From Amphiscolops sp. MND2022 (Eukaryota): a stretch of DNA of 64,000 bases. Shown here piece by piece: positions 1 through 64,000 of the stretch. The stretch is taken from the NCBI GenBank assembly GCA_964187785.1, contig OZ076409.1:79238001-79302000 (forward strand), read 5' to 3'. The position numbers were made by a program, and so were the translations under genes. Every line of letters starts with the position of its first letter. Within the stretch, counting starts at the first letter, position 1. The notes beneath the pieces are model-generated. The model searched no databases. It was not told where the DNA came from and worked only from the letters and a program-made list of their open reading frames with translations.

Positions 1-3000
1 ACTCTATTGCGTCGTAGCTGATAAGGTGCGGCTCGTGGGGGGTTTAGTTGTTCCGCTTGTCGTTGCTCTGGTGACGTGCTTTCCGCAATGTTGGGTAGTG
101 TCATTGCACGTTCCAAGGTTCTAGACTGAGCTCTGATTCTTACTCGGCCTCTTGATCTGGTATATGGTCTGCTAGTTCTTGTAAGGGCTTGACTTGATGA
201 AGTGACACTTCCTCTTCTACGACCTTGAGGTCTGCCTCTTGGTCTTCCTCTTCTATTTGTGATTCTCCCTGATGGTGGTAATGCTTCCATACTTTGCTTG
301 GGTTCTTGTATTTCCCTGTCAGTTCCTTCTTGGGGTTCAACTTCTTCGGCAAGTTCTAGTCCTACCGAGCTAGCAGCTCGAGAACTGAACAGTGGGAAAT
401 TGCTCAATGTGTCGGTTAAAGCTGGGTTCGATAGTAATGGTGCGGACGTTCCTGATGGTGAGGGTATCAGACTTGGTAGTGGTTTTGGCAAGACTTCTTC
501 TTGGTCTGAGTATAGCGGTTCCAAGTCATCGAGTTCGGGGTAAACAACTGGTTGTTGTTCTTCTTCAATGGGTTGATTCATGGATTCTCGGTCAGAGTCA
601 GATTCAGACGGATATCCGAAGTGACTAAATCGTCTACTTGGGATTCCTTGTTCCAAAGCAGATTGAGTGCGCGTCTGGATCGTGCGCGGTGGGACAGGCG
701 CGGTTGGTTCCATTTCGAACAATGCTTCCGGCAGCTGTTCTGGAAGGAATGAGTTACGGGATATGTCTGACGTTATCTCCTCATTGCTCTCTTCCACGTA
801 CGGATCTGCAATGATGGCGACATTCTGGTCCAACCCAGAGGGTTGATGTGCTGCCCAATCCCATGGTGCTGGCACATGCTTCTTCAGACGCTCAAAATGA
901 ACTTTTTGACCTGTATCTAGCACATATAATCTTCCATCTTGCAACACATCCGTGACCTTGTGAGGTCCACGCCAGGCACGCAGAAGTTTGCGGGTACCAC
1001 CCTTGGGAATTATATGGCAAAAAACCCAAACGGCATCACCCACGGCATGAGCTTTTGCCTTCAAATGTCTGTCGAACTTCTGTTTTTGTCGTACTTGCGC
1101 TTGATGAGTATTTCGGCGGACAAGCTCGTGCATTTCTTGTTGTCTAGCAAGTAGGTGCTCTACGAATTCTTCTTTGGATTCGAACTCTCGTGCTGCGAAT
1201 TCTGGGTATATGAATGAGAGCGGAATGGACTTTTCCGCGCCATGTTGGAGCATGTACGGGGAAAATCCTGTTGTTGCATGTCTGGTCGAATTGTAGGCAC
1301 CCAAGACTCCGTCTATGTGCTCATCCCAGTCAAGCATCCTGCGTGACGTGTAAACTCTGAGCAGGGTAAGCAACGTTCGGTTCTGGCGTTCCACTAGACC
1401 GTTGCCTCTCGGATGAGCTGGAGTAGACGTTACCTTGGTTACTTGCGAAGCTTTCATCAATTCTTGAGCAATTTCGGCAGTGAAATTGGTGGCGTTGTCA
1501 GACTGCATTCTGGCAGGAGTGCCATGTCTTGCGAACCATTTGTTTAGGATAATCTTTGCAGTCGTCTGTGCGTCATATTCATCGTGTGCACATGGGATTG
1601 CCTCTGCAAACTTGGTAAAATGGTCGATGATGACTAGCAATCCATTATTTCCTGACGTTGTCTTGCACAATTTCAAATGGTCAAATTGCACCAGATCATT
1701 AAAATTGCTGCTGTTGATACTCTGTAGGGGGTAACAGGGATTCCCAGCGGGATGCTTCGTCTGTTGGCATGTTAAGCAATGCTTAATATGATTGACGACA
1801 TCACGCTTGATGCCTGGCCAAGTGTGGCGCTCTTGTATCCTCGCCAATACTTTGCCAACGCCTTGGTGTCCTGATTCATCATGCGCTCTGTACAAGATTT
1901 CATGCTGGTAGAGCTGGGGCATGACAATCATACACGGTCGTACGTGCATCGCGCGTTGCTGCGGAATGTAATTGACACATAAAATGTCATTTTGGTTCAG
2001 GAACAGTAGGTCTTTTTTCTGATGAAAGTACCGTTTGGCAAAATCTTGCACATCCTCGGGGAACAAAGCGTCATCCAATGGCTCGTTCTTCATGAGCTTC
2101 TTCAGCGCTAGGAGGTGAACATCTCTGTTTTGAGCTAGATGTAAATCCTTCAGGCCACGCATCGTTGACTGGTGCTCGTGAAGTTCAGTTCCGACTAGCC
2201 TGAGGATATCAGCCTGTTCTTGACAGTGCGTTGGCAATCTACGCAACGCTGGGTCGCGTTGGGTGGTATCGAGACGTGCCGCTGGCACTTTGGTTGTTAC
2301 GCTAAGGATACAATTTGGTCTGTCATTTTCGGTTGATGTCGGGGTGGTTTCCCACTGTATCTGTGGATACCATGGTATGGAACTCAAAGACTGATCCGAG
2401 GTTGAATCTTCCTTCGGTCGCTTCTTCAAGATGTATAATACAGGGAGTTGTGCCCGAGCTTCTGGCGGAAGCTCCGGATGGTTCGGTATGAATTTTCCAT
2501 GTTTGTCAATATATGGCACAGTTGGGAGTTCTTCGTAGTCTTCCTGGGACATAAAGCTGAATCCCTTGCTCACTTCTGGTAGAGCTTCCACAATCTTCTC
2601 CCGATGCACGTAATCATTGGTCCTTTTGCTAAGACCGTCTGCATTTCGGTGTTGCGTGCGTGGTCTGTGGATCGTCTTGAAGTGATATTGGTCGAGGCGC
2701 GCAATCCAGCGTCCAATCATGGCCTGATTCATTGAATATGTCTTCAGCCACGAGAGAGCCTGGTTGTCCACGCGCAGCGTGAATTCTCGACCTGCAAGGT
2801 AGGAATGAAACTTCTCAATGAAATAGAAAACCGCATACATTTCCAGTTTCGGGGCGCCATAATTCAATTGTGTTCGAGTCAGCGACTTGCTACCATAAAC
2901 GATGGGACGAAGAATGGTTTTCCCATTGTATTCTTGTTCTTGGTGCAGTATGCCGGCTATAGCAACTGCACTGGCATCTGTGTCCAAAACAAAACGTCCT

Positions 3001-6000
3001 TCATCGTTTGGGGCTGCCAAAGCTGTGGCGTCAGCTAGTGCCTGTTTCACTGAATCAAACGCTTCTTGATGTCTTTCTTTCCAGTGGAAGTGTTGGTTCT
3101 TCCTTAACAACTCCTGCATAGGCTGTACTTTGGCAGCGTGAAAAGGAATGAAGTCTCGGTAGTAGTTCGCGAATCCAAGGAAGCTTTGTAGCTCTTCTCT
3201 ATTTCTTGGGGGCATCCACTCTTGGATTTTGCTTACGGCAGCCGGGTCTGGCTTTATGCCTTCGGCAGAGACTACTCTTCCAAGGTATTTGGTTTCAGTG
3301 CGCATGAAATCACATTTCTCGGCTCGCATCTTGAAACCGGCCTCTCTGAGACTTTCGAATACTTCTTTGATTCTTTCCAAATGATCTTCAATGGTCTCTG
3401 TCGCGATTACTATGTCGTCAATGTATGCCATGACAACACTTCCATGTCGTTGCTGGATTCTTTGTAGAGCTCGAGTGATGGATCGCTGAAAAGTGGCCGA
3501 TGCATTGCATAGCCCGAAGGGCATGCGTCGCCATTCAAACAGGCCAAGCTCGCACGCGAAGGCGGTTTTTCTGCGATCGCGCTTTTTCAGCGGGATCTGC
3601 CAAAAGGCCCACGCTAAGTCAATGCTCGTGAAGATTTTTGCATTGCCAATTCTCGAGAGGCTTTCGTCAATCCTGGGCAATGGAAATGCGTCCTTTACTG
3701 TTACATCATTTAGCGGGCGGAAGTCACAGCAAAAGCGAAGCTCGCCTGTTTTCTTTTTTACCATGACTATGCCACTGGCCCACGGAGAATAGGAGGGTTG
3801 TATCAGTCCAAGGGCCAGCAAATTTTGCACTTCCTGATTGGCTTTCGGTGCCTTATCAGGGGACATTCGCCTTGCTCCTTCTCGGTGTGGTATAGCCTCC
3901 GGCTCTAGCTCTATTCTGTGCTTTGCAATCTTACACCTACCTATGTCAGACTTATTTTTCATGAATAGATCTTCGTACTCATTTAAAATAGTCTCTAACT
4001 TGTCTCTCGCCTCTTCCCCCCATGAAGAAAAGACGGAAGAGAGGTCAGGGCCTGGGATTGCTTTTAGCAGTTGAGGATCTGTTCGCTTTCGCGTTTCACT
4101 CTCTGACCAATCTACCTCAGACGGTTCAGTCGAAGACAAGAAGTTTTGGGCAAAGGAACTAAATTCTGAACTAGTGTCCATGTCTATATCTTTATGCACT
4201 TGATTTACAAATTCCACTGAAAGCTTCGAATCATCACCTCTATTTTGCAAAGGAACAGAGTTCAATACAAAAGTGGTGAGCGCCGCTTTGCCAATTACAG
4301 TCTGTGCTTTGATCCTTACCCGTTCTTTGTCAAATTGATTTCGTAGGGCTACGAAAATCATACCCTCTGCTCCCACGGAGGTTAGTGTATCTTCTGAAAC
4401 AAAGACCGACTTGGATTTCATGTTACATGAGTGGACCATTACGTTACGAAAATGAAACTCATCGGGTTGTTGCGTGATGATTTTCGCGCGCACAATTTTC
4501 CTTTCGAATGGACCTAGGACTACTTCTTCGGCTGAAATGACAAATGATGGTTCGTGTTCACTTACCTCATGAACGGCTTTGAAGATTCTAGGCGTTTTGG
4601 GATCTCGGATGGTTACTTTCATTGCCGTTAGATCCACCAATACGTTGTACGTACGCAAGAAATTTCGACCCAAGAGGAAATCCTCTGAACCAATGTGATC
4701 TGCTATGACTACAAAGTTGGTCTTCAGAGTGTATCCGCCAAGTTGAAAGCTTACGTCTTCTGCGATACCAACGGTCGTGATGCTCTTGCCATTGGCAGCG
4801 AAGAGTTCAATATCATATGGCGACAAGTTCAACTCATGCGGGGATGCGATTTTCTTGTACGCACTCAAAGAAAGAATTGAGTCTCCCGAACCGGTGTCTA
4901 TCATGCTGAAGAGTGGTATCGGCTTTTGCAGAGGGGTTCCGAATGCAACGACTAGCGAGGCTCGCTCATCAATTTGTGCCTCTCCTTGTGCATCCTGCAC
5001 TCCAATGTTATAGCAACGTAGTTCTTGCCTGCCCAAATATAGGCCTTGCGGAAAGTGTCCTTCCAGGACAACAATCGCATCGAACCTCATGTCTACATCA
5101 TCAACCGTGATCGCTATGGGGACTGGTGCGATTGTCTTGACCTTCTGTATTGGGGCTAGCTTGGTCTCATCTCTTCTGGTGAAATGTGGCAAGGGTCTCG
5201 AAGCTATGGTGAGGTTGGTGTTGCGACAAAGTTCTTCTTTCAATTGAGCCAATGTAAGGTTGGGTCGTGCTCTCTGCTCTGCGGATAACAATAGATGAAT
5301 GGATATAAGCGTCTCCGTACAATCAGGCGCAGGGGCTTCAAGCGTTGTTAGGATCTGTTTCTCGCCGCAAGTCACAACCACTGGACGTGATGGGCCTCCT
5401 TCTTCCGAAGTCGAGATCACTCTTACTTGGTCCTCAGTGTCTCGAAAGTCCGTGGAGTTTGTGCCCGGGGCGTACCACGCCGCTTTCACTTGTTCTTCTG
5501 TTGCAACGTTGTCAGGCATCATACAATCAGATGCCACGTGGCCGGTGTGACCACAATTGACGCAAAATGCTGATGTTCCTTGTTCCGGTAGAGTTGCAGG
5601 CATTACATCATCATTCATGCCGCGTGGGTTCGATGGGCACACCCACTCACCGGCTAGGTTCGTGCGACATGAGTTGACTGCTTGTTGTACTGGTTTCCGT
5701 GCTCGATCCTTCAAAGGACAATCGGCTACAAAATGCGAGGGGTCTCCGCAGTTGAAGCATGTTCGCTGCGGTTGTTGTCTGAAAGCCGCAGGTTGTTGTG
5801 GGAGGTGCTGGGCAGCAGGCGCTTGCGGGGCCGGTGCCTGCATCTGGTTTTGTTGGTTTGCTGCGACAGGCGGCTGTTGTTGTTGTTGCTGTGGTGCAGG
5901 ATAATTTTCCAAACGGGCTGAACCACGCATGCGCAGGTACTGTTGTACCGTGAATCGTAGGGCTTCTACCGTTGGGGGTGTGTCCTTATACTGTTCTTGC

Positions 6001-6425
6001 GCATACATGAGTGCGAGGTTGCGCTTCAATTCGAAGCTGCGTACACCTTCGATAAATCTTTGCATGATTTTGTAGCGTCTTACCGCAACTTCCTCGTTGG
6101 GAAAACCTTGGCTGCGCAAACCTTCCAATGCATCCAGATATTGCATGTAATCCTCATCTGGAGACTGATTACGTGTGCGGAACTGTTGTTGTATTTGGAT
6201 CTTGTTAGACCCGGTTCCAAATCTTCGTGCTAGCAGCGCGAAGACTTTTTCATCAGTATCGCGTTCCGCTTCAGATTTGTTCGTGATGTAGTCCCGTGCC
6301 TCGTTTTCTAAGAATTCCACAATAGTCCATGCCTTGTCCAATGGAGTGTCTTTCGCATGGGCTTTCTGAAGATATCGCTTCATCAACATCAGCCAACCAT
6401 CTACTTTTCCGTCACGTGTGCCACG
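1..6425 (-). CDS. pol: Gag(CA/NC)-Pol polyprotein of element A, open to window edge
   Basis: Manual translation, all in the frame of the 587-aa ORF: zinc knuckle CFNCGDPSHFVADC (~5730-5770), protease MIDTGSG (~4890-4905), RT MPFGL and MAYIDD (3411-3431), RNase H VLDTDAS, integrase HDESGH..CLTC, VQFDH, QSDN, LVERQN. Absent from the ORF track, consistent with no stop before position 1. Confidence 0.93.
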
Positions 6426-8153
6426 CTACTTGGTTGGTTTATTTTTGGTTTCTTTCGCCGCTAGCAATGGTTCCAGGCCTTTGGACATCGCTGTTGTTAT
6501 CGCTTCTGCTAGCGTTTGACTATATATGGGGTTTGGAGTGCTATCTTTAGCAGGTTCTACCACTGTTGCTGTGTTCAAGTTTCTTCTTGAAGTTGCCTTC
6601 CTCTGCGTGCTCGAGGCTAACGGCCGTAGTTGATCGTTACCGTAGGAGAGTGCTGGGCGTTCTGTGCCAAGCATTGATGAGACGGCAGTTTGATATTCAG
6701 TGTTTCCCGATGCTGTCTTTATGTCATTGGGCATTTGGCTACTGACTGCCGAGTAGTAGTCTCCTGTTGTGGAGGCACCTCTGGCATAGGGATCGAATGA
6801 AGGAGGGCCAGATATATCACAGTGTTGCACTTCAGTACGATTGGCTGTCGAAACTTGGGTTTTCACGGGCACCTTCTTGTACATTGCTGGTGGTTGCAAT
6901 TTTGGTTGTTTCGTTTGATCAGTTTTCGTCACACTTTGGCGTTGGGCAATTTCTCGATAGGTGGGATGCTGGGTATGAAACGCACTTGTTGATGGTACAT
7001 CCGCAGAATTTAGTGCCACCGGCACAGGTGAAGGACGGTTTGGTACCGTCGCTACCACTGTTTTCACCCCTAGGGTTAAGTCTTGGACCGTAGTCATAAG
7101 GTCCACTATGCGTTTGTCGACGTCTAAGTCTCTGCGGTGCATCATTTCGGACATATGCTTCAGGCGCTCATCTGCTTGGTGATCCCTTTGCATCATTATT
7201 GCCGTCATTTCCGATATGCGTTTCTCAGTCAGGTCTTTGATGGATCCCATGGACGCTTCTATTTTGCCCTGGTTGACACGTCCTTCCATCTTTATCTCGT
7301 TTACTTCCTTTCGCAACGTTTCCATTTCCATCACTAGGGTTTCCGCCTGCCGGACATGGTTATTATTCTCCTGGGCCAGCTTTACTTGGACTTGTTTCAA
7401 TTGTTCCATGTTGCGTCCAAAATCTTCCCTCATGGCCTCAGTCTCCTTGATGCCTCTGGCAATCGTCGAATTCGGGGATGCCACACTGCCGGCATCAGAG
7501 TGTTGGGACGTTGTCGTGCGTTCCAGTTGCAAGGTGCTGGGATTCATCAGTGGTGGTGTAGTTAAGGCATAATTCGGGAGAGCCACTTCTTTTCTGGTCT
7601 TCCGCTTTCCCAGTTGGGTTCCTGACGGAACCACAGCAGTGTCTTCCAATGCGTCTCCTTTAGTGCCAAATGCTGGTGCTCCGGAATCCAGTGGGTCTAC
7701 ACTCGTGCCCAAGTGGGGTGTGATTTCTCCCAAAGTCATGCCCACGTTCATATTCTCGACCCATTTACTGATGTCCGAGCTAGTAGCTAGTTCTCTATTC
7801 GAGTTCGGCCAGTCCCCGGTCATGATCACGGAGGTGTTCAGAGGAGGCCACACATTATTACGGTTCATGGGAGTCTCATTGGCAAGTTCAGCGCTGTCCG
7901 AAGACGCTTGCGAGGAACTTTGCTGGCTTGATTGTGCGATTCGCGAATTTTGCTCAACGTTAGACAGGTTATCTGACATGAGGTTGTCTAAAAATATGTC
8001 GGCGATCACATCCGGCGTTGCTATTTCGGCTTGTGTACTAAGCGTACTTAACTCTTCTATGTCTCTCGCAAATGGGTTGGTGGCATGAAAGCCATCTGAC
8101 TCCCAAGATGCTTCATTCAAGTGTATCAAATACTCCCATTCGCTCAAACTCAT
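6426..8153 (-). CDS. gag: Gag N-terminal portion of element A (coiled-coil/low complexity), ends at in-frame TAG
   Basis: 587-aa ORF in track; first ATG at 8153. Ends KNKPTK* and continues in frame as RGTRDGKVDGWLMLMKRYL (capsid-like). Confidence 0.8.
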   Translation of the reverse strand: MSLSEWEYLIHLNEASWESDGFHATNPFARDIEELSTLSTQAEIATPDVIADIFLDNLMSDNLSNVEQNSRIAQSSQQSSSQASSDSAELANETPMNRNNVWPPLNTSVIMTGDWPNSNRELATSSDISKWVENMNVGMTLGEITPHLGTSVDPLDSGAPAFGTKGDALEDTAVVPSGTQLGKRKTRKEVALPNYALTTPPLMNPSTLQLERTTTSQHSDAGSVASPNSTIARGIKETEAMREDFGRNMEQLKQVQVKLAQENNNHVRQAETLVMEMETLRKEVNEIKMEGRVNQGKIEASMGSIKDLTEKRISEMTAIMMQRDHQADERLKHMSEMMHRRDLDVDKRIVDLMTTVQDLTLGVKTVVATVPNRPSPVPVALNSADVPSTSAFHTQHPTYREIAQRQSVTKTDQTKQPKLQPPAMYKKVPVKTQVSTANRTEVQHCDISGPPSFDPYARGASTTGDYYSAVSSQMPNDIKTASGNTEYQTAVSSMLGTERPALSYGNDQLRPLASSTQRKATSRRNLNTATVVEPAKDSTPNPIYSQTLAEAITTAMSKGLEPLLAAKETKNKPTK

Positions 8154-8380
8154 TTCGCTTGCTTGATTTCTTGCGTTTCTATTGAGCAAAACTTTTCTCT
8201 GGTCCTTCGCTCACTCCTTCCCCTCAACAAATGAGATCGAAGTCAACTTAAATTGGAAGTTGTGGTGTCACTTCCTCAAGAGTTTTAACTAAACTATTTT
8301 ACTATTAAGTTTCTGAGCTTGTAGCTTGTGCCTGCCCTCTAGGTTCTAAGTCAAGATTAGCTGGCTTTTACAAACTTCAG

Positions 8381-8440
8381 ACTCAAGGTTACATATACTA
8401 ACTCAAAATTACATGCACTAACTCAAGATTACATGCACTG
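8381..8440. repeat. 3 x 20-bp tandem repeat in element A leader
   Basis: actcaaggttacatatacta / actcaaaattacatgcacta / actcaagattacatgcactg. Confidence 0.7.
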
Positions 8441-11400
8441 GTGCTAATCACCACTAATCAAAACAGAAAGGTTTGCTTCCCCACTAACTGGAGATAGATA
8501 TTCTACAAAAGTCAGTAAATAAAGTTTTTTTTTGTGATGTCCTACTTAAGGATGCTAAAGCTAATTCACACTAAGCTACACTCGATCCAGCCGCAGGCTA
8601 GGCGATTGGAATAAACAGAAAAGGTTTTGGTACGCTAGCGGAGTTTTTCGGAGACTTATTCAAGAAATCACCACTCAGCACTCTTTGAACGTACTCTTTA
8701 TTACTCGCGCTGCCCGTCAATTGGAGAGCACAGGTAGGATTGCTGCAAATAGGGAACTCGGGGATAGACCTTGGGGGTGAGTAGGTGCTAGGAGACTAAC
8801 AAACAAGAGAGTTTTACTAATCTGATCATTATAAGATCAATGGAAACACAGTTCTTCACACTTTCTGGTGCTACTGTACTTAATGTACTTTGGCGAGACG
8901 CGGCGCGTCCTAAGTCTAAGTCTCGTGGGAAACTCCTAAATGCGTCCTGGTTCTCACACTATGCTTCGTATTCGAAGTATGCGTGGCTACAACTATCAGT
9001 TCGCACTTAGGTGACTCTGGTGGCTGTTAACTGAGAAAACACGATTTTGGTGTTTTTCGCTTCTACGTCTCGTTGACAATCTTTCCACGAACCCAAAATG
9101 TTAGGGTTGAGCTAGCTCTATTCCAATTGCTTCAACAGGATGTGCTATGGGCGAGTGGTGCTGAACTAGGGTTGTTTGAGTCCTCACTTGCAACTTTACC
9201 TACGAAAGGTATGCTATTTTTTGCAAAAATTCCCAAAATCAGCGACTTTTTCGTCAATACGCACGCCTGGAACAGGTGAAAATCACTTCTAGAGCTAGTA
9301 GCGACCTGAAAATTTAACACGGTATATTACTGTGGCCAAATCGTGGGAGAATCACCACCGATTGCGCTAAAATTGTTTGCACGTGACTTGGGGTCGCTCA
9401 ACAATGTTATTGCAAAATCCTACAATGTTGTGAAATTCACACAAGTCTGTCAAACTCGCTTTCTAGGCTTCCTGGCTACCTGAAATTTTGTATGCGAGCG
9501 TGAATTATGCCCACGTAACAGAAAAATAAGTCAGCGGGGTGTCCAGATCAATATTCCGCAATCCGAGTCGACAAAACTATGATGTACCCTGTATGTCACT
9601 TTCAGGGGTTAAAATTCACAAAATTGTCAGTTTCTCTAAGTTGGCCAGTAGCAAGCTGCTCAAAATGCACAAATCGTCGGGATCTAGTGCCGTATGTACG
9701 AAAATGCAAGAATTTTAGTGCTGGGATACCTGCAAGGTATTGCACTATGCTCAACTAAAATTCAATTTTTTCGACATTTTCGGATCATTTTTGAGCAAAA
9801 CTGCGGCTAAGATTTCTCGATCACTAGTAATGGTAGCGCTACGAAAATTACACCACTAACGTAACTTTTTGCGGTCTACACGATGGTGCTATCCGTTCTG
9901 GGCTACTCCTACCAGGAGAGATTTCGACCTATCTTGGGTACACTACTCCAGTGTTCCGAAAATGTCACAAAAATAACACGTTTTTGGCTATTTCTCGGCA
10001 ACTACTGGTTGGAATCACTCGCGGTTTTCTGCGTTTGCAACATTATACTCTGTACTAACAGAAAATAGGCCAGCAAAACCTGGCAGGTTCCAAATAAGGT
10101 CTCTTAAAATAAACTTTAAGTTGCACCTTTGACACTCTCGGAACAGTACTGAAAATACGTATTTTCACCAAGAAATTTTTATTTCTTTGTTCTCAAACGT
10201 TCCGAATGGTTCTAATAGTAGTGTTAGAAGGTGTAACAACTTTATTTAGGGGAATGGGGTTGTTTCAATTATTAGTTTTGATGTTATAACTCTCAGGTCT
10301 ATGGAGTCCTCCACTCAGGTCTATGCATATCAAAGAAATTCAAGGGTTAAAGTTTCAATTTTTATTGGGGGATGCTAAAAATTGTCTTGGCAGTAGTGTT
10401 TCGTACTACCAAGCTCGGGAATAATGTTTTTGGGCTGATCTAAAAGCTTGGGAACAAACGCCCAAGGCTTCGCCCTCACCAAATTTGGTATTTTTGGCCA
10501 AATTTGATGTTTTTTCGACAAAAATCGCTAAATTTCTCGATGTTTCAACTATTTAGCCCAGCAAATTTTTCTGTTCCTGACCTGGCAGGTCTGATGGAAC
10601 GTTTTTCATGTATTCCCTCTGGCCGTACTCTTTTCTACAAAATTTCGACTTTCAAAATCTGTAAAATCACTATTTGAGCCTTATTTTACATTATTTTTCA
10701 GGTTTTCGCGCTCAAATTTTCAATCAACTGGTTCAAACACCCTCAGGGTATTCTTTCCAGTTAATTTTAGTGGGAATAGGCCTGGGAATATGCTTTTTGG
10801 GCTTCTAAACTAAGAAAAGAAGGGATTTCACCCGATTGTCGTGGGTATACTGCAATCACGGGGGTGACGGAGGTGCGATGACGCAGGGGTTCACCTACTG
10901 TCGTCAGCTAGCTGGGGCCTTCAGTGCTCGTCCTCCTGGTCCCTATACATTGCAATTAAGCTGAAACAAGGCTAGAAGACCCTTTAAAACACAATCCGGT
11001 GAAGCCGGATGGTTACTTTCGACAATCAGAAACGGTATGGAAACGGTACTCTGTAATCACACGGTTATTTCTCATTCCAGACCCCGGAAACATGCAGGAA
11101 ACACAGGAAAAACACTAGTACAAGGCCCAGAGGGCTAGCATAAGGCAATAAAAACAATCTAGGACCCACCAGAAGAATTTCCTAGATCCGAACCTAGCAG
11201 CGCCGGAAAGCAGGAAAAACTCCAATTATGGCGAAAAGATGGAAAAAATGTCCCTTGTGGGGCGCCATAAAAACTATCCTAGATGTAACGTCAAGCTAGC
11301 AGCTACATTCCAGAACTGGGACAATGCCCAGGTTGCCTTAACAAGGGACCAATGTCTTATAACAACCTAAACATTAGTTTTTGGTCCCAAATAGTCTCTG

Positions 11401-12859
11401 CAGGGACTTTTCCAAGACGCCGAGGAGACTCCTCATATTAGAGCTCCGTGGCGACGTGCCGGCACACTCAAAGTCCGGACACGTCCCACAAGCACGTAAA
11501 AACGGTCCTAAAGGCTTCCTGCGATCCTACATACCTCCGAGGTCCGAAAACTGGGGTTTTAGTCCATACTCATTTTATTGGGGAAACATTCTCTAAAGTA
11601 CCAATTACAGGGATCTAGCAGATCCAGTATCACCACACATCTGTAAATCAATATTAACAACATCAGAGATAATCAAAATAAACACTTCTGACATATTTCC
11701 ACTGATTCTGCGGTTTTCTTCATGTTCTTCAAGCATGGGATATCTGGATTCTGGATCATTTCCTCATTTGAAACCTGCAAATACTGGGTGAGATGACACA
11801 ATTCCGGGTTTTTCCGTGTCTATTCATGGTGGGGCGTCTCTTCTCTTCCTCTCCTGGGTCGGGGGCGTGTGGGTTGGGGCTTCTTGGGAGGGTTTTTTGT
11901 TCTTCTGTACGTCCTTTTTGATTTCAACGACCTGCTAGGTCGGCCATTTTGATTCGCACCTTTTCGACTTTTTGAACGAAATTTTGGTACTTTACTGGTG
12001 GACGTTACATAAGTATGTCACCTGAAATTAATATTACTGAATATTAATGCTCTAAGGTCGTAAACTTGTCTTTTGAGTTCTGGTCGTGTCTTGGTCTGCT
12101 CGGAAAAAAATACGCCTCTTGTTTTTCATTTGTTTCTATCAATATTTATGTGGGCTAGTTTCTCTGCTTTGGCGCTGTAAATAAGATGAACAATAATAAA
12201 AGTCAATTTAGATATCCAAATCTTTCATGAGCGTTTCTTTTAGTTTTTGCTGAGAAGTTATTAAATAAATTTTTCAGTTTCTTAGTCATTAAAAATACAA
12301 ATTGATGAGTTTCATGACACTAATGAAATCTCTGCAACTTTTTCCTTGTATTTTAAGTTTTTGTAATGAATTTTTTGAATGTTGGAGCTGTAACTTGTGT
12401 TTACCATAGGTGTTTGCTTAGCAATGAAAAATTTGTTGAGCAAGACTTGTTTTCGGAAACTTGTTTAAATTATTTATTCCGTGGAAAAAAACAAGTTAGC
12501 GACCCAACGTTGGAACATTGAACCAATCCAAAAGAATTATAATCATCAGAGCAAGAAATTAAATGTTTAAATTTGCCTTATCCGAAAAACCAAAGATGAA
12601 CAAAGCTTGGGGTATGTGTTTCATCTATCAGTCTAGGCAAACTTCAAGGATAGAAAAAGGTACACTTGTTGAAGCAACGGAAAGCGATATACATTGACTA
12701 AAGGTATACGGTTTTATACCACCACCTATGAAGGCATAAATTCAAATGAATATTAAAATGACGTTTCTCTGGACAAGCGGACACAATTTCCACTCAGTAA
12801 GGGATAGTTACAGGTTGTGAACTACTACCACATTTTAGGATAATATCAAGTATTTTGCC

Positions 12860-13860
12860 ATCGTAGGCCGCAGCCCGTGACACATGCTTTTAGTCAACGC
12901 AGCCCGACTCTTACGGTGGCTAGTTTTTTTAGTCGGCGCATTTTCCTTAAGGAAAAAGCCTGACTTTTACAGTGGCTAGGACTTTTAGTCGACGCATTTT
13001 CCTCCAAGGCAAAAGCCCGACTATTATAGTAGCTAGTTTTTTTTCGTCAGATAACAGAGCTCACCCTGACCACTTTTTAGTACAGAGGTTAATCAGTTTA
13101 GCGGGAACCTAGCGGTTCGAGTCCCTGCTTCAGCAAGAAACTTTCTCGTGTATTTGCGAAACCGGACGAGACCCCAATTAAATTTTTTCGGCACTGTGAG
13201 ACTTTTTTCCAAAAGGTTTCCAAAGGGTCCCTTTTCAGTTTTTTTTTGATATTTCGCAACAAACTGGAGTTTCAAAGAGCCAAAAGGGTCCCCCATTTAC
13301 ATTTTTTGGCATTGGGAGATTTTTCAAAATGATTACTTTCTGTCTTAAAATATGTTTTCCTTGTGGTCCACCTCGCTATATCCGAACTTTTGACGCTACA
13401 TCTAAAGTAAGTAGCGTTTCATTGAAGGGGTGGTCGAGATGCGCAAATATTGCGCTATAACAGAATTTTGACGTTATATCCGAAGTGAACTGAGTTCTGC
13501 TAAAGAGGAGGCGGACGTTGCGCTATATCGAAAATACTGCGTTTGTTTTTTATTTCAAGACTGACTTTTTTCTAACTCGTTTTCATTGAAGCCCCCTCGC
13601 TTTGGACTAGAAACGAACCGTTTTGCGAGCATAGAGGATTCCTTAGGGTTTTGGGCACTATGCGACTTTTTCCAAAAGGAAAAAAATGATTTTCTTTCAA
13701 AAAAGGATTTTTGTTGTTTCCAGTTGGGGAAAATGTTTTTTTTTTCGAGTCTCACGTGTATCCCTTTGGGTATGTTTTGGCACTGTAATATTGATGAAAT
13801 GTTGCCAATAGTGTCCTGTCAATAGCACCTTGAGTGGGGCGCCAACCTGGGCCGACGGCT
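12860..13860. repeat. Dispersed degenerate repeat built of ttttcggcactgtgagacttttt-type units
   Basis: Units at ~13185, ~13303, ~13650. The reverse complement recurs at ~32940-33265. Confidence 0.55.
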
Positions 13861-15475
13861 TGTTTCTATTTCTTCCATATGTCATCTTCGTGAAATTTTT
13901 TAACTGAAGCTAAATTTTAAAAAAATATAGCTACGAGTGATTGTTGATGCATGAAAAAATGCAAGTTTGCCCGGTAATTGAGAAAAAGAAGAAAAACGTT
14001 CATTCCACAATTCCGCTGTGTGGTCGCCGAACAAGCAGTTCTGCTTTTCTAAGTCGGTGCCCTTTCGGATACTCACAACAGCAAGTTTTGGTATCATTGA
14101 GTGAAATTCCAACCTGATACCGCCCCGGTACAAGTCTAATGCTCAAACCACTACACCATTCTTCCCTCGAGTGAATTGTTGAAACAAAGTTTCATAGCTA
14201 CTTCCTAATATATTTTGGCTTTTCACCACATGAAAAAAATTTTTTTCTTATCTTTTCCATATAATGAATTCCGAATTCTTGAATTTGAAACTTTCCAGTT
14301 GTGAATATCAAGGTCATCTTTTATTTTTTGAGCCATTGAAAGATCAATTTTTTCTTGGACACAGAAATTTTTATGGAAAAAGACTCGTGGATTGTTGAAA
14401 TTATCCCTACTCGATTCTGATAATCGAAGGAAAAATCCCCAAAAGGGTTTCTCATTCATTGATCCATTTTTTCCAAATTGATTGTTTTCAAATTTTAATT
14501 GAGGTTTTAAAGAACGCCGTGCACAATTTTTTAGTCGCCATCCTTTCAAAATGGCGATGCATTAGTTCATTTGAATGAAGTCCGGAAATCTCTCAGAAGG
14601 TTATTTGTGCCCTTAGAGAGCAGTAAAAGACGTCTTCCTGAAACAACTTTTGTAAACATCAATCGATTTTCTTCTTCAAAGCATGCTTTTCAAGCATCCG
14701 TTCGAAAGTCTTTTATTTCAATTGCCGTTCTCGGACCATCTTCCAGCAAAGACCAAAAAACTGTTCGATTTTCCCTAATTTTCTGCTTCCTTGAAGCGTG
14801 AAGCTAGTAAAAAATCTCAAAAATGAAAAATTCACTTCGGCAAAAACACATGAATTTCGTGAAAACAAAACTTTTAATTATGAAAAAAAATTTGTTGAAC
14901 TCTTGTGACTGGATACTTTTGAAAAAAAATGACGAAGCAATCACAATACATTGTAGTCTAACCACATGAAACAGACAAAAGACACCTGAACGAAATCAAA
15001 AGAACGCAGTTAGTGTAATGAATTAATTTGTTCCTTTAGTAAAATCAAGTCTTCGCGCCAATTTCACGTTGTTCTCATCTTGTTTAATGTTTATATTTTG
15101 ATGCACGTTCCTGGCGTGACGTATGAAGCTATTTAAAGAAAGGAAAATAGTGGAAATCCACGAAACAAAATCTCCTGGGAAAAAACTTGAAGTTGGGATT
15201 TTTTAACCTCAACGCCTTCTCTCAAAGCTCAAAAGTTCAATTTATCCCATTATTCCTTCATAATCAATCAATTACCTTTTAATTCATCAAAAATTAGATT
15301 TGAAGAAAAAAGAAACGAAAGGTAAACTGAGCAAACACTTGCAATTAGCTTGGACTACAGAGCTCCAGGAATTTTAAATGCCGTTAGTGAATCCCGTAAA
15401 GGCTGAACTTGACGAAGTAATCTGGCAGATTTCGACGCCGTCAATCAACTAATTTTTGATACGCCTCGTTGAAAT

Positions 15476-15689
15476 GGAGCTAGTCTAACAAGCAGACCAA
15501 CCATTAAGAAGACCAACCAATAAGCAGACCAGTGAATTAAAACATTGTCCCTGATCTTAATTTCAGCCGCATACATGTACTTAAATTCTCTGTGAACACG
15601 AATTTGACCAATCAAATTAATCGAAACTGCTCATTAGCACGAATAATACTTTTATGCTATTTGACTGGTCTGCTTGTTAGACGCACTCC
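15476..15689. mobile_element. MITE, Mutator-like (214 bp)
   Basis: 24-bp TIRs GGAGCTAGTCTAACAAGCAGACCA / TGGTCTGCTTGTTAGACGCACTCC (21/24). Perfect 9-bp TSD CGTTGAAAT at 15467-15475 and 15690-15698. Confidence 0.85.
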
Positions 15690-16943
15690 CGTTGAAATAC
15701 ATGTAGCTCATTACCACGAATGCAAATTGATGTTCGCTGAATCGTATGCATAATTAGATTTCTTGGCCTTACCCACTTTGTAAAATATTCAAATTCGGTA
15801 CTTCCTTAGTGACAGGTACATTTTTGCGCCAAATAAAATCATGTTATACTGATGAAGTTTAAATATATCTAGTGAAATAGGTTAGACGCATATTTTTAGC
15901 ACAGTGTTCATTACCTAGACCTTCTGAAATTGAATAAAAAAGATGACAATCCTTTCATAATTGGAAGTGCCCCAAAGTAAAGTTAGAAGACTTGGAACAT
16001 GCCCCATTTATTGCTTTGAAAGGGTCTTGAACTGATAAGCCGACTTTTATCGAAACGTTAGCAGGCTGCATGAATTTTTTCCAAACAGAGCCAAATGGTA
16101 CAGGAAAAATTCGGAAAAACTATTATGCAGGGGCCTTGAAACTCCTGTTTTTTGTGATGAATATTTTTGTTTCCACGCACCTTGTAAAAAGTTATTGTAG
16201 CTTTGACTCGGACACATTCTTGAAAATTTCATTTTTGCACTGCTAATATTAGTGTATGGATTCTTCAATCATTTTGGCGGCACGCTCAATTTCTTTGAAG
16301 TGCACAACTTTTGTGAATTCTTGAAAACACATTTTGGTAGGTGCGAAAACCAACTTTCCGCAATTCTTGAAAAAAATCGAAACTTCCCCGATTGGCGTCG
16401 TAATGCCCTTGAATTATCAATTTAGAAGAAGAACTCACAGAAAAGAAATTCAAGTCACAATTGTGCAGATGAATTTTTTTTTAAAATCTCAAACCCCAAC
16501 AACAATCCCACCACCGCTGATAAAATTTGAACATTCCATCTGTTTTAGTGACCAATGTGGATTCCCATCGCGTCATATCATTATGTACAATTCTGTCATT
16601 CTTATTGATTGCCCAATAAATCAACACATTTCTGCGCTGTTTTTGCCATGTATCCTTGCGCTGATAAACCACATCAAAGTGTGTTACTTTGGTTTTTCCC
16701 CCTTTTCAATGAAAAAATGTAAAAATGCAACTGAGCAAAAGCCAATGGGACTGCGTGGGACTTGTTAGGTTTTACCCCTCATAAACGTGATTTTCCAGTC
16801 AAAGGTTCCAATCAAAGAGTATCTTATCAGATATTAGATGAAGTAATTGCAAGTTAATAAGGAGAATTCATGATTTTAAACTATTCGATAGTCTGCTTGT
16901 CCCAAAGGTGGTAAGTAACTATGGGGAACAGTTGCATCACGGG

Positions 16944-18471
16944 TGTCCCAGGCGTCCGCCTGTGATGGAAATCTCTATTCAATTAGTCACAACTACAAGA
17001 AGGCGCAGCCCAACACCCTCCCACTGAATTAAGTCTTACAAGCAAAACTATATTTGTTGCCTTAAAAGTCATGTAAAATCTTATATTTTATTTTATACGA
17101 TTTATACTAAGTAATCACAAGTAAAATTGTAGTACAGGCGCTAATAATATGTATGGGAGTTAATTGGACACCAAGGCGTACAGGTAAAGGAAACGCGTTC
17201 AAATGTTTCCTCGCCTGTCGCCTTGGTCCGCGAGTCCGATTAACTCGTCAGCCAATCACAGTGCAGTATTATTTATCTTTATTTGCTGCTATACTATATC
17301 GGTAGATTAAAGGACTGGATGGCTATATGCCGCCAGTCAACAAAGCGGTAGTCCGCTCTAGTACATTGGACACTGAGTCCACTTTTGAATTAAAAGCGCT
17401 GTATAATTATTGGTACTGACTACATGATCTCTAGTGTTTTGATTATTTATGAAATGTACTATTAGCCCCTAAGGGACTCATGAACGATATTAGATATGTA
17501 TTGTGGGTGCAATTCATATAATTCATGCAATAAGCGTTGCGTTGAAAAACATGTACAGTGTTCTGTTTTATATTGTTGCTTGTCCTTACGGACTCACAGG
17601 CTTCCCGCCTACTCTAGCGGTCGGAAGGCCCTTTGATGTGTATAACGTCACGATGATGCTAGTTACTATTTATAGCGTTTGGCTATATTTAGAAAGTCCT
17701 TATGGCTATTTTTAGAATATGATCATCATTTTATTGAGTGTCATGTAGATTCAAATATATATAACCGGGACTGGTGGTCCCGGGGACAGAATTATCCTGA
17801 TGATACTTTGATACGTTACTGTTGCGTTACTGTTGCGAATTGTTTATTAAAACTACCCGTTCATTTTCACTTTGCAAGCCCAAGATATTAATTAAATTCT
17901 TGCCTCTTGCAATAATCTCTTATGCCTTCTACTAGACGTCAAAAGGCCAAAGCTAGGAGATCTAGAGAAATGGACATGCTGTCCGACTACGATAACCTAG
18001 ACGTGATGTTGGAAAATGAAAATAATAATCCCATTGAAAGAGAACTAGCCGAAGCGATAGATCAGTCGTCGGCCCACGGGGACGATGATACAAACGTGTA
18101 CCATGAAAATGAGTTTAGAGATTACTTACATGAAAATGAACCTTTGAGGCAAAATGAAGTCAGGCAATCCTTTGAGGCCTTTTCAAGTGAGTTTAATCTT
18201 AGATTGTCTCAAGAAATGGAATCTATGGTGTCAATAATGCATAGCCAAATAAATAGGGCTATAACAACAGCTATAGCTGAAAGAGTTATTCCAGAAATCC
18301 AGAATATCGCGAACTCGATGTCTTCTATGGGACACAGGGACACTGAGGCCAGTTCGTCCCCAAATAGTCAGGAGAACAGGGAAAGCGCACCCGGGCCTAA
18401 AATAAAAATTGCAAAGAAAGATTCAAGATCTGTAGGCGACTTAAGAGATACCATGAGTCATGGTTCTTACA
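16944..18471 (+). repeat. 5' LTR of element B (1528 bp)
   Basis: TGTCCC...CTTACA. Matches 30906-32434 with about 5 substitutions and one 1-bp indel seen by eye. Confidence 0.97.
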
Positions 18472-19610
18472 TGGTGACAGGAGCTACCGACACCCAACCG
18501 CAAATTCCCGAATTCCTGACCGGACGAATCCACTCAATCCCGAACCTAGAGAGACAACAATCCACACACAACATCTCTCTGGACACGACTCTGCCAGCCC
18601 CGGCCCCAGAGGCTCCTGAACCTCCTCAGGACCCGTTTAATAGATTAGCCGACGTATTGGTCAATTTGCAAAACAAACCGCGATCTATGACCATCAGACC
18701 CGTACAAACAACCCCGATGACATTTGATGGGAAAAGTGAAAAATTTGAGCTCTTTGAGGACTTGTTCCATACGATGATCAAAATGCAGCCCACAATGACA
18801 GAACAAATGAAAATTAATCACTTTCATTCTTTGCTACGAAAGGGAGCATTACAGACATTCAGGAACATAAACTCAATCAACCGTCAAACTCTCGAGGACG
18901 TACTGGTCATATTCCGGAGGAAATATGTCAAACCGGAATCACAAACAACGGCAAAGCATAAATGGCACCGATTGACCTTCGATCCAAGTACAATGAAACT
19001 ACCAGACTTCTTGGAAGAACTGAACCAAGGTGCAGAAAAAGCATTTGGGGAAAACGCTAAAAGCATGATTGACAGCTTGTTATACGCGAAATTACCCTCA
19101 AAACTGAAACGATCTGTCAACATGGCCCGTCTGGAGAACGGGACGTATGAAGAAATAGTCGCTCATCTTGAAAGAGAACTGGAACTCAATGCATTAGAAG
19201 AGTCAGATGATCTGCCAATGGCCACTATGGCCTCGGCGTCCACGAGCCATAACAATTTACTGTCCAATGGCATCAACACAAATAAAGACGCCCAATGCTC
19301 ATACTGCAAGGCGACGGGTCACTATTACAAAAACTGCCCGAAACTCAAGAAGAAAAAGGAAACGGAGGACAAAGACGGTAAAAAACCTCAGCGTCCAACT
19401 TACCCACGGTGTGACACATGTGGCAAAAAGAACCACCCAACCGAAAGGTGCTGGCAAGGCGCCGGCGCCCACCTGCGACCCAAAAGGATGCAGACAGAAC
19501 AAAATGACCGAAATGCTATAGACTCCGAAGGAAAGCCTAAAAAAGCAAATGACCCAGAAACGGCTACTTCAAGCCAACCCAATACTAAAAAATCTGATTC
19601 AAAAAACTAA
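17922..19610 (+). CDS. gag: Gag of element B (562 aa)
   Basis: PMTFDGKSEKFELFEDLF capsid-like segment; zinc knuckles CSYCKATGHYYKNC and CDTCGKKNHPTERC. Starts inside the 5' LTR. Confidence 0.95.
   Translation: MPSTRRQKAKARRSREMDMLSDYDNLDVMLENENNNPIERELAEAIDQSSAHGDDDTNVYHENEFRDYLHENEPLRQNEVRQSFEAFSSEFNLRLSQEMESMVSIMHSQINRAITTAIAERVIPEIQNIANSMSSMGHRDTEASSSPNSQENRESAPGPKIKIAKKDSRSVGDLRDTMSHGSYMVTGATDTQPQIPEFLTGRIHSIPNLERQQSTHNISLDTTLPAPAPEAPEPPQDPFNRLADVLVNLQNKPRSMTIRPVQTTPMTFDGKSEKFELFEDLFHTMIKMQPTMTEQMKINHFHSLLRKGALQTFRNINSINRQTLEDVLVIFRRKYVKPESQTTAKHKWHRLTFDPSTMKLPDFLEELNQGAEKAFGENAKSMIDSLLYAKLPSKLKRSVNMARLENGTYEEIVAHLERELELNALEESDDLPMATMASASTSHNNLLSNGINTNKDAQCSYCKATGHYYKNCPKLKKKKETEDKDGKKPQRPTYPRCDTCGKKNHPTERCWQGAGAHLRPKRMQTEQNDRNAIDSEGKPKKANDPETATSSQPNTKKSDSKN
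18472..18484 (+). promoter_or_regulatory. Primer binding site TGGTGACAGGAGC (possibly tRNA-Leu)
   Basis: Begins directly after LTR-terminal CA; the same 13 nt follow the 5' LTR of element D. tRNA identity is inferred. Confidence 0.8.
19601..19607 (+). promoter_or_regulatory. -1 ribosomal frameshift slippery heptamer A AAA AAC
   Basis: X XXY YYZ in the gag frame immediately before gag TAA; pol lies in the -1 frame. Confidence 0.8.
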
Positions 19611-19612
19611 TT

Positions 19613-22600
19613 TTGCCACGACTCCAAATACATGACTATATGTCGGTTCGACAATATGTCATTTCAGATCCTCCAATAATCAAATACAGCCAAACAATCA
19701 AGGATACAAAAGGAATTCCCACTGTTGTCTGGCAGCAACAGATGGAACAAGCATATATCCGAACATATAAAATAGTACATAATGATCGCCCAGACCGATT
19801 TTACGAAATCGACTATACTAAAGACTTCGAGACCCAATTCCGTCCCTTACCCTTGATCGAAGATTATCACCCTCAATACCCCGATCCTGATTACGGCAAA
19901 GACCCGTATTGGGACGACGAACTCTACGACAGACAAAAACTCCAGTTTAGACAAGACGAATATCCACCAACGGACGACGAGGACGATCCCCCGATAGTGG
20001 ACAACAAACTATCCAGGGCCCTCATTGAACTTTGGCAGCCAAATTCCGAAGCACTTTTAGAAGAAATAGAGGAAACTCAAGAGCAAGAAGACTTTCAAGG
20101 CCCCGACAGCCTTTTAGACGAAACAGCCTTCTTGCACATCCTAGTGGAAAAACAAGGAGAACCGTCATACGTTCCCCTCTCCACCAACCTTGGCCTCAAA
20201 ATCAAAAGGCGGATGCTATATTTCCCAATGGACTTTGGAGAACTAACATTAGATGGTCTCATAGACACTGGGGCCCACTCCAGCGCGATACCAGAAGCTG
20301 ACCTTAGGAAAATACGGCTACTTGCACCCCAATCAATAGTGAAAGAGGGTCCTGCCCCGTCATTCCAAATTATGGTCGCAAATGGAGACCTGGAAACTCC
20401 GAAGAGTACAGTAGAACTGAAGTTCGAAGTAGGGGACATAGAGTTCCACGAAATCTTCATAGTGATGGAAAAATTATCCAGCCCCATAATTGGACTTATG
20501 TTCTTACAAAGAAACCACACAGTCCTAGATATGCGCCAAGGCATACTTAACTTCCCCTTCTTCTCGATGCAATTGAAAACAGCTGACCATAAGTACTCCA
20601 ATGTAATGGAACCTATCCTCAACCCCGAGGATATAACGATTCCGCCAAATGGACGTACAATCATCCCTATCCAATCTCAAATTTATGCAGAAAACGCTGT
20701 CACTGGAATCTTACAACCCAGTGACCTTCTAAACGAAGAAAATGATATAACATTTTGTGCCGCCATAGTCACACTGGACGAAGGGACTACGAGGATCCAT
20801 GTCAACAACTTCACAGACCAGCCCTTTAAACTCAAAAAAGGGATGCACATAGCGAATTTCTCAGTGATGACTCCAGAGCAAATGAAACATGTTAGGCCAA
20901 TAGACCCAGTGTCCACTTGGCACCTACTCAATGAAAATGAAGAAGATGCTATTTATTATATCAGCAGCCTTCTCAAAGCCAACAGGAACAATGACCAATA
21001 CGAACAATACTGGTTTCCAACACCCGAAAACCCAGGGGACGAAGAGTCCCATACTCCAATACAAAAGAGAATTCTTAGAGAATTACGAAACCTGCAAGAA
21101 GCAGAAAAACTGAATCCACAAGACAATGAAGAATCTCGACAAAAATTCCTCAGTAACTTTGACTGGAAGGACTCAATGCTACAACAGCATGAAATCAAAC
21201 AGATAGAAGCGCTATTAGTCGAATTTCACGACATATTTGCCCGTCATAGGTTTGACATTGGTATGAATGAGGAGTTCACGGTCAAATTGACCCCGAAGGA
21301 CGACTCTCCTGCCTACAGCCAGAGCTTACCAACTCCGGTCAATTTAAAAGAGGACATATTGGTCGAATTAGCGTCACTACACAAATATGGTATTATAACA
21401 ACATTACCATTCTCAAAGTACGCTAGCCCTATCTTTGCACAAAAGAAGTCTAATGGGAAACTGCGACTACTGGTAGACCTCCGGAAGATCAACAATCTCA
21501 TTTCTGATGACTATATCAACAACAACCATCCAGTCAGCACCTTAACGGACGCTGCACAACATATGGCCGGAAAGAAACTTTTCTGTAAGCTTGACTGTTC
21601 GCAAGCGTACCATTGCCTTCAAATGGCGGACCAACGGTCTATAGAGATGTTGGCCTTCAACTTTGCCAGCCGAACGTTTGCATGTCGAAGATTGGCCCAA
21701 GGTCTCAGTAGAGCCTTATCGGCATTCTCCAGTTTTATGAGAGAATATTTGGACCGTGTCATCAAAGCCGATCAATGTGCCCAATACGTGGATGATATTG
21801 GCATCGCGGCTAACGACGCTGAGCATCTCATTAAAAATCTCAGAGCAACTTTCGAATGCATCCGAGAGGCTGGATTGAAATTAACGATGCATAAATGCCA
21901 CTTCGGAGCAACTGAGATTGATTTCTTAGGAAGGACAATCACCCCTGAGGGTGTCAAGCCCCAGAAGGAACGAGTCATACAATTCCTAGAAAAAACGAAA
22001 TTCCCAAAATCCAAAAAAGCCTTACAACGTTACCTCGGATTCCTTAATTATTATAGAAACTACACACCGAGGTTATCAGAAAAATTAGTCCCTTTCTTTC
22101 AACTATTAAAGAAGGACGAAAAGGTCTTAGTCACAACGGAATTGATTGAACAATTCAACGAGATCAATAGAGATTTGGACAGATGCACCCAGCTAGCCCT
22201 GAGGCAGCCCTTGCCAAATCGACAGCTAGTCCTGATGACAGATGCTAGCTTCACAGCAGCCGGATATGCTATACTTACTGAAGATGATCCAAATCAGAAA
22301 TTTACCTCAGTCAAGAAATCCTATGCGCCTATTGCATATTGTTCAAAAACTTTTACTCCTTCACAGCTTAAAATGTCAATTTATGCGAAGGAATTTTTAG
22401 CCATCTATTACGCCTTCAAAGAATTTGGACATATATTCTGGGGCACACCTAAGCCGGTGATTATCCTCACAGACAACAAATCGGTCACAAGGTTCTTCCA
22501 GACTAAAATAATACCGCCGCCATTATGGAACGCGTGTGACTTTGTTATTCAGTTCAATTTCACTATAGCGCACATTCCAGGCAAAAACAACACAGCGGCG

Positions 22601-24699
22601 GACTACCTGTCCCGCATGGAAATGGACCCCACTGAAAAGTTAGTCCTAAAAATCCGAGCGGACGTTGAAACCCAACCTATTGAAATTAATGTCCAATCAG
22701 CCGGCGTGTCTGAAGAAGAACAAGTGTTCTTTACAGAAGAAGACAATGAAACAGAAGAACAAATTTGGGAAAGGAAAAAACAATCAAAAGCAGGACTCAA
22801 GGTCGATGAGACCGTCATTCAAATCGATACCATATCTGAAAATGTAGTAGATGAAATTACCAATTTCACTCAGAAACTACGCAGAACCAACCAAATACTA
22901 CTAGAACAATCCAAAGATCCGATTTTGCTTCATTTAAAAGCAAAAATTCAAAATGAAGAATACTCTGAAGAAATCCTTCAACAGGACATTCGGTATAAAC
23001 ATTATTTAAATAACTTAGACCGTATAGTCCTCAAGGACGAAATAGTGACCCGACAGTATTACGACGAAACGGGACAAATCAAATACCACCAAATCTTACT
23101 GCCAAAGCACCTGTTGAAAGAACTACTGCAAGCAATACATGGCACGGCACATCGACATCCAGGCATCTCTAAAATGCTGCAAGAGATCCGCCAAAAATAC
23201 TACTACCCTGGCATAGCAAAATACGTTAAAAAATGGGTAGAAGGCTGCGAAACGTGCGCTAGAGACAAAAGAGTCCCAAATAATACAATTACACCAGAAT
23301 TGTTAAACTTGCCCGAATGGGACCTTGGTCCAGAAGATGCCATGCAGATAGACTTATTACCAAACTTACCGACTAGTGGCGGATACCAGACGGTGATGAC
23401 GGCTATAGATGTATTCTCAAGATACTTATTCGCCTACCCGCTAATTGAGGCAACAGCCACGAATGTAGCCAAGGTGATAATTGATATCATGACGAAACAT
23501 TCATATTTACCAACAACTCTCATCACAGACAAAGAGTCCGCATTTACATCGACCATCATAGCTGAGATAACTCAAATTTTGGGTATAACACTCAAATGTG
23601 CTACTACAAAGCACCCGCAAACAATTGGCAAACTCGAAAGGACCATGCCTCACTCAAAACAAATTTGAAAATGGCCTCAGGGGAATATCGACGCCAATGG
23701 CATAAATATTTACCATTAGCAGTACTCAACTACAATACCACATACCACTCTAGTATTGGATGTGAACCGAGTAAAGTCTTCCACGGCCGGATTCCCTATA
23801 ACGTCCTAGACCACAAATTGGGAAATAACCCCAATAAAAATTTTCTGCCAACTACAGAATTTGCGGAGGAAGTACAGCAGAGGACACAAATCCTCATAGA
23901 TCAAACAAAAAAGAACATAATGCAGTCTTATTTGAAATATAAAGACTATTACGACCGAAAGGCAAAAGCTGCCCCGCTTAAAGAAAAGGATTATTGTTTT
24001 GTTCTACAACCTAAAGCGGACAGTCAGGGGTCAAAAATTCCATTCAAGGAATACAGGTGGATTGGACCATTCGTCATTCAAAAAGTACTGTCCAACGACA
24101 ATTATATTGTCCGTCGTCTAAATACAAATAAAACCCAAATACTTCATCGCATTAGACTAAAGAAATTCGTACCGAACGCCCCCTTAGAGGACAAATATGA
24201 TGGCGAAAAACTACAACCTGATAATGAGATAGTAATACCGCAAGACGACTTGTACACTATCTCATGGGAAGTAGATTTTGAGTACGACTTATTTGAACCG
24301 AGAAAGGAAAATTGGACCGACGTGGCCACACGCCGGCCGACGGACGCCGAGTGCAGTAATGCGGACAATTACATCACCGAGAACGAACGCGCAAGCAATG
24401 AAAGTTACAACGAGCGCACGACAGAATATGACGTTACCTAGAACGAAATATCCCCGAGAGAGAACAATAGCAGTGACGAACCGTCCCCGCCGAATGAAAC
24501 GCCAAATGGGACTGAGAATGAAAATGACGTCACTAATGATTTAAAAGATACGGAAAACGTTTCAAACACAGGCGCAGATATTACCGTGCCCGGAATATCG
24601 GAACGAGGAAATTCAAATGAAAATTCGAGCCCTAGAGGAGGGAAATACAATCTTCGACCTAACCCAACCCCCAACTTTACTGATGAATACAGATACTAG
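19613..24699 (+). CDS. pol: Pol of element B (PR, dUTPase-like segment, RT, RNase H, IN) with a frameshift at ~23644 and a TAG at 24439
   Basis: LIDTGA, QYVDD, LMTDAS, ILTDNK, H..H..CETC, QIDLL, ITDK, GKLERT. Integrase continues in ORF 23596-24441 (HASLKTNLK..WIGPF) and, past TAG, to GGKYNLRPNPTPNFTDEYRY* at 24699. Confidence 0.95.
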
Positions 24700-24936
24700 C
24701 CAGAAAACTTGAATTACCAGTCCCTTTATTTCTCTACTAGTCCATGGGGACATTTATTTTTACTTGGGACTGCTCTGACTAATCTTTTACTTTTTACTTG
24801 AAACATATATATACAACAAAACAGACTCAGTGGCCAATAATACAAGGCCACGCAAATAAAGCAAAGAAAAAAGAAATAAATACAAAGCAGTTTACAACAA
24901 TTACAGAGTCTAGAAACAAATGTACTCTTTGTACAT

Positions 24937-27900
24937 TTAGGATTTAGAGGTACCGGGAGCGTTTACATCACCAGACTCAGTGGCCTCAGATCCGCTAGCG
25001 ACCTTGAAACAAACTTTCTTGCCCTTATTGGGAGACTGTTTACGTTGCTTCCTCCCTTCTTTGGATGAAGAATTTGAAGCGCACTCAGCGTCAGGTGGGA
25101 CACTGCTGCCCAAAGCCTTGTAGACAGCAATCAAAGTTTTGTGAATGTTGGCCCTGTTGAAACTATCTACATGAGACCAGGGGTCCCCTGAGACATTCCC
25201 GCTACAAAACCGAAGCTCCAGATCTTTGAAAGTACCCAAAGAAGCTTCTGTAGTACACACTGACACTGCACTAGCAACATTAGCGAGGTAAGACTGTGCG
25301 GGCATGATGACTTCGAACAGCCGACTTCGGGGTTCACTACAATCAACTCCGGGGAATTTGACAGCTGGGAGCTCTTGCAACTTAGTTGTAAGGCACAAAC
25401 AACTCAATTGGAAGATGTGGAACAAATGTTTACGCATCTTCAGCCCAGGCATTTCTATCATGGTGGCTACCATGTCAGTAAAGACCTCAGGGGTATCTTT
25501 GGCTCCGGAATTCAACTGGCGGAAGTACTCTAAAAAGTCAATGTACTCATCGCGGACATCAGCCTCCGGGGAATTTTCCAACCATCCTCGCAGACTGAAG
25601 GATCGATACAATGCTGAAAAGCAATAGGTGGCTTGATCAAGAGGAAGACACAAGAGGGCCATTGGGTAGAAACAACCCAAACCTCTGACAATACCTGCAT
25701 TCAGACTGATATCCGACAAGAAGACTTTCAGAAGGTAGACGAGATAATTGCGAGCTTTGGTAGCGAAATCGTCCCGGATGGCTTCAACTGCAATTTCTGT
25801 CTCCTCAGGTGTCAGCTGTTTTTCACTATGAATCTTCTTGACACGAGCGAGACAAGCCCCATCAAGATTCTCTTTCAGCTTTAAGCGAGTCAGGAAATCT
25901 CGGTTGGACAGTTGTCGCCAGTTCTGTCCTTGCATGTCGTCTAGGGCTTTCCAGTCTAAAATCTCTGGCACATGTCTAGGAAGTAGTGCCCGTGCTGCCA
26001 GCTTTCTGATGAAGGTGTGGAACTCGCGGAAGGTATAGAAGCCACTGTCCCTTCGTTGTGCGAATTGACTCTCGAAGCTCTTGGTATCTGAAATACAAAA
26101 TGCTCAATTGTCCTGGAGGGTACATACAACACCTGTGAACCCTCTATGACAAATTTCTACTTGTGGATGCCTAACTCTGCCTACCGATGAAAAATTGAGA
26201 CAATTCGGCCCAAAGACTGTACGAAGAGAACCCAATACTAACAATCACGGACTATCCGAGCGAAGAATTCCAGTTTGATAGTGTAGAAATCGTCGGCTAC
26301 GATTTCCCACTCAAGACTTTGTGGCTTGCTCTTCACTCCCTGATTCATTTGAGGTGGCGCAATCTTTGTCAGGTATTTGTGAACGGACTTCCAGTTAGCA
26401 ATCAGTTCGGAGCATATCGTTGGTACTGCAGCAATATCCAAATGGCAAGTTGTCATAGCCTACAAACAACATGAAAATTAGAATCAACCTATAACTGGAC
26501 CTACAGGCGGTGAGACATTGACCTTACCTTGACAAATTCCGGCATTAAGGCAGCCCAAGGTTGTCCACCGCAGCCATCCAAGAAGGTGATCAGAAACTTC
26601 AACTGGGAGAAGAAACTGATGGATCCAAACACGCTGCCCCAACGTTCATGCATCATGCTCGGCAAGGACAGAGCATCAAATCTGAAGGGATATTCAATCC
26701 CCTTCTGGAAGAAACAGGAACGCTCAAGAAGCGGGATCAACTCTGCTGGACACCCAGACACACTCACAATTTGTGGCTGTGCAGATATTGCAGACAAGAG
26801 TCGAGAGAGGGCTAGCAAGAAGCCCGCAGCAGGCTCTGAGGCAGTTCGATAGCGCAGCAGCCGGACAACATTGAGGGACTCGCCTTTCCAGAAACGGATC
26901 GACACGAAGCTATAAGTACCTTGCGTCTCGAATTCCAAGGAGTACTGGCCTGTGGCATTGACCTGATACGCGATGTCAGAGATGCCACAGAGGAAGATGT
27001 GATGGAAGATCGTCTGAAACAAATTAGCATGGATGAAAATATACCCCGTATAATAGTCTGGAAAGACCTCGAGGTTGAAAATAGTTGATACTTACTGTCA
27101 ATGTTGTGGAGCCCCAATTATAAGGGGAGAACAGACTCTGGTGGTTGGTCACAGTTCCAATTTGTGACCACAGTGACTCGAGGACGTGCAGATCTCCGCA
27201 GCGAGGAGCAAAGAGGGGGACCAAAGAGATCTGTACACACAGTCTGATTTCCTCTTGCCCAGCAATGGAACCCAAACCAGCCATGTGGTCCTCGTAGAAC
27301 GGATAACTGCATCCCATCTCAACTAAAGGGGCCTGCATGAAGAAGGGTTTCTCCCTCTCTAGTTCTAAGGGAGTAAGGATTTGGCCTTTCTTTCCCCTGA
27401 CCTCATGGACGATTCGCCCAGTGACACTGTCCTTTTTCTTCAAATTCTCATATCTCCAGCGCTGATCCTTACGAAAGTGGGACTCACACTGGAAATGTCG
27501 GGTAATCTCTCGGGCGCCTTTTGAGAAAATTGACACATTGGCCTTACAAATCTGACAATAAAACTTATGTTTATTGTGCTCAGGATCGAGCGGCCCAGTG
27601 ACAAAGGTCCGAGTCCATTGAATTCCTTTGAAATATGCCTCCTTCATTATTTTGCCACTTCGTCCTGGAACCCGACGACGCTTGCGTGGTGGACTGGAGG
27701 CGGAAGCTTGATCAGCAGTCAGGGTAGCCAACGGCTCATAGTCCGTGGAACAGAATCCTGGACTGGGGACTTGGTGGCTAATAGTGGGATCAGTAGTGCA
27801 GGGAGAATCTTGGCCAGGAGGACTTGGGGGAGGCACGATACTCAATTCCTTGCCGGTTCTCTGCGAGTTGATGACAAACTCATCTTCTGAACTGAGGGCT

Positions 27901-28871
27901 CCACTGCTGTACCCCTCGGTACCAATGTCACTGTCCTGACCTTCTAAACCAGGGCTATCGGGCTTCTTTCGGAAGCACTTGATGCGTTGTTTGGCAGGAC
28001 CCTGATGGGTACTTTGGGAACGACCCACACGAATTGCCTCCTCTAAGATGTTCTTCATTTGATGAAAACAAGAAGTGAGAGTCTCAGTGGACACAGCACG
28101 CAAAATAGAGTGCACCTGCCCCTGGTTGAAGGCTACTGTCGCATGGCCCACTGGAAGGATACTCGGATTAGTCTCCGTGAAATGCTGATTGATGAGAGTA
28201 CGCGCAGATGCAGACAAAGGCCGTGTGGGACTAAGGAGTTTTGGGGACGTTACATCTGGCAACCCTGCAGAGGAGGTCAGTCCAGCCTCTTTAGGAACTT
28301 CTGACCCGGTGGCGCTCAAATCTTCCATGGCGATTAGGAAAGGGGATTCTTTAAGAGTTTCTGCTCCTGAACTGTCCTGCAATTCTTCGACGTCGCTGGT
28401 ATCAGTTTGAAAATAATCCACCTTGGTAGCGGAAATACCTGCCTCGCTGTGGACGTCAGTCATCGGATCGGCATATTCTTCAGCAGACCCTTTATTGCTG
28501 GTCTCACCCGTGACCTGTAGAATAGGGTCCGACTCAGAGACCTTCTCAGCAACAGTTGGGAGCGACTTGTTTACGATGGCAGATGTAGTAGGAGGCAGGA
28601 AGGAAATGCCGAGTCCACTGCCCTGGCAACCGAGAGTTTGCAGCTGGCGTTCGATATATGCAGAGATACTTTCGTCAGTGGATGGACTGGGCGTTGGGAC
28701 GGTCGTAGCCGGATTATCGCCTGGCAGCTCAATGTGTTCGGACTCAACGTCCCCGTGACCTGAGATGGCCTGACTAGCTGTTGCCTTTTCATGGCTTTGC
28801 GAGACCTCTTCTTCGATTTGCAGTTCTGTGGTAGTAGCAAGGACAGCTTCACTTTGCTCTTCTGACGACAT
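24937..28871 (-). CDS. Antisense 4-coding-exon accessory gene of element B, ~1209 aa, zinc finger plus hAT-transposase-like body
   Basis: Exons (minus) 28871-27096, 27013-26528, 26459-26243, 26087-24937. GT-AG introns of 82, 68 and 155 nt (phases 0, 0, 1), with CTAAT branch points in the first two, join four ORFs into one frame. Motif CQICKANVSIFSKGAREITRHFQCESH. Probable 5'UTR intron 29082-28874; AATAAA on minus at 24753-24758 and 24725-24730. Confidence 0.88.
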
Positions 28872-30154
28872 GTCTAAATAGAAAGAGATAAACTCAGGCG
28901 GATAACTTCCTGAAAAAGAGTCCATTACCGCGTTTAAAAATCTTCCGGAAGTAGATATTTTGAACTCGAGTGAATGCTTGAGTTATGGGACAGGAAGTAC
29001 GTGAATGAAACGAGAGCCCTGATCAAGCCTCAGATTAATTCATTATCAAGATTAGAAGTGAAAATCCTAAATTGCTACTCACCTGACTGATTCTGGTAGA
29101 AGTGTGTCCTGTGTGCAAAACTGCTGATGGCAAGTTGACTGGCTGTCTTAGGATTTGGAGACAGATGGAATTGTCAGCGGAAGCGTCGGTGAATCTGTTT
29201 AATGTCTGTGCAATAGTTGCCGCTTGGGGGGAGCAAATTCTTCTTCGGAAGAAGGCGAGAATGGTGAATATGGCAGGAATTGCCGAAAGGGACTCAGTGT
29301 CGATGGTCCTGGGACGACCCAAGAAATCCACAAAAGACGTAAAGGAGAGAGATTACAAATGGAAACTTCAAACAAATACAAAGAAAATACTACTCAAAGA
29401 CTAAAGACTAAAGATGGTTAAATACTGGACGATAATACAAGAAGAGTAATTCGAAGGAATTTGAAAGTAAAGAATTAAAAGGTGAATTGGCAATGTGACA
29501 AGATGTCAAAATTGGAGTTCGTGGCTGTACAATTTGGTGTCGAATTTAGTTATTTACAATTCGTATTATTATGTGGATGGAGTCTGCCAGCAATATCTAC
29601 ATTCATTCATTTATTTCGAAACTTTGTTATTTTACAAATTATTTCATGATTTTACCATGATTTTATTCATTTTCAAGGTCATTTATATTATTCTTTATAT
29701 GGATCTACGGCCTTGGGGAGCCATTTTTATTCGGAGAGGGTTATGCTGCAATCCTATTGGTTGATCAAAACTGCTGATAGACGGCGTGGCCGTCTGCCAT
29801 ATCTTCATCCTCTTGAAACCCTTAAGTGCTAGATGAGTGTTAATAAACACTCAAAGTGACGCTCTTAATATGGAAGTGTTGATAGAGTTAATGTAAGTCA
29901 ACAAAGCCTCGGTCGGCATTTTCAAAGAAGACTGAGCGGCTAGTTAATAGACTCTAGAAAGAAGGAATTTTGTTATTGAAAATTTAGTCAGCAAGGAAGG
30001 GAGAAACCCCGGGAAACTGAAACGAAAACTCCCGCAAGTCGACAGAAGGGGAAACCGCCATTGTTTCAGTTTCACTTTTGAAAATCAGCAGCTTCTCAAA
30101 ACTCAAGATTTAAAACCTTTCAGTCAATTGTCCAAGATAGCTAAAAAACTGATC

Positions 30155-30994
30155 ATGGATAAATTCTTGTCAAGTCACTTCGACTGTGAGTCTCCTCAAT
30201 ATTACCCCGAGGACTTTCAGGGGGCAGCGCCCGGAGACGGAATAATATACATATCATCGGACGACGACATGGAATGTGTCAGCAGCGCATCTGTTGACGA
30301 CCTAGAAAGCCTGTCTGACGACGATGAGATGGCCCTCCTGGCTCAATGTGTGGAGAGACAGATGGAGCTTCCATCGACATCAGAAGCAATTTCCATCCCT
30401 TCCTCTGCCAATAAGCAGGAAGTGACACGCGCAGCGACTCCCAGACTAGCGTACGTCCCTGGGCCTATGTTCGATGCTGGCTATTTTGACTTGGGAATGG
30501 GCAGAGGGCCGATTGCGAGAGACCCGCGACTAAGGAATGACCACCCAATCAATTTGTGTAGCCAGCTAATCCCTATGGTCGACACGCCTATGTCTCCCCC
30601 AGCCGTCGACAAATATCCGTCAGGCGACTGGAGAATAGCAGCGGAAGCCACTACTAGTAGCAAACAAGAACATGCCAACGGAATACACTTCAGGGGACCA
30701 AGTGGCGCAGATAACCCCTACATCTCAGGATGTACAGACTGCCTCGTCTGCGGGAAATCAGTTGAACAGATTCAAGACGAGGCAGTCATCGACTACCTTC
30801 ATAAAACAACCATCCAAGGAGAATCGGCCCTTCAATTCAACGCAAGAAGGCTAGCCTTCCTAGAAGGAATGAAGGTGGGATGTTTTATGCTTATTCCAGG
30901 GGGAGTGTCCCAGGCGTCCGCCTGTGATGGAAATCTCTATTCAATTAGTCACAACTACAAGAAGGCGCAGCCCAACACCCTCCCACTGAATTAA
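30155..30994 (+). CDS. Sense accessory ORF of element B (279 aa), unknown function, overlaps PPT and 3' LTR
   Basis: Intact ORF; IIYISSDDD SIM-like motif, RDPRL, CTDCLVC; stop lies 89 nt inside the 3' LTR. Confidence 0.8.
   Translation: MDKFLSSHFDCESPQYYPEDFQGAAPGDGIIYISSDDDMECVSSASVDDLESLSDDDEMALLAQCVERQMELPSTSEAISIPSSANKQEVTRAATPRLAYVPGPMFDAGYFDLGMGRGPIARDPRLRNDHPINLCSQLIPMVDTPMSPPAVDKYPSGDWRIAAEATTSSKQEHANGIHFRGPSGADNPYISGCTDCLVCGKSVEQIQDEAVIDYLHKTTIQGESALQFNARRLAFLEGMKVGCFMLIPGGVSQASACDGNLYSISHNYKKAQPNTLPLN
30896..30905 (+). promoter_or_regulatory. Polypurine tract of element B
   Basis: ccAGGGGGAG directly before TGTCCC of the 3' LTR. Confidence 0.8.
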
Positions 30995-32434
30995 GTCTTA
31001 CAAGCAAAACTATATTTGTTGCCTTAAAAGTCATGTAAAATCTTATATTTTATTTTATACGATTTATACTAAGTAATCACAAGTAAAATTGTAGTACAGG
31101 CGCTAATAATATGTATGGGAGTTAATTGGACACCAAGGCGTACAGGTAAAGGAAACGCGTTCAAATGTTTCCTCGCCTGTCGCCTTGGTCCGCGAGTCCG
31201 ATTAACTCGTCAGCCAATCACAGTGCAGTATTATTTATCTTTATTTGCTGCTATACTATATCGGTAGATTAAAGGACTGGATGGCTATATGCCGCCAGTC
31301 AACAAAGCGGTAGTCCGCTCTAGTACATTGGACACTGAGTCCACTTTTGAATTAAAAGCGCTGTATAATTATTGGTACTGACTACATGATCTCTAGTGTT
31401 TTGATTATTTATGAAATGTACTATTAGCCCCTAAGGGACTCATGAACGATATTAGATATGTATTGTGGGTGCAATTCATATAATTCATGCAATAAGCGTT
31501 GCGTTGAAAAACATGTACAGTGTTCTGTTTTATATTGTTGCTTGTCCTTATGGACCCACAGGCTTCCCGCCTACTCTAGCGGTCGGAAGGCCCTTTGATG
31601 TGTATAACGTTACGATGATGCTAGTTACTATTTATAGCGTTTGGCTATATTTAGAAAGTCCTTATGGCTATTTTTAGAATATGATCATCATTTTATTGAG
31701 TGTCATGTAGATTCAAATATATATAACCGGGACTGGTGGTCCCGGGGACAGAATTATCCTGATGATACTTTGATACGTTACTGTTGCGTTACTGTTGCGA
31801 ATTGTTTATTAAAACTACCCGTTCATTTTCACTTTGCAAGCCCAAGATATTAATTTAAATTCTTGCCTCTTGCAATAATCTCTTATGCCTTCTACTAGAC
31901 GTCAAAAGGCCAAAGCTAGGAGATCTAGAGAAATGGACATGCTGTCCGACTACGATAACCTAGACGTGATGTTGGGAAATGAAAATAATAATCCCATTGA
32001 AAGAGAACTAGCCGAAGCGATAGATCAGTCGTCGGCCCACGGGGACGATGATACAAACGTGTACCATGAAAATGAGTTTAGAGATTACTTACATGAAAAT
32101 GAACCTTTGAGGCAAAATGAAGTCAGGCAATCCTTTGAGGCCTTTTCAAGTGAGTTTAATCTTAGATTGTCTCAAGAAATGGAATCTATGGTGTCAATAA
32201 TGCATAGCCAAATAAATAGGGCTATAACAACAGCTATAGCTGAAAGAGTTATTCCAGAAATCCAGAATATCGCGAACTCGATGTCTTCTATGGGACACAG
32301 GGACACTGAGGCCAGTTCGTCCCCAAATAGTCAGGAGAACAGGGAAAGCGCACCCGGGCCTAAAATAAAAATTGCAAAGAAAGATTCAAGATCTGTAGGC
32401 GACTTGAGAGATACCATGAGTCATGGTTCTTACA
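30906..32434 (+). repeat. 3' LTR of element B (1529 bp)
   Basis: Near-identical to 16944-18471; followed by TSD ACGGG. Confidence 0.97.
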
Positions 32435-32799
32435 ACGGGGTTGATTGGAAGCAGGCTTTGCCTATAATTCAAAGGATTGTACACCGCGCCATTGAAAATT
32501 GTTCAATCATATCTGATGTGGGAAGGTTCAAATTCATGAGTTTTCCTTTTAACTTGCAATGGTATGTGGAAAACTCGTCAAAAAAACTCGTCGAAATTCA
32601 AGGACGGAAAACTGGTTCAAAAAGTGCCAGGTTTTTTATTTAGGCAGCAAAGGGATACTATTGTAAAAATTTCTGTCAAGTTCACAGTGCAGAAAAATAA
32701 GACACCAAAAAGGCTACCCATGCGATATCCCCATAGAGATACCGATAAAACTTGAAAAAAATTCCCTAACTCGAAACATCAAAAGAACCTAAAGTTTGA

Positions 32800-33300
32800 A
32801 TGTAAATAGGGCGCTTAAAACCAATCGCGCCGAAAAACCAAAAAGGAGACCATTTCAATTCGCAAAACGATCTTTTTGAAACAAACATTTTCTTTAAAGT
32901 AAGGGGGTACTATTTTACCAAATGGAAATTTGTTTCGAAACAAAGTCGCACAATGCCGAAAAAGCCGTAGCTCTTTTCCACAATTTTACGAAACTCTCAA
33001 CAGTTTCACATGACCAAAACTGAATAGAAAGGTCACCCTCGAAACTGGGAAACGAATGTCTTTACCTGAAAACCTCAGAAAACCAAAAATAGTGTCTGAA
33101 AAATTTAAAAAAATCGAAACTTTTCTAAAGTTTCAAATAATTCTTCGTTTAGTCGCATGGTGCCGCAAAAACCTTGGGAGTCTTCTATGCCCGTGAAACG
33201 ACATGTGGCTGCTAAAAAGAAGGGGCAGAAAAACCTCAAAAAATGCATAGCGCCGGAAAAAAGTGAGAAGGCGAGCCTCTGGTCTTCCTGTTTTTTAATC
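32800..33300. repeat. Dispersed repeat, same unit as 12860-13860 in opposite orientation
   Basis: aaagtcgcacaatgccgaaaa, agtcgcatggtgccgcaaaa, aaatgcatagcgccggaaaa. Confidence 0.5.
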
Positions 33301-34562
33301 AATAAAGGACTTTTGTTTCGTACGAGAGTTGAACCCACGCCTAATGATCACAATCCGCAATTTCTCATTACAACGTGCTTCAAAATGTGCAGAGAGCACA
33401 CTGCACTATTTGACTAGAATGCGGTTCGTTTTTGTTTTACGAAAATAGTACTTCACACTTGATGATAAAATCCACTTTTGCGGCATTTGTATTGTTATGA
33501 TGTTCTAATAAAAATCTGAAAAATGTTCTAAAGAACAATTAGTGAACAGACTCTCATCAACCTCCTCTAGGCAAAATTAACAAAAGAAGTCAACATGAGG
33601 TAAAACATGGCCCGTCTGGAGGACGCCCCGTCTCTAGGGAGCACTTGATGACCTGTTTCAGTATGTAAAGCTGTCAGTAACGTGAATTATGCTTTTTCTC
33701 TTCAAAAATACCGGCTAGACAGCCTTTTAAAACGAAGATGGTGGTGCCAAAAAATTTTTTCCCATATCACGGGACATTGCGAAAACAGTAACTCACGAGC
33801 AAATACATCCAAAAAATACAATAAATCACAGCATTATTGACAATTCACAGCAGTTATAGGAGGCCACAAGGAATGTAGGCTTAATTAAGCAGAGAGACTC
33901 ATTCCAAGACTTAATACAATAAGTACCATCTTGTTGAGAAAGGGTAAGCTTTTTTCACAGTTGGTCTTGGCAAGATTAGAAATTGAGTCATTTTCCCGAG
34001 AGTTCAGTGTTCTTTCATTTTACTTTTTCGGGTGTGCTTCGTGACTGTAGTGATTTTAGTCCTTTCCATTTCTCCGGACATTTTTTTGAACCGACATGGA
34101 TACGATTTGCGGAAATTGATCAAAAATTGTAGTTCCCCGTTCATTGAACGAATTTTTCAAGCATGACTCGAGAAGTGATTGTTACAGTAGTTTTGGCATT
34201 GTAGGGAAGGGTAGATGAAATTTCCTTGAAAAACTTTAAAAACAAAGAATAATGAAAATTCCTTTGAAAAACCTTAAAAACAAAAAATAATGATATGTAA
34301 GACCATCATTTTTGTTTCTGACCTATTGCCCATAACTCACCCAAAAGATTAAATACAACTTTGGTACTTCAAAAAATTATTGCTGAAACGAGGAAGTTTT
34401 CTATTGTTATATTTGTTTATTTATTCTAGTTTTCGTTGGAGCTAGACATTGACACGTCCAGCAAACATTGACTTTGTTCATCAAAGTAAGATATTTTTCA
34501 TCTTTTATCTGAAATGGTAGAATTTCGCGCTTGGAACCAGCCAAAAATGAAAACGAAGGCTC

Positions 34563-37500
34563 TGTTGTAGACCTGCGTGTCAACTGCAATTCGAGTAAAA
34601 AAGAATACGTGTTCAAACTGTATTTTGAACGATATACTCAGATATGGCAATGGTGCTAATTTTGACACTTTAGATGTATTTGGCAGTTTGTTAATAAAAA
34701 CATATTTTCTCACAATTGTCTTTTTACAGCAATAGTGTGAACATGAATCTAGCATCTACCACACTCCCCTTTTTATTTGTAAAGTTTAAAGCACTAGGGC
34801 TTTTCAATATCAAGGCTTCGACAACTTCATAATGGTCATGGTACAAATTTGCTGTATAGGTTCATCACAGTAACTACACACTTCTTTTAATTTCAGATAA
34901 AACTAACTACTTCACATGTATATAAGTATTGTTGCAAATACTGCATACTAAGGCAGCAAGGCAACAGAACAAAAGTTGACATCAATTATGTTGTCTACAG
35001 TTTTTAGAAGTTTGACATCTACAGTTAGTTTAATTTGTATTCGGGTTTTGAATTTCGAATACACTTGGGAGGCTTTTTTCCTCCACACTTGAGGCTGCTT
35101 CAAGTTTGGTCACCATTACATTATGACCCCATCTATCCGGCTTCTTTGATACACGCGCTGAGCTTCTGGCATTCTCCCACTTCACTGTTCCCGATATTGG
35201 GAGTTTTTGGATGTCTTCCTTTTCTTGTGTGGCCGTTGTTTGTTCTTCTAGATTTACGCTGCTGTTCGCATCTTTCTCTATTGGGAGTTGTTCCGGTTTC
35301 TTCTCTTCCATTTCGTTTGTCACTGCAATTGGGGCTATGTACAGTTTTTGGTTGGGGGTTTGCCTAAATCTTCTGATTCTGAATCAATCTCAAATACCTT
35401 TCTCTTCAGTTTTGCATTTTCAGCCTTGTTTGCTGTATCACTCATTTTTGGCGTTTTCGCGCTCTTTTCCTCCTTTCTTTGCTATGGCCTTTTACCTTTG
35501 CTGTTTACTCTAGAGCCAGTAGCTACATTTCGTTTGGAGCGGATTGTTTCCTTCTTGTTGGCGTTTGGTAGCACTGTTATGGTCTTGTTGGATTGCCTCA
35601 CAACCTGTCCTTTCTTTTTCTTAAACGCACTTTCTAACTTTGATCCTCGGACTCTTATCCTCACTATGGATTGTTGAGTCAGCGTCTTCGCTAAAATCCT
35701 CCGGCTCAATCTCTATTGCTGGGTCTCTCTCTAAAGTACATTTTTCGATCACTAAACGGTTGTTCATATAAAGTAACCCATTGTCGCTAACGGAAAATGA
35801 ACTAAACTTTTCCATCCAGGGAGGGGGAAGTCGTGTAATGATTGCGTTATTTCTATTTTGAACGAAATTTATGACCTTTTGAAAACTTCGGTCATCTTCA
35901 GCGTTTGCTTGAATGTAGACGTCACTAATTCTCGACCATGACTTTTCAGTATTTTACGCCATTAAGTCGATGTCTTGCAGTTTAGCAATTTCGTGGCTGT
36001 CTTTATTTGTTTGCGTAGGCGCGTCCACTGTCAATACTCTAATTACATATTTTCGGTCAGAATTCTCACAATCTCGCAATTTGCTTGGTTCTCGCCAATT
36101 CTCCAGTCCTTTCACTTTTGGCGTAACGTCCTTTTATACATTTACGGTGAACCAATCATTTAAAAGTTTCTCAGCTTGAATTGAGGCGCCTTCATAATTA
36201 GATGGGTGCCTTGATAGGTAATCTGCCGTTCCTGATGTTCTTCCTGTTCCTGATGTATGTACAATTGAAAAATCGAATAGCAAAAGTCTATCCACCAATC
36301 TTGTCAGTCTACTCGAGTACGTTTCGTTTCCCTTATTTGACTTCAATACACTTTGCAAAGCTTTATGATCTGAGACTATACCGAATGGAACCCCATACAC
36401 GTAGTTTTTAAAATGTTCGACTGACCACACTACTGCAAATAACTCTAATATATTTATTGAATACTTTGCTCCCAATTCCGATAAAAATCTAAATGCATAA
36501 GAGATGAGTTTCTATTCGTTTCCTTCGCATTGTTGTAAAACAGCCCCTAATCCTTGTTTGCTTGCATCGCAAATTTTTCGTAGCGGTTTGTTTCTTTTAA
36601 AACGTCTTAGTTCTGCTGCTTTCTTCACTTCTTTGTTTACCCGCATAAATGCCATTTCATGTTCTGGCGTCCATTTCCACGTTGCATCTTTTTTGGGAAA
36701 TGATCTAATTGGGAAACAAATTGATGCGAGGTCAGGAATGAAATTGTTGAATTGATTTACTGCCCCCAAAAAGGATCTTAGTTCTTTCAAATTCTCTGGT
36801 TGTAGCTTTTCTGTAATTTCTCGCTCTCTTGTATTTACAAGCGAAATGCCGTCTTCTGTCATTCTGAAGCCTAACCATTCAATTTGACTTTGTGCTATTT
36901 TACAGTTTCCCGCCTTTAATTGCAGTTCAGCGTTATCAAGTGCTTTCAGAATTTCCCGTACTTTGTCTAAATGTTCATTCTTGGTTCCCATAGTTACTAT
37001 TAAAATATCATCTATGAACAGGAACACTTCTCTAAATTTTGCTAATAACAAATCCTTTACCTTTTGAAATTCTGTAGGCATAACCGACAGACCGTAAAAA
37101 CCTGTTACAAATCTATATGTTCCCGTTGACTTTCCACCGATTATCTGAAAATTACAGTGTTTTGCCGTTGGAATCGACGTACCGCTCACTCTCCACTTTT
37201 TAACGTACTGGTAAGGTCTCTCTTTTCATGATTTTCTTCATTTCGTCCAGAGCGTAGATTGTGACTGGTGACTATCCCCGTGTCTATCATTGTCCTGAAT
37301 CGGTTTCCGTTTATGAAGCCTTCCATGTAGTACGGTTTGGTATTACTGTCATTTCCTTCTACATTTAGAACCATGTAATTTTCGTCCTCATCGTCATTAT
37401 CCTCTTGATGGACTAACTGCACTCTTTTGGCGAATCCTCGACTATTGCCAAAATTTTGGTTGTTGTCGCTTTTCTTCTGATTGCATACCTTTTCCAGGTG

Positions 37501-38517
37501 GACCTTTTTGGCGCAGTATTTGCACATTGAATTGGGTGCTTTACAATGATTCAAGTGGTCCAGAATGAAATTTGCAGCATTGCATCTCCAGCATTCTCGA
37601 TTGTTTTGCTTGGCCCCGCGCACTGAACAAAATGGTTCTTCCTTTATTTTCGGCTCCTGGTTAATATACCCGTAAGTTCTTTGTCTTTTTAAACCATCTT
37701 CAAAAGCGATTACAAATTGAAAGGCATCCGCTGGATTATCTTTAGGTTCAGTACAGAGTTTTTCTTGTACATGCTTGTTTGCCATATTTAAAACAAAAAC
37801 ATCATAAACAAGCCCCTGTGTTTGATTTCCAAAATCTTACTTTGCCGCAAGTCCATTCATTATGTTCCAGAATTGATTTCCGAGTTTCATTCGGCTTTTG
37901 TTATTGAGAAAGGAATGTATGTCTATCTAAAGTTCGGTTTCGTCGTACTTGGAAACATTCTGTACAATTTCATGCAATGTCTTGTTGTTGGATTGTAAGA
38001 ATATTGATCTGTGAAACTTATCCATCAGCATTTTTGCCCGGTTTTTCCGATAGAAATGTAAAGAAGGCTAACTACTTTTCTTTTTGCATGCATTTCTTCT
38101 AGGTTTCCCATCAGTGCTGCTTGTCTGGGGTTCTGCTGATCCACATCACGAAGGAGTTCCGTAATAGAAATGGAGTGCCTTGTTAATACCGCGTCTTCAT
38201 AAAGTTGTCTCCACTGCTCCCAATCATAACTGGGTGGTTTGTTGGCATCTTGCCAGAAATACGTCACCCCTGGGAGTGGTGAGTTCGAGTTATCTTCATC
38301 TGCTAGCAGCGCCATGTTGTTGACCTGTGTGTCAACTGCGATTCGAGTAAGAAAGAAGAATACGTGTGCAAACTGTATTTTGAACGATATACTCAGTTAT
38401 GGCAATGGTGCTAATTTTGCCACTTCAGACGTATTTGGCAGGTTGTTAAGTAATACATACTTTCTCACAATTGTCGTTTTACAGCAATAGTGTGAACATG
38501 AATTTGCATCTACCACA
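34563..38517 (-). mobile_element. Decayed Ty3/Gypsy (Mag-like) retrotransposon C
   Basis: LTRs 34563-34763 and 38315-38517 (roughly 90% identical by eye), TSD GGCTC (34558-34562, 38518-38522), PBS TGGCGCTGCTAG, PPT AAAAAGGGGAG (34764-34774). Confidence 0.93.
35030..38315 (-). pseudogene. Fragmented gag-pol of element C
   Basis: Broken ORFs with CWRC..H..C / CKYC..H..C knuckles, MIDTG, LFIDD, ICDAS, VSDHKAL, TADYLSR. Integrase core apparently deleted. Confidence 0.9.
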
Positions 38518-40169
38518 GGCTCTTATGTTAACGCAAAATTGTCTTCACAATGAAATGTATTATGCAATTTCTAACTGCCAATCTTTATTAAAGAACGAAA
38601 CTTCATCGCAAACGATGTCAATATAATGGTATTCGAACCGTGTTTCTCATTCTACCTCTGCGGCTGCTAGGGTAGAATGAGAAATATGATCCAAAATTTA
38701 CCCTAAAATAGAGTTTTCCACATGACGTAATTCTCTAGGATGTGAACGCCTAGCACCGTAGACTAACCATATGTAAACATGCGAGAAATCAATGACAGCA
38801 TTTCATAATATTGTCAAAATTCTCAGTTTATTCATCTATTTAAGCTAATATTTTGGAAACAACGAATAAGGGTCAAACACTCAGGGTCGAAACCGTTTGA
38901 GCTGAATATTCGGTCCAATAAAATAATTAATGTCGTCATAATCTTTTTTAAATTGCTCATTATACTACATGTTGGTGAAATTTTCAGCTAAAATAGAGTC
39001 CTTCCTATGCAATTTTGGCTTCCTCCAGACATGTAATTTTGATATTTTGGAAAATATATATAGTGAAAAGTTTGTCATTTTTGCAGGAAGCGTCAAGACA
39101 GCTGTAGCGTCAACCCCCTTAAGTATATGTACCCACATCAATTTTTTTCATTCGTTCAAGATTTTTTTCATGTATAAAAGTGGAAAAGTGGTTTCCGTCT
39201 TAGGGGTTGAGAAAAAATATGTACCTGGCGAAGGCCATTTGAGTGAACAAGAAACATGGTGCTAGGTTTTTTGAACGCAACACCGTGCGTGTACAACTGT
39301 ACAACAATGACGTTCTAGATTTCTCAGCACGACTTCTTTACCTACTAGGTAGTTAAAAACGCACTATTAAAATTCCAGAAAGGCAATTTTTCTTCACGTT
39401 TATTGACTTTGAGGGTACTTGAACGTGGGTATTGGGACCATGCATGCTGTGTGTACTTCTAAAGGTCGTTCAACACTACCGCAGTTGACTTCTCCCCCAA
39501 GTGCTTTTGTTTTTTTGTCATTTTGAAGTGTTTTTAAAAAGCTGCGTCTGTTCAAAATTTTGTTTTGTCCTACTTTTACTCGAGAGTAACTCCTCTACAT
39601 GAACTGACGCGAGAAAAAAAGATGCTAATAAGGCACTGCCTAAAACCCGAACAAAGCACCTAAGTATATTTGAAACTTGGAAAATTTGCAACGCATATGC
39701 GTTACATAACATTTAAATATCACCCAAAATAATGTTTGAGTTTTTGTCAAAAAATTGTTGAAAATGAATTTCAGCAACATTTCCTAAAATGAATAATTTA
39801 AGTACCCGCGTTTTACAAAAAGCTCTTGCTTTTTTCCCAACACGCCTTTCCGATATTAGAAAGGCCAAAAATTACTTCTTGTTGATTTTGATATTTTTCC
39901 CTACAAAATATCACCAAGTTGTGGGTTGTTGATCAAAAAATTAACAATGTTCCACACATCGGCCATTTTTTATAAATCATGAACATTATCATTGGCCAAT
40001 AAAGAAAATCCATGAAAAATCAATGTAGCATGGATGATTATCAAATGAACAGCCATTTTGGGTGTAAATAGAGTAAAGTTTGCATGTATTTCACGAAATT
40101 TTTTCTGCTACGTTAGGAAATTTCAAAAGTTTTCATAAAACTGTTGTTTTTGAACTTTATATAAATCTA

Positions 40170-41095
40170 CACTGTCGCCAGCTGCGGCCTGCGATGGAAT
40201 CTTCTATGATCTGCGGGCTGATGATGCCAATTCGCCAGTGCCACCCGGAGTACTTTCTATTTGAAGAAACTGACCTATGGCCTGTAGTTTTGTTATTTCA
40301 CATATTTTTAATCTATATACGTGAAACTGTAGTTGTTAACATTCATGTAGCTACAAAAACTAGTGTTGTACTAACTGCGATTCATTACAAAATTAGTTCA
40401 GTTGAGTTAACTTTAACAAAAAGTGAAATAATCATCTTGCTCTCGAAATGTCATTTGTATTTATCATAAAAGTGACCTTCAGTTCACACTTGTTCAAGTT
40501 GATAATTAGATAGAAACTCATTATTAAACTGATCATTCTTTCTCAATGCCATCAACCCGAAAACAGAAAGCCAAAGAAAAACGGTCCCGCCAATCTGACT
40601 TAATGTCATGCTTAGAGGACATTGATGTGATGTCAGGAAATTAAGAAGAACATATGTATGACGGAGATTCATTATCTAGGAAATTTGATGCGGATTTAAG
40701 TCTGGTATTTACGTCTCATAAAGAAAGAAACTTGAATGTTGAAGGACTTAGTGCTATGGCCTATAGAAAGCCTATAGAAAGTGTAGAAAAAATTGGAAGG
40801 ACCCAAGACGTAAACAGTCAAATAACTAGAAAGTTAAGAGAGATGAAAACAAGCTTGAATTAATAGTTTTCACAAGCAATTGACTCTGTCATCCATGTGA
40901 AAAAAATTCCACGACTTCAGCAGAGCATGGAAGTTTTAAAATGCAGAGATGGACCTTAGGTCCAAGGGAATTGACAGGAACATCGAAGTGGATTTTAGCA
41001 GCAAATCAGGTCAAAACCCATGTAAAACTCATTTTATCAACACAACTCTGGTACTTGTCAAAAGGAAAGTTCAATTGATTCTCAAAATACAATAG
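40170..41095 (+). mobile_element. Degenerate solo LTR of a B-related family
   Basis: Decayed gag start MPSTRKQKAKEKRSRQSDLMS at ~40546, homologous to the LTR-internal gag start of B. Boundaries approximate, no TSD found. Confidence 0.6.
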
Positions 41096-41519
41096 TGTAG
41101 AAAATAAACTGAACCTTTATTTGTAAAAAAAGAATTGGAACTAAACAAAACTAGCTCTGATTTCTGCTATCATCATTTTGGACAATTTTGTAACATTTGG
41201 CACCTAATTTGGAACTTTTGTTTATTCAGCAGGTCATTTACTGAAGCCATTCAACTATTTTACATCAAGATAATTGGTATTATAGTTTTTGAAGAGGTTC
41301 TCTATTATTTCATTTTATTTACTATCTTAATACGTGGGACACAGCTATTTTTGGCAAAGATTGGGGATTATGTTTTCGGTTTTTGATTTTTAACCGATAA
41401 AATTAATATCAAGAAAATCTGCTAACTAAGACGATTATGACCATTATCCCAGACATTCAATTTTTCCTTCCAATCCCTTAAATTTATGGGTAAAATAGAG
41501 AATGAACGAAATCCCCATG

Positions 41520-43745
41520 TAAAATGCTAGCTCTGCAACATACCCTAAACACGAAGTACCGCTTCTGCTCACCTCTGCCCGAACTTCACATTTTCACCGA
41601 CGCGTCCATCTCCGCATTATCCGCCGTTATCTACGCCGGTCAACCACCATCTGAAACCGCTCCCGCTCGTCTCGTTTGCGTTCTTGCCAAAACCGGTGCT
41701 CCCATCAAACAGAGAAGAGTTCCAATATTGGAACTCGAAGCCGCCGTTTACTCCGCACCGTTCTAAACGCTTTCAAATGTATATTTCACCAAGTTTCCTT
41801 GGACCGATAGTTGCGTGGTCCTGGATTGGTGAGCGAAATCGCAAAACACAAAAAAACATTAAGCAATGAAACTACCAGCCAGCCGAATTGAAACCCGCCG
41901 ATCACGGATTTCGCGGTTTGAAACCCTGAGAGAATTCGTCCAAGTGGACAAATACCAGATTTCCATTTCAAGCCTGTAAAAGCTTGGCCCTCAAGATTTC
42001 CCGCCACCCCGGAGAGGTCAATCTGACCGCAACCGATGTTATGTCGCAAACCAGCATCGTTCATACTTCAAGACTTTCTCTTGGAATCGTTTTCTGTTAA
42101 AAAACCGCAATCGTCCGCTTCTTCATCCCCCGTCTCCGTGATCTGTCGTCTCCGCCAAACTTAACAGCTACTGATTTCAATTTGCAACAGAAACACGTCT
42201 CCGTCAATCGCAAACAGCATCGTTTCCAGTCGTTCTTTTTCGAAAAGATGCTTTGTTGTCCAATAAGAAACTCCTATCGTTGAACCCTTTCATTGACGAA
42301 CGCCAACATCTACGCATTTCCGGACATCTACGCACCGTTACCCACAGCTACCCGTAGTTTTGGATGCCCACAACGCAAAGACCCACCTCTTAATGCCACA
42401 CTTCAACGAAATCTGCCACCACACAAGTCACGAATACTTCAAGTCAATTCTGTAACAACATTATTTCAAAATTGGCGTCCGGGCCGCTCTGCGCACCATT
42501 AGTTGTTGTTGCTTCCAATGCCGCCGCTTTCGCGCACAATAAGTGGAGCCATTGAATGCGCCTTTACCTCGATGTCGATTTCCGTCTACCGACATCCCAT
42601 ATCCGTTGGCCGACTCGGGCATCGATGCGTTTGGACCTTTCTTCATTGTCTACGGAAAGCTAACTGAAAAACCCTTCGGCCTGATCTTCACCTGCCTCGT
42701 CATCCGTGCATGTCATTTGGAACCTTGTCCCGACGTGACCACGGACTCCTTCATCAACGCCATCCGACGCTTCATTGCCTGAAGAGGACTGTCGCGGTAC
42801 ATCCGTTCCGACAATGAAAACAATTTCGTTACTACCCGTCGTGAACTTCAGGAAGCCTTGAACGCAGGTATCTGCACAGCCCTGCAAATTCCTCCCCTAG
42901 CACATGAGATGGAATGGCACCTCAACCCACCGTTTGCGCCCTACCTTGGTGGGACGTGGAAACGCCTTACCCAAACAGCAAGAAGACTTTACTCCTGATC
43001 TTGGGCTCCCAAAAACTGACTCTGGAACTGTTGCACACAATACCAGTGGAAACCGAACTGTTGCTCTGCTCAGTTCCCGACTACCCTGACAACGAAGAAC
43101 CTCTAACTCCCAATCACTCTCATCTCCACTGACCCTATCCAAACCTGCCACCTGGAAATGATCTCGATTCCAACTATCAGCTTACGCAGTAGTCTGAGAA
43201 AAAACTCAAAAACTTGTCAATCATATTTGGAAAAGACTGCTAACTGAGTACATTCCAACTCTGCACCAACGTTCCAAGTGGAACGAAAGACTACCACCAA
43301 TCACTGTTGGAGAACTTGTGTGTGTGCTACTAGACTTCACGTGGGATTTGGCCTATTGGGCGAGTGGAAGCTATTTTCCCTTGGCGAGATGGACAGTCCT
43401 GAGTAAGTTCTGTTGAGACAGCTTACCGAACTTTCGTGCGCCCCTTCGTCTTCTTTTTCCACGTTTTCGCCCCGTAACAGTTCGTTCACCAGGACTCATT
43501 TTCGAAAACAAATTATCGGTCAGACTTCTTCTCTCTCTTCTCCCTGCAGTTTGGGGGACTGAAGCATGTCAATGATGATTCACAACAGTGACTCAATATG
43601 AACTCTGAACTACTTTCAACTTTACTACCTGACATTTTAGTTTTGTTTTCATTCTTTTGTTCGAACTGTTGATCACACTGGTGATTCAATAAATGAAAGA
43701 TTAGACGTTTCTTATAGCGTATCTACGGCATATAGGACAATACAC
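41520..43745 (+). mobile_element. BEL/Pao retrotransposon 3' remnant (RNase H, integrase, 3' LTR)
   Basis: LHIFTDAS..AVIY..LAKT..APIK..PILELEAA (Pao RNase H); GIDAFGPF..IFTCLVIRACHLE..SFINAIRRFIA..SDN; LTPNH. PPT GGGGGA then TGTCAATG at 43567 with AATAAA ~43688. Many frameshifts. Confidence 0.9.
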
Positions 43746-43947
43746 AGGAGTTTTTCGGCGCAAAAAAAGTTTTCTCCAATTTTTTAGTCGACCTAGTACC
43801 AAAAAGCATCAACAGGAAACGTAAATTTAGTTGGAGCTTTTGGTTAAGACTAAAATCGCCAGACTATTAGTTACTTCTTTCTTTAAGTCAGACATTTATG
43901 CGACGAAAGGGTCAGGGCGGCCACCGATAATAAAAGTTCGTCTCTGT

Positions 43948-44028
43948 ATGCCATTGGACCGACTGGTTAGAGCGTTGGCTTCCGAAGCAAGAAAACGGGA
44001 TTCGAATCTCACTAGGGCCCAATTTTTT
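43948..44028 (+). pseudogene. tRNA-derived sequence (tRNA-Arg(CCG)-like pseudogene or SINE head)
   Basis: A-box-like TGGACCGACTGGTTAGAGCG, loop TTCCGAA, B-box GGATTCGAATCTC, T-run. Acceptor stem does not pair. Confidence 0.55.
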
Positions 44029-44223
44029 GTGCCGACTTTCAGTTGTTCTTGGCTTGTTTGACGTGGGAACTTGTTATTCCAATCCTTTGAATGAAGTTAG
44101 GCATTTAAACAATTATATTGTTGTAGCTCCAGAAACAGCAATGCAGTTCATAAAAGAAGTAAAATATGTTTCTTTATTCTTGTCATTGAAAATCCACAGG
44201 TGTCACAGCTGATGAAGTTTTTC

Positions 44224-44662
44224 TGTATTGTATTGTATTGTATTGTATTGTATTGTATTGTATTGTATTGTATTGTATTGTATTGTATTGTAATGTTCTG
44301 TATTGTATTGTATTGTATTGTATTGTATTGTATTGTATTGTATTGTATTGTATTGTATTGTATTGTATTGTATTGTATTGTTTTGTATTGTATTGTATTG
44401 TATTGTATTGTATTGTATTGTATTGTATTGTATTGTATTGTATTGTATTGTATTGTATTGTATTGTATTGTATTGTATTGTATTGTATTGTATTGTATTG
44501 TATTGTATTGTATTGTATTGTATTGTATTGTATTGTATTGTATTGTATTGTATTGTATTGTATTGTATTGAATTGTATTGTATTGTATTGTATTGTATTG
44601 CCTTGCATTTTATTGTATTGTATTGTATTGTATTGTATTGTATTGTATTGTATTGTATTGTG
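44224..44662. repeat. (TATTG)n pentanucleotide microsatellite, ~440 bp
   Basis: Directly visible; few interruptions. Confidence 0.99.
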
Positions 44663-45455
44663 TTGTTTTGCATTGGTTTTGAAAATGCTTTAACTGTTTT
44701 CGAAGTCAGTTTGAAAATCTCGGAATTTTCTCTTTCACTGATGGCTGAAACGAAATCTTCACCGGTCAGTCTTCGATGACTTAGTGTTCAAGTTTTTAGC
44801 CGTACATACAGGTGTTCGTAAAGTTAAAACTCACTTCAAATAATTCTAAACACGAGGAAAATAACGTCTTCATTTCAGAATTCCTCCACACGCTTGAAAC
44901 TACAACTTGTATCTTGTATTAAATTCTCTTTAGCACTGGACATCTTTCTCCCAAAAATGCCCTCTCATTTTAACAAACTCGAATTTTTGAGCTGAATTTG
45001 TTCTTACCCTATTTGAGAATGCCGTAAAGTTTTGTAAGCACATGAATAAAATGCAGGCTAAGTTTTGATAAAACATAGAAAAATCAGGGACTTTGCATGG
45101 AAAATTTTGTAAAACTTTCCTGCATCTTGGAAAATCTTGAAAAACTTCCCTGCATTTTGTAGAAACTTGGAAAAATGTCCACTAAGCCTTGTTGTCACAG
45201 GCTACCACCTGCGACGGTATATTCTATCAAATTCCAGCAGGAGACAACGCACCTAACCCGCACCTGGTGTACTGCCTATTTGAAGCATTAAGACCTTGGA
45301 AACAGCTGGATAAAGACGATACAATCTACTAAGGAGCTACTACGAAGTTCGGCCATAGGAGACCTTAAGTCGACTTGCCTACAATAAACTTTGACGCTTA
45401 GTTAATTAGTTACATGTATATAGATTATTTTTGATACGATTGCTATTAGTGTTTG

Positions 45456-48400
45456 TGTCGTAACTCTGTAGAGTATTATCCGTGATCTCGACAAGAGTTA
45501 CAATGAATAAAATGCGTTTTAAGCAGACTTCGCGGCCTATTCGGCTTCGTGATTCCTGTGTAGCCCCACGGACTGAAGGTCCACTTTTGTGCTAAATCCC
45601 GCTTTGAGCGCTCCCAGGCTAACGTGTGTTTGCGGAATGATTTTCTGATCACATGCAGGATATATTTCCCTCATATTCTGAGTATATGATGTTTTCCAGC
45701 GTTCTTTTACTAATTTTACAATATAAGAGTTCATCATTGTTTAAAATTCCTTTATTTGAATTTAAGCTTTCTTGGCGCCCACCGGACAGTAGGTCCACTT
45801 GCGAACCATTTGCTAGAGTTTTGAGAGTTTGTTCATTCAACAACTTCATCGTCATTCGAGTTTCTACGTTGTTGAGGCTCATTGGACTGCAAGTCCATTT
45901 CTACATTTTTTTCAACCAAGTTGTTTTCAAACTCATTCGTTCCGTAGTTTCTTAAGATGAGGTTCGTATTTTCTCAATCTGACATAAGGTCACTTGTCCC
46001 TAATATTCTGTTCTATAGTCGAAGGCATTATAAAAAGAAATTGTTTTCAACAGTGTATTTGGTCTTCAACAAAACAAAATAAATAAAGATTCACAAATTA
46101 TCAAATGAAGAGTGAAAACAGTGGTTGTAACAATACAACGAACGGTTGATACAAAGGTATTTTCCTGTAGTCCCGTGGACTCAGCGTCCGTCTATATATA
46201 TACTCTACAGTGCATGACACTCAATTTCCTGATAGTCATCGTGATAAAAATAGCATTAAAACGGCATCATTGTTACGTCATGTCTAAATAGAGTTAAAAA
46301 TAGCATCAGTATGAACATCAAAAGAAAGAGCTAGAAACGACAGCAAGGGAGAAAGGCTTGTTACTTTAGACTAACAGTTCGGAATTGTTTACTCTACTTG
46401 AAGTGAATGAGACATCAAAAAGCGAACTAAAACAGCATAGTGGACCGACGGTCTGTTTGACTACAGCAGTAAGACTAGCAGCGCTGTGATTGGTCGGTAA
46501 TTGATAATAAATAATTCAAATATAGCATCTACATCTTGAAAGCCAGATATTTATAACCAATGTTTGCTGTCGCCACGAAAAAAGACAACCAAAAGCATAA
46601 AAGAAGTATCTACAACGTAAAACTTCGATGTATGTAATCAAAGTTTGCTGTCGCCGCGTGGACCTAAGGTCCAATTAGACAGGTAAATATTGCGGGGGGC
46701 AGCCTGCGACAGTCCCCTTGGTTCAAATTGAAACCGTCCACTCTGCAACCAAGTCTTGGTCATTATTAAATCTCCAATCGCACACGACGAGATGAGTGTT
46801 TAACATCAATATCTCAGCATCTTGAAGTGTGTAATTAGGACTGCAGGTGCGCTTGACATTATCGATCCTCAGGAATAACTAGGTAAAATGGTGAACTATG
46901 ATTTCTTGGAAAAAAATATTTGTCGAAAGATGCCAATCTCACATGAGAACAAACTGTGTATTTAGTTGGCCGGACTTTGGGACGCAATATCTACGTAATG
47001 TCAAAATAATTCTAATTACAGTTTTCTACTTAGTAACAATCATGTAAAGCCTTTGTGGTTCACTTAGATGCTGGTGAAAAAACTGATCCTTGCGAATCAC
47101 TTGAGGTGTTTCAATAACAACTTGAAGTTTGTTGAATTGCAGTGAAAGTGTTTACCAACACAAAATCTCAATCATGATTTTTCACGAAAGACCGTCAGTC
47201 CGCATGGCTACACAAGAGGAATTGGCCAATCACGTTCCGTTGATAGATGAATGAATAAATCTTGTAAACGAAGGAAGGAATATGGCTAAATTCGATGATA
47301 TATGATAGTAGAATGCTGATAAATTGTAAGAAAATGAAATGGAAGAAAGATTCTGTGCATATCGCTGGCAGGCTCCATGACACAAGAGAAGAATTATAAT
47401 TAGGTTGAAGAGAAGTAGATTGTATTAGCAGGTAGGTGAGTCTAGTCAACAGTCCCGGTAGTCCATTTGAAAGTAATGCTACTCAGTAGTATATGTTATT
47501 TTTGAATTTTACCCCACTTTTCAATTGTTTGTATGTAACCTTCACATTTCTTGATTCATTCCCAAGCGCCTAAACTAAATTGGGACCTTACGTCCATTGG
47601 GCGTCAGCCTTTAACAGAGATTGCTCAACTTTCTCAATTCAACTTGTTCACGTGATCTTTCGTCAAGCGATGAGTCCTCTTCTACACTATGAGCTGCTCC
47701 ATTTAAACAGGCAAATAACCATTTTTTCCCTTTTTGATTTATACCATCATATCCCAGTGTCAGGCTTTGTCCAATTTAAGACGTACTTTCATCTGGGCGA
47801 AAACAGCTGGTAATACTTTTTTTCACTCGCCTGGCTTTGCACCCAATGCGACCTCCAGTCTAACAGACGTCAGTTTGATTTTTTCCTAGAGCAATTACAG
47901 GTATTACTTGTTCCACCACCAGATAGTACTTTGAAAGACTGTTTGAACCAGTTTTCTTCGTCTGTTTGAACCAAGTTTTTGAATTCCGCTCTTCCGTCTT
48001 GGAAATAACGTCAGGTTGGTTCTTTAAGGTGTCAATTTCGAGCTTGATCAGGGCTTCCCATTGACTAATTTACTTCCTCCATCGTAAAATGTTTCACCTA
48101 AGTGTGAACATTGTGTTAGAACTTGCTTTCGAAAGTCTTTAAACTGCGGTATCATGGAATGTTTTTCAGGAATAGACCCGCGTGATTTTGTTTCTATCCT
48201 TTCAGGAAAAGAAATAAACGGCCAACCAACTTCTGAGATGAAAGAACAAATTGATATTTGCGTTCTGGTAACAGTCGCTTCTGTGAGCATTTCCGATACT
48301 GAGCTGAACTATTGTTATGTGGACGTTACGTCCGTTGAGCCTCAGCCCTTGTTTGGTACTTCTTTGACCACTGGTTGTAGTGGACCCGCAGAGGGTGGTG

Positions 48401-51074
48401 GGAGTGGTCTAACTTAGAATATATATTTTTTGATTGACATCAACTTGCATGATTGTGAAAACAAGTTTCAGTTGTATCTATTTGGTTGAAGCCACTGAAA
48501 TTCTAAGTACTATCAAATTGAAGGAAGGATCAAGGTAATTTTGTCTGATGCGGAAGTATTGAGAGTTGCAAATGAGTTGCTGATACTTCGGGCACGACAG
48601 TATCTCTCCCTCCTGACGATTTTTGAATAACTAGGCGAAAGTCCGAGGGGAAGTCCGAGGGTGTGTCTTCGCTAGGATCTGAATCGAAAATTTCCTCTAA
48701 CCCAGTGGACAGAAGGTCCGTCGGTATAAATTTGATCCTACTGTCTATCGTCATAGGAACTAGGTCTTGTGTATCGTGGCGTGTTAATGATGTAATGACA
48801 AACATGACTGCCTCTGTTGCAATCGCAGTGACTCCTGGTCCAGTTTTGTGGATTGCATTTTCTGATTTGTCCTGGAGCAGTGAACAAGAGGTATCACATC
48901 AAGACCGTTTTCACCGATGCGTAGATGCTATGGTAAGGTCGATGAAATTTACATACTGCTCTCGTATTAATGACGCAAATGCCAGAATAAATGAAACTTG
49001 TGAACATGAAGAAACACTCTCGCTACTTAGACGTAAGGTCAACAAAACTCATTTGATAAATGTGATGGTGATATGAAGAAAACTGTTTGTGCATGAACGT
49101 AAAATGGACGTAAGACAAATTAGGTCAGGAAAAGGAGAAAAGGCTCGAAACGGGCGTCATTTCAGAGTGAAAGGCAACGTTTTCAATTGTAAATGTTTCA
49201 ATGTTCAATTTAGTCACTGAGCCCGGAACGCAAATCTTGCAGCACTAAGTGGATTTATCATGTGTTTGTGACATAAGTGCAGAATTCCTTTACTAATAAA
49301 ATTCAGCTCCCGTAACACACTATTTTGCACGCAATATAACATCACTGAACCGCTAAAAGATGGGCTCAACTTTCGCTGGTGAGTTTGAATCGAATTATTT
49401 TACTGTAGCCCGCTGGACGTATGGTCCAAAGATTTACTCCGCGCCTGTTATATTTGCAGCTGCCGTCGAAGCCACATAAGGTTCAACTAATTTAACAAAC
49501 TTGAGGATTGACGCAATTAAGCGCAAACACAATGTTGACGAATGCGTCCAATATTTCGAATCTAGACTTTTCAGCATTGATAGCAAACGGTATATTACTA
49601 CATTCTTGATTGTTTGCTTGACGTTGCGGTCAAAGTTTAGACGAAGTTGATTAATGAAATAATAGTTCTTGAAATTCAACCAAATTAGGTTTGGGAAACT
49701 GCTGGTTAAGATAAATTCGAAATTTTCAAATTTTCGCTGGGGCCATAGGGGATTGTGTGGGCCGTTCGGTCAGGAACTCAGGAACCATATGAGGGTAAGT
49801 TGGGCTCCTGTCACCATGTCGTAACTCTGTAGAGTATTATCCGTGATCTCGACAAGAGTTACAAAGAATAAAATGCGTTTTAAGCAGACTTCGCGGCCTA
49901 TTCGGCTTCGGGATTCCTGTGTAGCCCCACGGACTGAAGGTCCACTTTTGTGCTAAATCCCGCTTTGAGCGCTCCCAGGCTAACGTGTGTTTGCGGAATG
50001 ATTTTCTGATCACATGCAGGATACATTTCCCTCATATTCTGAGTCTATGAAGTTTTCCAGCGTTCTTTCACTAATTTATACATTATAAGAGTTCATCATT
50101 GTTTAAAATTCCTTTATTTGAATTTAAGTTTTCTTGGCGCCCACCGGACAGTAGGTCCACATGCGAACCATTTGCTAGAGTTTTGAGAGTTTGTTCATTC
50201 AACAACTTCATCGTCATTCGAGTTTCTACGTTGTTGAGGCTCATTGGACTGCAAGTCCATTTCTACATTTTTTCAACCAAATTGTTTTCAAACTCATTTG
50301 TTCCGTAGTTTCTTAAGATGACATTCGTATTTTCTCAATCTGACATAAGGTCACTTGTCCCTAAATTTCTGTTCTATAGTTGAAGGCATTATAAAAAAAT
50401 TGTCTTCAACAGTGTATTTGGTCTTCAACAAAACAAAATAAATAAAGATTCACAAATTATCGAATGAAGAGTGAGAACAGTGGTTGTAACAATACAACGA
50501 ACGGTTGATACAAAAGTATTTTCCTGTAGTCCCGTGGACTCAGCGTCCGTCTATATATATACTCTACAGTGCATGACACTCAATTTCCTGATAGTCATCG
50601 TGATAAAAATAGCATTAAAACGGCATCATTGTTACGTCATGTCTAAATAGAGTTAAAAATAGCATCAGTATGAACATCAAAAGAAAGAGCTAGAAACGAC
50701 AGCAAGGGAGAAAGGCTTGTTACTTTAGACTAACAGTTCGGAATTGTTTACTCTACTTGAAGTGAATGAGACATCAAAAAGCGAACTAAAACAGCATAGT
50801 GGACCGACGGTCTGTTTGACTACAGCAGTAAGACTAGCAGCGCTGTGATTGGTCGGTAATTGATAATAAATAATTCAAATATAGCATCTACATCTTGAAA
50901 GCCAGGTATTTATAACCAATGTTTGCTGTCGCCACGTGGACCGAAGGTCCAACCAAAAGCATAAAAGAAGTATCTACAACGTAAAACTTCGATGTATGTA
51001 ATCAAAGTTTGCTGTCGCCGCGTGGACCGAAGGTCCAATTAGACAGGTAAATATCGCGGGTGCAGCCTGTGACA
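45456..51074 (-). mobile_element. Non-autonomous LTR retrotransposon D (B-related family)
   Basis: LTRs 45456-46711 and 49817-51074 (~1.26 kb, roughly 97% identical by eye), TSD GTTTG (45451-45455, 51075-51079), PBS TGGTGACAGGAGC (49816 down), PPT-like CAAGGGGA. Internal 3.1 kb has no intact ORF. Confidence 0.93.
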
Positions 51075-51289
51075 GTTTGTAATAACTGTTTGCAATTAGA
51101 AGGTTACTGTGATAATGTAAAGGTAATCAATGTGATGCAATTGGGAAGTGTTATTGCATTTTCACGTTGTTTGAATTGAACCGTACAAATAAGCACAATA
51201 CAGGAACGAGTTCTAATGATCGTTTCCTGTAGCTAGCTGTACACGCAGTCCAATAGTATAACGCCCAATCACAGCGCAGTATTGATATA

Positions 51290-52560
51290 CATTCACTGTA
51301 GCCGTGAGTCCGCCATGGTGCTTTTCATTTTCAATCCAACACTCACATGTACCGTACTGTAGACGAGTGGACAGAAGATCCGCTGTGGTGTTATTATCAG
51401 CTCAAAAACGAGCCTGTACTTGAAATGACGTAGACATTTATATTTTGAATCTATTACAGTGTTATTGACATGTAATCTTGTATTATGCGTGAATGACATG
51501 TAAAATTGGAAGAAGCATGTATTTACATGAATACGCATATATGTATTCATGTCCCAATTCATTTCGTACCTCAAGGCTATGCCGCCTTGCCCCCCCTCCA
51601 AAGTTGCTTTGAGGCTATTTTAGTCCACAACAATTTAGTGACGTAATTTTGATGCCATTTGTTAGAGCTATTCAAGCTCAAAGAACACTTCTTTATAGTA
51701 ACATGACACCCTAAATTTGAAGAGTCATGCAACGGAAAGTATATATACTAGGGACGTCAGGTCCCGAGAATTCATTCTTCTGATGACCCGAATTCTGATA
51801 TTACTCCGCTTACTGTAATTTCACATAAACTGTTCATTCTTTCACCCAGTTAAAGTTTGTTGAAATACCTGTTAAATATTTCAATTCACTGTTGAAATAA
51901 CTGGTTCTTCAATGCCTTCAACTAGAAAACAAAAAGCCAAGGAACGCCGATCTAGACAAATGACAAATGGACTTGATGTCCGATGTGGAGAGTGTAGATA
52001 TTATGTGAGGAAGTTACTCCAGAGATGGTGAAGAGAGCAATGTTAGTGAAAATGAAATGAGTTTAGACTCAGGGTCTAGTCGGCCACAACAAAATTCAAA
52101 TATAATAGGAGAAGACTTCAGGCTACTACTCAATACTAACAGTAGAGAAAATAGTGAAATTACTATTGAGACTACAAGGATGATTAGTGAACAGATTTCC
52201 AATCAAATGTCTAGAAAACTGAATGAGATTAAAACTAGTTTGAATTTTCAAATACAAGACACATTCAGCAATGCCATCACTGAAAAAATAGTTCCTTCTA
52301 TCCAAAACACGTTAGGGTACAGGGGAGAGGAAATCACACCATGGTGGACCAAGGGTCCAATGGGCTACAAGATAGCACAAAGGCAGCTAATTCCACCATA
52401 GGGGACTGAAGGTCCAGTGGGCTACAATGGAACTCCGAAGTAGAAAATGCCCAGAAAACTTGGGAAAATTGCCCCAAAAAATGTTTTATGCAGGAAAACA
52501 GTATACATATGTCTCGTCAGAGTTCAGTAGACTCTATTATAAGCGAACAAAATCGCGACA
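51290..52560 (+). mobile_element. Degenerate solo LTR of a B-related family
   Basis: MPSTRKQKAKERRSRQ gag start at ~51912 and ORF 52057-52401 (ISNQMSRKLNEIK..AITEKIVPSIQN) similar to B gag N-terminus. Ends ...TCGCGACA at 52560. Left boundary approximate. Confidence 0.7.
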
Positions 52561-53290
52561 CTTGACAAAATATTTTCAGCAAAACTCTTGATTAGGACGC
52601 AATCTTTCGTATTTTTGATCTCTCATCTTTTTCCCACGAAATTTAGTTCTCTGAGAAAAGTCCTCATCTCGCAACCTAATATAACAACTGAGAAAAAAAT
52701 TGAACTGTAATCAATATAATTTTTTTTAAAATAGTGAAAATCTACAAAATTATAAAAATCTAATCAAAATTATGCAAAATCATAGTCTAAAAATGTTTTC
52801 GGAGTTGTAATATGGAAGCCGGAACCCAGAACACTTGTTTCGTTTACAGAACACATCGGGTGCCAGAGATAACTCCACCAGTGGTTTCGTATCAGATGTC
52901 ACACAAACTCCATCTTTTTTCGAAGACGACCTCTGAAACAAAACCTGGTTATTCGTTGACACTACGAGGAGTAAGGAAGGACCTATCAAAAAACTAGGGT
53001 TTTAACTAGGGTAGTTCAAGTGGCAAATCGGTTGACATCATAACTAATTGAAGACTTGCTACGAAAAAACATGTCATAAATTTGTCGACTCGACCCACTC
53101 GCAGGAATCGCGCTAGATTGAAGGTAATTGAGTCAATTTTCGTTCGGGATATGATTTTCCGTAAATTGATTCCAAGGATGATTTTCAGATGAATTTAAAT
53201 TTAGACTTAGGTTTGTTTAAACTGGATCAAACTGAGTTTAATTGATCAACCATGAAACTTCTGTTTTCGAAAACGTGTTCGAAGCCCAGA

Positions 53291-53366
53291 TCTGAGACAC
53301 AGAAACTGGAAAATTCAAGATGCTAATTAATTAGCATCTTGAATTTTCCAGTTTCTGTGTCTCAGA
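53291..53366. repeat. Perfect 76-bp palindrome with no spacer
   Basis: TCTGAGACACAGAAACTGGAAAATTCAAGATGCTAATT followed by its exact reverse complement. Confidence 0.97.
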
Positions 53367-53776
53367 GAAAAATTTCTCTCTCAAAAACGATCGCCGTAAC
53401 TATATCTAGCACCGTTTCCGATTTTCAAAGTGGGAACATCTTGGATCATAAGCGTTGGAAAATATATTTTTCACGAAATCAACAAATTTTTCAGGAACAG
53501 AAATGTGGTTCTTTCAAGAAACACTCCCTCATTTAAAGTCACGTTCTTAAAATAGATTATTTGTAAAGCAAATGTGTAAGTGCGAATTAGTTGTCTTCTG
53601 AATAAGAAGACCCATTTAGCACCTCCCGACTAGCTGAACAAATACAATTCCCATCATACATCCTCCGTGGCGACAATCGTAGCTTTTTGTATGTGTGAAA
53701 AACTACATCCAGTGATGGAAATGAGAAATTGCGTCATCTTCACCGTCAGCGTGGTTTTTCAAATCTCCCATATCAG

Positions 53777-54460
53777 CTAGGGGGTGCCCCGTGCATATAG
53801 CCCGTATGAAAGCCTGTCCCTCCGTAAATAAAGATTTGGCCGGTATGGCCCATACATTACGTTATTGTGTCGCAATGACCCGTAATTATATGTACATTGC
53901 ATTCTATCCCACGCATCGCTGAGCACGCCTGTTCACTTTACGTGTCTTTTCGGACCAAAAGGTCTGCAAATGCTGTGGAAAGTAACTTAATAGACTTGCT
54001 CACGCCCAAATCGACATACAGCCATTTTTAAAACGTATCAAATGGAAAAGCTACTTGCAAAATTTGCTCCAAATCAACCAAATCAACAAGAGACCTGGAC
54101 TAACAGATTAAGGCGGCACTCACTTAAGCAACGTCCCTAAGCGCATCAAGCAAAATTGTAAACAAATGTTTTGCAATTTAGCATGTATGCAAAGCCCGTA
54201 TGAGAAGCCTGTAGCCCAAAGGTCATAACCCGCTGCCCCATAAACGTAACCGGTGCACCTACGGGCCCAGAGTTGGAAGCGGGCCTAAATATCCAGGCCC
54301 GGGCCCGGTCACATTCAGGCCCGGCCCGCCCAGGCCCGGTCAAAACTTTTGAAAATCCTACTAATAGACAGAAAATGAATTTAATTCGGACTCTTTTTGT
54401 TCAAAACCTATTGAAACACAGGCCCGGCCCGGTTCCAACACTGTACGGGCCCCATCCTAG
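53777..54460. mobile_element. Probable MITE with 8-bp TSD (host of the nested MITE)
   Basis: Termini CTAGG..CCTAG with imperfect TIR; flanks CATATCAG / CTTATCAG (7/8). Confidence 0.5.
54268..54443. mobile_element. hAT-type MITE (176 bp)
   Basis: TIR CAGAGTTGGAAGCGGGCC / GGCCCGGTTCCAACACTG (16/18), subterminal GGCCC repeats, perfect 8-bp TSD TACGGGCC. Confidence 0.9.
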
Positions 54461-55810
54461 CTTATCAGTCGACCTTCAAAATCCGACGACACTATGGTAC
54501 CAAAAAGGTACTATATGCAACCGAAACACAACTCCCAGAACCAAAGCGTTACCGAATTTCGATCAAAATTTCTATTAAAGTCACAGTGGTATTTTTGTTT
54601 TGAAATTTAACAAAATTCACAGACGTTGTAACACATATCTTATTTTGGCTTCTGGCATTTTTCTATGATGTAATATCTCGAACACCGCTGCTCTCATCAA
54701 AAAATAGCAACAACAAACTTAGTAACTTTGATCCAGATCTAAAACTGTTGGCGTTAATACTTATTTGAAAACGCCGTCCTGATGAATATACACCGCGAAA
54801 TACGAACTCCTCAAACTTTAAGATTATTGATCTGGAGGAATTACAACAGTTTTTGGCTATTCATTTTTCGAAAAAGGAGCTGCTGAATTGTCTCTTTTCT
54901 CTGACTACTAGTTTTTGAGTTTTTGCGTAATAAAATTTTAAAAGTTGCAAAAATCCTCGAAGTATCATGCTTTAAGTTTTGACTTCGAAAGAAAAAATAC
55001 ACTATTAATTCTAATCCTGATCAGAATTTGAGAGACATTTGCTCCTGAGACTTTTTTGTAGAATGAAAAATTTGAAAGATATTGCGCTTTGAAAATTTTC
55101 GTTACCGAAATCGACTATCTTTTATTTTGTATATCCTCGCTTTTGTATAAATGCCTTTAAAAACTAATTCATCAAGCTGCATCAAAATTCTTAATTGCCC
55201 CAAAGTGAAATCCATCTACTCATTTTTCCTGAGGGACTTTTACGATTCTTCTCTTTACACTAATTGTTCTGCTAGTATTTTCCAAACTGAAAAAGCGTCT
55301 CCTGGGCTTTGACTGTCATACCTTTGTTAAATTTTGGCACAATGCAATTTATCTCGAACAAACGTTTTTAAAAACACAAATTGGGGTTTTGGTAATAATA
55401 TCACTTACGAAAAGCTTTTTTAACGAAAGGTTCACCTTAGAAATTTTCTGTTGTAACAGTATACCAAAAGTATCACAGTTCCTCAGTTCCTTTTGTTATA
55501 TATAAACTCTTGTAAAGTAATATGGCTGTGAATAACAATTGGGTTTGGTGTCGATACCGACACGCCGTATAACTACAGCGGCATCGACGATGGAATGAAT
55601 CATTTTGTTAGTTTTGTCAACGAGAGTGACTCAATTCGTTCGATTGCTGTAAGGAAATAGAGCTACTTTAAGGCGCTGACAATCGTAAAACTGCGTGTCA
55701 TACTAGCCAAAACACCATGATTGTTGTGAGTGAACAGTTCAAGAGGCGCCGTGAGAATGGAAACCTCGGACCAAACCAAAGGATCGGTCTCCTTAAACTA
55801 TATCCAGAGG

Positions 55811-56095
55811 CTAACACTTCCTCGTGTTGGGAGAAATTCGTTGGCTTAAAGTTGCAAGTGAAGATTTAATTTCTCCCATTTCCCGTTGTGAATTGGCTAT
55901 TTCGGCGTTAGTCCCATCTTCCGAGTGAGAAGAAGACTTTGTACTGTTCTGATCATTTTGCGCATGTTGATTTTCAATATCAAAGTTTGTATATGTATTT
56001 TCCATTTGAAGATGATTTTCAGAATAATTTATCGTAGTTGCAGAGTTTGTTACGGCTTTACCGTTCCTGAGTCGACGAGGAGAAAATAATGTCAT
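55811..56095 (-). pseudogene. Possible gag N-terminus remnant of another LTR element
   Basis: MTLFSPRRLRNGK start resembles retrotransposon Gag N-termini; no further domains. Confidence 0.35.
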
Positions 56096-56416
56096 ACACA
56101 GTGGAGAGATTTGGTATTACAGTTAGTCTAATTGTCTTCTAGTTGGCTCAGGTTAACTAGAAATCTATTTCGGATGAGAAACGAAAAGTAAGTAGATTTA
56201 GACAACTGTTGTAATAAGGCGGGATGAAGTTTGTGACTGTACCAAATTTCAACGCAAGATGGTGTCATGCCCGCCAAGCATGAAGAAATGAAATAAACTC
56301 TAAAACATTAATCCTTACACCAAACTCCCTAAAATACAGATCATCATGTAAATACATTGCAGTAATTTATTAGCTAAACATTACAGTTGGCTATATGACA
56401 ACTGAAACTAGCAGTC

Positions 56417-58761
56417 TGTTACGACTATTGTTCGGTGTTGTTTTAGAACTAGTCGCAGTTTGTGTTTTGACTGGGGTGGACGTTCTTGCTACGGAGATGT
56501 TTTCTTGGTCAGAATCAGAATCTTGCAAGTTCGGATTAACTGAGCGTTTCTTGCTCGCAGGTGCTATTAATTTGAGCATTTCCTTTTGGTTTTCAGCTAA
56601 TATTTTTGCTAGATCAGTCATTATCTCTTTTCTCAGACTTGTTTTCATTTCCTCCAGATTTTCAAGCTCAAGTCTAGGGTTTTTACTAGAGCTAGGTATC
56701 AGGTTCTCGGTGGAGTTATTTTCAGTTAGAGAAGCTTCAAAATCTCCCGACGCTAACTCGGCTATAGCTTTTCTCTTCTGGCTCCTTGTCGTCATTTTCA
56801 AAGTTGAGATATCAGAGTCTTTGGCAAGAATTAAATTCTTCAAAGAAATTTTGAGTTTTCGTAATTTCAACGAGCAACAAAATTTTGAAACAAATCCAAG
56901 TTCAACTAAAAATACATGTCCTCTCTACCTATTTATACCTTCTTAGCATCATTTGTTCCTCACCTAAAAATTCCTAGGAATCTTAAAAGTCGGGTTTGTT
57001 CAACAAGATTCGCCGATGATTCAAATTATTTCAGTCTGGCGTCATAAATTCAGGTATCGAAGTTCCTAGTTGCGTCAACATTCCGTGAGACTTTGTTGAA
57101 ATCATTTTTGTTCAGATAATCCATTTCCTGTTTGATCTTCAAAACCGCGGTAAAATAGAAGTCTAATTAACATTTTCATCGGCGTAAGCACGCCGGCGTG
57201 AACTATTAGTCAATATCCAACTCGAGGAGTTGGAATTTTGAGGAAAAAGATGATGTTCAAAAATGGTGACGGAAACGATACGTCGCTGAAAATTCGCCGT
57301 TGAGAATATTTGAAACGAGAAACAAATGATGCTGATGGGCATTAAGGCAGACTGACTTCAACAAACATGAAATCCAACATAATAATTGACTTGGGTTACG
57401 GGAATACTCCGTATAATGTCCCAAATACTAACTAACTGCAACAGCACAAGAATAAAAATAAAACAATGTAACAAAGGCATTTCAAAACTGGTACAAATCC
57501 GAAATTGCTTTCGGGATCATTCATTCATCATCATATTTAGAGTTAGGTTATAAAATTAGCATCAAACAGACATCAGTATAATTTACGTATACACTTCGTG
57601 ACTTGGAATTAGGTCCTGAGTAATACAGCTTTTATCATACAGAAAACATGACGTAAGTTTACGAGGACTAGTGCAAAATTCATCACCATCAATTGATCAT
57701 AAACTGCAAAGAAAGCATTGGAATGAATTACGGGTACACTCCGTAATATAGTATTTAAGAAGTATAGCAATGGCATAATAAATTAGTATAGAATTCAGGA
57801 CATTACAACTTTGTTCTTCTCATAATCCTTCCTTACAGAGCAGCTGTTTTCCTCTAAAACCTAATCAAGAAATTCCTTAGCTAATAATGAACCAGGAAAA
57901 ATTCTCTTAAACTTTCATTCGTTCCATTTTTTCCTAACTATATGTTCTCAGAACACTCCGTAAATGCTTCGTATGTATTAAGATTGCTTATAGTAGAGAG
58001 GTGGACTACAATTTTACAATTCGCCACGTAACTGCTACGTACGTATAAAGATTGCTTATAGCTAGTAGGTCAGAGTGGACAGAAAGCGAGCGGAACGCGT
58101 AGGCGAATTCATTCTTTCTCTCTTATTCTGATTGGCGTTGCTAGGGGCAACCGAATTCAATACCGCTCGCGCTAGCTAAGAATAATCCTGCCGAGGAGGT
58201 GACGTTATTAGTCCGCGAAAGTAGAATATCTAATTTTAGCTCAGTAGAGTGACGCCGTCATTACGTTGTAAATCCTCTCTTAAGTCACTTGATTGCGCCT
58301 TAAGTGGGTATTGACAACTACTTTATCACAGAAAACACCAAAACAACTCTGTCTTTTATGTATTTTTCCTTTTAGATCGTATGGATTCCGTTGGGATTGC
58401 GGGATTTTAAATGTGTTTTATTTTAGTGTGGAACTGAAGAAAAATCCCTGTTGTTAAATGTTATTTTGGTATTTAGATCAGTATGGCGAACTTCAGAAGA
58501 TTAAACCGGATATGGAAAATCTATTGAGCGTGAAATCTTTTAACCGGAAGTTTTAGCTAAAATTCATTTCCCAAAATATTCCGTGACGCATACGTTAGAT
58601 TCTTATTCTGAAAAATTATCTACGAAATAATATTAGCTGCACTGTAAGTAGAATTATATTAGTTTAGTTAGTATTTCAATGGTACTTGCAGTATCCTCTT
58701 CCTCTGCCTCTTCCTAGGGCGAAACACCATTCACACCCACGACCGGGAGCGGGTCGTGACA
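56417..58761 (-). repeat. 3' LTR of element E (~2345 bp)
   Basis: Starts TGTCACGAC (58761) after PPT GAGGAGAGGGG, ends GTCGTAACA (56417); 8/9 terminal inverted repeat. Contains gag-like start MTTRSQKRKAIAEL. Partner LTR not in window. Confidence 0.8.
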
Positions 58762-59539
58762 GGGCCCCTCTCCTCGCTAAATACGTTGGTAGGCCGTGGC
58801 AATGGGGAATTTCTTTTGTGACTAGTACTGAGGGTCGGCTTAGGTAGTTTCTCATCGGGTGGGGGCCGCGACCTCTCCCCGCAGTCATACGGGCAATTCT
58901 CTTTTCTTCTTCTTCAAGTTCCCTCACCATGTTTTCGAAATGTTCCCGTTCCTCTTGGGTGATTTCAGGTGGCTTGATTGGTTCATTCAGATCATTCAAG
59001 CTTGAGTCTGCTAATTGCGTGAGGGGGGTATTTACTTTCCTGCAAGGCTTGAAAGGAGGCTGACTTGGCTTCTTTGCTACGTTATTTCCTCGTCCTAGGG
59101 ACCTGAAAAATTGGCGGTCTTCTAAGTCAAGATCGTAGAGGGCCTCTAAGTCGTCTGCGGAGGGTCCGTTTCCTCCCTGGGCCACGATAGTCCCTCGTTT
59201 CCTTTCATTACCCAGTGTGGGGAAATTTTCTTTTTCTTTACTTTGAGGGGGAAGAGTAGGAGTCTCGGGTTCTTCATAGTAGTCATCAGAGTCGACGTCT
59301 TCGGGTAGGGCAAAAGATACTCTTGTTAGCCTTTTCTTTTTCCTGGGTGTCGGTGTTTCTTTCGCTGGCGATTCTGGGCTTGACTCTAATTCGGCGTCGC
59401 TTCCACGGTAAACTTCCGTGGAAGAGTCACTGAGGTCAAGTCTTCCGACCATATTTACCGGTACAGTCTTCAATGGCGTGCTGTGTCTCATATTTTCTTC
59501 ATCTGATGAGATGTCGATGACTAGTGAATATCCTGCCAT
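58676..59539 (-). CDS. Sense accessory ORF of element E (287 aa), overlaps PPT and 3' LTR
   Basis: Intact ATG ORF; VIDISSDEE SIM-like motif, PRKKKRLTRVSF, GRGRG repeats, CEWC..CKYH; stop 86 nt inside the LTR. Confidence 0.82.
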   Translation of the reverse strand: MAGYSLVIDISSDEENMRHSTPLKTVPVNMVGRLDLSDSSTEVYRGSDAELESSPESPAKETPTPRKKKRLTRVSFALPEDVDSDDYYEEPETPTLPPQSKEKENFPTLGNERKRGTIVAQGGNGPSADDLEALYDLDLEDRQFFRSLGRGNNVAKKPSQPPFKPCRKVNTPLTQLADSSLNDLNEPIKPPEITQEEREHFENMVRELEEEEKRIARMTAGRGRGPHPMRNYLSRPSVLVTKEIPHCHGLPTYLARRGALSRPAPGRGCEWCFALGRGRGRGYCKYH

Positions 59540-60182
59540 TTTTTAAAGCGGTAGAAATTGCGAAGTTTCTTTAATTTATGCAGGCGAGATTGTTTATTTA
59601 GATTAGTGAAGCGCTGGTCAAGCTTTGTGAAAATTGAACGACAAATGAACGTTTCACTTTGCTTTCTTTTGTAATTTCTATCGAATTCTTATTGGTCGAT
59701 TTCTGTTTTCGTTCCGGTTCGTCCCGAGTTAGGTGAAACGAACTCTTTCCTGCTGTGCTGTGATTGGTTTAAATCCTTAAGGAAAACTTCTAATTTTAGC
59801 TCTCGTCCTCTTTTAGATTAATGGCGTAATGACATCTTTGATTTTCATTGTCGAATTACGTCCGTATTTCATGATCTCTTGATGTTTTTCCATGATTTCC
59901 TTTAGTAATTCTCGATGAATGTCTATCCACCAGTAGGGGTTTTGGAAACGTTTTGTTTCGTCAATGCTTATGATAAGCTTGAGATATGAAGCTATGAGTG
60001 GTTCCTTTTCCTTTTGAGTGAGAATGATATTAAGTTCTTTTAATTAGATGCGTTCACGTAACGCGTTTTCGTCTTTTCCATTTTTCTTTTTAGGATTTCC
60101 GTGATAGTTCCGTGTAGTTTCTGTTTTATATTTCTCTTTTCTTTTAGATTTCCTTGACAATTCGTCTTTCTTCGTGTCTGGT

Positions 60183-63100
60183 ATGATGGATCAAGAAGAG
60201 GTAGAACGTGGCACTGCTGTAACTTCTGGTCACATAAGTGGAAATGAGACTGGCTACAATTATTCCGAAGATGACATAGTGTCTACGGAGAATGTAGTTG
60301 GATTGTCTACTTCAGGTTGGTAAAATCTTTCTGACTTCCATGGGAATCCGGACCTTGGTATTTTTGGTGATCAGCCTTTTTGGTCCTACCCGTAACTCTG
60401 ACGCGTCTGAATCCAGATCTTGATTTTCAGTAGCTCAACCTGGTTTTCCTTCCACTTCTCTTGGATTGGTTGTGGGAAATCCCTCTCCCGTTTTGCCACC
60501 AGCTAGTAGTCTCCTGTCAGTTGCAACTCCTCCTGGCTTTAGGGCTGCGCTTGCCCAGGCAGCTACGTCGGCCGTGCCCGCTGAATTTCCTCCTACTGAG
60601 GATATTGTTACGACTTGCTCTCGTAGCCAACTGGATGCTGTGTCTCAAGGAGGTGAGACTGATTCCCCCTCCGAGGAAGAAACAAGTTAGTAGGTTTTGT
60701 CGTTGTCGTATTAATGCGTTGAAGAAGGTGGCTAGTGATGGGAGTATTGGGTTTGTGTTTTAGGTCCTTCAGTTCGTCAAAGGCGGTCACAGGTCGTGAG
60801 CTTTTCGACACCGCCTAAACGAGCTAAAACGGGCGATACTCCTCCTCCTTCACCATTGACTCCTGCCGAAGGCTGGATTAGTTAGTGTATTTTGTATTAT
60901 CACACTGTTGCACGGGTATTGTTGTGGGGTTCGAATGTCTTGACGAGTTAAAATAGCGTGATTTTTGAAATCATCTACTTTGTAGGGTTGTTTTGTAGTG
61001 TCATTGTGTTGTAGGTAACGACGAGTTGACGTTGAGTCCGCAGGGTCTGAAGTTGATGGGTCAGCAGATTGTGGAAGAAGTTGACACGCGGACTGCTCGG
61101 GCAATTCGAAATAGTGAGTATTCGTTTGTACTATATGTATAGGTTGGTTGCAGGGTGGGCTTTTAGGGTATGGTTTTCCACGATGTCATTCCGTTTGTCG
61201 TGTGTTGCAGGTTTCAGTGAGTTGAAAGCGAGGATGGACGCGCAAACTGGCAGTCGCACAAAAGCCAAAAAGTACAGTCGCAAGAACATGTTGAGCAAAC
61301 GCATGTTATCGTTGCATCCCGCATACCGTGATTTCGTGAGCGGATCAAAGACGGGGGCCGGGACTCACTTTCATTGCCTGGTCTGTAAACGTGATGTGGC
61401 CATGGGATCGCAGGGGTCTCGAGAGTTTGCTCGGCATTTCCAGTCTGACAGTCACTGGGACAAGGATGTCGTATACCGGGTTCATATGGGCATGCCCGTG
61501 TTGAATAAACTGATGGAGCCCTTGCAGCTAAGTGAAGAGCAGCTTGCTGAGTATCGTGCGAAGCCTTTCGTTGAGCTGGGTACTGGGTATCCGTTTCCTG
61601 AGGATCTCCTGCCGAAACACTCCCGCGTGGAATCAAAAATTCCCTTCATGACCTTTGTGGGCTGTCTCTGTGATTTGTTGCGTTGTGGAGGCGATTTTGC
61701 TCTGGTGCGGCAACTCTGGAGTCACTTTTGTGTGTCACTGGACAAGCAGAAGGCTGATTTCACTTTGCATTGGAGTCGTTCGGAATCCGTGGTAAGTTGT
61801 GTGTTTTGTGTGTTTGTCTTCCTGTTCATCGTTTGGAGTTTGAGAGTTCATAATTTCCCGGTTTTATCTGTTGTTTCCAATAGTGTTCTTCTTTTGGAGT
61901 TATTGTGCTCTTCTTCTTCTCTCTTTTTCCTTTCTTTTTTTTCTCTTTTTTTTCTCTTTTTTTTCCAGACGTAGGTATAACGAATCATTGTGGCGTTTGT
62001 ATTTTAGTCGTTTCTCTGTCAGGGGCTTGCTCCTCAAGTTCTCCGTCTAATGGTCAATGGGATAACGACGTTCAAGGACTATAGTGTTCAGTTCGAGAAA
62101 GATCTTTTCGTGGAGCGTTGCTACGTCCTATTTTGGGAAAGTAATCAGTTGAAGAAAGTGTGTGTGGGGAGTGAGCCTATTGATCAGCCCGTTCCTGATG
62201 CAGAGTTGGTACCCTTGTCCCGCGTGATCCATGTTCTGGAGTCAAAGCATTTGCCGTTGATTGTTCGTGGTGCCAGTCCCAGTTTGCTGAGTGTGATGGG
62301 CAGTAATCGCTCGGATGGTCGCCGTTTTGTTGTGTACCACGAGTTCAATGAGGAGACCTTCATACAGTTCCTGCGTCAAGCCCATCAGGACATATTTGGG
62401 ATGGTAGATATTATTACCATCGTGGAGTATTTGATTCAACGGCTCCGGAATGCTGTTTACGAGGAGTGGACGGAGGACAAGGTTGTGCTGTGCAGATGTC
62501 TTCGAAGAGGCTCCGTTGAGTTCTATGAGTATCGCGAGTTATTGACGGACTTGATTAGTCTTTGGCCTTCAATTCGTCCGTACATCCGTTGCACTGTCAA
62601 TCCCGAAGCACGTGGCAAATCAGCTACTGTTAGTATTTTTATTGGTTGCTTTGTCGTTTGCGTCACGTGTTGTTTGTAGCTATAGTCGGTTTGATTGTGT
62701 TTTTGTTCTTTTCCAGATGTTGGGGACAGACTGGCATCTGATTGCTGATAACATGATCGTGCAGCGCTTGGGTCTGTTGCGATTTGTTCTCGACACTTGT
62801 AAGTATGATGCTGATTGGTGTTGTTCTCAATTGATGCTTGTATCTATCCAGTATAATTGTGTCGTTTGTTATTGTCTGATTGCGTTTGTTGTTCGGTTGT
62901 AGTGTTCGGTATTATCTTTGTAAACCCTTGTTGGTGTTTTAGTTCAAATTAATTTTGAGAAGATGCGTCAGCAACGAAAAGATTACGGCTTCCATGGCTA
63001 CAGTGAATTGTGTCATTTTGTGTATCGTCTACTGCTGCGGACTCGGGAGATTGAGTCATTGCCTGGTATCCATGATTGGGAGGCGTACATGGACGTGAAG

Positions 63101-64000
63101 AAAATGTCCGAATACCCTGCTGCATCAATGGAGACTTTCTTGGACAATTGTGACTTCGGTCGTGAGTTGCTCGCTGGAAAAACGTCTGAGGCTCAGGAGT
63201 TCCGCAGATATTGTCGTGATTTCCTGGATCAGCTGGTCACTGTCATTTTGAACAGTCCTAGTGTGTCATCTGTTGTGGCGAAAGGCCTCTGCAGTTTCAG
63301 TCCTGAGATTCTGTTGGAGGGAGATGCCCATTCCGTGTTTACCTTGTTTGCGGATCTTACTGGAGTATTGGTTTCCTGTGGAATTTTATCGTCCGATGAT
63401 TCGAACGCTGCTATTGCTCAATTCAGCAGTTACGTGGTGGAGAAAAGGAGGTGGCACGAAGGGTCTGACGTGAATGCCAGCGAGATCCCGGATGTGGTAC
63501 GCTATTTGCTGCAGGACTTTAGCTTTGTCGCTCGTCCGGAAGTGTGCCGAGTTCTGAAGTTATGCTGTCTTGTAGTTGGGGTCCCCGCAGTGCAGTATCC
63601 TCCCGTATCATTTGATCTGAGCGGCTGTGCTTTGAGTAAAGCTGTCTTCCATGATTGCGTACGCTTAGTGCAATCGTACGTTTTGTGTGCGGGGTATGAG
63701 CATCAGGTGTTCTTTACTGATGTGACTTTGGATGCGGTTCGAGATGCCATCGTTACTGCAGGGATCTTTTATATTACTCCCGGCTATGATCTCTGGAAGA
63801 ATTACTGTGATCCTGGTGTGGACTCATTCATCGCCAACTATCGCAAATTGTATTCTACATTTTTGCTGGAACGCCGCAAATCTTCAGAGAGGTATTATGT
63901 GGAGTGCAATAAAGCGAACAGACGTGCTCGTGGCAGTGTCGGGGCTTCTGGATCAGAGACCGGCAGTAATGTGAGCGGCGCCTCGAAGAAGAGTAAGAGC
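60183..64000 (+). CDS. Antisense 8-exon accessory gene of element E (>=982 aa), homolog of 24937-28871
   Basis: Exons 60183-60315, 60431-60685, 60764-60880, 61015-61113, 61211-61791, 62008-62628, 62717-62798, 62943->64000. All GT-AG with matching phases (1,1,1,1,0,0,1) and no stops. Motif CLVCKRDVAMGSQGSREFARHFQSDSH. Confidence 0.88.

Follow-up and report, generated by a model that had tools for sequence, protein, structure and literature searches.

An intron-containing antisense gene in Ty3/Gypsy-type retrotransposons of Amphiscolops sp. and its probable origin from a hAT transposase

A spliced gene that is carried in antisense orientation by LTR retrotransposons raises the questions from where it was acquired and what it does for the elements carrying it. 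The passages of PMC7264820 that deal with antisense accessory ORFs of LTR retrotransposons describe their origin and function as mostly unknown, and the origin of most plant antisense ORFs as unknown. The locus addressed here lies in a window of 64,000 nt, the whole stretch of DNA that was analyzed (OZ076409.1:79238001-79302000), within the 1.07-Gb assembly of Amphiscolops sp. MND2022. Stretches to the right of the window are designated L011 onwards, and positions above 64000 are extended window coordinates. The original prediction, made from the letters of the window, comprised an eight-exon gene in an element designated E and its homologue in a second element, B; the peptides quoted for both genes were all found in place.

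The antisense gene and the element that carries it

The gene of E is predicted on the (+) strand with eight exons, all introns being GT-AG, and encodes 1,037 aa with zero internal stops. Exon 1 (60183..60315) is separated by intron 1 (60316..60430) from exon 2 (60431..60685), which is of low complexity and is followed by exon 3 (60764..60880), whose acceptor is less well kept in subfamilies, and exon 4 (61015..61113). A C-x2-C...H-x5-H zinc finger is encoded by exon 5 (61211..61791), a predicted RNase H-like fold by exon 6 (62008..62628) and a helical domain by exon 8 (62943-64168), which runs 168 nt past the window to a stop at L011:168. Exon 7 (62717..62798) measures 82 nt, the same length as in clades G and H described below. 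In subfamilies at ~50-75% nucleotide identity, the splice sites are in register and indels are concentrated in the introns. A look-up of RNA runs listed none for the gene, a result that carries no information about its expression.

The homologous gene of element B (24937..28925, (-) strand) encodes 1,227 aa in the exons 28925-27096, 27013-26528, 26459-26243 and 26087-24937. The homology of the two genes is borne out by the spliced proteins, which align with 21% identity over 786 columns (E=7e-39). Single-exon comparisons gave E=8e-14 for the last exon and 3e-16 for the finger exon; for the middle exon alone, the result was non-significant (E=0.11). As predicted, two introns are equivalent, one in phase 0 after HWSRSESV in E and NWGSTTLT in B, the other in phase 1 before the last exon. 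Introns 1-4 of E are located in an N-terminal region without alignment to B.

Element E is a 16.5-kb Ty3/Gypsy-type retrotransposon on the (-) strand, reaching from 56417 to extended position 72932. Its 3′ LTR (56417..58761, (-) strand; 2,346 bp, TG...CA) lies inside the window and its 5′ LTR (L011:6591-8932) to the right of it. The LTRs, 2,346 bp in length, are 99.4% identical, with 8 mismatches and 3 gaps, and the element carries the target site duplication (TSD) CAGTC on either flank (56412..56416, (+) strand, and after the 5′ LTR at L011:8933). The 3′ LTR is adjoined by a polypurine tract (58762..58777, (-) strand) and the 5′ LTR by a primer-binding site starting with TGG, to which no primer tRNA could be assigned. 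Gag, protease, reverse transcriptase (RT), RNase H and integrase are encoded in Gypsy order at L011:317-7098 on the (-) strand, convergent to the antisense gene; gag also matches DUF1759, and in this copy gag-pol is broken into several ORFs. E thus combines the LTR pair with TG...CA ends and TSD, the gag-pol order, and the primer-binding site and polypurine tract of a Ty3/Gypsy element. The convergent pol and gag as well as the 5′ LTR with its CAGTC duplication, which had been expected to the right of the window, are present there.

The gag frame of E, B and F begins inside the LTR and passes through the primer-binding site, so that ~100-180 codons are duplicated in the 3′ LTR, which in E contains a copy of the gag N-terminus (gag-in-LTR segments: window 56391-56924 and 31879-32434, L011:5824-7098 and L011:9605-10000). 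After the protease, at L011:3875-4500 (-), a weak resemblance to the dUTPase fold was observed (PF04797, E=0.03).

E has a second accessory ORF of 288 codons, ORF X (58676..59542, (-) strand), which is in sense orientation and terminates inside the 3′ LTR. Its head-to-head arrangement with the antisense gene suggests a bidirectional internal promoter. Other versions are located at window 29951-30994 (+), L016:2899-3636 (-) and L019:4849-5817 (-). Those of B, G and H have a common C-terminal C-x2-C domain (E 1e-33 to 2e-6), to which ORF X of E gave no match, and no Pfam family was found for ORF X at cut-off. An unrelated Gypsy-like element with a 2,141-codon open frame, whose RT is 29% identical to that of E, occupies window 3-8210 (-) and has no match to the antisense gene.

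Copies, descent and intron differences

By tblastn, six copies of the gene, belonging to five clades (E, B, F, G and H), were found in the 304 kb around the window, all antisense to pol. Genome-wide queries with finger exons returned 5,849-7,218 candidates per query, which are not copy numbers. Among the 150 matches listed for the E finger, 61 are at least 95% identical, and the gene is therefore not a single-copy host locus. Of 54 loci selected solely for the gene, 50 have a convergent RT or integrase within 10 kb (E<=1e-10); in one of the remaining four the integrase match is weaker, and in the other three, all of clade F, none was found. Inside element H, an 8.9-kb tandem duplication (L018:4793 to L020:2649, 99.3% identical) was observed that includes the antisense gene.

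With a profile of the last exon (31 sequences), 1,368 clusters were matched at E<=0.001 among 1.84 billion representatives, and the 150 listed among these have single-exon size (<=443 aa). Three matches were compared with this genome: one is present at 100%, one reaches 39-40% at best, and for the third no match was found at E<=1e-110. As two of the three are without a close counterpart here, these sequences indicate that the gene is probably also present in one or more further genomes. A metagenome scan with the finger exon gave no relative, a phage collection searched with the RT gave no match, and a word-based homologue search with exon 8 gave none among longer proteins. Four matches were obtained in the word-based search with the finger alignment, and the three inspected are ORFs of the same family.

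The gene had been proposed to be an old, vertically inherited module under purifying selection. Its age is apparent from the 19% protein identity between E and B versus 79% for their RT. Between clades, identities are 13-22% for the gene (B-G 40-41%) and 64-82% for the RT (B-G 92-93%). Purifying selection is seen in dN/dS values of 0.04-0.09 in seven of the ten pairs with computable dS; of these seven, the two within the E family gave 0.04 and 0.08, and the five between subfamilies 0.05-0.09. The remaining values are 0.13, 0.18 and 0.33, the highest being based on only 15 changes, and 7 of all 17 pairs were saturated.

In trees of 17 copies, the groups E, B+G, H and F are obtained both for the gene, where long branches meet, and for the RT, for which a quick version of the protein tree was calculated; four near-identical rows were omitted. 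Within clades, the RTs of L049 and L053 are 99% identical versus 53% for the gene, those of L066 and L067 99% versus 72%, and those of B in the window and L095 99% versus 86%. The proposed co-divergence with the RT thus holds between clades but not within them: as the trees agree at the one level and disagree at the other, the gene follows its lineage but is swapped among close relatives. Judged from these comparisons, the antisense gene is reassorted within clades, and template switching between co-packaged relatives could bring about such swaps.

Gene models were made for the conserved region of 53 copies. In 43 of these, all splice sites coincide to the base with the projection, and 25 contain at most one stop. 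Intron lengths are freely variable. The exons after the finger exon measure 486, 135 and 82 nt in G and H, 621 and 82 nt in E, 486 and 217 nt in B, and 489 and 211 nt in F. Since 621 is the sum of 486 and 135, and 217 that of 135 and 82, E is without intron a and B without intron b, in both cases with base precision. The sister relationship of B and G (100/100) makes loss of intron b in B the parsimonious reading, and the presence of intron a in four of the five clades makes its loss in E likelier; the history of F is ambiguous, because the tree is rooted by midpoint only. The gain or loss of introns inside a retroelement, as originally proposed, is therefore base-precise for introns a and b, introns 1-4 of E lying outside the region alignable to B.

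The antisense orientation would shield the introns from splicing in the genomic RNA, so that they would survive reverse transcription, and their clean removal could be due to the RT of the element occasionally copying antisense mRNA that had been spliced. With its many dated copies, the family is a natural system for the study of precise intron loss beside a reverse transcriptase. In several B and F copies (L094:1660-4140, L067 and P0199), the intron that follows the finger exon is free of stops and in frame, so that open frames of 827 and ~450 codons result. By this sequence feature, an isoform retaining the intron is possible for these copies.

Relationship of the protein to hAT transposases

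The N-terminal finger is of the C2H2/BED type, with Cys and His invariant in 29 of 29 rows, and Pfam gave weak matches only (zf-BED 2/29, Spin-doc finger 1/29, ZN292-like 7/29). The AlphaFold model of exon 6 (pLDDT 70, pTM 0.48) has the strand order of RNase H. Using Foldseek, the hAT transposase Hermes was found at ranks 1-3 and 5-9, with a best E=7.5e-4 as the sole match <=0.001. VIA aligned residues 1-112 of this model to Hermes 154-265 (Z 5.1-5.3, rmsd 3.8, 100 aligned), with sugar kinases and Hsp70 above Hermes at Z 6-7 (best 7.1). For a separate model of exon 8 (pLDDT 68), Hermes is at rank 3 of 48,161 in VIA (Z 4.9, rmsd 7.7); the alignment of 168 residues on Hermes 365-609 is the longest among those listed and is colinear with that of exon 6. 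Foldseek gave nothing for the exon-8 model. In a viral structure library, generic RNase H-fold matches were obtained, and a hAT-domain protein at rank 8. A natural B-family frame (finger and core) was searched against the ESM Atlas, where, among named clusters only, hAT-type families were returned with scores of 0.82-0.87, i.e., below 0.9 and a lead only by the classes of the tool. The ten best family-bearing matches belong to a single family or clan; a query with just exon 8 yielded no lead to hAT. Four alignments were also searched against PDB sequences, where the best match (E 0.045) was discarded as chance.

On the basis of these models, the antisense protein is probably of hAT origin. The RNase H fold is common, and every sequence and profile test was negative, so that capture from the host, or descent from some other C2H2-finger protein with an RNase H fold, has to be considered; the protein would then serve an unrelated accessory role such as RNA binding or piRNA counter-defence. 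The hhalign comparisons to two hAT alignments were non-significant in five of five cases (E 0.074-0.59), although in one of them (E=0.11) exon 8 fell on the C-terminal region of hAT, in agreement with the order expected, and the full-length profile score was equalled by 6 of 30 block shuffles. PF05699 was matched by 0 of 98 members, and no Pfam family was found at cut-off for any exon. The family HMMs miss the genome's own hAT ORFs, and no similarity to the sampled hATs was detectable. Against a non-hAT protein stand the two separate models and the language-model search, all of which indicate hAT, and in the right order; we regard a non-hAT origin as improbable.

Catalysis by Hermes needs D180, D248 and E572, as stated in the relevant part of PMC2533014. 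The corresponding positions were placed here by motif register, not by residue-level superposition. The first holds Glu in 11, Gln in 7, Ala in 5, Arg in 3 and Met in 1 of 27 sequences and Asp in none, the second has zero acidic residues, and near the third there is no conserved acidic column. Given a hAT origin, the protein is very probably catalytically inactive. Like hAT proteins (Hermes; ZBED, FAM200 and DUF4371 types), it has a finger, probably followed by an RNase H core and a helical region in equal order; unlike them, it is without a conserved acidic triad or PF05699 and lies within LTR retrotransposons at the loci examined. The transposase-like fold might also belong to a DNA transposon that sits inside the retroelement and is still active, or the gene might be a neutral passenger. 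Both are very improbable and largely refuted: no inverted repeat of at least 9 bp was found between spacer and 3′ flank in E and thus no TIRs, the DDE residues are not conserved, dN/dS is low and the gene is tied to pol.

The probable identity as a dead hAT transposase was not part of the original prediction and provides an antisense accessory gene with a traceable likely origin in another transposon class. An ancestor of this Ty3/Gypsy lineage would have acquired, in antisense orientation, the gene of a hAT-type DNA transposase; its DDE site would then have decayed, with selection continuing to act on the zinc finger, the RNase H scaffold and the helical domain.

The arrangement is most like that of the plant Retand and Grande antisense ORFs. 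As described in portions of PMC11963269 and PMC7264820, Retand, Grande and RIRE2 likewise have a lineage-wide antisense ORF between pol and 3′ LTR, with a transposase-named domain, proposed DNA binding and nearby tandem repeats. Unlike the Retand-type TRP28 (PF04195) ORFs, the gene analyzed here has 3-7 predicted spliceosomal introns and no TRP28 match, and the word 'intron' is absent from the main texts of both papers. Giant Gypsy elements of the Burro type in planarians also have thousands of copies and accessory coding capacity, but according to the corresponding sections of PMC6431247, their extra domains are located in the polyprotein or an upstream ORF; the word 'antisense' is absent from that text. 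LTR retrotransposons with accessory genes are thus already known as a kind, and the antisense gene is a real and well-supported feature. In the literature searched on gene arrangement and anti-silencing, no account of this arrangement was found; most subscription journals and Repbase were outside the scope of this search, and an earlier description is possible.

Motif arrays, intron 1 and candidate functions

In clade H, 15 copies of the motif CCGCATA were counted over 4.4 kb of non-coding sequence versus 0.3 expected, the top count of any GC-containing 7-mer in shuffles being 8. The entire H element contains 20 copies (five per LTR, six in the spacer, four in intron c and none in gag-pol), and the clustering in spacer and intron c was found in 9/9 H loci. 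A bipartite form of the motif also occurs six times in 457 kb of non-H loci. In clade G, a palindromic GGAC-n-GTCC dyad is present 6 times, with shuffles giving 3 at most. No enrichment was seen in E, B and F (3 versus shuffle maxima of 4-5), and an unrelated LTR family reaches 6 versus 5; the link between motif and protein is for these reasons put forward as a hypothesis.

Two short LTR elements without a long ORF (window 45456-51076 and L015:6701 to L016:478) have the same primer-binding site and share sequence and motif arrays with G or H. They are probably non-autonomous relatives, a pattern expected for users of a trans-acting factor. As motif controls, both were rejected due to this relationship.

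The reading that we favor, at roughly 45%, is that the protein is a sequence-specific DNA-binding regulator of its own element. A nuclear protein binding to the non-coding motifs of its own clade would keep the element transcribed or unsilenced, and the candidate target motif in two clades makes this function directly testable. A known system for comparison is the anti-silencing protein VANC of the Arabidopsis VANDAL elements which, in the part of PMC5735166 concerned, is found at introns as well as at intergenic and terminal non-coding DNA and has as targets tandem repeats that differ between related elements. Both are accessory proteins encoded by transposable elements. VANDAL, however, is a DNA transposon, and the arrays found here are present in two of five clades. 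By analogy, the protein may work like VANC.

An antisense nuclear regulator in a retroelement, as proposed here, is also provided by HTLV-1 HBZ and other retroviral antisense genes. HBZ is a different kind of protein and is spliced.

A dead hAT protein could instead act at the cDNA or integration step, where it would bind LTR ends or integrase, assist nuclear import, or direct the integration, frequently to sites in other elements. Binding to transposon ends is a property of hAT transposases, motif arrays are present inside the H and G LTRs, and E itself is inserted within the 5′ LTR of the related element F. Plant antisense ORFs, for which a role in retrotransposition is suggested, are discussed together with nuclear import in the respective part of PMC7264820. 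The arrays, however, are also found in an intron and the internal spacer, distant from the cDNA ends, and a single nested insertion is a weak argument in so repeat-rich a region. We consider an action at this step unlikely.

The dead transposase scaffold would likewise suit a copy-number brake that represses its own or competing elements, or host hATs as a dominant-negative transposase. Many hAT copies are present in the genome (at least 150 matches over the Pfam cut-off), and convergent antisense transcription could silence by itself. Such a brake is hard to reconcile with the abundance and recent activity of the carrying clades, whose LTR pairs are 98.7-99.6% identical, and with the lack of detectable similarity to the sampled hATs, and appears quite improbable.

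Besides the protein, intron 1 of clade E may have a function of its own. Among seven divergent clade-E copies, its identity is 79-87%, while the remaining introns reach 20-56%, exon 7 54-87% and the seven other exons 42-75%. On either strand, the consensus fold of intron 1 scores better than column shuffles (1/100 and 0/100 reach the score), and on the plus strand the predicted stem closes over both splice sites. Covariation was found in 1 of 27 pairs on the plus strand and 2 of 22 on the minus strand. Folding of single sequences was no better than shuffles (z 0.89 and -0.15), and an Rfam search over 56300-64000 gave one match with E=4.9. A splicing switch or a packaging signal is possible.

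Combined with the favored regulator, these observations lead to a wider scenario, which taken as a whole is doubtful. The lineage would have taken a cut-and-paste transposase into its own service as a sequence-specific activator or anti-silencing protein, kept antisense to hold its introns and controlled in clade E by the structured intron 1. The protein would co-evolve with clade-specific arrays that are borrowed by non-coding LTR elements, and the system would be VANC-like, having arisen independently in retroelements.

Two further repeats were observed in the window, namely a ~55-bp palindrome centred near 53330 (53300-53360) and a long pentanucleotide satellite at 44100-44700.
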